From Mobula hypostoma (Eukaryota): 64,000 nt of DNA. Below are positions 1 through 64,000 of this stretch, one piece after another. Where the stretch lies: positions 9,052,001 through 9,116,000 of the forward strand of contig NC_086120.1 of the NCBI RefSeq assembly GCF_963921235.1. The letters run 5' to 3'. The notes under the pieces are model-generated. The model saw only the letters and a program-made list of their open reading frames with translations, did not search any database and was not told where the DNA came from. How positions within the stretch are numbered: the first letter of the stretch is position 1; each line of letters opens with the position of its first letter. The translations under genes were made by a program, and so were the position numbers.

Positions 1-888
1 AAGTTCGAGGTGTTGTGGAAAGTGTGGAGGGCTGTTAGAGATTACAGCAGGACATTGATAGGATGCAAAACTGGGCTGAGAATTGGCAGATGGATATCAA
101 CCCAGATAAGTGTGAGGTGGTTTGTTTTGGTAGGTCAAATATGATGGCAGAATATAGTATTAATGGTAAGACTCTTGGCAATGTGGAGGATCAGAGGGAC
201 CTTGGGGTCTGTGTCCATAGGATATTCAAAGCAGCTGTGCAGGTTGACTCTGTGGTTAAGAAGGCATATGGTGCATTGGCCTTCATCAACCATGGGATTG
301 AGTTCAAGAGCCGGGAAGTAATGTTACAGCAATACAGGACCCTGGTCAGACCCCACTTGGAGTACTGTGCTCAGTTCTGGTCACCTCACTAGAGGAAGGA
401 TGTGGAAACTGTAGAAAATGTGCAGAGGAGATTTGCAAGGATGTTGCCTGGATTGGGGAGCATGCCTTATGAGAATAGGTTGAGTGAACTTGGCCTTCTC
501 TCCTTGGAGCAATGAAGAATGAGAGGTGACCTGATAGAGGTGTATAAGAGGATGAGCGGCATTGATGGTGTGGATAGTCAGAGGCTTTTTCCCAGGGCTG
601 AAATGGCTGACACAAGGGGGCTCAGTTTTAAGGTGCTTGGAAGTAGATACAGAGGGGACGTCAGGGGTAAGTTTTTTACGCAAAGAGTGGTGTGCTTGGA
701 ATGGGCTTCCAGCAACAGTGGTGGAGGCGGATACAATGAGGTCTTTTAAGAGGCTCCTGGATAGGTACGTGTACCTTAGAAAAATACAGAGCTATGGGTA
801 ACCCAAGGTAATTTCTAAAATATTACGCTCAGCACAGCGTTGTGGGCTGAAGGGCCTGTACTGTGCTGTAGGGTTTCTGTTTCTATGT
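1..888 (+). mobile_element. CR1 LINE 3' fragment (RT C-terminus, 3' UTR, tail); runs off the window start
   Basis: ORFs 63..392, 519..749 and 562..801 give frameshifted CR1 RT C-terminal motifs (DKCEVV.FG, RPHLEYCAQFWSPH, RGDLIEVYK, FFTQRVV). Ends in GAAGGGCCTGTACTGTGCTGTA and a TTCTATGT tail. Confidence 0.9.
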
Positions 889-1925
889 CTCCAATCCTTT
901 CATTTCCATGTCTATCTAAAAGCCTCTCAAATGTGAATATCATATCTGCTTCCTTCACCACACCTGGCAGCTCATTCCAGGAACCTCATGTATGGCACCT
1001 TGTCAAAGCCCTCTGAAAATCCAAGTAAAAACATACACTGATTCTCCTTCGTTGATCCTACCTGTTACATCCTCAAAGAATTCCAAAAGAATTTTCTGGC
1101 AAGATTTCCCATTCAGGAAACCATGCTGATTTTAGCCTGTTTTATCATGTGTCTCCAAGTACCCCAAAACCTCACGCTGAAGAATGGAATCTAACACCTT
1201 GCCAACCACCAAATTCAGACTAACTAGCTTCCAATTTCCTGTCTTTTACATCCTTCTTTTCTTTAAGAGTGGAGTGATGTTTGCAGTTTTCCTGTCCTCC
1301 AGAATGATTCTTAAAAGATGACTACTTATGTTTCCACAATCTTTAAGCTACCTCTTTCAGAATCATGGGGTATAGTCCATTTAGTTCAGGTGACTGATCT
1401 ATCAGGTCCAAGTAGGTTATATGAACTCAGCAATCTGTGTTTCCGTTCAAAAGAGCACTGAAGAGATAACATCTGGTATACTGCAAACACTCTTTATATT
1501 CCTTCTGCCATCTGCAAGCCGACCAATCAGCCATTCTGCATTTTCATCCAGTCATTTTCTTTACATTGTAAACAACAGTGGAGCCAGCACTGATCCCTCT
1601 GGAACACCACTGGCCATAGTCCTCCAGTCCGGACTTTACCCTTCCACGACTATCCTCTCTCTTCTACTGCCAACCAATTTTAAAGTCATCATGGATTCCA
1701 AGTGAATTAATCTACTGCATCAGACAACCCTGAAGGAGCTTGACAAAAACCTTCCTAAAATTTACGTGAACAACTCTTACAACCTCACCAATTGCCCTTG
1801 TCATCTCCCGAATGAACTTAGTCTATTCTGTAAGGCACAATCTGCCCTTCACAAAGCCCTTCTGACTATCACTACTAAGCCTATGCTTTTCCAAATGCAA
1901 CTAAATCCAGTGCATAAGATTCTTC
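889..1925 (-). mobile_element. Decayed CR1 fragments
   Basis: Reverse-strand remnants of RT motifs (AAACCATGCTGA = QHGF region; CCACTGGCCATAGT and GGAACACCACT = SGVPQG region). No intact ORF. Confidence 0.65.
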
Positions 1926-1994
1926 TCCAGTAGATTTGCTTCCTCTCTCCTTTCTTCGTTTTTGCTAGATTCAGTACTCTGATATGTGGATCAT

Positions 1995-2340
1995 CTTGTG
2001 AGGGAAGTTGAGGCCTGTATTCACAGGAGTTTTAAAGACTGACAGCTTATTTGATTGGATCATCAGCTCCTGAGTGGTCCTGGCAGGGGGCCAATAAAAA
2101 GGATGTTTCCTCTTATAGGCAATCTAAAACAAAACACTCGTGTTTAAAAATTAGGTTTTGTCCACTTAGGATAGATGTGAAGTTAAGTTCATTTCTCTCT
2201 CAGAGGGCCATAAACCTTTCAAACTCTTGTCCTCAAGGCTCTGTTTACCTGGAACTTGCAGTAATGGGACATAAATTTTACAATAAGATCAGTCATATAG
2301 TTATTGAATGGCAGAGCAGGTTTGAATCTATTTCTTCTCC
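1995..2340 (+). mobile_element. Old CR1 3' end remnant
   Basis: Degenerate CR1 3' sequence (AGGATGTTTCCTC...TTTCTCTCTCAGAGGG...GATTGAATGGCAGAGCAGG); paralogous to about 50560-50970. Confidence 0.55.
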
Positions 2341-2965
2341 TTAATCATTTATTGAGATACAAAGATCAACAAGGTTCGCATCATGCTACTTATTCCAGAA
2401 TAGATCAATTGATCTTCCCTGGAGAGTTCAGTAACTACAACCAACGTCCCTGCTTGGGATTACAAGTTAAGCCTCAGCCACTGTCAGTGCCCCTGATTAC
2501 TGGCTGTTTGAGGAGGGCAGCACCGGGCCAGATGGGTTCACTTGCACTTGTCTGCCCACAATCACTGTCCGGATTCCCACGGAAAGAGGGGTCACTGAGT
2601 CAGAGGGACTGGTTCTTCTGAAGCCCTCAGAGAAAGAAGGAAAATCGGAGCAGACAAAGAATAAAACTGTTTTGTTTAACTTGGGAGGATATGTGAATTG
2701 AGGATATTCACTTTTCCTTTTCAGTGACAATTTCCTTTTCCCAATCGTAAGGGTGGCATTCTTTCATTGAAAGATGTTGATCCAAAGTTTCATCAACGTC
2801 CAGGAACTACTGTAGAATGAGTGAACTATTTCAGAGCATTGAATTTTGACCCGTTCTGGCCAGTGAACAAGTGAATATTTGCTTGATGTGCAACAAACAA
2901 AATTGAGAATGGGATAACTGTATAATGATTCAAATTTACCGTTGTCATACACAGGATATTTAAGA
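2340..2965. repeat. Unclassified block duplicated at about 53634-54405
   Basis: Shared strings such as GATCAATTGATCTTCCC, CAGTAACTACAACCA.CGTCCCTGCTT, CAGAGCATTGAATTTTGACCC and TTTGCTTGATGTGCAACAAAC occur in both places. Confidence 0.85.
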
Positions 2966-3389
2966 TCTTCCTTCGTGAAATACATCTGTACAAGTTTATT
3001 GAAATATACACACAATTCATGAGTTTGTCAATTTCAAATCAAGCATACACTTGTTTTTCTGGTCTTGGCTTGCAAGAATCTGAAGCAAGACCTGGATGGC
3101 AGGTTTGCTCTCCAAGGCAAGCAATTTATTAACTTTACCCACCCATATTTCCACAGATACTTGTGTGAATTGTAATGTAGTCAGTGCAGACAAGGTAGAG
3201 TGGGAGCACTATGAGTTTGCTGGAAGGATCATGAGACTCAAATGTGAATTCCCTAATGGAATGGCCAGTACTGACATCATCTCCCTCATTGCTAATAGTA
3301 AAGTGGGTTTGCTTCCAGCAGCTCCATCCCCTGAGAAATGCACTGCCACCTTTATGATAGAGAGGTGTGCTCACACCACGGTACCCCAT

Positions 3390-3534
3390 TATTTATTTAT
3401 CTATTGAGATACAGCATGGAGTAGCCCTTCCAGCCCTTCGAGCCAAGCTGCACAGCAGTCCACCAATTTAACATATGTTGACACATATACAATGACCAAT
3501 TAACTTAACAACTGATATATCTTTGGACTATGGG
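3390..3534 (-). mobile_element. HE1-like SINE 3' remnant truncated by a CR1 insertion
   Basis: ATTTATTTATCTATTGAGATACAGCATGG...AATGACCAATTAAC...CTTTGGACTATGGGAG resembles the reverse strand of elasmobranch HE1-type SINEs as I recall them. Confidence 0.45.
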
Positions 3535-4113
3535 AGACAATAGACAATAGGTGCAGGAGTAGGCCATTCGGCCCTTCGAGCCAGCATCGCCATTCACTGT
3601 GATCATGGCTGATCAACCACAATCAGTACCCCGTTCCTGCCTTCTCCCCATATCCATTGACTCTGCCATCATTAAGAGCTCTATCTAACTCTTTCTTGAA
3701 AGCATCCAGACAATTGGCCTCCACTATTTTCTGAGGCAGAGCATTCCACAGATCCACAACTCGCCGGGTGAAACAGTTTTTCCTCAACTCCGTTCTAGAT
3801 GGCTACCCCTTATTCTCAAATTGTGGCCTCTGGTTCTGGACTCCCCCAACATCGGGACCATGTTTCCTGACTCTAGCGTGTCCAATCCCTTAATAATCTT
3901 GTATGTTTCAATCAGATCCCCTCTCATCCTTCTAAATTCCAGTGTATACAAGCCCAGTCGCTCCAATCTTTCAACAAATGACAGTCCCGCCATCTCGGGA
4001 ACAAACCTCATGAACCTCCGCTGCACTACCTCAATAGCATGAATGTCCTTCCTCAAATTTGGAGACCAAAACTGTACACAATACTCCAGGTGTGGTCTCA
4101 CCAGGGCCCTGTA

Positions 4114-5643
4114 TGTCACAATGGCAGGGGCATTGGGAGCAAGGGTGGAACCAAATGCAAGACACATCTTGTGAGGTTGCTTAGATTTAGTTTATTGTTC
4201 GATACCAGGAGAGCAAGGCAGGAGCAGGAAATAGGAAACTGGACTAGGACTCAGGACTACAACTAGGCTGGGACTAGGGGTCTGGGCTTGGACTCAGAAT
4301 CAGCTCCCAGAACTGAAGGAGACATCAAGAGGCTAGGGTATGGACTCCGAGCCAGAGACTGGGCAAGGACCAGCCTTGGACAAGGTCCAAGCCTTGGACT
4401 GGGCAAGGTCTTGCCTTGGGCTCGGACTCCAGAACCAGGCAAGGACGTGACATGGGCTAGGGAGAGGAGGAACATGGGAACACAGAGCCTCGGTCTCGGG
4501 AGAGCAGGTACCTGGAACTATGGACACATACACAGAACACAGAGTCGGGACTCCTCCTTGGGTACAGGGCATAGGGCCGGAACTCACACACAGAACAGAG
4601 AGCCGGGAATCCACCTTGGGTACAGGACTCATGACCCTCCGCAGGGCAACAGCAAGATGGCCTGACTTACCCCACGGAGGCGAGGACAAGACAAGACAGA
4701 ACATGACCCCCCACGGGGCAACGGCAAGATGGCCTGACTTACCCCAGGGAGGCAAGGACAAGACAAGACAAGACATGACTCCTCATGGGGCAATGGCAAG
4801 ACTGCCAGACTTACCCCCACGGAGGCAAGAACCAGACAAGACAAGACATGACCCCCCGTGGATCAATGGCAAGATGGCCTGACTTACCCCATGGATGCGA
4901 GGACAAGACAAGACAAGATGAACACGAATGAACACCAGACTGTACCTATCTAGCTCTGGTGATAGAACTAGACCGAAGTGCAGCCGGGGTCTGCAGACGA
5001 GGGCTAGAGGTGAGAGGGGCAGAGAAGGGATTCAGACAAAGGGGTAGGACAGGAATCACAGACCACCAGGGTCAGGACTTGACTCAGAACTGGGAAGCTG
5101 CCAGGGACAGGACTTGACTTGGTGCTTGAATGCAGCCAGGACCAGGGCTTGACTTGGTGCTTGAATGCCGCTGGAGACAGGACTTGACTTGGAACTTGAA
5201 TGCCACTGGAGCCAGGACTTAACTTGGAGCCTCCGGGTAGTGGCGAGCTCTCGACTTGGCCTGGGAACAGTAGACAGCGGTTCTTGATTCCCTCCATCGG
5301 GTTAACTGACGAACCCACCTCGGTGAGGAAACTTTGCAGGCTCGCTTTGGCAAGGTAACTGGACAGGGTTGCTCCGGTGAGGAGAGGCGAATTACCGGTA
5401 CTCGCTTCGGCAGAGACTAGGCTTGCTCCGGCCAGATGACATCAGCACACCATACCCTGGATGATTTTGCAGATGCTCATGCACCGATCGGCTGAAAGCC
5501 GGAAACTATAAACTACTGGTTCAGCCGAGCGTTAATTGCCTCTAATCACCAAAGTCGAGGGACACGGGAAGACAGGGAATCAATGGTCCGGATCGTAACA
5601 TAAACAAGCTAAATTTAAAGGGACCCCGATCCGGACCATGACA
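4114..5643 (-). mobile_element. Solo LTR (1530 bp) inserted in CR1 RT
   Basis: Ends TGTCA...TGACA. Perfect 5-bp TSD CTGTA at 4109-4113 and 5644-5648 restores the CR1 sequence GGGCCCTGTACAACTGC. AATAAA on the minus strand near 4190. Confidence 0.85.
4630..4918. repeat. Tandem array, 4 x ~72 bp, inside the solo LTR
   Basis: Units start with CATGAC at 4630, 4702, 4774 and 4847; each contains GGCAAGATGGCCTGACTTACCCC and GACAAGACAAGAC. Confidence 0.9.
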
Positions 5644-8446
5644 CTGTACAACTGCAGAAGGACCTCTTTGTTCCTATACTCAACTCCCCTTGTTATGAAG
5701 GCCAACACGCCATTAGTTTTCTTCACTGCCTACTGTACCTGCATGTTTACTTTCAGTGACTGACGAACAAGGACACCTGGATCTCATTGTATTTCCCCTT
5801 TTCCTAACTTGACACCATTCAAATAGTAATCTGCCTTCCTGTTCTTGCCACCAAAGTGTATAACCTCACATTTATCCACATTAAACTGCATCTGCCATGC
5901 ATCTGCCCACTCAACCAATCTTTCCAAGTCATCCTGCATTATCTCAATATCCTCCGCACAATTCACACTGCCACCCAGCTTTGTGTCATCTGCAAATTTG
6001 CTAATGTTATTTTAATCCTTCCATCTAAATCATTAATGTATATTGTAAATAGCTGCGGTCCCAGCACCGAGCCTTGCGGTACCCCGCTAGTCAACTCCTG
6101 CCATTCTGAAAGGGACCCATTAATCCCTACTCTTTGTTTCCTGTCTGCCAACCAATTTTCTATCCATGTCAACACCCTACCCCCAATACCATGTGCTCTA
6201 ATTTTGCCCACTAATCTCCTATGTGGGACCTTATCAAAGACTTTCTGAATGTCAAGATACACTACATCCACTGGCTCACCCTTGCCCATTTTCACAGTTA
6301 CATCCTCAAAAAATTCCAGAAAATTAGTCAAGCATCATTTCCCCTTCATAAATCCATGCTGACTCAGACTGATCCTGTTACTGCTATCCAAATGTGCCGC
6401 TATTTCATCCTTTATAATTGACTTCAGCATCTTCCCCACCACTGATGTTAGGCTAACTGGTCTATAATTCCCTGATTTCTCTCTCTCTCCTTTCTTAAAA
6501 AGTGGGATAGCATTAGCGACCCTCCAGTCCTCAGGAACTGATCCTGAATCTACAGAACATTGGAAAATAATTACCAATGCGTCCACAATTTCTGGAGCCA
6601 CCTCCTTAAGTACCCTGGGGTGCAGACCATCAGACCCTAGGGATTCATCAGCCTTCAGTCCCATCAGTCTATCCAACACCATTTTCTGCCTAATGTGAAT
6701 CTCCTCCAGTTCCTCCGTTACCCTAGGTCCTCTGGCCACTATTACATCTGGGAGATTGTTTGTGTCTTCCCTAGTGAAGACTGATCCAAAGTACCTGTTC
6801 AACTCATCTGCCATTTCCTTGTTACCCATAATTAATTCACCCGTTTCTGTCTTCAAGGGCCCAACTTTGGTCTTAACTAATTTTTTTTCCTCTTCACATA
6901 CGTAAAGAAGCTTTTACTATCCTCCTTTAGGCAAGCTTGCCTTCGTATCTCATCTTTTCTCCCCGTATTGCCTTTTCAGTTATCCTCTGTCTCTCTTTAA
7001 AAGTTTCCCAATCCTCTGGCTTCCTGCTGATCTTTGCTATGTTATACTTCTCCTTTATTTTTATACTATCCTTGATTTCCCTTGTCAACCATGGTCGCCC
7101 CTTACTCCCCTTAGAATCTTTCTTCCCCTTTGGAATGAACTGATCCTGCACCTTCTGTATTATTCCCAGAAATACCTGCCATTGTTGTTCCACTGTCGTC
7201 CCTGCTAGGGTACCTTTCCAGTCAACTTTTGCCAGCTCCTCCCTCATGGCTCCATAGTCCCCTTTGTTCAACTGCAATATTGATACTTCCGATTTTCCCT
7301 TCTCCCTCTCAAATTGTAGTTTAAAACTTATCATATTGCAGTCACTACCTCCTAATGGCTCCTTTACCTCGAGTTCCCTTATGAAATCCGGTTCATTACA
7401 CAAAGCTAAATCCAGAATTGCCTTCTCCCTAGTAGGCTCCAGTACAAGCTGCACTAATATCCATCTCGGAGGCACTCCACAAACTCCCTTTCTTGGGGTC
7501 CAGTGCCAACCTGATTTTCCCAGTCTACCTGCATGTTAAAATTCCCCATACCTTTGCAACATGCCAATTTTAATTCTTGATTCAACTTGCACCCTAAATC
7601 CAGGCTACTGTCTGGGGGCCTGTAGATAACTCCCATTAGGGTGTTTTTGCCCTTACAATTTCTCAGTTCTATCCATACTGACTCTACATCTCCTGATTCT
7701 ATGTCGCCCCTCGCAAGGGACTGAATTTCATTCCTCAGCAGCAGAGCCACCCCACCCCCTCTGCCTATCTGTCTGTCCTTTTGATAGGACGTATATCCCT
7801 GAATACTCATTTCCCAGCCCTGGTCCTCTTGCAGCCATGTCTCTGTTATTCCTACAACATCATACTTGCCAATTTCCAACTGAGCCTCAAGCTCATCCAC
7901 TTTATTTCTTACACTTCATGCATTCATATATAATTCTTTTAATCCATTACTCCTCTCACCTTTCACATTGATTCTTATTGCACTTGGCCATACTCTCCGA
8001 TCCTTTCCTGAGCTCTCTGCCCCGTTAATTCTGTTGTCTTTCATAACTTCCCTTATTCTCTCTTTCCATTTAACTTCATCCTTATACTTCCTCTCCTTCC
8101 CCCACCCCACTACTTAGTTTAAACACACCCGTGTGGCTGTGGCAAACCTGCCTGCCAGAATGATGGGCCCCCTCCTGTTAGGGTGCAACCCGTCCCTTTT
8201 TTACAATTCATTCTTGCCCCAAAACAGATCCCAGTGGTCTAAGAATCTAAATCCCTGCTTCCCGCACCAGCTCCTCAGCCACACATTCAGATCCCTTATC
8301 TCGCTGTTCCTGCCCTCACCAGCATGAGGAACTGGAAGCAAACCAGAGATAACCACCCTGCTGGTCCTACTTTTCAGCCTTCTTCCGAGTTCTCTGAAGT
8401 CACGCAGCAGAATTTCTTTCCTCCTCTTCCCAACGTCATTTGGTTC

Positions 8447-10172
8447 TGTCTTCACTAAGGAGGACATAAATAATCTTCCAGAAATAGTAAGGGACAGAGG
8501 GTCCAGTGAGATGGAGGAACTGAGTGAAATACATGTTAGTAGGGAAGTGGTGTTAGGTAAATTGAAGGGATTGAAGGCAGATAAATCCCCAGGGCCAGAT
8601 GGTCTGCATCCTAGAGTGCTTAAGGAAGTAGCCCAAGAAATAGTGGATGCATTAGTGATAATTTTTCAAAACTCGTTAGATTCTGGACTAGTTCCTGAGG
8701 ATTGGAGGGTGGCTAATGTAACCCCACTTTTTAAAAAAGGAGGGAGAGAGAAACCGGGGAATTATAGACCGGTTAGCCTAACGTCGGTGGTGGGGAAACT
8801 GCTGGAGTCAGTTATCAAGGATGTGATAACAGCACATTTGGAAAGCGGTGAAATGATCGGACAAAGTCAGCATGGATTTGTGAAAGGAAAATCATGTCTG
8901 ACGAATCTCATAGAATTTTTTGAGGATGTAACTAGTCGAGTGGATAGGGGAGAACCAGTGGATGTGGTATATTTGGATTTTCAAAAGGCTTTTGACAAGG
9001 TCCCACACAGGAGATTAGTGTGCAAACTTAAAGCACACGGTATTGGGGGTAAGGTATTGGTGTGGGTGGAGAATTGGTTAGCAGACAGGAAGCAAAGAGT
9101 GGGAATAAACGGGACCTTTTCAGAATGGCAGGCGGTGACTAGTGGGGTACCGCAAGGCTCAGTGCTGGGACCCCAGTTGTTTACAATATATATTAATGAC
9201 TTGGATGAGGGAATTAAATGCAGCATCTCCAAGTTTGAGGATGACACGAAGCTGGGTGGCAGTGTTAGCAGTGAGGAGGATGCTAAGAGGATGCAGGGTG
9301 ACTTGGATAGGTTGGGTGAGTGGGCAAACTCATGGCAGATGCAATTTAATGTGGATAAATGTGAAGTTATCCACTTTGGTGGCAAAAATAGGAAAACAGA
9401 TTATTATCTGAATGGTGGCCGATTAGGAAAAGGGGAGGTGCAACGAGACCTGGGTGTCATTATACACCAGTCATTGAAAGTGGGCATGCAGGTACAGCAG
9501 GCGGTGAAAAAGGCGAATGGTATGCTGGCATTTATAGCGAGAGGATTCGAGTACAGGAGCAGGGAGGTACTACTGCAGTTGTACAAGGCCTTGGTGAGAC
9601 CACACCTGGAGTATTGTGTGCAGTTTTGGTCCCCTAATCTGAGGAAAGACATCTTTGCCATAGAGGGAGTACAAAGAAGGTTCATAAGATTGATTCCTGG
9701 GATGGCAGAACTTTCATATGAAGAAAGACTGGTTGAACTGGGCTTGTACTCGTTGGAATTTAGAAGATTGAGGGGGGATCTGATTGAAACGTATAAGATC
9801 CTAAAGGGATTGGACAGGCTAGATGCAGGAAGATTGTTCCCGATGTTGGGGAAGTCCAGAACGAGGGGTTACAGTCTGAGGATAGAGGGGAAGCCTTTTA
9901 GGACCGAGATTAGGAAAAACTTCTTCACACAGAGAGTGGTGAATCTGTGGAATTCTCTGCCACAGCAAACTGTTGAGGCCAGTTCATTGGCTATGTTTAA
10001 GATGGAGTTAGATATGGCCCTTGTGGCTACAGGGGTCAGGGGGTATGGAGGGAAGGCTGGGGCGGGGTTCTGAGTTGGATGATCAGCCATGATCATAATA
10101 AATGGCGGTGCAGGCTCGAAGGGCCGAATGGCCTACTCCTGCACCTATTTTCTATGTTTCTATGTTTCTATA
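8447..10172 (+). mobile_element. Young 5'-truncated CR1 LINE
   Basis: Uninterrupted RT frame, 3' UTR ending GAAGGGCCGAATGGCCTACTCCTGCACC and a (TTCTATGT)n tail at 10149-10172. Confidence 0.93.
8511..10073 (+). CDS. CR1 ORF2 reverse transcriptase domain (520 aa, N-terminally truncated)
   Basis: [65 protein letters not shown] (FADD variant), RPHLEYCVQFWSP. Confidence 0.9.
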   Translation: MEELSEIHVSREVVLGKLKGLKADKSPGPDGLHPRVLKEVAQEIVDALVIIFQNSLDSGLVPEDWRVANVTPLFKKGGREKPGNYRPVSLTSVVGKLLESVIKDVITAHLESGEMIGQSQHGFVKGKSCLTNLIEFFEDVTSRVDRGEPVDVVYLDFQKAFDKVPHRRLVCKLKAHGIGGKVLVWVENWLADRKQRVGINGTFSEWQAVTSGVPQGSVLGPQLFTIYINDLDEGIKCSISKFEDDTKLGGSVSSEEDAKRMQGDLDRLGEWANSWQMQFNVDKCEVIHFGGKNRKTDYYLNGGRLGKGEVQRDLGVIIHQSLKVGMQVQQAVKKANGMLAFIARGFEYRSREVLLQLYKALVRPHLEYCVQFWSPNLRKDIFAIEGVQRRFIRLIPGMAELSYEERLVELGLYSLEFRRLRGDLIETYKILKGLDRLDAGRLFPMLGKSRTRGYSLRIEGKPFRTEIRKNFFTQRVVNLWNSLPQQTVEASSLAMFKMELDMALVATGVRGYGGKAGAGF

Positions 10173-10785
10173 CACTACCACTTCTGGCTGCTCACCTTCA
10201 CCCTTGAGGATGCCCTGCAATCGGTCTGTGACGTCCTGGATCCTGGCACCAGGGAGGCAACACACCATCCTTAAATCCTGCCTGTTGCCGCAGAAACCCC
10301 GTTCTGTACCTCTCACAATGGAGTCCCCTACTACCATGGCTCTGCCTGATGTCTGTCTCCTCAGCTTTGCTTCAGCGCCAATTTTTGACTTGCAGACCTG
10401 TCCGCCTCTCAGACTGGCAGTGTCTTCTGTCCCGACAGCTTCCAAAAAGGTGAACCTGTTTTCAAGAGGGCGGAGGGAGAAGCACCCAGAGGAAACCCAG
10501 GCGGTCACAGGGAGAACGTGCAAACTCCAAACAGGCAGCATCAGAAACTGAAACCCCGGTGCCTGCATTTCCAATGCTATCAGATTTTTTATTCAGTGTG
10601 CAGCTGTTCCTTCAACATTATTATGAATCATGTTTACATGAGTTCTTGATATAATCCCAGACTCAGTTTGCTCTAAAGATCTGTCCAGACTCAGCCCTGA
10701 ATCTACTCAATGATTCAGCTTCTCTTGTTTTTTGGATCCATCTTTGCCAGATTTTTAAAAATGTACAGATGTACACAGATCCACA

Positions 10786-11470
10786 GAACCTGACCAGCTA
10801 CATCCAAAATCACTGTGGGCGGCTACTGAAGAAATTAGAAACCATTGTTCAGGTATTTGCTTCATCGTTAGCCATGGAGAAGTGCTAGTAAATAGACTGG
10901 ATGGTAGCAAATGTTGTGCATATATTTAAGAAGAGTGGCAAGGAATAATGGGATCTATACACTAGTAAGTCTTACATCTGGGGCAGGTAAATGACTGGAG
11001 AAGATTCTACTGGATAAGATATCCCTACACCTTGAAATGCAGGGGTTGGTTAGAAGCATCAGCATGGCTTTGTGCATGGGAAATCATGTCTTATGAATTT
11101 TACTGAGATTTTTTGATGATGCAATAAAGAATGTCAGTGAGGGCAAAGCCATGGTGTCATTTACATGAACTTCAGTAAGTATTTAACATTCCACTTATTA
11201 AGCTGTTTTGGAAGGATATTTCACATGGAATCCAGTAAGAGCTGGCTAACTAGAGACACAATTGGCTTGATGGGAAAAAGGGGAAGTGCAAACAAAGTGG
11301 AGGATAGTGTCTCAGTCTGGTTGCCCATGATTAGTGGTGTGACTCGGGTGATGGTGCAGGGCCCATTGTTGTTTGTCATCTATGTCAACAATTTGAATAA
11401 GTACATACAAGACATGACTAATAAGTTTGCAGTTGACAGTAAAATAGGTGGTATAGTAGACAATGAAGAA
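10786..11470 (+). mobile_element. Old decayed CR1 RT fragment (first copy of a local duplication)
   Basis: Degenerate QHGF, MNFSK and [10 protein letters not shown] motifs; 10786-11264 is repeated at 12681-13159. Confidence 0.7.
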
Positions 11471-12680
11471 ACATAGAGTTCTTTGAGGAGGTGACCAGGC
11501 ATATAGATGAGAGTAGCGCAGTGGATGTGATCTATATGGATTTTAGTAAGGCATTTGACAAGGTTCCACATGATTGGCTTATTCAGAAAGTCAGAAGGCA
11601 TGGGATCCAGGGAAGTTTGGCCCGGTGGATTCAGAATTGGCTTCCCTGCAGGAGGCAGAGTGTCGTGGTGGAGGGAGTACATTCAGATTGGAGGACTGTT
11701 ACTTGTGGTGTCCTACAAGGATCTGTTCTGGGACCTCTACTTTTCGTGTTTTTTATTAACGACCTGGATGTTGGGGTAGAAGGATGGCTTGGCAAGTTTG
11801 CAGATGACACAAAGGTTGGTGGTGTTGTAGATAATGTAGAGGATTGTCGAAGATTGCAGAGAGATATTGATAGGATGCAGAAATGGGCTGAGAAGTGGCA
11901 GATGGAGTTCAACCCGGAGAAGTGTGAGGTGGTACACTTTGGAAGGACAAAATCCAAGGCAGAGTACAAAGTAAATGGCAGGATACTTGGTAGTGTGGAG
12001 GAGCAGAGGGATCTGGGGGTACATGTCCACAAATCCCTGAAAGTTGTCCCACAGGTAGATAGGGTAGTTAAGAAATCTTATGGGGTGATATCTTTCATAA
12101 GTCGAGGGATAGTGTTTAAGAGTCGCGATATAATGATGCAGCTCTATAAAACTCTGGTTAGGCCACACTTGGAGTACTGTGTCCAGTTCTGGTTGCCTCA
12201 CTATAGGAAGGATGTGGAAGCATTGGAAAGGGTACAGAGTAGATTTCCCAGGATGCTGCCTGGTTTAGAAAGTATGCATTATGATCAGAGATTAAGGGAA
12301 CTAGGGCTTTACTCTTTTGAGAGGGAGGATGAGAGGAGACATGATAGAGGTGTACAAGATAATAAGAGGAATAGATAGAGTGGACAGCCAGTGCATCTTC
12401 CCCAGGGCACCACTGCTCAATACAAGAGGACATGGCTTTAAGGTAAGGGGTGGGAAGTTCAAGGGGGATATTAGAGGAAGGTTTTTTACTCAGAGAGTGG
12501 TTGGTGCGTGGAATGCACTGCCTGAGTCAGTGGTGGAGGCAGATACACTCATGAAGTTTAAGAGACTAATAGACAGGCATATGGAGGAGTTTAAGTTGCG
12601 GGGTTATATCGGAGGCAGGGTTTGTGGGTCAGCACAATATTGTGGGCCGAAGGGCCTGTAATGTGCTGTACTGTTCTATG
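11471..12680 (+). mobile_element. 5'-truncated CR1 LINE (RT plus 3' end)
   Basis: ORF 11491..12378 ([34 protein letters not shown]), a frameshift into 12317..12661, and a 3' tail CTGTTCTATG. Confidence 0.9.
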
Positions 12681-14050
12681 GAACCTGACTAGCTACATAT
12701 AAGAACACTGTGGGCGGCTACAGAAGAAATTAGGAACTATTGTTCAGATATTTGCTTCATTGTTAGCCATGGAGAAGTGCTAGTAAATAGACTGGATTGT
12801 AGCAAATGTTGTGCATATATGTAAGAAGAGTGGCAAGGAATACTGGGATCTATACACCAGTAAGTCTTACATCTGGGACAGGTAAATGACTGGAGAAGAT
12901 ACTAAGGGATAAAATATCCCTACACCTTGAAACGCAGGGGTTGGTTAGAGGCATCAGCATGGCTTTGTGCATGGGAGATCATGCCTTATGAATTTTACTG
13001 AGATTTTTTAATGATGCAATAAAGGATGTCAGTGAGGCCAAGGCCATGGTGTCATTTATATGAACTTCACTAAGTCTTTAATGTTCCACTTATTAGGCTG
13101 CCCTGGAAAGATAGTTCACAGGCAATCCAGTAAGAGCTGGCTAACTGGAAACACAATTGATATAGTAGACAATGAAGAAGATCAATCAAAATTACAGAGG
13201 CAGCTTGATCAGCTGGGATGAAGGATGTCAAATGGAGTTTAATTTGGATAAGTGCAAGACATTACATTTTCAAGATTAAATCAAGGTAGGAATTTCACAT
13301 GAATGAGGGGTGTTGGTGAACAGAGGAACGTTGGAGTGAAAGTACAAGGTTTGAAAGTGGAGTCACAGGTAGACAAGATGGGAAAGAAGGTTTTTGGCAT
13401 TATGAACTTCATAAGTCAGGACACTGAATATAAAAGTTGGAAGCCATGGTGTGTTTGTAGAGAATGCTACTGTGGTCGTACGTGGAGTATTGTGCAAAAT
13501 TTTGGCTGCACTGCTATAGGAAAGATCCATTTAAATAGTAAAGACTGCAGAAAAGATTGACAGGTTGTGAGATCTTGAGGGTCTGTGTTATGGGCAGAAA
13601 TTAGTCAGGGGAGAACTGAGAGGTGATTATATAGAAGTGTACATGATCATGAAAGGTGAATGTACTCGGCTCTTTTTCCATATTGAATTAAGAACAAGAA
13701 TATACGAGTTTAAGGTGAGAGGGAACACCTTGCACAACATTGCTGAGGCTCATCACCAATGATGCTGAGACAGCCTACGGACTGGAGGTGGAAGAGTTCG
13801 AGGCCTGCTGCCAGGCAAATAACCTGTTTAACTCACAAACTGTGGCATCTATGTGAAATGAGCTAACAGAGGAAGGGTAGGTTGAGAAATGTACAAGAAC
13901 AACTTTTAACAGATAGTTGGACAGGTACATGGTTTGGAAATGTTCAGAATGTTAGGGGCCAAACACTGGCAAATGGGACTAACTTGGATGGAGATGCCGA
14001 TCAATATGGACCAATTGGGGCAAAGAGGTTAGTACTGTGCAGTAGAACTC
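12681..14050 (+). mobile_element. Old decayed CR1 (duplicate of 10786-11264, then RT C-terminus and 3' end) containing a short Rex-type insert at 13731-13830
   Basis: Direct repeat of the 10786 block, then degenerate RT and 3' UTR (GGGCCAAACACTGGCAAATGGGACTAACTTGG). Confidence 0.7.
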
Positions 14051-14640
14051 TATGAAACTTATTTATTCAGGATAGCTCATCCCTTCCATTTGATACTTTC
14101 CATTGGCAGGACCCAATGGCATCTTTCTCCCATGGGTGATTCCATTTACCAGATACTGAAGTCACCATATACACAGCATGGTTACAATAGAACTCAGGCA
14201 TCCCTCTTCAACTTTTTTGATACCATTGACAAATGCATCAGTACTGTATTCTGATTTCATGCAGAACTTATCAATGTCATCATCTTTGCCACATACTTCC
14301 TCACTGCCATTAAATGATAATAGTATCTGTTATCATCAACAGCATTCCTGGTGAAGGAAATTAATTTTGGAGGTCAGACACTGATATAATATTTTCTGAG
14401 TTACACATCCTTTCTCCTGGAAGCCACTGCAATATCATTCTGTGGCAAGAAACTAAGTCGAGGCACTGCAGTCTCCTCGTTTGCTTTTCAATGAGAACAG
14501 ATTATTTCAAACGTTACCATTTGCACTGAATTCTTCTAATATTGTGTTTGCGTCCATTTATTTGGGGCGTGACAGTCATGTTTTGTTGCTCAGCCTGTGA
14601 TCTTAAATTATCTGCGTGAGTGATCTTCTAAACAGAATTA

Positions 14641-15960
14641 ATGGTCCAATTACCGGTAACAAATTTGAAAATTCAAAGAGAATCAAGAAACCTGACATTG
14701 TCAAAAATCCATGACATCACCATGAAAGGATGGCCAGCTCATGATAATCTGACATTCCAAAAGTTCTCAGTGAGACCAGACCAACTGTCGACATGTCAAA
14801 GAACACTGATGTGTGGATCTCATGTAGTGGTTGCCTTGAAACTGCGCACCAGAGTGTTAGAGAATCTGCGTGAAGGACACCTGAATAGTGTCAAGATGAA
14901 GAGTCTTGCCCGAAACTGCATGTGGTGGCTGGGAATAGATAAAAAGATTGAAGACTTGGCCAAAAGCCATTCTGGATCACATGAAGTTCAAATGTGCCAC
15001 CACAGGCACTGTACACCCAGGGACTGGCCAACATCACCATGGCAAAGAGTGCATATTGACATTGCTGGGACATTCATGGATTTCATGTTTCTGATTACTG
15101 TGGATGCTCATACGAAGTGGCCTGAAGTCATACCAATGAAGTCAACCACCTCAGAAAAGACTGCTTCTGCTCTGAGGATTATCTTCACTATAAACGGCTT
15201 ACCAGAGCAAATTACAAGTGACAACAGACCACACTATATGTCAGAAGAGTTGAGACAATTCAAGAAGGAAAAATAGCATCAAACATTTGAAGTCAGCTGC
15301 TCACCACCAATCAATGAATGGGTTAGCTGAAAGTGTATCCAAACCTTCAAGAAGTCTACTAAAGTATTGGTCAAGGAGGCCACTTCTCTACAGCACAAGG
15401 CAGACAATTTCTTTATTGCATATCAGAACTCTGGTCATGTGACAACAAATCAAACACTTGCAATGCTGTTCATGAGCAGGAGTCTGAGATCTCACACAGA
15501 GTTCCTGAAACCAGATCTACAGAAGGAAGTGCAGAATAACCAGTTCAACCAGTTGCCAATTGAATCAGCAAAGAGCTTTGAGTTTGGACAGGAAGTCTGA
15601 GCACGTGATTACTGAGAAGACAAATGGAGAGCTGGCAGGATAGCTACAAGAACTGGACCACTGATGTACACAGTGGAGGTTGGAGATCAGAGATGGAGAT
15701 ATCATGTGGGCCAGATACTGTATGCTCAACCAAAGAGCACATTGGAGTCAATTGCAACCAACAAGATGGACACATAACAGCCACTGGACTTAAGTCTCAG
15801 TGATGATCATGTTGCCAATGTGACACCAGCAACCGAGAAAGCTGTCCTTGACACAACACCGACCAAACCTGATGTCACTCCACCAGTCCAGAGCAGAACA
15901 AGAATGTTATCATTGACAAGACACTTGCCAAACCGAATGCCACCCTTAGGTCCAGAGGCA
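14641..15960 (+). pseudogene. Decayed Ty3/Gypsy integrase (zinc-binding plus rve core)
   Basis: ORF 14641..15276: GHLNSVKMKSLARNCMWWLGID, PWQRVHIDIAG, VDAHTKWPEV, GLPEQITSDN; continues through stops and frameshifts to 15600 and beyond. Confidence 0.85.
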
Positions 15961-16004
15961 CTATCCTGAAAAAAACAGAGCAACACCCAAAAGACTGTAT
16001 CCTT

Positions 16005-16892
16005 TGTTACATGCTCAAGGAGATCTGTTTTTTTTTGTGAGAATGCTGTCATGGTCTTTTGGAGGTCACCTGATGTGATTTTCCCACCGATGTGAGGTCA
16101 CATGACATGTGCCCCGTGACTATATAAGGGTCGACTCAGGTGATGCAGTGGGTTTTTGAGTTTGTAGATTTCCAGGTAGAATGTCTTGTGCCCCTGTTTC
16201 TGTTGCGTGTTTGTTTTTGTGACGCAGTTTCATTTTTAGAACGGAAGGTGCGTTCACTTACAAGATATTGTATTGAACTGGAAATTTGAGGCGGAAGTGC
16301 CAATTTACTCAATTCCGACAGTTTTGAAGGGAGAGTGAAGAATTCATTGAAGTGAAGAATTCATTGAAGTGAAGGATCGAGGGAAGTCGGCATCGTTTGG
16401 CAGTTTAATAAAGGATCGACCTTATTGAGTCTTCGTTGAAGAGAACCTGCATTGAGACAACTCTTGCAATAGCGCAATGAGTTCACGCACAAAGGCGCTC
16501 TCTCTTTAAAAAGGAATTTAAGGTCAGTCGACTTAAACGGTTTAATTTCGGCATCGGGAATCCTGTGGACAGAACCGGCAGTAAAGGTGCGTCGGTGAAG
16601 AAATCCTTCTCCAGAGAGTTCTCTCCCAATTGAATGCATAAAGCTGTTGGACTTTCGAAGATACCGCTTTAAGAACTATATTTGATTGTATCGCTTTAAG
16701 AACTGTTTTCCGCATTTAACGCTTTAAGAACCAGAGCCAAGTGGAGTTGAACGGCTGCGTACCTGTTTAACCTCCGGTTAAAGTTTTCCTTTGTTTTTTT
16801 TTCCCCTTATCGCTTATATGTGTTTAATAAATGTTTGGTTGTTCTCATAAAACCTGTCTCGATTAATATTCATTGTTGCCGGTTACGTAACG
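16005..16892 (+). repeat. 5' LTR of the Gmr1-like element
   Basis: Starts TGTTACATGCTCAAGG and ends TTACGTAACG; TATATAA near 16120 and AATAAA near 16826; a private 17-bp tandem duplication at 16335-16368. Confidence 0.92.
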
Positions 16893-16900
16893 TAATTTTG

Positions 16901-16916
16901 TGGGGGCTCGTGGGAT
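16901..16916 (+). promoter_or_regulatory. Primer-binding site, tRNA-Pro type
   Basis: TGGGGGCTCGT(--)GGGAT versus the complement of the tRNA-Pro 3' end, TGGGGGCTCGTCCGGGAT. Confidence 0.75.
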
Positions 16917-17021
16917 ATGTTCCGATTTTGAGTTTAAGTGCTGGTAATTGCCATTTTGATTTGAAAAGGGAATACCCGATTTATTTTGGTTTCATTGGTG
17001 TGTGTGTTGTATTCGGCAACA

Positions 17022-19422
17022 ATGGATATTGACGAGTTTTTGAAGACGCTTTACTCAGGATTTTTAGAGAATGCGAGAAAACCTGTGGTATTGGAGATTG
17101 CTAAGAAGTTGGATATTAAAGGAATTACGAGAAATTCTACTAAGGCTTTCATACAAAGGAAAATTGCTGAACATTATATTAATTTGGAATGTTTTGAGGA
17201 GGAGGTGTTAGAGACGTTTCCAATGAGTAATCTGGAAATGTAGTTGCATCCTGAACAGTTAAAGTTTGAAAGATTTAAAGTGGAAATGAGAGAAAGAGAA
17301 GCTGAAAACCAGAGGAAATTTGAGCTAGAGATGGAGAAAATGAAAGCTGGGAATCAGTCTTCTAGTTCTACAAAACAATTTATTGCTAGTGGTGAGGTTG
17401 TTTTGGCTCTTCCATTTAATGAAGCTGATGTGGATGCATATTTTCAGCATTTCGAAATAGTTGCTCTGATTTTAAAGTGGCTGAAGGACCAATGGCCGCT
17501 GATGTTACAAAGTGTAACTAAAGGCAAGGCACAACAAGTTTATACAGCTTTAAATGCTGAGCAAGCACTGGATTATGATATTGTTAAAGAGAATATATTA
17601 AACGTATACAAGATGGTTCCAGAAGCATATAGAGAAAGATTTAGAAGTTTAAAGAACTCGGTGGAAAAAAACTTATGTGGAATTTGCCTATGAGAAATCT
17701 GTGTGTTTTGAGAGATGGGTTTCCTCTAAAAATGTGAATGGGGAGTATAATAAATTGAAAGAGCTGATTTTGCAGGAGGAATTTAAAAGAAGCATTCCTG
17801 TTGAAGTGAGAACATATTTAAATGAACGGGACACTGCTACATTTCAGGAGGTTGCTAAATTGGCTGATGAGTATGTTTTAATTCACAAGAATAAATTTTC
17901 TCCACGTAAATTTTTTAAAAGGAAAACTAGCCTGGAGAGTCAAGGTAAACCAGACATTAAATTTGAAATTAGTGAGAAAAGTAAGGATGAAGGGAGACAT
18001 GTGAAGGAAAGACATTTTGGTATTATTTGTAATTATTGTAAGAAACCTGGACATATAGTGGCTAACTGCTTCCGATTGAAATGGAAAGAGAAAGAAGTGG
18101 CCCCAGATGCTTGTGTGCAGCATATTGGAAAACCTGTAAAACCACAGGGTTTAGAAAATAATAATGAAGATGTGTCAGAGTCTGACCAAGTTAAGAAGGG
18201 ATATGAAGCTTTTATAACAGAAGGATTTGTATCCTTGAAAGACGGATCCAATGCAGTGCCGATAAGGATACTTAGAGATACTGGAGCTTCACAATCATTA
18301 ATATTACATAGTGTATTGAGGTTTAATGATGAGTCTGACACTAGTGAGGTAAATTATATAAGAGGAGTAGTGAGTGCCCTTATCCCAGTACATGTACATA
18401 GAGTAAATTTAAGGTCAGCATTAGTTAGAGGGGTTCTTAAAGTAGGACTACAATCCAGTTTACCTGTGAATGATGTTCCTCTTTTGTTAGGGAGTGATTT
18501 AGCAGGTGGACAAGTTTTTCCTGAAGTGCATTTGACAATATATTCAAATTCTGAGGAACCACCGAGGGATTTTAACACAGATTCTTCCTGCGTTGTAACA
18601 AGAGCTATGGCTAAAAAGACTGATGTAAAGGATGTGGTTGTTACCCATGAGAGTTCAAATCAAGATTTGAATTTTGAGGATGTATCAGAAACTTTCTTAC
18701 CTACCTTATTTGATCAGGATTTTGATGGTAAGTCTGATCAGGAAGATTTGTCTTTATTTCAGAAGGAGATGATAGCAGAGCAGGGTAGGGATCCTGAGAT
18801 AGTTAAATTAAAAGAACAAGCTCTTCTGGATAGTGAAATTGGAAAAGTACCACTTGGATATTATTTTGAAAAGGGGGTATTAATGAGAAAGTGGAGATCG
18901 CCTACAATTCCCACTAGTGAGGAATGGGAAGTTAATCATCAGGTTGTTGTTCCTAAAATTTACCGAAATGGGATTTTGATTACGGCTCATAGTATTCCTT
19001 TGGGTGGTCATTTAGGGTTAAAGAAAACTATGAACAAGGTTTCTAAACATTTTTATTGGCCTAGTTTAAGACAAGATGTGGCAACATTTTGTAGAACGTG
19101 TCATACATGTCAAATTGTTGGTAAACCTAATCAGGTTACTCCAGTGGCTCCACTACAACCAATTCTTGTATTTGGTGAGCTGCATTATGAAAGAGAAGTT
19201 GCTAATATGACTGTCGTGATTAATAATGAGTCTGATCTTGCTGAAAAGTTACTAGAGGATTCATCTGAAACTCATTTTAAACCCAACATTATTTCAGCCA
19301 TGTTGCCAAATTCAAAACTTCTGGAAAACATTGACGAAAAAATAGCTCATTTACAACCGGAAAAGAGAGAGCAGATGAAAAAGTTAATTTTTAAGTACAG
19401 ATTTATTTCCAGACGTCCCTAG
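17022..19422 (+). pseudogene. gag (SCAN-like capsid, CCHC knuckle), protease and internally deleted integrase
   Basis: LKWLKDQWPLMLQS..GKAQ, PEAYRERFR, LILQEEFKRSIP; CNYCKKPGHIVANC; ILRDTGASQSL; AHSIPLGGH...CHTC. Stop at 17241-17243 and a frameshift near 17670. Confidence 0.88.
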
Positions 19423-20712
19423 AAGAACCACTGTAACCACACATGATGTAGATTTGGGAGATGCAAAACCCATAAAACAACATCCATATCGGATGAACAG
19501 GGAAAAATGTGAACTTGCTGAACAGGAACTTAGTACATCTTAGAGAATAATATTATTAGACATACTAATTCGAATTGGAGTTCGCCGTGTGTTATGGTTC
19601 CTAAACCAGACAATAGTATTAGGTTTTGCACGGATTATAGGAAGGTGAATGCTGCGACAAAGACTGATGCATATCCAATCCCTAGAGTAGACGATTGTGT
19701 GGATAAAGTTGGGCAGGCCAAATTCCTTACAAAAATTGATTTGTTATAAGGTTATTGGTGTGTTCCATTGATGGATAGAGGTGGAGAGATTTCAGCATTT
19801 GTAACCCCATCTGGGTTATATGAATATAATGTTCTTCCATTTGGGATGAAGAATGCACCAAGTACTTTTCAGAGGATGATTAGTGGCGTGATTCAGGGAT
19901 TAAAAGATACAGATGCCTATATTGATGATCTGGTTTCAGGGAATAATACATGGAAAGCACATATTGTGGCGGTGGAGAAATTATTTGAGAGACTTTCAAA
20001 AGCTAACTTAACTATTAACTTATCCAAAAGTGAATTTGGTAATGCCACAGTGACTTACCTTGGTTATGTTGTGGGTCAGGGGAAATTAGCACCTGTTCAG
20101 GCAATTTTGGAAGTACCCACTCCCACTGGTAGACAAACCCTCAGAAGATTCTTGGGTATGGTGGGATATTACAGAAAATTTTTGTAAGGATTTTGCAAAC
20201 ATTGCTCTTCCATTAACTAATCTCTTGAAGAAAAATGAGAAGTTTGTTTGGACAGAGTCTTGTCAGGAGGCATTTGATAAATTGAAAGCTATAATATGTA
20301 GTCAACCTGTACTTAAATCTCCTGACTTTGAAAAACCATTTTTGTTAGCTGTAGATGCTAGTGATGAAGCTGCAGGAGCAGTGTTGCTTCAAAAAGATGA
20401 TGGTGATGAAGTTGATCATCTGGTAGCTTATTTTTCTAAGAAATTTAATGCCCATCAAAGAAATTATTCAACAATAGAAAAAGAACTGTTATCTCTTGTT
20501 TTAGCTTTGCAACATTTTGAAGTGTATGTTGATTCTACGCATAAACCGCTCACAGTTTATACCGATCACAATCCGTTAGTGTTTTGAAGTAAGATGAAAA
20601 ACAAAAATAGAAGATTATTAAATTGGAGCTTAATGTTACAGGAGTATAATATTTTGATCACTCACATCAGGGTAAAGATAATGTGATTGTTGACTATTTG
20701 TCTAGATGTTAA
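19400..20712 (+). pseudogene. Reverse transcriptase and RNase H of the Gmr1-like element
   Basis: PIKQHPYRM, WSSPCVMVPKPD, RFCTDYRKVN, LPFGMKNAPSTFQR, AYIDDL, VDASDEAAGAVL, YSTIEKELL, YTDHNPL; several stops and frameshifts. Confidence 0.9.
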
Positions 20713-20900
20713 ATGAACAATGAAAATTTGTTTTGTTTTGGAGTGATATTTTATCATTTGTAACACTCCTACTGTACATTAGTTTGTAAAGGGCTGAAAG
20801 ATAAGATTGTATATATTGTGTATTTTGTGAATTTTACACCTTTGTTTTTTTTTGTATAAATTGTTAAATTTTTGTTCTTCAAAAGACCAATTTTTTTTTT

Positions 20901-20909
20901 GGAGGAAGG
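20901..20909 (+). promoter_or_regulatory. Polypurine tract
   Basis: GGAGGAAGG immediately before the 3' LTR start TGTTAC. Confidence 0.75.
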
Positions 20910-21784
20910 TGTTACATGCTCAAGGAGATCTGTTTTATTTGTGAGAATGCTGTAATGGTCTTTTGGAGGTCACCTGATATGATTTTCCCGCCGATGTGAG
21001 GTCACATGATGACATGTGCCCCCGTGACTATATAAGGGTCGACTCAGGTGACACAGTGGGTTTTTGAGTTTGTAGATTTCCAGGTAGAACATCTTGTGCC
21101 TCCGTTTCTGTTGTGTGTTTGTTTTTGTGACGCAGTTTCATTTTTAAAATGGAAGGTGCGTTCTCTTACAAGATATTGTATTGAACTGGAAAATTGAGGC
21201 TGGAAGTGCCAATTTACTCAATTCCGACAGTTTTGAAGGGCGAGTGAAGAATTCATCGAAGTGAAGGATTGAGAGAAGTCGGCATCGTTTGGCAGTTTAA
21301 TAAAGGATTGACCTTATTGAGTCTTCATTGAAGAGAACCTGCATTGAGATAACTCTTGCAATAGTGCAATCAGTTCATGCACAAAGGCTCTCTCTCTCTA
21401 AAAGGATTTTAAGGTCAGTCGATTTAAACTGTTTAATTTCGGCATCAGGAATTCTGTGGACAGATCCGGCAGTAAAGGTGTGTCGGTGAAGAAATCCTTC
21501 TCCAGAGAAGTCTCTCCCAATTGAATGCGTAAAGCTGTTGGACTTTCGAAGTTATCGCTTTAAGAACTATATCTGACTGTATTGCTTTAAGAACTGTTTC
21601 CGCATTTAACCCTTTAAGAACCAGAGCCGAGTGGAGTTGATGAACGGCTGCATACCTGTTTAACCTCTGGTTAAAGCGTTCCTTTGTATTTTTTTCCCGT
21701 ATTGCTTATACATGTTTAATAAATGTTTGGTTGTTCTCATAAAACCTGTCTCGATGAATATTCATTGTTGCTGATTACGTAACA
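20910..21784 (+). repeat. 3' LTR of the Gmr1-like element
   Basis: TGTTACATGCTCAAGG...TTACGTAACA; homologous to 16005-16892 along its length with scattered substitutions and small indels. Confidence 0.92.
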
Positions 21785-21907
21785 CTTTAGTGAAGTTAGT
21801 TATGGACTGTTATTTTGAAAGCAATAACTCTCCCCCTCCCCCTCCCCCTTTCGGAAAATCTTAGTACACAACAGCACCTGATTCTCCCTTGTCTATGATG
21901 CATTAAA

Positions 21908-22521
21908 TTTGATTAGATTATGAGGACATGCAGTCCTCTTTTATTGTCATTTAGTAATGCATGCATTAAGAAATGATACAATATTCCTCCGGTGTGATAT
22001 CACTGAAACACAGGACAGACCAAGACTGAAAAACTAACAAAAACCACATAATTATAACATACAGTTACAACAGTGCAACTGTTCCTTGATGAAGAACATA
22101 TGGCACAGTAAAAAAGTTCAAAGTCTCTGGAAAGTCCCACATCTCACGCAGACGGGAGAAGGAAGAAAACTCTCCCTGCCATGCCCGACCACAGTCCGAC
22201 TCTGAGTCGTCCAAAAACTTTGAGCTCTGATCAGCCCTCCAACACTGAGTACCAAGCACCATCTCTGTCCGAGCGCTTTGTCCTCGTCCTCAGCCTCAGT
22301 CGCCAGCAGCAGGCAAAGCCGGGGATTTTGGGGCCTTCCCTCCGGAAATTCTCAATCGCACAGTAGCAGCGGCAGCAAACCGGGCATTTCAGAAATTTCT
22401 CCAGATGTTCCTCTGCTTCTCACGTCTGTCTTCATCAAATCATAATTGTGCGCGGTGTCCTACTTACAGAAACGATATCATTTCACCGGAGAGCTGCGCG
22501 CACTGCGTCGCGCTGCCATCT
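21908..22521 (-). mobile_element. Non-autonomous retroposon with an (AATCT)n-type tail
   Basis: Minus-strand start AAGATGGCAGCGCGACG and 3' end ...AATAAAAGAGGACTGCATGTCCTCATAATCTAATC; the tail type matches the Rex-type element at 62550-63392. No coding frame. Confidence 0.5.
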
Positions 22522-24125
22522 TCTCCTCTCGCCTTCAAAGAATTTCAACAGATTTATCAGGCAATATTTTCCCTTGAGGAAACCATGCTGACTACGACCC
22601 ATTTTATCATGTGCCTCCAAGTACTGAGACTTCATCCCTAATAATTGACTCCAATATCTTCCCAAACACTGACATCAGACTAACTGGCCTACTGCTTCCT
22701 TTCTGCGGCCTCTCTCCCCTTTTGAAGAGTGGAGTGGCATTTGCAATTTTCCAGTCTTCCAGAAATTAGTAATTCTTGAATGATTATTACAAATGCCTCC
22801 ACCATCTCTTCATTCACCTCTTTCAGAGCCCTAAGTTGTATACCATCTGGTCCAGGTGACTTATCTACCTTCAGACCTTTCAGTTTCCCAAGAATCTTCT
22901 CTGTAGTAAAAGTATCTTCACACACAACATGCCCCCTGACACATGGAATTTCCACCAAACTGCTAGTATCTTCCACAGTGAAGGCTGATGCAAAATATTT
23001 ATTGTTTGTCCGCCATTTCCTTATACCCCATGACTATTTCTTCAGCATCGATTTCCATCAGTCCAACATCCATTCTCACCTCCCTTTTACACTTTATATA
23101 TCTGAAGAAACTTTTAGTATCCTCTTTAATATTATTGCTACCTTACGTTTGTATTCCATCTTTACCTTCCTGATTACTTTTTTAGTTTCCTTCTGTTGTT
23201 CTTTAAAAGTTTCCCAATCTTTGAATTTCCCACTAAATTTGGCTCTATTATATTCCTTCTCTTTGGCTTTTATGTTGATTTTGACTTCTCTTGCTGGTGC
23301 AGTTGTGTCATCTTGCATTTAGAATACCTTTTCCTTGTTCCAAGCTCACCTATCTTATTTTATATACTGTGCGCATTAAATTATAACACATTCAGTACTC
23401 TATTCCACATTTTTGTCCACTTTTTATGTTGCAACTCATCATGTTGACTGCAGTTTTGCCCTATCAACAGCCTCTCCTCACTACACATTGCCTCTGTTTG
23501 TAAGCCAGCCACCTCATCTTCAGTACTATCATCCACCTTTCCCATGATTGCATTCAAATATAGACAGCTCAGGATGCTAGTCGCACCATGCGCAACCTTT
23601 TGATTCCTAACTTTTTCCGAGGTCTTATCAACATCTGCCTCCACAACCTCTCCACTAACTGTTCTGGCCCTCTGATTCCCATCCCCCTCCAACTCTAGCT
23701 TAAACCGCACCGTGCAGCATTAACAAATCTTCCCAGTAAGATATTAATCCCTCTCCAGTTCTGGCGCAAACCCTCCTTTCTGTACAGGTGCCACCTTCCC
23801 TGGAACAGAACACAATGATCCAGAAATCTTCTGCCCTCCCTCCTACACCAAATCCTTAGCTATGTATTAAACTGTATAATCTTCCTCTTTCTAGCCTCAC
23901 CAACACATGGCACGGGTAGCAATCCTGAGATCACAACCGTGGAGGTCCTGTCCTTTGATTTAGCATGTAACTCCCCGATGTCCCTATGCAGAAACTCGTC
24001 ACTCAACCTACCCATGAGATTGACAATGACTTCTGGCTTTTCATCCTCCTGGTTAAGAATTCTGAAGACTCAATCTGAGAGATCCCAGACCCTGGCACCC
24101 GGGAGGGAACATACCATCAGGTAAT
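22522..24125 (-). mobile_element. Decayed, internally deleted CR1 (RT, linker and ORF1 remnants)
   Basis: SQHGFLKGK, KSPGPDGIQLRALKE, KEKEYNRAKFSGKFKDW and CLYLNA; ORF1-like sequence near 23750-24120. Confidence 0.75.
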
Positions 24126-25299
24126 CTCGAGAGAGACAGAGAGAAAGAATAAAAGGGCCATTGACTGATATTCTGTACTTCAAGGAATTTGAGTTAATCC
24201 TAATTTTACCACAAGAAATTCAACAGGACTCAAAGAAAGTTTCTGTGTAATTAAATAGGAAGTTGCATTAGAGAACATCATATATTTGAGGAGGCCACGT
24301 AACTATGTGAATAAGATCTGTGAAGAAGAGAGCTCTTTAAGTTCTACCTACTCATTGTGTCTGCCTGTTTTCTTTGGCCTGAGTGTTAAAGATTAAAGAA
24401 CCTAAAGGTATTTATGATTTGCTGTTATTCCTCAAGGTTCTTCATAAAATTATTGATAACGGGGTTGCCTTTGTTCTCTCATCTGTTTCCTTACTTTACT
24501 TTCTGAAGTATGTTTGAAATAATTAATGACATGATTATTACAAACTTTTTGCAGTTCTGGCCAATACAATATGCAATGTGAAGATGTCTGAATCCAGGTG
24601 CAAGATTCACACTTATTGAACATCATTGATTCAGAACTGGTACTTCGGGGAACAATTTGGGAATATTTGAAATATTCTCTTCCTTTTTCAGAATAATCCT
24701 TTCCCAGCAGGCTGGGTATTACAATGATCATGCATTTTGCAAGTTTAATGTATTATCGAATTTTTAATAGTTAAACCACACAAGAAAAGGGATGAGGGAC
24801 TGATGAGTTATAAACGTCTGAAATGAGGTACGACATTCAACATTGACAAAAGGTCCAAGTCACCAGGAAGGACAAGTGCAGGCGATACAGAAGATCACCA
24901 CCTCCTCAGGCCCCTTCTCAAATTGGCATTCTTGTCTGTATGTATCACCAGTCTTTCAACTGACCTTCTGAAACATCCTTCCCGACGTCATTGTGAGAGC
25001 ACCTTCCTCAGAAGGATAGCAGCAAGTCCTGTCCATGGGTCGCCACCACTCCCTTAAGGGATTGGCAATTGGTTTTGGCCTTGCCAGTGATGCCCAAATC
25101 CCTGGAATAAATTTTAAATATTCAAGGAAGACCCAAGTTGAAAATTTATGAATTATATTTTAATTTGTTCCCAGAGATCATGTCCTAAAACTTTGATCAT
25201 CTCAGATTGATTTATGGACCAAAGAAACTTTCTCTTGGAATATAAATACTGGGAAATGGGGGAGCTAAGAGGGAATTGATAGACTTGCTGATGGAGGTA

Positions 25300-26140
25300 G
25301 ATTTCCAGGTCAGATGTCTGTTTCCCAGTGAGGCATGCAAATGCAAATACTCACATTCAAAGCCTCCAGCCAGGCTTATTTCATCTGATTCTCCCAATGT
25401 GGCCTCTCCTACACTGGTGAGACCTGGGTGACTACTTTGCTGAGCACCTGTGTTCCATCTGCCATAACCATCTAGAGCACCCAGTTACCAGCCATTTAAT
25501 TGTCGGGCCTGATCTTACACTGACATGTCAGTGCTCAGTCCTGTCATCTTCCAGGGTGAGGCTAAATGCAAACAAGAGGATCATCACCCTATCACCTTCT
25601 ATGCCACTTGGGTAGTTGACAGCGTAATGGCATAAGAACTGAATTCTCTAATTTCCAGTAAACTATTCCCCCTCCCTTCTGTTTTTCTTTCCTCCTGATC
25701 TATCCATTTTTTCCTACATTCTCTCCATCTTCTATCACCCAATTTCTGTCCCTTCCTCTACCCACTGTATCTTGCCATCACCCACACATTCCTTCCACGG
25801 GGTCTCCCATCCCTCATCATTTCCATTTTCCTCACTTGGTTTCATTACCCAACGTCCCCTCCTATCAGATTTCATCATCTTCAGACCTTGTTCCCTCCAA
25901 CTATCACCTCCAAGCTTTCTCATCATTTCCACCTTCCACTTCTCCACCTACCTGTCACCCCCATCCTTAACGTTGATCTATTTATCAATTGCCACCAGTT
26001 GCTCCAACCTTCCCTTCACCTGGACATCTGCCCTCTTATCTTTCAGTCTAGATGAATGGGCCCAACCCAAAATATCTACTGTCCACTTCCCTCCACAGAT
26101 GCTGCCTTACCTGCTGAATTCTCTCAACATCTTGTTTTCC
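25300..26140 (+). mobile_element. Penelope-like element remnant: GIY-YIG endonuclease C-terminal part, pyrimidine-rich 3' region, degenerate hammerhead terminus
   Basis: From about 25392, across frameshifts: SQCGLSYTGET, GDYFAEHLCSI, HPVTSHFN, DMSVL. Degenerate HHR CAGTC-TAGATGA-ATGGG..CCC-AAAA-TATC-TACTG at 26044-26081. Confidence 0.7.
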
Positions 26141-26799
26141 TAAATTTCTTTTTCTGCTCGGGACAAAGCAACTCACTCATCCCAGAAAATAACTTCCAAC
26201 ATACTCAATGCTTGTCGATCCAGTGCCTCATACACTGTCCTTCCTTCTTTGGGTTGGACAGACATTCCCTTCCAGATCCTCAGAAATATTTTTGTAGTGA
26301 TTCAGCCAAACACTTCACTCGTTTTTCTTGTCTATGGACACAGGTCTCAATCAACCACCTGATATAATGAGCACCTATCTCATAACAGAACATGTTGACT
26401 TGCAGTGCAACACTCTCAAAATGCTGGAGGAAATGAACAGGCCACACAGCATGTTTGGAAATGAATAAACACTCAACATTTTCCACCAAGAACCTTCTTC
26501 CATCCCAGCGACCCAGGTGCCAATTAACTACACACAGGGGTAGAGCTCTCCATTTTTTTCACCAGCACAGAGGAAACTGCATCTGGTTCGAATCTATCCT
26601 GTGAAATATGGTCCAATCACCTTATTCCATCCACACTTGTTATATAATCCCGTGTTGTATCATTGTCCTCCTGCAGTTCTTTGTCATGTCCTGTCAGATG
26701 TTCTTGGGACAATAGGAGAAAGGTGGATTTATCACACATCGTTCCTATCTCCAACATGGATGTCTTCTGGATTTCAACATTTTGGAAGGCTGGTGATAG

Positions 26800-27550
26800 G
26801 TTTCAATAGGTACACAATGTCAGAGAAATGTATACAACATACATCCTGAAATTCTTTTTCTTCCCAAACATCCATGAAAACAGAGGAGTGTCCCAAAGAA
26901 TGAATGACAGTAAAACGTTTGAGCCGCAAAGCCACCCGAGCTCCTCCCTCCCAAGCACAAACAGCAGCAATACAACAACCCTCCCCCTGCTCCAAAAGCA
27001 AAAAAGCATCAGCACTACCCACCGAGTACTCAAGCGAGCAGCAAAGCATCAATAAAACCACAGACATGCACTACCCAAAGGCTAGTCGTTTCACCCAATA
27101 TTTGAGATAACACAGCTTCTAGCTCTCCCTAATAAAGGAAAAAGAGATTTTCCCATTTCACAGCGAGAGGGGAGACATAACAAAGCAACTCAAAGAACTC
27201 GGGTCTCTGGGCACACCGCCAGCAGTCAGCTCAATGCTTTCGACCTTCCATCTCCCACGATACACCAGGCGCCATCACCGATCTCGAGTCCGCCCACCTC
27301 CAGAGTCACAAAAATTTGGCGCCCTGAAAGCATGCGAGTCACCTGGGCTGCGCCATTGGCTATCAAAAGGCAGCCACTCGTGAGACCCCGAGAGCAGGTC
27401 CCGTTCCCGCAAAGAACCAAAGTTTGCGTGTAACTCCAGGTCAGTGTCTTCAAAAAAACCCTGAAAAGGGGGAAAAAAGAGATATGAATGATAGAAATAG
27501 AGCTGTTTCGAAGATGCAAGCAAAGGAATCACCTTTAGGCGCCATCGTCC
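26800..27550 (-). mobile_element. Unclassified non-coding interspersed repeat (probably a retroposon)
   Basis: CpG-rich, with a minus-strand start GACGATGGCGCCTAAAGG similar in style to the 21908-22521 element. No credible ORF. Confidence 0.35.
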
Positions 27551-27689
27551 TTGTAAACTCCACTTGCCTCACATAATGGCGCACATTATCTCCAGCCTCC
27601 CAGACAACCTCAACCCACTGCAATTCCCCTGTGGTAGATGCCATCTTCTTGACTCAGTAGTCATCTCTGGGGCACCTGTAAAGTGAAGG

Positions 27690-28560
27690 CACCTTTTTCA
27701 GTCTATTGTTTATTGACTACAGCCCCAGGTTCAATAGTTTAATCCCAGGCAAATTAATCAGAAAATTCGAAGACCAGGGAGTCAAGACCACTTTCCACAA
27801 CAGGAAGTTTAACTTCCTGATGAACAGACCACAATCAGTAAGGAGAGGCAGCAGTATCTCTGCCATGAGGACTTTCAACTCTGGTGTTCCACAGGATTCA
27901 GTACATGACCACTTGCTCTACTCCCTCCACAGTCAAAGTCGAAAGTAAATTTATTACCAAACTATGTACACCATAAACAACCTTGACATTTACCTACAGT
28001 CATGACTGTGGAACCAAACTCTGCTCTAACACCATCTACAAGTTTACAGATGGTACCTCCTTGGTCGGCATAACACAAAGAACAATGAATCAGAATACAG
28101 GAAGAAGATAAAGAGCTGAGTAACATGGAACGATGACAACAACCTTTCCCTCTGTGTCAGCCAAGCAAATCACTTGCTTAATTTCTTCAGGATGGGGGTG
28201 GTGCACAGGATCCTGTCCTGTCACAGAGTTGTGGAAGCATCTCAGCAGATCAAGAAAACTATCTTCCCCTCCATGGATTCTGTCTATACTTTTTGCTACC
28301 AAAGTAAAGCAGCCAGCATAATCAAAGACCTTTACCACCATCAGAATAAACAGAAAAAGCCTAAAAGCATGTACCACCAGGTTCAAGGATACCTACAACC
28401 TGTTGTTATAAGACTGTTGAATGATTCCCTAGTACAATGAGATAGATTCTTGATTCTTGACCTTACAATCCACCTCATTCTGACCTCTCACCTTATTGTC
28501 TCCCTGCACAGCACTTTCTCTGCAGCTGCTACACTTTACTGTGCATTCCGTTATTGTATT
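27690..28560 (+). mobile_element. Decayed Rex1/Babar-type LINE RT fragment
   Basis: MFIDYSPRFNSLIP, GVPQDSV, YKFTDGT-like sequence and IIKDLYH; many stops. Confidence 0.65.
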
Positions 28561-29034
28561 TCCTCGTGCTTCCTCAATACACTGTGTAATGATAGTTCAG
28601 TACTTGTGATAATCGTAAACCAATTCCAATTCAGAAAGCAGTTCAACTTTTGATCACATGAATGTTCCAGAAGTTCTGTCGTAGACCAGTGATACATTTC
28701 CAGGTCTAGATGGTTTGCAAGTTGGAGAAGAGCCTAAAGGTGGTGGTGTTCATCTGGTCTGCTATACTTGTCCCTCTGGATGGTCTTGCTGCTGGTTTGA
28801 GAGGTGCTTCAGAGCAGGTGAGTGAATTCAGGAAGCAGTTCAGCTTTTCATCTCAAGAGTTGTGAGAAATATGCCCATTCTTAAAACCTGCCTCTCCCTG
28901 CTTTTACATTCAAACCAACGTGCAATAACCTTGCTGTAATAACATAATATCTATAACTGAATTACACTGTGATTCAGTTAATGTTCAAATTAGACTAAGT
29001 AGATTACACCAGTTTAAAAATTCATTTCTAATAT

Positions 29035-29960
29035 CGGGGCATCACTGGCAGGCCCAGTATCCATTGCTCATCCCGTGAGAGATTGGTGATGAACTGTACT
29101 CTTGCACTGCTGCTGTCTGGGGGAAGGTGCTCCCACAGTGACGTCAGAGAGAATGTTGCTGAATATAGGCGGTGGACCAGTGACACATTTCCAGGTCTGG
29201 ATGGTTTGTAAATTGGAGGAGAGCCTGCAGGTGGCGCTGTTCATCTGCAGCTGCTGTACTTGTCCCTCCAGGTGGTCCAGCTGCTGGTTTGAGAGATGCT
29301 TCAGAGGAGGTGGGTGAATAACTGAGTGCATCTTTTAGATTTTCCACACAGCTGCTACCAATGGCATCAGTACAGTGAATTGATATTCTGGTTGATCTTG
29401 GAGGTACTAATCAGGAAAGCTGCTGTGACAGGATGATGCAGAGCTTCTGAAGAGTCGCTGGGACTGCACTCATCCAAGTCAGTGGAGAATATTCCATCAA
29501 AGCTCTGGCTTATGGAATGTATGAAATAAAAATATCTTGTGATGCCAGGAGGTGAATCTCCTACCACAGCATATCCAGCCTTTCACCCAAGCCTGGGGGT
29601 ATGGTATTTAGTTAAATAGCTCCCATCATTTTTCTGTCAAAGTGAACTCTCGGGATACTCGTGGTGGAGGCTTTAGCAATGTTAATGTCATTGAATGTCA
29701 AGACAAGGTATTCGGATTTGCTGTTCTTGGGGATAGTCATTACCTGACACTATGATTGAAAATATCACTTGTCACTTATCAGCCCATGACTGAATATTGT
29801 CAACAGCTGGATGGTATACAGGCTGGGACTGAAGCATCAGCTGAGGGGTTACAAGTGGAACTGAACACTCTGCAAATCTCTGTGAAAATCCCACTGCTGA
29901 CTTTACGATGGGAGGATGTCAGCGATGAAACAATTGGGATGACGACTTTGCCCTGAGGAA
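29035..29960 (-). mobile_element. Old L2/CR1-clade LINE 3' remnant
   Basis: Minus-strand end GGGATGAGCAATGGATACTGGGCCTGCCAGTGATGCCCC resembles shark L2/SINE 3' termini as I recall them; degenerate upstream sequence. Confidence 0.4.
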
Positions 29961-31639
29961 ATTCTGCCATTATGATGAACACAAAATATTCTGCAGATGC
30001 TGGAAATCCATCATCCTGTGGTGATGTCCTGATTCTGGGATGGTTGACATTCCTTTCCATAAAGCATAGCTCCATCTATAGACAAGTGTGGTACAGACAA
30101 GATGCCAACTCCACCCTCACCATTCTGGGTATGTCCTGTCCCAAAAGACTCTCTGGAGGTGGGGGCACAGTGGTGTACCGGCAGGGGAAAGGATCCCTTG
30201 ATGTCCTGAGCATTGAATCCAGGCAGAGAGCAGGCTCACAGCATCAGGTGAAACATGCACAGGGAGAGCTCCTCCTAATTACAATCTCCTGGTCTCCCTC
30301 CATTGATGAATGGATGTTCCCCATGTTGAGCAACACAGAGAAAGTACAGAGAGAAGCACGGACACAGAGTGTTCCCGGGGACTTCAGGGTCCATCACCAA
30401 GAGTGGTTCGTTGCACCATCACAGACTCAGTTGGCCAAGTCCTGAAAAACAGAGCTTTCAGACTGAGACTGCCACAGACAATTATTGAACAACAGTAGGG
30501 TGAAACAGATTTAACCTCAACCTCACTAGTCCACTGGGGGCAGATGCTTCTGTTAATGATTGTACTGGTAGAAGTGATCACCGACTGGATGTAAATTAGA
30601 TGGCAGTGAGCAGAAGCCATATTCTCCAACTCTCTTCATTTCTATATTCCTCTGATTTCAATGGAAAGGAAACCAAGCTTTGCCAATGGAATGGGTGTGA
30701 ACTCACTGTCACACAGTTAAACCATCAGGCCTCTTTAACATTTCCTTCCCCAGGAATTCAGTGCATAAATCTGTGGGGTGAAGCAACTCTGAAAACAAAC
30801 ATGGCACAAATTCTGAAGCAATTCTTGTCCTCACTGCCATAACTCAAGGAGTGCACCAGAGATAATGTCCATTTAAATGTCAAGTGTTTGACAGATACTC
30901 ACAATAATATCAGGGAGAACAGAAAATGATATTTGGATAATATTGTTGAAAAGGCAAATGTAAATGTTCTGGGCTGTCCCTCTCCTTAAATAACAGCTCA
31001 TTTCCTGCTGGGGCCACAGATGTTCGTTATTTTCATACTCAGGCAGCAGCTGATCTGAACTGCACCAAAACTGTTTTTTTTATAAATGACGAGGCAATTT
31101 TTATTCAGAGATGTAATCATTAAAATGATTTGTATCTCCCACATTAACACAGCTCAATAAAACCAATTTTTCCATGGATGTCTTTCTCATTGTGTTACAT
31201 TACAGACCTCCTCCATTCATAATTTTTTTTCCAATTTGATGAAACTGATTTGTGATAGTGTTAACTGATTGACGCAGGCCCAACTCGCTGCAGCCTTTCC
31301 TCATCTGATCACCTTTCAGTATTGAAATGAGTGCAGTTGGCTTTCAAAGTACTTGTATTAGTCCAACAATCTGGAAATGTAGTTTAAATTTTATCAATGA
31401 CTGAAATGTAGGTTCTTAAAATTCGGCAGTTCATTGATAACAAGTTGGAATATTATAGTCAAGTTATATTAATGTATTAGTACTATTGAAAATATCAGTC
31501 TCTGTAGAGTGAAGCAGGATCATTTAAGGTTGGAACACTGGAAACAAACAGTAATATTGTCTAAACAATAACTGAAGTATTCACATGTATTTACAGAAGT
31601 CTGCATGTTAAACATTTTGCCTCAGTATTCTCAGTAAGA

Positions 31640-32215
31640 GGGGAATATCTCAGAATCGGAGTCATGTTTAATATCACCGGCATATGTCGTGAAATTTGGT
31701 GTTTTGCAGCAGCACCATGTTGCAATCCATAATAATAAAAATCTATAAATTATAATGAGGTGTGTGTGTATATATATAAAAGATTTAATTAAATAAGTTG
31801 TGCAAAAAGAGAGGGAAAATATACTGCGGTGGTGATCATGGATTCATTGTCCATTCAGAAATCTGCTGGCAGAAGGGAAGAAGCAGTTCCTGAAACATTG
31901 AGTGTGTGTGTTCGGGCTCCTACACCTCCTCCTTGATAGTAACAATGAGAAGGGGATATGCTCTGGTTGATGGGTCCTTAATGATAGATGCCATCTGAGT
32001 TATTATCTTTTGAATGAAACTGCTCGCCCTTTCCAATGCTGATCCCTCAATGAGGACTGGTGTGTTTTTCCTTGATTTCCCCTTCCTAAAGTCCAGAATC
32101 AACTCCTTGGTCCTACTGACATTGAGTGCAAAGTTATTGTTGCAATACCTCTCGGTCAGCTTATCTACCTTGCTCCTGTACACCACCTCATCACGATCTT
32201 TTCTTTTGTCACCAT
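31640..32215 (-). mobile_element. Decayed Rex1/Babar-type LINE 3' fragment
   Basis: ORF 31920..32228: YCNNNFALNVSRTKELILDFRKG, IIKDPS. Confidence 0.7.
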
Positions 32216-32419
32216 CACTGTTTTGCACAGTTTATCTCATGAAGAACTGCTAATAACAGCCAGTCTTGCATATTATTGTATTCAAATTTAAAGAGAATTT
32301 TGTTACAAATGAGAGAGTCAGAGGTTACGGGTATTGGATCTGTCGGTGATAATAAATCTGGTTTGACTCTGATCCTGATTGTGATGTGCCGATTACAGCC
32401 AAATTGTTGCTTTTATTTT

Positions 32420-33716
32420 TGTAACCCCTGGGAAAGGTTTCACTTCTAATGTAATGGTCTTTCTATAGAAGCAGTGTTTGGGTTATGGTTAGAGATAATG
32501 GATGCTTTGGAATGTGAGCAGTGTCTCTTGTTTGGCGAGAGATGAAGAGAGAAGGTGCTGGAGAGAACCAGTCATAGGATACGACTCAATGAGGAGATCA
32601 TGATTCGATGGAGCCAGGCGGCGAGATTGACTGAGGATCGGTGAATTGAGCTCCAACTGGTGCACATTTAACTGTTTAATTATAATGGGCCATTTTTGTT
32701 TTTTCTTTCTTTTCTTTACAAACCCTTCAGTTAAGATTCATAAATATAATTTCTTTAATCGTATGCAGTGTGCTGTCTGTTGTTTCTTGGGACTGAGTTG
32801 TGACAGGATTGTAAATTACACAGCATCCACACAAACTGGGGTTTGGGATGGGGAGCCATCTGAATGGGTTTGGCGGGACCTGAGTGTGTCTTCCCTAGAC
32901 TTACACAGCCAAGGAAACCAGCAGGGTTTCAGTGTTGGGGATATCGTCCCGGATCAATTTTATTGGATGCTGTGTGATTGCCCTGAGCATTGATCCAGTG
33001 GGTTGTGTGTTTAAGTCTGTGCTAAACTATTGCCCGGTAAAGTGATTAAGATACATGGTTATGGATGCTTCAGGGGTTGAGTGGTGGTGTGAATCCATGC
33101 CATTACCGGTAACGAATGCGTGTGTATTGAGTGGGATAGACATTCGTAGTTCTGATGAATCGTTAATTCGGACTTCAAGTATCAGTAAAGCATTAGGAAC
33201 AATTACAATCATGGAGCAGAGATTTGACAAAATGGCAGGTGAAGATTTTGTTTTAGTTCAGACTAGCGTTGATGTAACGCAGTGGAACTGCCTGGTAATA
33301 TTGGGACCCTGGGAGAGAAGGGGGCCATGGGCTGTCTATACTTTCCAGGAGGAAGGGAGTGAAGGCAAGTGTGATGAATTGGAAGCAGAGTTTGCCATAG
33401 CTGGGGCAGAGACATTAAAGACAAGTTGCTCTCATTTCTGCAGAGTGAGGGGAAGGAATGGACTGATATGGAAGGTCAAATGAGTCCTCCAGCGAGGGGT
33501 GAGCATTTTGAGTTGGTAGTGGTCCTTACCTCCATGGCGAGTAAATGGCAAAATGCCCAGGTCCAAAGCCCCAGCTATCATAGGCTGAGAATGTTTTCAG
33601 GAATGAAGTCCACCCCTAAAGGTGAAGAGGAGCATGAGAACTGGGTGGACCAGACCTCTCAGATGCTGGATGAGCGGCAGAGCTCTGATAATGTAAAAAG
33701 AAGGTTGGTAGAGATG
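32420..33716 (+). mobile_element. Truncated Gypsy element: probable 5' LTR (from TGTAACC at 32420) plus PNMA-like gag relic
   Basis: ORFs 33055..33483 and 33426..33716: YHRLRMFSG..STPKGEEEHENWVDQTSQMLDE..SDNVKRRLVE matches the PNMA/Ma-type gag signature. The LTR 3' boundary is uncertain. Confidence 0.65.
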
Positions 33717-34660
33717 CAAGGCCAGTTTCAAGGAGAACCTGATCATTACATTTGCAGATGCTACCACAGTGGTGGGGCTCATCAGCAAAAATGATGAAAC
33801 AATGTACAGGGAAGAGGTCAAATACCTAGAGAGCTGGTGCAGGGATAACAACTTGATGCTTAATGTCACCAAAACCAAGGAAATGATTGTTGATTTCAGA
33901 CGGTCTCAGCCTGAGCACACACCCCTCAGCATCAGTGGCTCCACAGTGGAGAGAGTGGAAAACATCAAGCTCCTTGGGGTGCAGATCTCGGACAATCTCA
34001 CATGGTCCAGGAACACCACTGGGATTGTGAAATGGGCCCTGCAGAGATTGCACTTTGTGAGGAAGCTTAAACAAGCATCACACCCCACTAACATCTTAAC
34101 TACATTTTACAGAGGTGTGGTTGAGAGTGTGCTGACCTTTTGCATCACAACCTGGTACTCCAGCTGCAGTGCTGTTGACAAAAAAGCCTTGCAGAGGGTG
34201 GTTAGGGGAGCAGAGAAGGTTATTGGGCTCTCCCTACCTTCTGTCCAAGACCTCTTTCAGAGTCGATGCCTCCAGAAGACATGGTACATCATTAAAGACC
34301 CTTCACACACTCTCCATGAACTGTTTGTTCTTCTGCCATCAGGCAAATGTTACAGGGGCATCAAAACTAAAACCACAAGGCTACTAAACAGCTTCCTCCC
34401 ACAGGTAGTCAGACTGTTAAGTAGTTCTGTACCTGACTCTGCTTTGGACACTTTTAACTTGGACACTTATTACTTGATCTTAATTGACATGTGGCTGCTG
34501 TGTTTTACTATTTATTGCTATGTTTATTATTTAGTGTTGCGTTTGTTATGTTATGATTGCACTGCTCCTGAGAAACGCTGTCTCATTCTGCCCTGCAGAG
34601 CTGATGTACGGCTGGAATGATAATAAAGCTTTTGAATCTTGAATCTTGAAATCTTGAAAT
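33717..34660 (+). mobile_element. 5'-truncated Rex1/Babar-type LINE; RT C-terminal ORF 33769..34620
   Basis: FADATTVVGLI, WCRDNNLMLNVTKTKEMIVDFRR, LGVQISDNLTW, IIKDPSH, FVLLPSGKCYR; (CTTGAAT)n tail at about 34633-34660. Confidence 0.88.
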
Positions 34661-37600
34661 GATTCCCCAGAACTAACAGAAAACTCTTCAACCAGCATAT
34701 CTGCACTAGGAGCGATGATTCCCAAACCTCAGTAGCCAGTCTGCTTTGTACCGGTGATTCGAGCATTTATACCAACACACAGGTTGTGCTCCAAAGCATT
34801 GTTCACCCTCTTGTTGAGGAACACAACAGAATGAACCTTACACTCAGCTGTCATGTAACTCACAGTTCACCAGATAACACAGATCCCTGTCTTTTCAGAT
34901 ACACCTGAGCTCTACCTGACTTACAGAAGGCATCTCAAGGACTGTAAAGTACCACCTATAGAATCTCCACAAAATTCATTGCAAGAACAAGAAAAGAACT
35001 TTCAGGGACCCAGGCCAACACATGCAGTTCTAAGTCCATAGATACATGCAGTTTTGTATGTTGGACAGGACAGGTTGTTCAGATATCTGAGTCCATAGTG
35101 TTCAAACATATCTCACATTCCAAGCTCTGCCATGGGAAGTAAACACTTCCCATGGCAGAGAGAACAAGATTCAAGTATGTGCTCCAAGCCCCTTTGAAGA
35201 AATGCAATATCCTCACTGACTCCTGGACTCTATGGCCTCTAAACAGTCAAGTCAAAATGGAGCATTTGGTTTTGAGAAAGAAGAACCTCGAGACCCTGGA
35301 CCAGGAGCACATTCAGTTCCTGTATCAGTAGTGGAGAGAGCAGAAATTCTCACAGACTGCACACTCCTCACCTGTCGACCTCCTCCTGCCTCATCCCCAG
35401 AAGAGTCTGTGGTTCTCACATTAGCCTCATTAGCCACATCAGATCCCACAAAGCTAACTGGATGTAAGTCATCACAACATTGTCAACCAACACAGTTCAT
35501 CAGTCTTGTTTAATAACCTTCTTGAAATTGTACACACTATGAACCTTGTGTGGAGCTTCTTGTATTTTATAATTATTTGACCTTTGTGAAAAATGTTTAT
35601 TTCTGCTCTGGAACTATTTATCTCTCCTTATTCATCTTTCCAGCTTTTATTCTCCATTACACTGCTACTTTCCCATGTTCTCATTCCCTCCTACTCCAGT
35701 GAAATATCCTCAGAGGATGCTGGTCACACAGTCTGGCCTAAACTGACTACAAACCCCCCACTACCCCCCACACTCACACACAATCTCACCCATGAACTGA
35801 TCCCAATCACCCATGTGTCTACAGCCAGCCTCCTGCTCTATTTCCTCTGGAAAACATTTATCTGCACCTTACTACACCCACAGAGTGAAGAAGGGAAATT
35901 AATCCAGAGATTATCACCATTCTTGTCCTGCTTCCTAATGTTCCTACAGCCTCCTTAAACTCTGACTGCATTTGCAATATCTTGCTTCACATTCACCGTA
36001 TAATATGCGACATACAAATAGGATGGAAACAGACTCCATGTCCCATCATGGCTGTGCTGTCCATCAAGTCTGTATTTGCTCTAACCCTGCACTAATCTTA
36101 TTCAATTACATTTACTTCCCTTCACATTCTCTTCAATTTACATCAGATATTTCCACTCACCGACACTCTGGGGCAATATGTAGCAGCTAGCTAATCTACG
36201 AACCTGCACCCCTTTGACATGAGGAAGTAAACTGCAGCAGCCAAGGGAATATAGCAGGGATATAGACCTGGTAGAAGCAGACTGGTTTAGTTTAACTTGG
36301 CATCATTACTGCCACATGGACGAGGTCGCCTATTCCTTTGAGATACAGTTGGATATTCTGCTCTTCAAATTAACAACTATTCCACTTTCTGTCCCTCTGC
36401 CTGCATGATGAAGCCACTTGTCTGGTTATGCTTCTGTCCTTAGAGGAAGACTATCATCAATCAGTACTCTGACTATCATACAGTTAGAGAGCAGGAAGTC
36501 CTCAAGTATCTGCTGACCCACCTGCCTGCACTTCAGTCTGCCTAGTCATCTGCCAGTCTCCCTGCTTCATGCACTCACATTAGCTACACGATGACCAGCT
36601 CCTGAAACCTGCTGCACAAGAAACATTCAGCCTTGTGGATGGATTGCTGTTGCTCAAGTTCCAAATCCCAGAGGATATGTTCTTCCAGCTGAAAACACTT
36701 CCTGTACGCATCATTGTCCAGAAAACAGGAAACCTCCTGAGGTCCCATATTGCCTCGAGTGTCCATTCCCATTGCTTTGAGATTCCCTACCAGATACTTT
36801 TTTATCAGACTATTTCAATTAACAAGAAAAATCAACACTTGAAACACCAGCCTTATTATATGACTTTATAATGAGCTCTTCAGGCTTGTCTGACAAGCCT
36901 TGAGAGTGTTGGAATCTGAGGTTTCTAAGAGCAGCTTCATTGATTAATTGTTGCTAATCATTTAAGAGTTCCGTGTGTTTTACTTTTTGAGCAACTTGCT
37001 CTCTATAATGCAGTCAATGGATGTTTTATGTTTAAACTTGCTGATGCTTGGGGATTCCACCTTCCTTGTAATATGTGAGCAGAGATCCAATTAGTGCTAA
37101 TTGTGGGCTCCGTGTTTAGAGAATATTACATATCGCAGTGTTGCTCAGGCAAGCCATGGATGTTCTGTTGGAATTCTTATGGATAAACTCTGGTAGTCGT
37201 CTCTTCATTGGACTCTGTGTTTCCTCTGCACTTGGGTTCTAACATTGCCAGCACATATTGTGACAGCAACACACACAAATTGCTGGAGGAACTCAGCAGG
37301 CCAAGCACCATCTATATTCATAAAAATATTTGGGAGAATAAACCATGCAATGCCTTGTCATTTTTTAAAAAAAGGTGTTAAGTGGTGTTCTGTTAAATTC
37401 CTTGAAGTCAATAACACTGTTGCCACTTTTGCGGCCCCCTAGGATGGTACACTTAGTGCAACAATTCTGGAACCTCCTCACCAACCTGGTCTCTCCCTTT
37501 CCCTGTGGAGAGGAACCCTCCACTGTGGTTCTTCCCCATCAGGCCCTTAGAAGTGGCTGCAGTGAGCGTCCAGCTGACTGGGACATTGCACGACAAAGGT

Positions 37601-38280
37601 GCCATACTTGTCCTTCTCAACACCAGGGCCATAGAAAAGTTTGATAATGGTACTTGGTGCCCACGTACTTAGAGTTTTCCACAAAGAGTCAAAAGCAACC
37701 ACACATGAACGTGCTCATCAGAGAGAGCGCGACATTACATATGTTATTGTCTTCGTTGTTCAAGGACATGTGCGTGGTGATCAGACTTATTCACTCCATC
37801 CTGGATTCCCAGATGAACCAAATGATGGTCATGTCATTTCCAAACTAGAGGAGTGGGGTATGCATTTCCACAAAAGCTATATGCAGTCGACAAACAAGAA
37901 AGGAGAACAAATTCTGTTGCCCACTGTGTCTTCCACATTCTCAGATATTTCATTTATTCATCTTTTAACAGAATTATCACTGATAGGCATTGTGTTAATA
38001 ATTTGGTCTGGTGATTTATGCAAAAACTATACTCAGAACCTCCTTTATGGTCAGCACAATCAATTCTTCTCCAATTGTATGGGGCTTTCCAGATTTATCA
38101 ATGAGTAATGAAATGTTGTAAAAAGCTCACAAACCATCAAACTCATAATGCGCTGACAAACATGTTTAGAAGTGATTTTCATTTCTGAAAGTTTACACAA
38201 TGTGACTGAAAGAAAAATAAGCAATCCTTCAAAAGACCCACATAAGAATAGCCTTTACAATAAAATGTTGTGAATTCCTT

Positions 38281-39890
38281 CATAGAACCACTGAAACATA
38301 GAAAAACCAACAGCACAATACAGGCCCTTTGGCCCACAAAGCTGTGCCGAACATGTCCTTACCTTAGAAATTAACTGGGGTTACCCATAGCCCTCTATTC
38401 TTCAGAGCTCCGTGTACCTGTCAAGGCGTCTCTTAAAAGACCGTATCATACCGGCTTCCACCACCATCACCGGCAGCTGATTCCATGCACTCACCACTCT
38501 CTGTGTAAAAAACTTACCTAGACATCTCCTCTGTACCTTCTTCCAAGCACCTTAAAACTGTGCCCTCTTATGCTAGCCATTTCAGCCCTAGGAAAAAGCA
38601 TCTGACTATCCACACAATCAATGCCTCTCATCATCTTATACACCTCTATCTCATCCTCCGTCGCTCGAATGAAAAAAGGCCGAGTTCACTCTACCTATTC
38701 TCATAACGCATGATCCCCAATTCAGGCAACATCCTTGTCAATCTCCTCTGCACCATTTCTACGGTGTCTATATCCATCCTATAGTGAGGCGACAAGAACT
38801 GTGCACAGTATTCCAAGTGGGATCTGTCCAGGGTCCTAAACAGCTGCAACATTACCACTCAGCTCCTGAACTCTTTCCCACAGTTGATGAAGGCCAATGC
38901 AACGTATGCTTTCTTAACCACAGAGTCAACCTACGCAGCAGCTTTGAATGTCCGATGGACTCGGACCCCAAGATCACTCTGATCCTCCACACTGCCAAGA
39001 GTCTTACCATTAATACTCTATTCTGCCATCATATTTGACCTACCAAAATGAACCACCTCACACTTATCTTGGTTGAAGTCCATCTGCCACTTCTCAGCCC
39101 AGTTTTGCATCGTATCAATGTCCCACTGTAACATCTGACAGCCCACCACACAATCCACAACACCTCCAATCTTTGTTGCATCAGCAAATTTACTAACCCA
39201 TCCCTCCACTTCCTCATCCAGATCATTTATAAAAATCAAAAGAGAAGAGGTTGCTGAACAGATCCCTGAGGCACACCACTGGTCACCAACCTCTATGCAG
39301 AATATGACCTGCCTACAACAACTCTTTGCCTTCTGTGTGCAAGCCAGTTCTGGATCCACAAAGCAATGTCCCCTTGGATCCCATGCATCCTTACTTTCTC
39401 AATAAGCCTTGCATGGGGTACTCTGTCAAATGCATTGCTTAAATCCATATACACTACATCTACTGCTCTACCTTCATCAAAATGTTTAGTCACATCCTCA
39501 AAAAGTTCAAGGCTCATAAGGCACGACCTGTCTTTCACAAAGCCATGCTGACTATCCCTAATCATTTTCTGCCTCTCCAAATGTTCATAAATCTTGCCTC
39601 TCAGGATCTTCTCCATCAACTTACTGGTCTATAATTCCCTGGGCGATCTCTTCTCCCTTTCTTGAATAATCGAACAACATTTGCAATCCTCCAATCCTCC
39701 AGAAAGTCTCCCGACCCAATTGATGATGCAAAGATCATCGCCAGAGACTCAGTAATCTCCTCCTTCGCCTCCCACAGTAGCCTGGGGTGCATCTCGTCCG
39801 GTCCCGGTGACTTATCCAACTTAATGCTTTCCAAAAGCTCCAGCACATCTCCTTTCTTAATATCCACATGTTCAGGCTTTTCAGTTTCAT
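38281..39890 (-). mobile_element. 5'-truncated CR1 LINE, decayed
   Basis: ORFs 39616..39867, 39293..39619 and 39018..39359 give KSPGPDEMHP, SQHGFVK, YMDLSNAFDRVPH and KFADATKIGG; tail TTTCTATGTTTC at about 38293. Confidence 0.88.
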
Positions 39891-40523
39891 CAGAAAGCTC
39901 TGTTTAGAAATCAGTTCCCTTTGGGTAGATATGAACACCATATTACGTCATTTCAAATGGCCAGACTCGTTAGTAGCTACAACTCAACCGACCTACGAAA
40001 TATAAAAAAAGATATCATTGTCTCTGATGGAAGTTAGATATTTAAACCCTGTTTCCCTCACCAGCGGACACCGTCAGAATTGTCTCTGCTGTATTTTCCT
40101 TTTGATCAATGTTTAAACGTGGAAAGTTTGAAAGTAAAATTTTCAGGCAGGTCAGCTATAAAGCTCTGGATGCCCTTTTTTTCATGGAGTCTGACATGCG
40201 CCACTTGCAAGCATAGCATTGTGCATTTCCAGCAGGTCCCTCGGAGCCGAGTATCGTAAACTATGGGTTCTGAGATTTTTATTCGATTCGAAAGAATGGA
40301 TGGAGCTCCAGGTCATTGTTTGGTCCTGATTCTCCCGCTTACTGTCGCCTGGAGACGGAGGACAGCAAATTCCGGGAGGCTGTGCTGCCTGTGGCCTATC
40401 TGTAGTACATGTCACAATCACGGACTCTACCGCAGGGACTGCGCGTCCTCAAAGGCGGGCTGCGGAACAAGTTCGGCAATCGTGCTCGTAAATATGCACG
40501 TTCCCGCTAATTAGAGTTCATTG

Positions 40524-40568
40524 TAACACTCACAAAACGCTGGAGGAATTCAACAGGCGGGCAGCATC
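40524..40568 (-). mobile_element. Penelope-like terminus, part separated from 43604-43780 by the CR1 insertion
   Basis: ACACTCACAAAACGCTGGAGGAATTCAACAGGCGGGCAGCATC continues directly into (CATC)CGTGGAAACGATCAGTCAACGTTTCGGG at 43604. Confidence 0.75.
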
Positions 40569-43500
40569 TAACTCTAGGCTTTAAACTAGATTTGCAGGGG
40601 GATGGGAACCAGAGTGCCAGAGCTGACAGTGTGGCTGGGGTGAAAATAAATGATGTTGAAAGTTTAAGCAAATCCGCTGATAGAAAGGGTGTGAGTGGTG
40701 GTAAAAATCTTCTGAGGTGTATATATTTCAATGCTAGGAGTATTGCGGTGAAGGCGGATGAGTTGAGGGCGTGGATTGACACGTGGAATTATGATGTTGT
40801 AGCAATTAGTGAAACTTGGCTACAGGAGGGGCAGGACTGGCAGCTTAATATTCCAGGGTTCCGATGTTTCAGATGTGATCGAGGCAGAGGAATGAAAGTT
40901 GGGGGAGTAGCATTGCTTGTTAGGGAAAATATTACAGCAATGCTCAGGCAGGACAGATTAGAGGGCTTGTCTACTGAGTCTTTATGGGTGGAGCTGAGAA
41001 ACAGGAAAGGTACGGCCACATCAGTGGGATTGTATTACAGACCACCCAATAGTCAACGAGACTTGGAAGAGCAAATCTGCAGAGAGATAGCAGGCAACTG
41101 CAGGAAACATAAAGTTGTGGTGGTAGTGGATTTTAATTTTCCATACATTGATTGGGACTCCCATACTGTTAGGGGTCTAGATGGTTTAGAGTTTGTAAAA
41201 TGTGTTCAGGAAAGTTTTCTAAATCAATATATAGAGGGACCAACTAGAGGGGATGCAATATTGGATCTCCTGTTAGGAAACGAATTAGGGCAAGTGACAG
41301 AAGTCTGTATAGGGTAGCACTTTGGTTCCAGTGATCATAACACCATTAGTTTCAATTTGATCATGGACAAGGATAGATCTGGTCCTAGGGTTGAGGTTCT
41401 GAACTGGAAGAAGGCCAAATTTGAAGAAATGAGAAAGGATCTAAAAAGCGTGGATTGGGACAGGTTGTTCTCTGGCAAAGATGTGATTGGTAGGTGGGAA
41501 GCCTTCAAAGGGGAAATTTTGAGAGTGTAAAGTTTTTATGTTCCTGTCAGGATTAAAGGCAAATTGAATAGGAATAAGGAACCTTGGTTCTCAAGGGATA
41601 TTGCAACTCTGATAAAGAAGAAGAGGGAGTTGTATGAAATGTATAGGAAACAGGGGGTAAATCAGGTGCTTGAGGAGTATAAGAAGTGCAAGAAAATACT
41701 TAAGAAAGAAATCAGGAGGGCTAAAAGAAGACATGAGGTTGCCTTGGCAGTCAAAGTGAAGGATAATCCAAAGAGCTTTTACAAGTATATTAAGAGCAAA
41801 AGGATTGTAAGGGATAAAATTGGTCCTCTTGAAGATCAGAGTGGTCGGCTCTGTGCGGAACCAAAGGAAATGGGGGAGATCTTAAATAGGTTTTTTGCAT
41901 CTGTATTTACTAAGGAAGCTGGCATGAAATCTATGGATTTGAGGGAATCAAGTAGTGAGACCATGGAAACTCTACAGATTGAAAAGGAGGAGGTGCTTGC
42001 TGTCTTGAGGAAAATTAAAGTGGATAAATCCCCGGGACCTGACAGAGTGTTCCCTCGGACCTTGAAGGAGACTAGTGTTGAAATTGCGGGGGCCCTGGCA
42101 GAAATATTTAAAATGTCGCTGTCTACGGGTGAAGTGCCGGAGTATTGGAGAGTGGTTCATGTTGTTCCGTTGTTTAAAAAAGGATCGAAAAGTAATCTGG
42201 GAAATTATAGGCCGGTGAGTTTAACGTCAGTAGTAGGTAAGTTTTTGGAGGGAGTACTAAGAGACAGAATCTACAAGCATTTGGGTAGACAGGGACTTAT
42301 TAGGGAGATTCAACATGGCTTTGTGCGTGGTAGGTCATGTTTGACCAATCTGTTGGAGTTTTTCGAGGAGGTTACCAGGAAAGTGGATGAAGGGAAGGCA
42401 GTGGATATTGTCTACATGGACTTCAGTAAGGCCTTTGACAAGGTCCCGCATGGGAGGTTAGTTAGGAAAATTCAGTCGCTAGGTATACATGGAGAGGTGG
42501 TAAATTGGATTAGACATTGGCTCGATGGAAGAAGTCAGAGAGTGGTGGTAGAGAATTGCTTCTCTGAGTGGAGGCCTGTGACTAGTGGTGTGCCACAGGG
42601 ATCAGTGCTGGGTCCATTGTTATTTGTCATCTATATCAATGATCTGGATGATAATGTGGTAAATTGGATCAGCAAGTTTGCTGATGATACAAAGATTGGA
42701 GGTGTAGTAGACAGTGAGGAAGGTTTTCAGAGCCTGCAGAGGGACTTGGACCAGCTGGAAAAATGGGCTGAAAAATGACAGATGGAGTTTAATACTGACA
42801 AGTGTGAGGTAATGCACGTTGGAAGGACAAACCAACGTAGAACATACAGGGTTAATGGTAAGGCACTGAGGAGTGCAGTGGAACAGAGGGATCTGGGAAT
42901 ACAGATACAAAATTCCCTAAAAGTGTCGTCACAGGTAGATAGGGTCGTAAAGAGAGCTTTTGGTACATTGGCCTTTATTAATCGAAGTATTGAGTATAAG
43001 AGCTGGAATGTTATGATGAGGTTGTATAAGGCATTGGTGAGGCCGAATCTGGAGTATTGTGTTCAGTTTTGGTCACCAAATTACAGGAAGGATATAAATA
43101 AGGTTGAAAAAGTGCAGAGAAGGTTTACAAGGATGTTGCCCGGACTTGAGAAACTCAGTTACAGAGAAAGGTTGAATAGGTTAGGACTTTATTCCCTGGA
43201 GCATAGAAGAATGAGGGGAGATTTGATATAGGTATATAAAATTATGATGGGTATAGATAGAGTGAATGCAAGCAGGCTTTTTCCACTGAGGCAAGGGGAG
43301 AAAAAAACCAGAGGACATGGGTTAAGGGTGAGGGGGGAAAAGTTTAAAGGGAACATTAGTGGGGGCTTCTTCACGCAGAGAGTGGTGGGAGTATGGAATG
43401 AGCTGCCAGACGAGGTGGTAAATGCGGGTTCTTTTTTAACATTTAAGAATAAATTGGACCGATACATGGATGGGAGGTGTATGGAGGGATATGGTCCATG

Positions 43501-43603
43501 TGCAGGTCAGTGGGATTAGGCAGAAAATGGTTCAGCACAGCCAAGAAGGGCCAAAGGGCCTGTTTCTGTGCTGTAGTTTCTATGGTTCTATGGTTCTATG
43601 GTT
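40569..43603 (+). mobile_element. CR1 LINE with near-complete ORF2 (APE plus RT), few disabling mutations
   Basis: APE 40592..41317 (YFNARSI, AISETWL, YYRPPNS, DFNFPYIDW); RT 41564..43231 ([10 protein letters not shown]). In-frame stops at 41315, 41528 and 42776 and a frameshift near 43226; (TTCTATGG)n tail; short TSD CATC at 40565-40568 and 43604-43607. Confidence 0.92.
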
Positions 43604-43617
43604 CATCCGTGGAAACG

Positions 43618-43659
43618 ATCAGTCAACGTTTCGGGCCGGAACCCTTCATCAGGACTGAT
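43618..43659 (-). ncRNA. Minimal type I hammerhead ribozyme (Penelope-type), core intact
   Basis: Minus strand: AUCAGUC-CUGAUGA-A-GGG-UUCCGG-CCC-GAAA-CGUU^GACUGAU. 7-bp stem I, CUGAUGA and GAAA core, 3-bp stem II, palindromic ACGU in place of stem III, GUU cleavage triplet. Confidence 0.8.
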
Positions 43660-43907
43660 GAGGGAAGGGGCAGAGGCCCTATAAAGAAGGTGGGGGGAGA
43701 ATGGGAAGGAGAAGGCTGGTTGGTTCCAAGTGAGCGTTGCTTTGATCGCAGCATCTTCAGATTATTTTGTGTTTAGAGTTTCATTGTGTTGGTAGTTTAC
43801 TTCGTTCCCCTTGCTCCAATTTTATAGAGCCTTGACAAATACCAGAGCAACGCCAATGGTCCCTACTTACCACAAAATAATCTGCAGATGCTGGGGTCAA
43901 AGCAACA

Positions 43908-44029
43908 CTCACAACACGCTGGAGGAACTCAGCAGGTCGGGCAGCATCCATGGAAAAGATCCGTCGACGTTTCCTGCCGGAACCGAAGGATGCTGCACAA
44001 CCTGCTGAGTTCCTCCAGCGTGTTGTGAG
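43908..44029. repeat. Inverted repeat, 42-bp arms (40/42 matches) around a 38-nt loop, made of Penelope-like terminal sequence
   Basis: Left arm 43908-43949 CTCACAACACGCTGGAGGAACTCAGCAGGTCGGGCAGCATCC; right arm 43988-44029 is its reverse complement with 2 mismatches. Confidence 0.9.
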
Positions 44030-44409
44030 GGTCCTTACTTACCGTTGTCCAGGTTCCGGGTACTCTCTCCCCAAATGGGCTATGGCGGCGCAGTCTGTCA
44101 TATAGGTTATTTTACATCAAAATCAACTTTATTTGTTATAAAAATTATTTGCAAAAATTAAATATAGTGTCATTTCATTCTTACATTCATGGCCAATGTT
44201 TTCAGTTCTGTCCTTTACATTCCTTAAAGCTAATAGAGTTGTTGCTACTCACAGGGCCCCCTCGGTGATACACTGCTACAGAATTCAGGGGCTAAATCTC
44301 TGCATTTAGAACCAATTCAAACCCTCAAACTGCCAAAGTGGGTTTGAACTCCATGACTGAATGACTGATGTGGGAACAGGAAGCCTGCACTGCTCTATCA
44401 CAAACAAGA

Positions 44410-44525
44410 TAAGATCTGCAGATGCTGGAACTCCAAGCAACACACACGAAATGCTGACGGAACTCAGCGGGCCAGGCAGCATCTATGGAAAACAGTACAG
44501 TCAACATTTCGGGCCGAGACCCTAC
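44410..44525 (-). mobile_element. Penelope-like terminus with half a hammerhead
   Basis: GCTGACGGAACTCAGCGGGCCAGGCAGCATCTATGG...CAGTCAACATTTCGGGCCGAGACCCT; truncated before the CUGANGA core. Confidence 0.65.
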
Positions 44526-44771
44526 AACAGCCTGCACTGTCCTGCTCTGTTGTCACTGGAGGTGTGAGGGGCATCTGTGGACCGAAGGAAGGAATCAGGG
44601 AAATGAAGGCAGAGTTTGGGAAATGTCAGACAATGAATGACCTTTTCATTCGCAAATTGTTTTTTACAGATCAGTCAGTTGCTAACAATGTCGCCGCCTC
44701 AACCCGATGGAATGTGACAGCATATGGGAGGGTTTCCGACCCCCGCTCTGGTTGGTCAGTGTCAGTCACCC

Positions 44772-44813
44772 TGATTTGCATTGATTTCCTCCCCGGTGTG
44801 AATGGCTCTATAA
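44772..44813 (+). promoter_or_regulatory. Ig light-chain promoter: octamer/decamer plus TATA
   Basis: TGATTTGCAT at 44772-44781 (ATTTGCAT, the light-chain orientation), TTCCTC Ets-like site just after it, TATAA at 44809-44813, about 80 nt before the leader ATG. Confidence 0.9.
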
Positions 44814-44893
44814 CTGGGCTCAATTGGCAGCGGCGGCCAGTCAGTCACAGATCCACCGACAGACAGGAGGCAGGAAGCTGACGGGCAGTAACG

Positions 44894-44939
44894 ATGCGGA
44901 CGCTGTGCTTTTTCTGGTCTCTGGCAGTGTGGCTGGGCT
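44894..44939 (+). CDS. IGL: Ig light chain exon 1: signal peptide MRTLCFFWSLAVWLG
   Basis: 46-nt hydrophobic leader, phase-1 donor GTAAGT at 44940, 86-nt intron to the acceptor TTTTTCACAG ending at 45025; standard split Ig leader. Confidence 0.92.
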
Positions 44940-45025
44940 GTAAGTACAGGCAGTGGTTGCTGAGGTGGGTCTTGGGGTCACATTAAAGAGTCAATAGTTA
45001 AAGTTGAATTCCTGATTTTTCACAG

Positions 45026-45385
45026 CTGGAGAGTCCCAGACTCTGACTCAGCCTCCGACCGTGTCGCTGAGTCCAGGAGCCACGGCCACGCTGAGTTGTG
45101 ACATCGGATCAAAGGCTAGCTATGTTGTTGGTTGGTACAAGCAGACACCGGGAACAGTTCCACAATGGATCCTGTACTACCATCAATCGCACAGCGCCCC
45201 GACCTACGGCCCTGGGTTTAGCAGCGACCGTTTCACGTCGACATCCAACAGCGCCGGCACCGTTTACCAGTTGATCATAAAAAACGTGGAGACGAATGAC
45301 GCTGCCGTCTATTACTGCGCAACGTGGTTTTCATCGGGCAGTAGCTACGGGGTGTTCGGCCCAGGGACCAAGCTCTTTGTTACAG
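45026..45385 (+). CDS. IGL: Ig light chain exon 2: pre-joined V-J, sigma-like
   Basis: (S)GES-QTLTQPPTVSLSPGATATLSC-DIGSKASYV-VGWYKQTPGTVPQWILYYHQSHSAPTYGPGFSSDRFTST...DAAVYYC-ATWFSSGSSYGV-FGPGTKLFVT, then donor G|GTAAGT at 45386. Both Cys, the Trp and FGxG are present; no heptamer/nonamer between V and J. Confidence 0.95.
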
Positions 45386-45968
45386 GTAAGTGCCCGATAA
45401 ATCTCTCCTGCGGTGACCACGGCATAAATACGGTCACCCTCAATTAAGAAGTTATAAGTTATAATTTTCTAGCGAATTTTACAATGAAAATGTTGATTTA
45501 CAATCTAATCCTGTTCGTGTCCAGCGTCAGTTTTACTCGATAGAGTTGGGCTCGGTGAACTGTTTCTGTATTTTAATGAAGCATTTCTCTTTTCGATTGT
45601 ATTTTCGGACAAACCATGATTCTTACAAACTTTCTGTTCAGTTGTGTTACTTCTGCTCTAGTTTTAGTTTGTCTGTTTTTGTGTTGGTTTAATTGGAACG
45701 AACGTGAAGGGATCTATCTTCCTTAAGTGGGGCCAAAGTTGTCAGTGGGGACAAGGCATTGCCGGCCGTAGACAGCCCACAGTTGGCAACGCAGTAGAAC
45801 GACAAGTTTCAAGTTATTAATTCGAATTTTCCAGCGAAACGTCCTACCCTCCCAGTGAGGGTGGAACTCTCCTCCAGCAGCCATCCCTTAAAAGACCCTC
45901 TCCCACTGCCCAGTCCTTGCCTTCTCTCTCCTTTCACCGATTCACGTGAGAGCTGCTCCTTCCTTGGA

Positions 45969-46388
45969 ACACACATAAAAGTTGCTGGTGAATGCAGCAG
46001 GCCGGGCAGCATCTGTAGGAAGAGGTACAGTCGCCTTTTCGGGCCGAGACCCTTCGTCAGGACTAACTGACCCTTCGTCAGGACTAACTGAAAGAAGAGC
46101 TAGTAAGAGATTTGAAAGTGGGAGGGGGAGGGAGAGATCCGAAATGATAGGAGAAGACAGGAGGGGGAGGGATGAAGCCAAGAGCTGGACAGTTGATGGG
46201 CAAAAGGGATATGAGAGGTTCCCATGGGACAGGAGGCCCAGAGAGAAGGAAAAGTGGGAGGGGGGGGAAGGCCCAGAGGATGGGCAAGGGTATAGTGAGG
46301 GACAGAGAGTGAAAAAGGAGAGAGAGAAAGAATGTGTGTATATAAATAAATAACAGATGGGGTACGAGGAGGAGGTGGGGCATTAGGA
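45969..46388 (-). mobile_element. Penelope-like 3' terminus in the J-C intron, with a mutated hammerhead (46029-46064) and a 21-bp tandem duplication (46050-46091)
   Basis: Minus strand AGUC-CUGACGA-AGGGUCUCGGCCC-GAAA-AGGC-GACU; purine-rich body on the + strand mirrors the pyrimidine tract of the 25.3-26.1 kb relic. Confidence 0.75.
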
Positions 46389-46732
46389 ACCTGTTGGTCC
46401 TGGCTTTTATGCTGAGGTACTGTTTCCCGGATGGTAGCAGCTGGAACAGTTTGTGGTTGGGTTGACTTGGGACCCTGGTGATCCTTCGACCCCTTTTTAT
46501 ACACCTGTCTTTATAAATGTCCCGCAGAGTGGGAAGTTCACATCTGCAGATGTGCTGGGCTGTCCGCACCACTCTCTGCAGAGTCCTGCAATTGAGGAAA
46601 GTACAGTTCCCTACCAGGCAGTGATGCGGCCAGTCGGGAAGCTCTCAAATGTGCCCCTGTAGAAAGTTCCAAGGATTTGGGGTGGGGGGGGGGCATACCA
46701 AACTTCTTCAACCGCATGAGGTGAAAGAGGCG
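46389..46732 (-). mobile_element. Rex1/Babar-type RT C-terminal fragment in the J-C intron
   Basis: ORF 46084..46572 begins VRTAQHICRCELP...HKLFQLLPSGKQYLSIKARTNR. Confidence 0.75.
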
Positions 46733-46734
46733 GT

Positions 46735-46860
46735 GTTGTTAGAATTCTTTGAGGAAATAACAAGCAGAATAGACAAAGGAGAATTGGTGAATGTTGTGTA
46801 CTTGAATTTTAAAATGGCCTTTGACAATGTGCTGCACATCAGGCTACTTAACGAGATAAG
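46735..46860 (+). mobile_element. Short CR1 RT fragment in the J-C intron
   Basis: LLEFFEEITSRIDKGELVNVVYLNFKMAFDNVLH. Confidence 0.75.
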
Positions 46861-47414
46861 TACTGCTCATCGATCCCGGTCACTACACCGACTGTGGCCG
46901 GTGCTCCGACTCTGCGGAGAATCCAGCCTCCCGCCCCCATGTGAGTGGGAGCCGAATCGTTCGACATTATCACAGATCACAGAGCGGTCTACATTGACCC
47001 GCTCCATGGAGCTCAGGACCGCGCATTTAGTGCCCTCGCCCACTGGGGCAGAGCAGATTGTAACATATATATTCTCATTAATGATGGGTGGGAGGGCCGG
47101 AGGGAAGAGGAGGAATGTGTCACTGATGGCATCGAGAGTGGGCACATTAAACTATTCTGGGGCGCTTTGATGCCAGTGTGTCTCTCAACTGCGGGAATGA
47201 CTCAGAGACTAACAGCCTCACCGGTTGCAGTAGATTTCTAGTTTTTCCGTGTTGACCTTCATGCACCGTCCTCCATCGGCACCGTCTTGACCCTTGGTGA
47301 GAGTCTGGGCTCAACTCAATGAAGTTGAAACATTTTAATCACGCTGTGTCAAACTGTGAAATGATGAGAGCTCTTCTACGACTTGAAACACGTTTTCTCT
47401 TGTTCCCGTTGCAG

Positions 47415-47737
47415 ATCGGCAGCTCCCAGACCCGTCAGTGGAACTACTTGGGCCGTCAGCCGAGGAGATCTCCGCTAAAGGATCGGGCACCTTAGTTTGC
47501 CTGGTCAGTAAATTGTCGATCGGCTTCCCTGTCGTCAGCTGGACAGTGAACGACAGTCCGACGAGCAGTGAGGTGCAAACCAGCGGGGTGACTCAGAACG
47601 CGGACAAAACCTTCAGTCTCAGCAGCTACCTGACGGTGCCCGGCGCAGACTGGAGCAGTGGGAAGAGGTACTCCTGCTCAGTTCAACAAGGAGCAGCCTC
47701 GACAATATCCGCAACAGTCACACAGTCCAGCTGTTAA
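47415..47737 (+). CDS. IGL: Ig light chain exon 3: constant domain (C1-set), sigma-like
   Basis: Acceptor TTTTCTCTTGTTCCCGTTGCAG ending at 47414, phase 1: (D)RQLPDPSVELLGPSAEEI...TLVCLV...VSW...TFSLSSYLTVP..DW..GKRYSCSV...QSSC*. The terminal Cys fits the H-L disulfide. The three exons total 729 nt = 242 aa plus stop. Confidence 0.95.
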
Positions 47738-48018
47738 ACAGAGCGCGGCTTCGGCCTTGTTTGTTCCCGATTAACGGGAGATCATAGCCTTGTATCTTTC
47801 ACCTCTACCTCTCTCACTCGCTCTTCACTGTACTTCCCTTCTGTTCCGCTCTCTGTAGTTTCCACTGTGGTGGTGGAATATTTGTACCCGAGGCTGATTT
47901 TGATCTTGTTCCGACTGAGAGGCTGCACGGTGTTAAAGCGGACAATTACTTGTCTTCTGGAAATTTCAGGCGGTATTTGGTTTTCTCTTGCATCAGTGTT
48001 GGATTAATTGGAATGATT

Positions 48019-48082
48019 AATAAATATTTTTGTGATTCGTTATCATGATCAGACTGACCGACGGTAATTAATTACCAATAAA
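48019..48082 (+). terminator. Polyadenylation signals of the IgL gene
   Basis: AATAAA at 48019-48024 and 48077-48082, about 280-340 nt after the stop, followed by GT-rich sequence (TGTGTGTGCGTTT). Confidence 0.7.
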
Positions 48083-48764
48083 TATGATCAGTGCAGGAAC
48101 GATCCCTGTGTGTGCGTTTCGTCATCTCTCGTGTTATTTTTCCCAATTCTGGCACTGAGTGGAAGGAGATTCAACTCTCGGCTCTGGTTCGTGACCTGGC
48201 TTGGTGAAGTTTGGGAAATCCGTACGGCAGCCTTGGTCACCGAATATCAGCAAAGAAGGGAAGAAAGTTCCATTGCTGAGAATCGGGGACAGGGTGGTGG
48301 GTTGACTGTAAGGCTGCGATGTAAAACTAGAACGAAACAGTTGGTTTTGGGAAGGGTTAATACAGGAAATGAACATAATCGTGGCTGCAAATTTCCAGGC
48401 TCCTGGGCAGCATTGGTGGAAAGAGGAATAAATTGTATTTACGTTCTGAGCTAATGAGGTTTCGCCAGAAGTGACCAATATTGACACAAACTGGAAAGTC
48501 TGGCTATCTGAAATGGTTGGGTCACAAGGGATGAAGATTGCCCAGTCAGAAGTTTAAACCCCATTAGTGCCCCTCAGTTCTCAAACATGCCGTCAAGTCC
48601 TGGTAACACTAAAATCAATAGATATCATGAGGAAAATATATCAGTTATTTGAATCATATCTCACCTGAACAAGGTGTTGTGGTTATTGTACATCAAACAT
48701 CGCAGTCCCAGGATATCAATGCAGCATTTCCTGATGCTGTTCATCCCACCTGCTGCTTCATCAA

Positions 48765-50240
48765 TAACCATAGGAGACAGACTCGTTGAATTAGATCACT
48801 TGGCCCATCGAGTCTGTCCTGCCATTGTTGATTAATTATCCTTCTCAACGCCATTTGCCTGTCTTCTCCCTGTACACTTCCATGCACTTACACATCAAGA
48901 AGCTATCAATCTCTGCTTTAAATATACCCGTTGACATGGACTCCACAGTGTCTTGAGTAATGAATTTCACATGTTCACCTCTCTCTGGCTAAATAAATTC
49001 CTCAACTCTGTTTTAAAGTGACATCCTTGTAATCTGAGGCTCTGCCCTCTGGTCCTAGATTCTCCCTCTATTGGAAACATCCTCTTCACGTCCACTCTAC
49101 TCGGCTTTTCAATATTCAACAGGTTTCAATGGGATTACAACACCCCCCCACCCCTATTCCTCAAAACTCCAGCAAGTACAGGTCCAGACCCATGAAACTC
49201 AACACGTATGTTAACCCTTTCATTCCAGAGATCACTCTCATGAACCTTCTCTCCAATGACAGCATATAAAATTCCAGATAAGGGACCCCAAACTGCTCAC
49301 AATATTCCTCATGCAGTATGACCAATGCCTTATAAAGCCCCAGCATTACAACCTATAACTTTATCTTTTGTGATTCCTGCTCTAAGACCCCCAGGTCTCT
49401 TTGCATGTTTAATTTCTGAAATTGTTCCCCATTAAGAAAATAGTCCACAGAAGTGTATGACCACATACATCCCTAAACTGTATTCCATCTGTCACTTCTT
49501 TGCCAATTTTCCTAATCTGTCCAAGTCCTTCTCCATACTATCTGCATCCTCAACACCAGCTGCTCCTCCACCTACGTTTGTATCATCCACAAACTTGGCT
49601 GTAAAACTATCAATTTCATCATCTAAATTATTGACATATAACGTGAGAAGATGTGGTCCCAACACTGACTCCTGTGGAACACCACTAGTCAACAGCAGCC
49701 AACCACTAAAGGTCCCCTTTATTCTCCCTTTTTGTTGCCTGCCAGTCAACCAATCTACTGTCCACGCTTGTATCTGTCCTGTAATACTATGGGATCTTAT
49801 CTTGTTTATCAGCCTCATGTGTGGCACCTTCTGAAAATCCAAGTGAAGAACCTACCCTTACTCTCTTTTGTCCATCCTACCTGCTATTTCCTCAAAGAAT
49901 TCAAACAGATTTCACAGGCATGATTTCCCTTTTGGGAAACCATGCTGACTTTGGTCTATTTAATCAAGTGTCTCCAAGTACCCAAAATTCATATTTAATA
50001 ATGGACTGTAACATCTTCCCAACCTCTAAAGTCAGATTAACTGGCCTACAATTTCCTGTTTTTTGCATCCTGCCTTTCTTAAGGAGTGGAGTAACATTTG
50101 TAATTTTCCGGTCTTCCAAAACCATTACATTTCTAATGATTCTTGAAGGATCACTACTAATGCCTCAACTCAATGATCTTCTCAACTACCTCCTTCAGAA
50201 ACCTGGGTTGTAGTCCATCTGGTCCAGGTGTCTTATCATT
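48765..50240 (-). mobile_element. Decayed CR1 LINE 3' half
   Basis: ORFs 49492..49842 and 49161..49346 (MDFQKVPH, SGVPQESVLGP, KFVDDTNVGG, LYKALV). Confidence 0.8.
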
Positions 50241-50344
50241 CAAGTCCAGGTAGCTTATTTGAATACGGTACTCTGTGTTTCTGTTGAAAGGGGTACTGGT
50301 GAGATCTCATCCGCTGTACTGAAAATACTCTTCGCAGTTTCTTT

Positions 50345-50492
50345 CACATTTGCCTGTTTTTAATGAGTCCAAGTTGCTAGCTCGACGCTCAATGCAGCAC
50401 GGATGTAAAGTGTGCAAGGAGCCGGCTGGATTCAAACCAGAGACCACTCACCTTGAAGTCCGGTACAGATGCCACTACATCACCAGCTGGCT
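50345..50492 (-). mobile_element. tRNA-derived SINE head
   Basis: Minus strand: A-box-like GGTGATGTAGTGG (50472-50484) and B-box-like GGTTTGAATCC (50428-50438) with tRNA-like spacing. Confidence 0.65.
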
Positions 50493-53400
50493 AGCTGGAA
50501 GCAGAAGCACTCATTTCTCCCCTTTTACTGGATTCAGTACTCTGATGTATAGGTCATCTTGTGAGGGAAAGTGAGACCTGTATCCACCAGAATTTTTAAG
50601 GCTGAAAAGGAAATAGGATCATCATTTCTGGAGGGATCTCAGCTGGGTGACTATGGACAGGATGTTTCCTCGTGTAGGAGCATCTAGAACAACGTGTTAG
50701 TGTTTAAAAATTCAGGGGCTGGCTATTTAGGACAGATGTGAATTAATGTTTGCTTCTCTCTCAGAGAACCACAAACCTTGCGATCTCATTTTCTCCGAGG
50801 CTGTGGAAACAGAATCAAATCACATTGTAAAATCAGTAAGAAGGTGAAAAATTATTGGAACATGGAGTAATGGGGCTGTACTTTTCCAGCAAGATCAGCC
50901 AAAATGTGATTGAATGGCAAAGCAGGTTTAAAGGGCTGAACAATCTACTTCCTCTCCTAAGTCATTGTTCATAAGGAAATCTACCTACTTGCTTTCATGA
51001 CACATCACTGAATGTAAGAACTCACCTTACTGAGCAACACTGGACCTCACTTCAAAATAGCCATCCCTTGGACCATTCTGATCCATTCTATCTATTGTTC
51101 CATAGATAGACAGCTCAATGCCAGCTCAGGTCTGATTGGCAGTAGTGTGTAAAATCTTCCTTCCATCACAAGGAAAAGAATCCGATCACTCCATCTTTAG
51201 TGAGTTGTCAGGAGCTGTCCAACTGATTTAATAACTACAGTACTGAATCCAAGTCAAGCAGCATCATCATCTGGAGGAAGGGTTTTCCTTTCTGAGTGCT
51301 CCCTCATTCATTGTGTTGAGTGGGATGCCAGGTTTGATTTCCCACAACACAGGCATTGCAGCCGAAGGTTCCTGAGAAAAAAAGCATATTCACCAAATAA
51401 CCATGATGCAATGGTTAAGACCCATCAATCCCATCAGAGAAATCTCACACCAACTTCTTCTCAGTTTGTGATATCTCAGCACCTATACAGGAGAAAAATA
51501 ATTATCATTTGTCATAATTTTACACTCAAAAGATGTCACTCATCAAATATTACAGCAGAAACTGTGGAATTGTTATTTAGGAAAACACCTGATGAGGCCA
51601 TTCAGCCCATTGGGTCCATACAACCTCCCAATAGAGTAACCCCATTGATACCAGTTCCATTTTACTCACACATGCCATCAAACACCCTTTGATTGTTTTG
51701 TTGCTTCATTACAATAAGGTACTGTACCATATCTGCACTGTACAAGGAAAACAGAACATCAGTAGGAAACTCAGGTCACAGAGAGAACATTTAAATTTCA
51801 CATAGTCAAGCTCAGAACCAAATCCAGATCGCTGAAGCTGTGAGATATCAGGACTGTCTGACATGTCTCTCAGGCTACCTAAGCATCCTAGTGTCTAAAT
51901 TCCCAATGCAAGGCCCACTTCTTACATCGGAAGTAAATGGGAATAAGGCGGAACTTGGCAAGTCCTGGGACCGTTGAGTTCAGTTTTACTCTGTGCTATT
52001 TTGCCAAAAGCATTTGCAGTCCACACTATGATCTGATCAATTGTGGGATAACGATTGGACAGTCAGTGAGGCAGAGGAATAACAGCAGATTTATTCTACC
52101 CCACTCTGGAGAGAACTGCTGAAGGACAGATTAAACAGCTGATTATAATATCGATGGCACTGCAGGTACTGAAATACAGCATGTTACAGTGTCTGAGCCT
52201 GGATGGAATCCGTATAAATGAGTTGAGATTGAGATTCACTGCAAGTCTTCTTCAGCAGGGTCATTAATACAAATGACTTGCACCATCACAAAGATCAAGA
52301 GAGACCAGCACTTGGGAACAAGACGAGCTGGATTCCACTTCCTCACCCCAATGTCACACATTATCCTGAATAGTTTCTTTGTCATCTCTGCTATGAATAC
52401 TGGAACCTCCAGCCCAATATCACTGCAGATGTACTGTATATGCATGATACACATTTTGGACAGTTGAGAAAGCAGCCCATCAGGAATACCTTCTCCTAAT
52501 GAAGAAGGGCAACAAATTTTGTCCTTGCCAGCAATATATTCAATTTGATGCAATTGAGAACCCCATCAGGATCCATTGATTGATTGCCCATCTGTACTTG
52601 CCCTAATTTGATACCTTGTCTCCAATTTAAAATTCTCATTATTTGTGTCGTGTGCCTCTATCCCTATTTCTCTGTCTCCTCTTTTAGCTTTCTGCTTGTA
52701 AGTTTACAGTACATTTTCCATACCCCCAACTGTCTTGATGTCAAAACAACCAAATTTTCATAATTCTCTGATAAATCTGTTGTCATTCATTTCATCTCCC
52801 TGCCTCTGTTTTTTTTTATATAAGTCCTATGCTTTGATATTCCAAATGTTCCTTCTGAAGCTTGGTATACGTTCTGACTGACTACAGATCTATTTGATTA
52901 CAAAAAGGAAAATTCTGAAAACCAGTTCCTGGTGGGGTCTATAATTTGCTTTTAGCCCCTTGATTTCCTCCTTTTGGAGGAAAGTTTATTTAAAGGATTA
53001 AAGTAACATGTCACAAAGCAATTTTGTGCTGTAAGGATATTCAGGATGTCAGAGTCTGGTGGAAAGTAATGAAATAATTAACTCCAGTGGGGCAATTCTC
53101 CTAAATGAAGCTCCAGCACTCTGCATCATTGACATTCGTTAATGATCACCCACTGGATAATGCAAACCCAGGTCATTAATCTCTGAATCCATAGTATCTC
53201 AAATAGAAAAGAAATGGAGATATTTAGATTCTGTGAAGATAGGAAAGGAACAGAAATAATACATATTTGCCTCTGCTAGCAACTCTGGCAGTACATTCTA
53301 GGCATTCACCATTTTTTGTGGAAGCATATGCCCTGCAAATCTCCATTCAACTTAGCCCCCTCAACTTAAATGAATGCCCTCGAGTATCTGATACTTTACC

Positions 53401-53633
53401 ATGGGAAAATATACCAGATTTATCCAATCGCTCCTTATCTCACCTGTCCTCAACTTTATGCAGCATCCTGGTAAACCTCTTCTGTACCCTCTCTAAAGCC
53501 TCCCCATCCTTCCCATATTGGGATGACCAGAACTGAATGCAATAAATAGGGCAATGGATTCAAGGGAGATGTATGTCATTGATGACAGCCATAAATGAGT
53601 GGATAGACTTACATAACAAAATATGTCTATGCA

Positions 53634-54405
53634 ATAATCATTCAATGAGATGTACAGACCAATCAGGTCCGTGTCATGCTACCTTTCCAAAATGGATCAA
53701 TTGATCTTCCCCGGAGATTGCAGTAACTACAACCAGCGTCCCTGCTTCAGATTACAAGTTAAAGCTCAGCCAGCAGGTCCACATTCCTGCTCTCTGTCAG
53801 TGACCCTGATTGCTGGCTGTGTGAGGAGGGCAAGACTGGGCCAAATGGGTTCACTTGCTCTTGTCTGCCAGACTCACTGTCTGGATTCCCATGGGAAGAG
53901 GGGTCACTGGGTCAGTGAGTCTGATGCTCCTGATGCTCTCAGAGAAAGTGCGAAAATTGGAGCACAAAAAGATTAAAGATTCGGGCAGAGGTGGAAAATC
54001 CCCTTATTCTATTCAACTACTTCCTGATGGCATTTATTAGAATTAACAGCTAATCCTGGGCTTGTCTGAAAAATGACAGTGTTGATGCCAGGTTTTGGAA
54101 ACCATAGCGTATCCATGTTCATAGATGAAATGTTGGACCAAAACAAGGACACCGGTAAAGGGCAGCCACACTTCCTGTTCCCAACACCAAGGATAGAATT
54201 CTTTCACTGAGAGCATTTGATCTCGTTTGATCAACATCCAAGAAGTAATGTCGATGCATGAACTTGTTCAGAGCATTGAATTTTGACCCATTCTTGGCAT
54301 TGCACTCGTGAAGGTTTGCTTGATGTGCAACAAACACAGCTCAGAACGGGATAACTGTATAATAACCCATATTTACCATGGGCACTCACAGGATATTTCA
54401 GGATA
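53634..54405. repeat. Unclassified block, paralog of 2340-2965
   Basis: Same shared strings as the 2340-2965 block; this copy has extra sequence at about 54000-54190. Confidence 0.85.
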
Positions 54406-54617
54406 GTTTCTCCGTCTGGTTTCTTATGATTAATGCTGTGCCTCGAGGGATGGTGCAGGACCCCTTGACGTTTGTCATCTGTATCAACAATTTGAATAAA
54501 AAGTTAAAAGACATGATTAATAGTAAATAATGAAGAAGATCATTAATAATTACATGTGCAGCTTGATCAGCCAAGGAAGGGAGATGAAGAATGTCAAATA
54601 GAGTTTCATTTGGATAA

Positions 54618-55208
54618 CATTACTGAGAGGTAATGTTGCAGCTATATAGTACCCTGGTCAGACCTCACTTGGAGTACTGTGCTCAGTTCTGGTTGCCTCA
54701 CTACAGGAAGGACGTGAAAACCATAGAAAAGGTGCAGAGGAGATTTACAAGGATGTTGGCTGGATTCGGGAGCAGGCCTGATGAAAATAGGTTGAGTGAA
54801 CTCGGCCTTTTCTCCTTGGAGCGACGCAGGATGAGAGGTGACCTGATAGAGGTGTTCAAGATAATGAGGGGTATTGACCGTGTGGACAGTCAGAGACTTT
54901 TCCCCAGGGCTAAAATGGCTAGCACGAGATGGATAGATTTAAGGTGCATGGAAGTAGGTACAGAGAAGATGTCAGGGTAAGTTTTTTCACGCAGAGAGTA
55001 GTGAGTGCATGGAATGGGCTGCCAGCAGCGGTGGTGGATGCAGAAATGATAGGATCTATTCAGAGACTCTTGCATGGCTACATGGAGCTTCAAAAAATAG
55101 AGTGCTATGAGTAAAGCCTAGGTACTTCTAAAGTAGGGACATGTTTGACACAGCTTTGTGGACCAAAGCACCTGTATTGTGCTGTAGGTTTTCTGTGTTT
55201 CTATGTTT
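54618..55208 (+). mobile_element. Younger CR1 3' end inserted in the old CR1
   Basis: ORF 54633..54980 RPHLEYCAQFW...RGDLIEVFK; TTTCTATGTTT tail. Removing it restores TTGGATAAGTGCAAG, as seen at about 13245. Confidence 0.85.
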
Positions 55209-55710
55209 GTAAGTGCAAGGCATTGAATTTTGCAAGATCAAATCTCGGTCGAGCTGTCACATGAATATGGAGTGATGGTGAAGAGAGGTACCTTGGAGTA
55301 CAAGTACAAGCTTAACTGAAAGTGGAGTCACAGGTAGACCAGGTGGTAAAGGCGACTTTTGGCACATTGGACTTCATCAGTCACAGCAATGAGTATAACA
55401 GTTGGGAGGCCATGGTGCTGTTTTACAGGATGCTGCAATGGTCACACTTGGTGTATTATGTTCAATGCTGTTTGCCCTGCTGTTGGAAAGATATTATTAA
55501 ACTACAAAGAATGCAGTTACTGGCAAGATTTACAAGTTGCCAGGACTAAAGGGACAGAGTTATAGGGAGAGGTTTGTGAGGTTAGAACCGATCACAGAGA
55601 GGTGTATATGACCATGAAGGGATAGGATAGGATGAATGCACTCAGTATTTTTTCCATGTTTTGGGGAATGAAGCACAAGAGTACATAGATTTAAGTTCAG
55701 AGGGAACACC

Positions 55711-56500
55711 TTACATGACCAAGGTGGGGCCCATCACCAACAGTGCTGAGACAGCCTACAGAGAGGATCCGGAAGAGGTCGAGACTGTTGCTTGGTGAAT
55801 ACCCTCTTCCTAAATGTCAGCAAGACAAAGAAGATGATCAATTTCAGCAGAACTCGTACTTCCCATTTTCATCGGTGGTACAGCAGTGGAAACTGCAAAC
55901 AGTTTCAAACTCCTGGGTGACCACATTACACATTTGGTCGAAGAACACATCCTTCACAGTCACAACAGCTCATAAACACCACTACTTTCTGAAGAGGCAA
56001 ATGAGAGCTGGACTTTGCACATCCATACTCATGTCATCCTACAGCATACCCACCATCAAGGACATAAATACAGAAAGGTGCCAGAAGAGTGCCAGTAATA
56101 TCATAAAGGGTCCTAGCCACCCTCCCCATGGACAGTTTGTCCCACTCCCATTAGGGAGGAGCTACATGACATCCACACCAACACCACCAGACTCAAAAGC
56201 AGTCACTTTCCCCAAGCAGGAAGGTGGATCAACCCCTCTACCCGCTAACTCCACCGCTACTTAATTATTTCTTGTCAGTCACATTATCCACAGCCTGGCA
56301 TCACTTTATTGACAGACAATCAATCAATATATATAAGCTATCTTATGCATTTATACTAATTGTGTTTTTAAATTATTATTACTGTGTTATTTATCTCTTG
56401 TGGGGCTTTTGTGCTTCATCAGATCCAGAGTAACAATTCTTGTGTTTTCCTTTATACTTGTGGACAGGAAATGATATTAAACAATCTTGAATCATGAATC
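55711..56500 (+). mobile_element. Decayed Rex1/Babar-type LINE 3' fragment
   Basis: IIKGPSHPPHGQFVPLPLGRSY; (CTTGAAT)-type tail near 56485-56500. The 5' junction is the same as at 13730. Confidence 0.75.
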
Positions 56501-56852
56501 TTTAAACTTGAGAGGTAACTTCTTTTATACACAAAGTATGGCATATTTGTGAAATGCACTGCCAGAGGAAGGGGTTGAGACATGAACACAAACATTTTTT
56601 AAAAGACAATTGAATGGGTACATGGATTGGAAATGTTTGGAATGTTATGGGCCAAACAATAACAAATGGGACTAACTTGGATGGAGATCTTGGTTGACAT
56701 AGACCAATTAGGCCAAAGAGGCTGGTACTGTGTTGTATAACTCGGTGAACTTTATATTTCCAGGATACCTCAACTTTGACATTTTGATATCTTTCAGCTG
56801 CCTGGTCCCAACTGGCAATTTTGTGCCATGGTTCTTACCATTTTCTCGATAC

Positions 56853-58419
56853 CCCAGCCTCAAGCCTCAAGAGCCAAGAGCCCAGCCTCAGGAGTCCACA
56901 TTCCGGTTCACGGTCCGGTCCGTGGACTCAGGACTTTGGGTCTTCCAGCGGTCACTTGTTTTGGTTGAGTTAATCATAGGCACCTAATTCCCATCCTGAG
57001 GCTTGGAATATAAGTACCCTTGCGGACAACTGTGGGCTGCTGGTTTGTCTTGTCAAGATTTCCTGGGAGCAACCAGCCGGTGGAAGACTAGAGCGGCCAC
57101 TTGCCATCTTTAGGCCATGTTGGAGAACCATTGCTTCATGGAGCCTTGCTGTCGGTATTCAGAGCTGTAGTTGTGGTATGGATTTGGCTGTTTCCCAGGC
57201 CAGCTGAGTGGCTGCCAGCCACTCCGAGCCAGGTAGGGATCCGGCTGTTTCCGTAGCCAGCTGAGGTTGCTGGCTGAACTTGGACTCGGAGCTACCCTGA
57301 AGCAGAGATGGAACTGTCTGTTGTTCTTCGATGTTTGTTTCTTCATGTCCTCACCTCCATGAGACAGGACAGATCCCCCTGCAGGGGGATCTGTTTTATC
57401 TTGTCCTTGCCTCTGTGGGGTAAGTCAGGCTGTTCTGCTGTTGCCCAGCGGGGCTCCTGTCTTGTCTTGTCTTGTCTTTGCCTCTGTTGAGTAAATCCAG
57501 CCATTCTGCCGTTATCCGATGGATGGTCCTGTCCCACCTTGGTGTGGAGAAGTTGACTCTCTGTTTGTCTAAGTATAAGTCCCAGCTCCATGTCTATGTA
57601 CTGTTCCGTTTCATGTTGGTGTCGTGTTAAAGATGAGTCCTGGCTTTTTGAAGGATACGTCCTGGCTCTATGTTGATGTACAGTTCCCAGTCTGTCTCGA
57701 AGCTCCAGCCTCCGAGTTAGCAGACTCAAGACTCAAGACCCTGGCCTGTCTCCAAGCTCAAGACCCAAGAGCCAAGACACCAGCCTGTCTCCAAACTGAA
57801 GCCTCAAGAACCAAGTCCCCATCCTCAAGAGCCAAGACCCCAGCCTCAAGCCTCAAGAGCCAAGACCCCAGCCTCAAGCCTCAAGAACCAAGACCCCAGC
57901 CTCAAGCCTCAAGAGCCAAGACCCCAGCCTCAAGCCTCAACAACCAAGACCCCAGCCTCAAGCCTCAAGCGCAAAAAACCCCAGCCTCAAGCCTCAAGAG
58001 CCAAGTCTCCAGCCTCAAGCCTCAAGAGCCAAGACCCCAGCCTCAAGCCCCATGAGCCAAGACCCCAGCCTGTCTCCAGGCTCAGGCCTCTAGACCCCAG
58101 CCACATCCTGTCCTGAAGTCATGTCATGTCCTTGCCTGGTTCTGGGGTCCGAGCCCGAGGCAAGACCCAGGTTCTGGGTCCTTGTCCAGTCTCTGGCTCG
58201 GAGTCCAAGCCTAGTCTCCTAGTCCATGGTTTCTAGTCCTGGTCCCACTTTCCCTAGCCAAGGCTCCTAGTCCTTAGTTCCTTGTCCATGTCCTAGCCCA
58301 AGTCTGTATTCTTGTCCCTGCTGTTTGTCTGTATCCTGTCACATCCCTACTCTAGTCAAGTCCTGTTCCTTGTACTTCAGTGTCTATGCCTTGCATCTGG
58401 GTCCACTACCATTGTGACA
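56853..58419 (+). mobile_element. LTR of the same family as 4114-5643, opposite orientation, 5' end damaged
   Basis: Ends ...CCATTGTGACA, the reverse complement of the first element's TGTCACAATGG; shares GTAAGTCAGGC, CTTGTCTTGTCTTG and CAGTCTCTGGCTCGGAGTCCA. No TSD found. Confidence 0.75.
57838..58061. repeat. Tandem array, 8 x 28 bp (CCCCAGCCTCAAGCCTCAAGAGCCAAGA) inside the LTR
   Basis: Directly visible units with degenerate flanking copies; 1.5 more units at about 56853-56890. Confidence 0.92.
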
Positions 58420-59199
58420 GAAGGAACCATATACCATACGCAACATGGCTACAAAAGCAGATCAGATGCTGGAATCCTCTAGCGAGTAAATCACCTCCTA
58501 ACTCATCAAATCCTGCCCCCCACTGACAAGGCTCAAGTCAATAATGTGATGGAATGCTCTCCAGTTGTCTGGATGAGGACAGCTTCAACAACACTCCAGA
58601 AACTCAAAACGATAAGTATTCACATGCACCCAGCTATGCCTGTTTTATTGTTGGTTATGTGGATCAGTCCTCTGTCCAAACCTGCACATGCATCCCTCCC
58701 CAACTTTTTCCATTACATTGACAAATGCATCAATACTATTTCCTGATTTCCTGCAGAACTTGTCAATTTCACCATCTTTCCTACATTTCATTATCTGTTA
58801 TCACCCGGCAGCATTTCTGGTGTGAGAAAGTAATAACTAAGGTCAGACACTGATCTACAATTTGCTGAGTCACAGATTTATTTTGCCCTGGAGGCCCCTG
58901 TAAAATCATTCTGTAACAAGGAACTAATTCTAAATGCTGCAGTCTCCTCTTTTGTTTTTTCATCGGAACTGATTAACACTTGCACTGAAAACTCCTTGCA
59001 ATTTGTTTGTGTCTGTTTATTTGGAAACTTAATAGTTGTGTGTTGTTGCTCAGCTTGTGATACCAAATTATCTGCACTCGTAACCTTCATTGAAATATTC
59101 GAGTCACTTGAATGACCACACACTTACAGGACCTTGCTTGGTGACAGAAATGTTAGGGATAGACCTGTGAAAGCAACCTCTCAGAAGGAAACATTACAA

Positions 59200-61250
59200 C
59201 AATGACAAAGGATCCTAGTCACCATTTCCCACCAAACATTCTTTCTATTTTTGTTCCCTTTCGATCTCAAAATTCTCCATGGGGTTCACTGTCTGAATGT
59301 CTCTGTCCATGAGAATCCCTTTACTAGTTTTCTCTTCTTCATGTAGTTTTCCAATAGATATCTTATATACTCTGAAGGTCCTTTTGCACACTTTGATTAA
59401 ACCATAGGGGAGACGAAGCTTTCAAGAAGCTGCTGGGACAATGGCAGATCTCTGGCTACGTTCCAGGAAAACAAACAACCATTGAAGTTTCATCATTAGT
59501 GACTGTGAATCACTCTCCTTGAGTATCATAACAGCATGCCTGAAGTCAGAAAACATGAAAAGGATCTGAATGAAACTCTTCATGTAGGAGGTATTGCCAA
59601 ATCAGCAAGTCCTATCTTTGCTGCATCTGATCTTGTAACAAGTCTTGAGTACAAAACTTCCAATGTACTATTTGGTGACATTCACACATTCTGACAGAGG
59701 AGCTGTTTTGTTTTACCTCATTTGGAACTGGAAAATCATTTACTGCTTGTATGACAGATTCATATATGTCAGGGAAGGCTGAAAAGCAGATTATGCAGTG
59801 CACAAGTTCAGGTATTTGTTGTCAACAGCGGATTGCAGAGTTGGACTCTTCTTTGGAGGATGGTGTCATTAATTTGGGAATGTGAGGAACAAGCTCACAT
59901 GAAATGCTTATGAAAAATGTTGCAAACTTAAAAGCATATCTATACTATCTGTCTGTCTAGGTACCATATCCAGTGCGGACTTTGATGACCATGGTTTTCC
60001 ATATAGATCTATCAAGACTATAGACCATTGAAATGTACAGCACATTTCAGACCACAACATTGTGCGGATCATGTACCCTTTTCTAGAAACTGCCTTGAAT
60101 TATCTGCATAGCCCTCCCATCTTTCTAAGCTCCATGTACCTCTCTGAGAGTGTGTTGAAAGACCCTATTTTATCCGCTTCTACCACTGTCACTGGAGTGC
60201 ATTCCACTCACCCACCACTCTCTATCCAAAAAACTTGCTTCTGACATCACCGTTGTACGTATTACCAAGCACCCTGAAACCGTGACCCATAGTGTTAGCC
60301 ATTTCAGCCCAAGGAAAAATCCTAGCAAGTTATTTCAGCACAACAAGTGCTCCTGCTCTTACAACTGGGTGAAAAAAGCCTTGATAGAACCCAATGAATT
60401 ATTGAAACCGTGACTTCAATCAAAATGCTGAACTTTTTCACAGCAGCCAGACATTTCAGTAAACCAATTATCCACTTATCAATGTTATTGGCAAAGGCCA
60501 TCAAAGCCAATCAGTCATATTTATCAAAACATACACCCTTTCTATATCCATTATGCAATCATCATTAATCTAGTTTTCAATGATCCCATCCATGATTTCC
60601 AATGGCATATACTGAAGCACAGTGGTCACTGCATTTGATGATCCAGCAAATACATCCACATTCTTCTGGAACTCCGTGTCATTCAACAGAATCAGGTTGG
60701 CCTCTTAGAACCATGAGAAGGTGTCTCAGAACCTCTAGGAAGTCACTGATCCCAGCATAGGGTCAAGCCGCTCTGAATGGTGCCAGGAAACCAGTTAAAC
60801 CAATTATTAAGAAGATGTAATCGTGGATAACCAAGGATTCAGGGCATGTATGGAGAATGAATAAGATGGAAACGAATAGTCTCCCTGTGACTTCCAAAGA
60901 TCAACTTGAGAGCAACAGAAAGATAAAAGATTTGTCCAGCTTCCAATGATCTACCATGCAGGGCCACCACAGACATAGGATGGTTGAGGTGTTTCTCAGG
61001 AAATTGGATTTTGTCTGCTAGTTTGATGTCCAAAAAATTCCCTGCGGAACCAGAGAGTACCGAAGCTCTCACAGAATGCTTAAGCCCCCAAGATAATAGG
61101 AATGGTAAAACCACTCCGGAAATCAATAAAGTGGGAGAGAGTCTTGAGAATAACCATTACATTTCCCCCCTCATGGGATGGTTCTTGGAGTTTTCCCAAC
61201 AGCTTAGAGCAAGTGACTCAGAAATGGCCAGCATTTCCACAGTGTAAGCA
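59200..61250 (-). mobile_element. Heavily decayed Ty3/Gypsy (Sushi-like) internal region, interrupted by a CR1 3' remnant at about 60020-60320
   Basis: LIFGSHRETIRFHLIHSPYMP*ILGYP resembles the Sushi-type protease C-terminus; IQAVNDFPVPNEVKQ resembles the RT-RNaseH connection. Confidence 0.5.
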
Positions 61251-61400
61251 TCATTTCTACCTCATACTTCCCTCTGGCTCTGCTGGGGAGAGCCAGGCTC
61301 TTCCAAGTTCCAAGGGATCTTCCACAGATCTGTTGGTTATTGGATTGAGGTACTGGGGTAGGCATTGGGTAATTCTGAGAACCAGCCTTCCTGGTGAACT

Positions 61401-64000
61401 CACAGAAACACATAACACAGAAGACCTACAGCACAATACAGGTCCTTGGGCCCACACAGCTGTGCCAAACATGTCCTTACATTAGAAATTACCTCGGGTT
61501 ACCCATTGCCCTGAATTTTTATGAGCTACATCTACCTGTCCAGGAGTCTATTTAAAGACCCTATCGTATCCACTTCCACCATCATCGCCAGCAGCCCATT
61601 CCATGCACTCACCACACTCTGTGTAAAAAACTTACTCCTGACATCTCCTCTGTACCTACTTCCAAACACCTTGAGACTCTGCCTTCTCGTGCTCGCCATT
61701 CGAGCCCTGCGAAAAATCATCTATTCACATGATCAATGCCTCTCATCATTTTATACACCTCTATCAGGTCACCTGTCGTCTTCCATCACTCCAAGGAAAA
61801 AAGGCCGAATTCACTCAACCTATTCTCATAAGGAATGCTCCCCAATCCAGGCGACATCCTTGTAAACCTCCTCTGCCCTCTTTCTATGATTTCCACATCC
61901 TTCCTATAGTGAGGTGACCAGAACTGAGCACAGTACTCCAAGTGGGGTCTGACTAGGGTCCTATACAGCTGCAACATTACCTCTCAGCTCCTAAACACAT
62001 TCCCATGATTGATGAAGGCCAATGCAACATATGCTTTCTTAACCACAGTGTCAATCTTCGCAGCAGCTTTGAACGTCCTATGGACTTGGACCCCAAGATC
62101 CCTCTGATCCTCGACATTGCCAAGAGTCTTACCATTAATACTATACTTTGCCATCATATTTGACCTACCAAAATGAACCACCTCACACTTATCTTGGTTG
62201 AACTCTATCTGCCACTTCTCAGCCCAGTTTTGCATCATATCAATGTCCCACAGTAACAGCTGTCAGCCCACCACACTATCCACAACAACGCAAATCTTTG
62301 TGCCATCAGCAAATTTACTAACCCATCCCTCCACTTCTTCATCCAGATCATTCACAAAAATCAAAAGAGTAAGGGTCCCAGAACAGATCCCTGAGGCACA
62401 CCACTGGTCACCAACCTACATGCAGAATATGACCCGTCTACAACCACTCTTTCCCTTCTGTGGGCAAGCCAGTTCTGGATCTAAAAGCAATGTCCCCTTG
62501 GATCCCATATATCCTTACATTCTCAGTAAGCCTTGCATGGGGTACCTTGGCCTACAGGGACGAGGTCCAGCACCTGGCTGCATGGTGTGCCAACAACAAC
62601 CTGGAACTTAACACCCAGAAGACCAAAGAGATCATTGTGCACTTCAGGCATTCTAGGAGCCACACTCATGTCGCCATTTACATCAACGGAGCTGTAGTGG
62701 AGCGTATATCAAGCTTCAAATTCCTTGGTGTCCACATTTCTGAGGATCTCACCTGGTCCCTGAACTCCTCCACCCTGATCAAAAAGGCGCAACAGAGACC
62801 TTAATTTCTTGCGGAGCATCAAGAAAGCTCACCCCTGTCCCAGGATACTGACAGACTTTTACCGCTGTACCATTGAGAACACACTAACCAACTGCATCTC
62901 AGTGTGGTATTGCAATTGTCCTGTATCAGACTGCAAATCACTCCAGTGTGTGGTGAAAACTGCTCTGCGGATTATTGGAACCAAATTGCCCAACATTGAG
63001 AACATCTACCGTAAATGCTGCCTGGGCAGGGCGAAAAGCATTATCAAGGATGCATCTCACCCTAACCATGGACTTTTTACTCTCCTCCCATCCAGAAGGC
63101 GCTACAGGAGCCTCCGCTCCCGCACCAGCAGGCACAGGAAGAGCTTCTTCCCTGAGGCTTTGACCCTGCTGAACCTCACATCACAGCACTAAACAGTATT
63201 GCACTCGTATTGTACAGTTTCAGTGCTTTTGTATTTGTGTGATGTAGCACTTTTTATTCACAGTTATTTTGTGAATAACACTATTCTTTGCTTTTCTGGT
63301 TAGATGCTAAATGTAATTCATTGGCTTTGTATCTGTACTCAGCACAATGACAATAAATGTGAATCTAATCTAATCTAATCTAATCTAATCTAACCTTGTC
63401 AAATGCCTTGCTGAAATCCATATACACTACATCTACTGCTCTACCTTCATCAATGTGTTCGGTCACATGCTCAAAAAATTCAATCAGGCTCGTAAGGCAC
63501 GACCTGCCTTTCACAAAGCCATGCTGACTATTCCTAATCATATTATACCTCCCCAAATGTTCATAAATCCTGCCTCTCAGGATCTTCTCCATCAACTTAC
63601 CAACCACTGAAGTAAGACTTACTGGTCTACAATTTCCTGGGCTATCTCCACTCCCTTGCTTGAACAATTGAACTACATCCACATCCCTGCAATCCTCCGG
63701 AACCTTTCCCGTCCCCATTAATGATGCAAAGATCATCAGCAGAGGCTGAGCAATCTCCTCCCTCACCTTCCACAGTAGTTTGCGGTTCATGTTATCTGGT
63801 CCTGGTGGCTTATCCAACTTGATGCTTTCCAAAACCTCCAGCATAGCCTCTTTCTTAATATCTGCATGCTCAAACGTTTCAGTCCACTGTAAATCAGTCC
63901 TACATCACCAAGATCCTTTTCCATAGTGAATTCTGAAGCAAAGTACTCATTAAGTATCTCTGCTATCTCCTATGGTTCCATACACACTTTTCCACTTTCA
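61401..64000 (-). mobile_element. CR1 LINE (RT plus 3' end), interrupted by a Rex-type element; runs off the window end
   Basis: ORF 63380..63844 ([32 protein letters not shown]), 61984..62238, 61786..61977 (RPHLEYCAQFWSPHY). Confidence 0.9.
62550..63392 (+). mobile_element. 5'-truncated Rex1/Babar-type LINE with TSD
   Basis: YRDEVQHLAAWCANNNLELNTQKTKEIIV, FLGVHISEDLTW, LLPSRRRYRS; (AATCT)n tail 63362-63392; TSD ACCTTG at 62544-62549 and 63393-63398. Confidence 0.9.

What the first reader, a model, noticed from the sequence alone, without database searches (positions are those of the whole stretch)
985..14620. Old segmental duplication of the Ig gene's 3' flank predicts a sister cluster just upstream of the window
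Seen: colinear homology, including non-TE junctions, between 985-1495 and 49812-50335, 1960-2345 and 50522-50970, 2340-2965 and 53634-54405, 13160-14050 and 54505-56745, and 14055-14620 and 56745-56852 plus 58420-59085. Both copies have the same old CR1 interrupted by a Rex-type insert at the same point (GAGGGAACACCT at about 13730 and 55710), which independent insertions would not produce. Copy-specific younger insertions interrupt each copy: CR1s at 3535-10475 and 11471-12680; CR1 at 54618-55208 and LTR at 56853-58419. In the second copy the C exon ends about 2.1 kb before the homology starts. Inference: the repeat unit is about 49 kb and probably includes the Ig gene, so another IgL cluster should lie a few kb 5' of position 1.
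Basis: partly seen in the sequence, partly recalled or inferred. Interest (0 to 1): 0.7.

Follow-up and report, generated by a model that had tools for sequence, protein, structure and literature searches.

The report
Old duplicated flank of ray antibody gene
A stretch of DNA behind a devil-ray antibody light-chain gene has an old, diverged second copy about 45 kb upstream; this is the ordinary way shark and ray antibody gene clusters multiply, and I could not check whether a second antibody gene lies in front of that copy.

Summary
Window 1947-14628 and 50510-59088 form one same-strand, colinear chain of nine blocks. Together they give 2,444 aligned nt at 77.8% identity (K2P 0.27). Both copies carry the same old CR1 LINE, broken at the same base by a Rex1-like LINE. 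Each copy has its own later insertions, and the other copy shows the empty site. This is a real, old segmental duplication of the 3' flank of the window's germline-joined sigma light-chain gene. That gene is identical to Mobula hypostoma XP_062888106.1.

Three corrections:
- The leftmost block (984-1494 / 49813-50332) is a high-copy CR1 fragment, no closer than family level. Between it and block 2 the copies differ, so firm homology starts 2.8 kb behind the C exon.
- Homology stops at 14628/59088, and nothing beyond supports a regular 49-kb tandem unit.
- Contigs from public runs show further copies of the B flank, about 90% alike, in this species and a relative. The flank is therefore a low-copy family, not a two-copy feature.

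The predicted sister cluster just upstream could not be tested, because no sequence left of position 1 was obtainable. Weak hints speak against an intact annotated gene there: the nearest noted gene lies 74 kb upstream and has the consecutive RefSeq accession number. The scan noted the same pattern 428 kb upstream. This is an ordinary feature of cluster-type immunoglobulin loci.

The parts
44894..47737 (+). Germline-joined sigma-type IgL gene. Leader 44894-44939, V-J exon 45026-45385, C exon 47415-47737 including the stop.
   Evidence: The spliced translation is identical to P0048 = XP_062888106.1 of Mobula hypostoma. It is the only Ig exon set in the window by tblastn.
984..1494 (-). Block 1 of copy A: RT fragment of an old minus-strand CR1-like LINE. 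It continues as LINE sequence to about 1929. Its paralogy with 49813-50332 is ambiguous.
   Evidence: 73.5% identical to B1, but 71% to the unrelated copy at 22535-22867. The matching stretch in B has summed contig depth of 35,000-130,000.
1947..2964 (+). Blocks 2-4 of copy A: a low-copy segment without TE hallmarks, paired with 50510-50932 plus 53635-54401.
   Evidence: 74-84% identity. Sharp shared boundaries at 1947/50510 and 2964/54401, with no terminal inverted or direct repeats.
2965..10785 (.). Material specific to copy A: 2965-3535 unassigned; LINEs at 3540-4167(-), 5645-7900(-) and 8439-10155(+); a tandem repeat at 4288-4918.
   Evidence: ORFs with RVT_1. B has no counterpart between 54401 and 54400.
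10786..11470 (+). Old plus-strand CR1 in A, 5' part. Only 11301-11423 has a B counterpart (54400-54522). The stretch is repeated at 12681-13178.
   Evidence: The two copies are 91% identical to each other.
11471..12680 (+). Young CR1 private to copy A.
   Evidence: 295-aa RVT_1 ORF. Absent from B between 54522 and 54520.
13162..13730 (+). Old plus-strand CR1 in A, up to the shared junction. Paired with 54520-54617 plus 55210-55711.
13731..13826 (+). Rex1-like LINE fragment nested in the old CR1 of copy A. About 700 nt have been deleted relative to B (55712-56515).
   Evidence: Junction at the same base in both copies. The 12-mer occurs only at 13719 and 55700.
13827..14156 (+). The old CR1 resumes to its 3' end in A. 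Paired with 56516-56852.
   Evidence: 76.9%.
14157..14628 (+). Flank behind the old CR1 in A. Paired with 58420-58470 and 58687-59088. Homology ends here.
   Evidence: An integrase (rve) ORF starts at 14641.
48760..50332 (-). Old minus-strand CR1 between the C exon and copy B. It contains block 1 of B (49813-50332).
   Evidence: Minus-strand RT and C-terminal ORFs. RVT_1 match. High contig depth.
50340..50509 (-). High-copy SINE-like piece private to the B lineage.
   Evidence: It does not align with A 1495-1946. The 50400-50599 bin has depth about 20,000. ARAGORN finds no tRNA here, so 'SINE-like' is my reading.
50510..50966 (+). Block 2 of copy B.
50967..53640 (.). 2.7-kb insertion of the B lineage, flanked by TAA(T/G)TCATT. 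The ~90% paralogues share it.
   Evidence: Single site in A. Contigs 7-11% different cross both junctions.
53641..54401 (+). Blocks 3-4 of copy B.
54400..54617 (+). Old plus-strand CR1 in B (blocks 5 and 5b). It abuts block 4 directly, so the CR1 5' part kept in A (10786-11300) is missing here.
54618..55209 (+). Young CR1 private to copy B.
   Evidence: Empty site in A. Summed depth 0.4-2 million.
55210..56852 (+). The old CR1 continues (55210-55711), then the nested Rex1-like insert (55712-56515), then the CR1 3' end (56516-56852).
56853..58419 (.). It is related to 4630-4843 in A's private region.
   Evidence: Its LTR nature was not verified.
58420..59088 (+). Flank behind the old CR1 in B. 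Last block; homology ends here.

Best explanation
Window 1947-14628 (A) and 50510-59088 (B) are two descendants of one composite DNA segment. That segment held a low-copy stretch, an old CR1 LINE already carrying a nested Rex1-like LINE, and about 0.5 kb of flank.

Shown: the segment was copied within the sigma light-chain multi-cluster locus of the devil ray Mobula hypostoma, long before this species split from its sequenced relative. B sits 2.8 kb behind the C exon of an intact germline-joined sigma gene. After the copying, each copy took up its own LINE, SINE and LTR insertions and suffered deletions, so about 2.4 kb aligned at 78% identity now spans 12.7 kb in A and 8.6 kb in B.

Shown: the B type of the flank was copied again later.

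Inferred: the mechanism is the ordinary birth-and-death duplication of whole V-J-C clusters with their flanks, which builds cluster-type Ig loci in cartilaginous fish. On this reading A is the 3' flank of an older cluster copy whose Ig gene is either just left of the window, decayed or deleted. I put about 40% on a recognisable Ig gene or relic within about 15 kb upstream. The confidence given here is for the segmental-duplication core, not for the upstream gene.
For: - Colinear same-strand chain with E-values of 1e-18 to 1e-92.
- 2,444 nt at 77.8% identity, K2P 0.265, and similar in TE-derived and non-TE blocks.
- An identical CR1|Rex1 junction to the base, at a 12-mer found only at these two sites.
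- Clean filled-versus-empty sites for the private insertions.
- No TIR or LTR at the edges of the low-copy part.
- Contig depth of the low-copy blocks is 76-430 summed, against 5-13 for the window's own exact contigs. Common LINEs reach 35,000 to 2,000,000. The blocks are therefore not a dispersed high-copy TE.
- Contigs 7-11% different, with 4-8 times the own depth, cover 50393-54222 and cross the B-lineage junctions. They appear in this species and in a relative about 3-5% diverged.
- The gene beside B is a real annotated sigma IgL.
- Other sigma genes lie 74 kb upstream and 20 kb beyond the window's end.
- Duplication of V, J and C as a unit is the accepted origin of cluster loci (PMC2193156, Fig. 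1 legend; PMC4279169).
Against: - Nothing shows that copy A ever had an Ig gene. The firm left edge of homology (1947/50510) is sharp, and the sequences to its left differ between the copies.
- Block 1 is only family-level similar.
- Homology also ends sharply on the right, so the copied piece could have been the flank alone.
- The ~90% paralogues look nearly identical to one another: 600-840-nt contigs at 4-8 times the own depth. The annotated sigma V regions, by contrast, differ by 11-31% in protein. These paralogues may therefore not all sit beside sigma genes.
- The tool itself warns that contig depth is not a copy number.
Confidence: 0.8

Rival explanations
1. A tandem repeat unit of about 49 kb contains the Ig gene, so an intact or recognisable sister sigma cluster lies a few kb to the left of position 1.
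For: - A lies in the same orientation, 30 kb in front of the window's V exon. B lies about 25 kb in front of the next noted V-J, 20,230 nt beyond the window's end. The layout flank-gap-gene therefore repeats.
- The 119-kb gap between the gene at -74 kb and the window's gene is about twice the other spacings in the locus.
- The left edge of A runs into later LINE insertions and the window's end, so it is open.
Against: - There is no homology between 14629-49000 and 59089-64000 apart from common LINEs.
- Block offsets vary from 41 to 51 kb.
- The scan has no note within about 29 kb upstream, although 'near' look-ups do cross window borders.
- The -74 kb gene and the window's gene have consecutive RefSeq protein accessions, XP_062888105 and XP_062888106. 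This hints that no annotated coding gene lies between them, but it rests on my assumption that numbering follows position.
- At K2P 0.27 an old copy has had ample time to die.
Confidence: 0.35
2. The shared blocks belong to a low-copy composite repeat. This could be a segmental-duplication family or an unusual large mobile element, and it spreads independently of Ig genes. Its presence behind the Ig gene would then be incidental, and A would predict nothing about Ig genes.
For: - Sharp shared boundaries at 1947/50510 and 2964/54401.
- Additional copies at about 90% identity that are nearly identical to one another, in two species. This pattern is typical of recently active elements.
- A looks like an internally shorter version of B.
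Against: - No terminal inverted repeats, LTRs or coding capacity.
- The internal 2.7 kb of B has its own target-site duplication, so it is a later insertion and not the core of an element.
- The ~90% copies also carry the B-lineage SINE-like piece to the left of the boundary (50393-50509). A transposing unit that ended at 50510 would not carry it.
- Two copies of a rare family within 50 kb, in the same orientation and each next to the same CR1/Rex1 nest, cannot be independent insertions.
Confidence: 0.15
3. Copy A is the displaced 3' flank of the sigma gene 74 kb upstream, pushed away by about 70 kb of later insertions. That gene's exons would have been kept similar to the window's gene by gene conversion.
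For: The C regions of the sigma paralogues are 94-99% identical in protein, while V regions are 69-89% identical and the A/B flank is only 78% identical in DNA. This pattern is compatible with homogenisation of the C exons.
Against: In B the flank starts 2.8 kb behind the C exon. A 70-kb expansion would be far beyond any private insertion seen here, the largest being about 8 kb. I have no direct data.
Confidence: 0.05

Closest known systems
Multiple-cluster (V-J-C) organisation of cartilaginous-fish light-chain loci, built by duplicating whole clusters (Lee et al. 2000, PMC2193156; review PMC4279169)
   Same: One V-J-C gene per cluster, many clusters tens of kb apart on one chromosome, and germline-joined V-J. 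The duplicated non-coding flank behind the C exon is what such unit duplications should leave.
   Different: Only the flank copy is seen here. The Ig gene of the older copy is not in the window. The A/B pair is much more diverged (78% DNA identity) than the coding regions of the annotated paralogues (C regions 94-99% protein identity).
Old segmental duplications dated by shared versus private transposon insertions (the general comparative-genomics method)
   Same: A shared nested CR1/Rex1 junction predates the duplication. Private CR1, LTR and SINE inserts with empty sites in the other copy postdate it.
   Different: Nothing unusual. It is the textbook pattern.
The scan's own note s1-144877 ('Old segmental duplication with ~57-kb offset predicts another IgL cluster just upstream', 428 kb upstream in the same locus)
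   Same: The same kind of observation and the same inference, in the same sigma locus.
   Different: That stretch was not available to me, so I could not compare sequences.

Membership tests
Paralogous copies from a segmental duplication | Several blocks in the same order and orientation, with significant similarity | tested here: met
   Ten blocks with E-values of 1e-18 to 1e-92. Blocks 2-8 give 2,444 nt at 77.8% identity.
Paralogous copies from a segmental duplication | Shared pre-duplication TE junctions at identical bases | tested here: met
   The CR1|Rex1 junction is at 13730/13731 in A and 55711/55712 in B. The 12-mer at the junction is unique to these two sites.
Paralogous copies from a segmental duplication | Private post-duplication insertions with an empty site in the other copy | tested here: met
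   Young CR1 at 54618-55209, the 2.7-kb insert with its target duplication, the insert at 56853-58419, and the A-specific LINEs.
Cluster-unit duplication of an IgL locus (each copy = V-J-C gene plus flank) | Each flank copy sits behind a V-J-C gene or its relic | not testable with these tools
   Copy B does: the C exon ends at 47737. For A the sequence left of position 1 could not be fetched: the assembly file is too large, and ORFs near the window's start are not in the collection.
Cluster-unit duplication of an IgL locus (each copy = V-J-C gene plus flank) | Homology continues across the whole unit (regular period) | tested here: not met
   Homology ends at 14628/59088. Only common LINEs match beyond that point. 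Offsets vary from 41 to 51 kb.
Dispersed transposable-element family (composite repeat) | High copy number across the genome | tested here: not met
   Blocks 2-5 have summed contig depth of 76-430, against 35,000 to 2,000,000 for the LINE parts. Block 1 alone behaves as a high-copy LINE. Caveat: the contig depth threshold is 80% identity, so very old families would be missed.
Dispersed transposable-element family (composite repeat) | Terminal repeats, target-site duplication or coding capacity at the unit's ends | tested here: not met
   No TIR or LTR at 50510/54401 or 1947/2964. No TE-like ORF in 50510-54401.

The most novel reading that the evidence does not exclude
Copy A is the orphaned flank of a sigma cluster that died or was deleted, and it has not been homogenised. 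The surviving clusters keep their C exons, and perhaps their 3' flanks, alike by gene conversion. In support, C regions are 94-99% identical in protein, and the B-type flank copies are about 90% like B and nearly identical to one another. If so, A would give a rare time-stamp showing that the ray sigma locus is several times older than its coding similarity suggests. The A/B divergence is about 5-8 times the divergence between the two sequenced devil rays.
Probability: 0.2. Interest if true: 0.4.

Novelty: already known. Interest (0 to 1): 0.2.

Why it matters
The finding documents, at base resolution, one old duplication step in the sigma light-chain locus of a devil ray. It also supplies a set of shared and private transposon insertions that can order events in the locus. 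It gives a cheap prediction, an Ig gene or relic just left of the window, that anyone with the assembly can check in minutes. Nothing here changes what is known about how cluster-type antibody loci grow.

Tried and rejected
- **Upstream DNA via the look-up of encoding contigs.** I tried the annotated sigma proteins P0001, P0002 and P0027. No DNA or coordinates came back for this assembly because the file is too large. One look-up, for P0048, was not sent.
- **Exact look-up of ORFs near the window's start.** Six ORFs from 1-3400 were looked up to reach contigs that overlap the start. None is in the collection.
- **Placing paralogues by sequence.** The search of earlier findings by sequence with P0002 returned nothing.
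- **Extending the homology.** More sensitive BLAST found no extension to the right, between 59000-64000 and 1-49000. To the left, 880-1000 matches only generic CR1 tails and not B 48700-49100.
- **Transposon hallmarks of blocks 2-4.** I looked for terminal inverted repeats, LTRs and ORFs and found none.
- **Other scans.** Rfam found nothing in the window. ARAGORN found nothing, so the SINE-like piece at 50340-50509 is not a recognisable tRNA.
- **Literature.** There is no paper on Mobula Ig loci.
- **Haplotig or assembly artefact.** Rejected: 78% identity and different private insertions exclude it.
- **RefSeq accession order.** I treat it only as a weak hint, because the other sigma proteins' numbers do not fit the positions of the noted clusters in any obvious way.


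Full report
**What the window is.** The window has one immunoglobulin gene, with its leader at 44894-44939, a germline-joined V-J exon at 45026-45385 and a C exon at 47415-47737. Its spliced product is identical to P0048 = XP_062888106.1, annotated as 'immunoglobulin lambda-1 light chain-like' in Mobula hypostoma. Its nearest named relatives are shark sigma light chains. A tblastn search with both exons finds no other Ig exon or relic anywhere in the 64 kb. Most of the rest is transposon sequence:
- LINE ORFs with RVT_1 and endonuclease domains.
- An LTR element at 16005-21783, whose LTRs are 93.5% identical.
- An integrase ORF at 14641.

**Check of the observation.** Self-BLAST gives one same-strand colinear chain between 984-14628 (A) and 49813-59088 (B), made of ten blocks with E-values of 1e-18 to 1e-92. 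Blocks 2-8 sum to 2,444 aligned nt at 77.8% identity (K2P 0.265). Values are similar for the TE-derived blocks and the others.

The 12-mer GAGGGAACACCT occurs only at 13719 and 55700. In both copies the sequence changes there, at the same base, from the 3' ORF of an old plus-strand CR1 to the middle of a Rex1-like reverse transcriptase. The CR1 then resumes further on, at about 13827 in A and 56516 in B.

Private insertions show clean filled-versus-empty sites:
- The young CR1 at 54618-55209 interrupts TTTGGATAA|GTGCAAG, which is contiguous in A.
- The 2.7 kb at about 50967-53640 is flanked by TAA(T/G)TCATT, which is present once in A.
- The insert at 56853-58419 is also private to B.
- In A, the LINEs at 3535-10475 and 11471-12680 are private.

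There are private deletions too. A lacks about 700 nt of the Rex1 insert. B lacks the CR1 5' part that A keeps at 10786-11300.

**Corrections to the observation.**
1. Block 1 (984-1494 / 49813-50332) is an RT fragment of an old minus-strand CR1.
   - A1 to B1 is 73.5% identical, but an unrelated copy at 22535 is 71-74% identical to both. The stretch is high-copy in reads-derived contigs.
   - The 452 nt in A and 177 nt in B between blocks 1 and 2 do not align. A continues as CR1, while B has a high-copy, SINE-like piece.
   - Firm homology therefore starts at 1947/50510, which is 2.8 kb behind the C exon. Position and orientation still make a common origin of block 1 more likely than not, by my rough estimate.
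2. Between block 1 and the young CR1 at 3-888 lies a 94-nt minus-strand CR1 tail (890-983). It does not match B 48700-49100. The left edge is thus open rather than demonstrably continuing.
3. Homology ends at 14628/59088. The remaining 4.9 kb of B matches nothing in 1-49000 apart from common LINEs.

**Is it a dispersed composite repeat?** I laid Logan contigs on 49800-55799 at 80% likeness or more. They came from three runs of one sample of organism A (the coded label of the runs that hold the stretch) and one run of a relative.
- The window's own exact contigs have word depth 5-13.
- Summed depth over blocks 2-5 and the 2.7-kb insert is 76-430.
- By contrast, summed depth is 35,000-130,000 over block 1, about 95,000 over a small repeat at 53460-53513, and 0.4-2 million over the young CR1.
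- The tool warns that contig depth is not a copy number, so I use it only as an order of magnitude. On that basis the non-LINE blocks are low-copy, not a dispersed TE.

Table 8 of that call also shows contigs 7-11% different from the window, with 4-8 times the own depth. They cover 50393-50995, 50966-51684, 52352-52984, 53068-53899 and 53797-54222, so they cross both junctions of the 2.7-kb insert and include the SINE-like piece. The relative species shows two classes of contig: orthologue-like ones (3-5% different, low depth) and the higher-depth class about 10% different.

The B-type flank therefore has further, closer paralogues that arose after the A/B split, and the flank is a small multi-copy family. 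I could not find out where those copies lie. Blocks 2-4 have no terminal repeats, target duplication or ORF.

**What it most likely is.** It is an old segmental duplication inside the sigma light-chain multi-cluster locus.
- Scan notes, which are leads and not evidence, place sigma genes or relics at about -919, -742, -635, -330, -251, -201 and -74 kb, and at 20 kb beyond the window's end.
- The gene at -74.4 kb has the same length (2,478 nt) as the gene of P0001 = XP_062888105.1.
- Duplication of V, J and C together is the accepted origin of such loci (PMC2193156; PMC4279169).
- The A/B divergence (22% raw) is about 5-8 times the 3-5% seen between the two rays' contigs, so the event long predates their split.
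- It is also far greater than the coding divergence among annotated paralogues, whose C regions are 94-99% identical in protein, apart from one at 80%. Either A descends from a much older step than most extant clusters, or the C exons are homogenised.

**The prediction.** I could not read sequence to the left of position 1. The indirect evidence is mixed.
- For a sister cluster: the layout flank, then 25-30 kb, then gene repeats twice (A to the window's gene, and B to the next noted V-J). The 119-kb gap between the -74 kb gene and the window's gene is about double the other spacings.
- Against an intact gene: no scan note lies within about 29 kb upstream, although such look-ups do cross window borders. 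The two flanking genes also have consecutive RefSeq protein accessions, which is a weak hint.
- I put about 40% on a recognisable Ig gene or relic within 15 kb upstream, and less on an intact one.

**Verdict.** The segmental-duplication reading is supported. The 49-kb unit is not supported, and the sister cluster is untested. This is a known kind of feature in a known kind of locus, and the scan has already noted the same pattern 428 kb upstream (s1-144877). Interest is low.

Noticed in passing
window 10786-13178: The young CR1 at 11471-12680 is flanked by a long direct duplication of old-CR1 sequence: 10786-11470 and 12681-13178, 91% identical. The second copy lacks about 205 nt. This is far too long for a normal target-site duplication. 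It may be a local tandem duplication with the LINE at its joint, or an unusual LINE integration.
   Followed up: partly
window 44894-47737, versus P0001, P0002, P0004, P0017, P0049 and P0027: Among the annotated M. hypostoma sigma paralogues, the C regions are 94-99% identical in protein to the window's gene (one is 80%). The V-J regions are only 69-89% identical. The leader's first 24 residues align identically (17 of 24) in each paralogue where it aligns. The pattern fits diversifying V regions together with conserved or homogenised C exons.
   Followed up: partly
window 16005-21783: An LTR retrotransposon with 870-nt LTRs at 16005-16891 and 20910-21783, 93.5% identical. It has gag-like, integrase zinc-finger and RT ORFs. 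A separate integrase (rve) fragment at 14641-15273 begins exactly where the A/B homology ends.
   Followed up: partly
window 40592-43600: A nearly full-length CR1-like LINE, with endonuclease and RT ORFs of 241, 404 and 149 aa. It lies only about 1.3 kb upstream of the Ig leader exon, in the same orientation.
   Followed up: no
window 5645-6790 and 8439-9585: Two LINE copies in inverted orientation, 79% identical over 1.15 kb, lie inside the A-specific region. The plus-strand copy keeps a 520-aa open RT ORF (8511-10073).
   Followed up: no
window 53460-53513: A roughly 55-nt island of very high contig depth (about 95,000 summed) lies inside the otherwise low-copy 2.7-kb insert. Hundreds of contigs diverge on both sides of it. 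It is probably a fragment of an abundant short element.
   Followed up: no
window 4288-4918 and 57392-58109: Related tandem-repeat-bearing sequences (about 72-145-nt units, proline- and serine-rich when translated) occur in the private parts of both copies, in opposite orientation. They are probably independent insertions of one element family.
   Followed up: no
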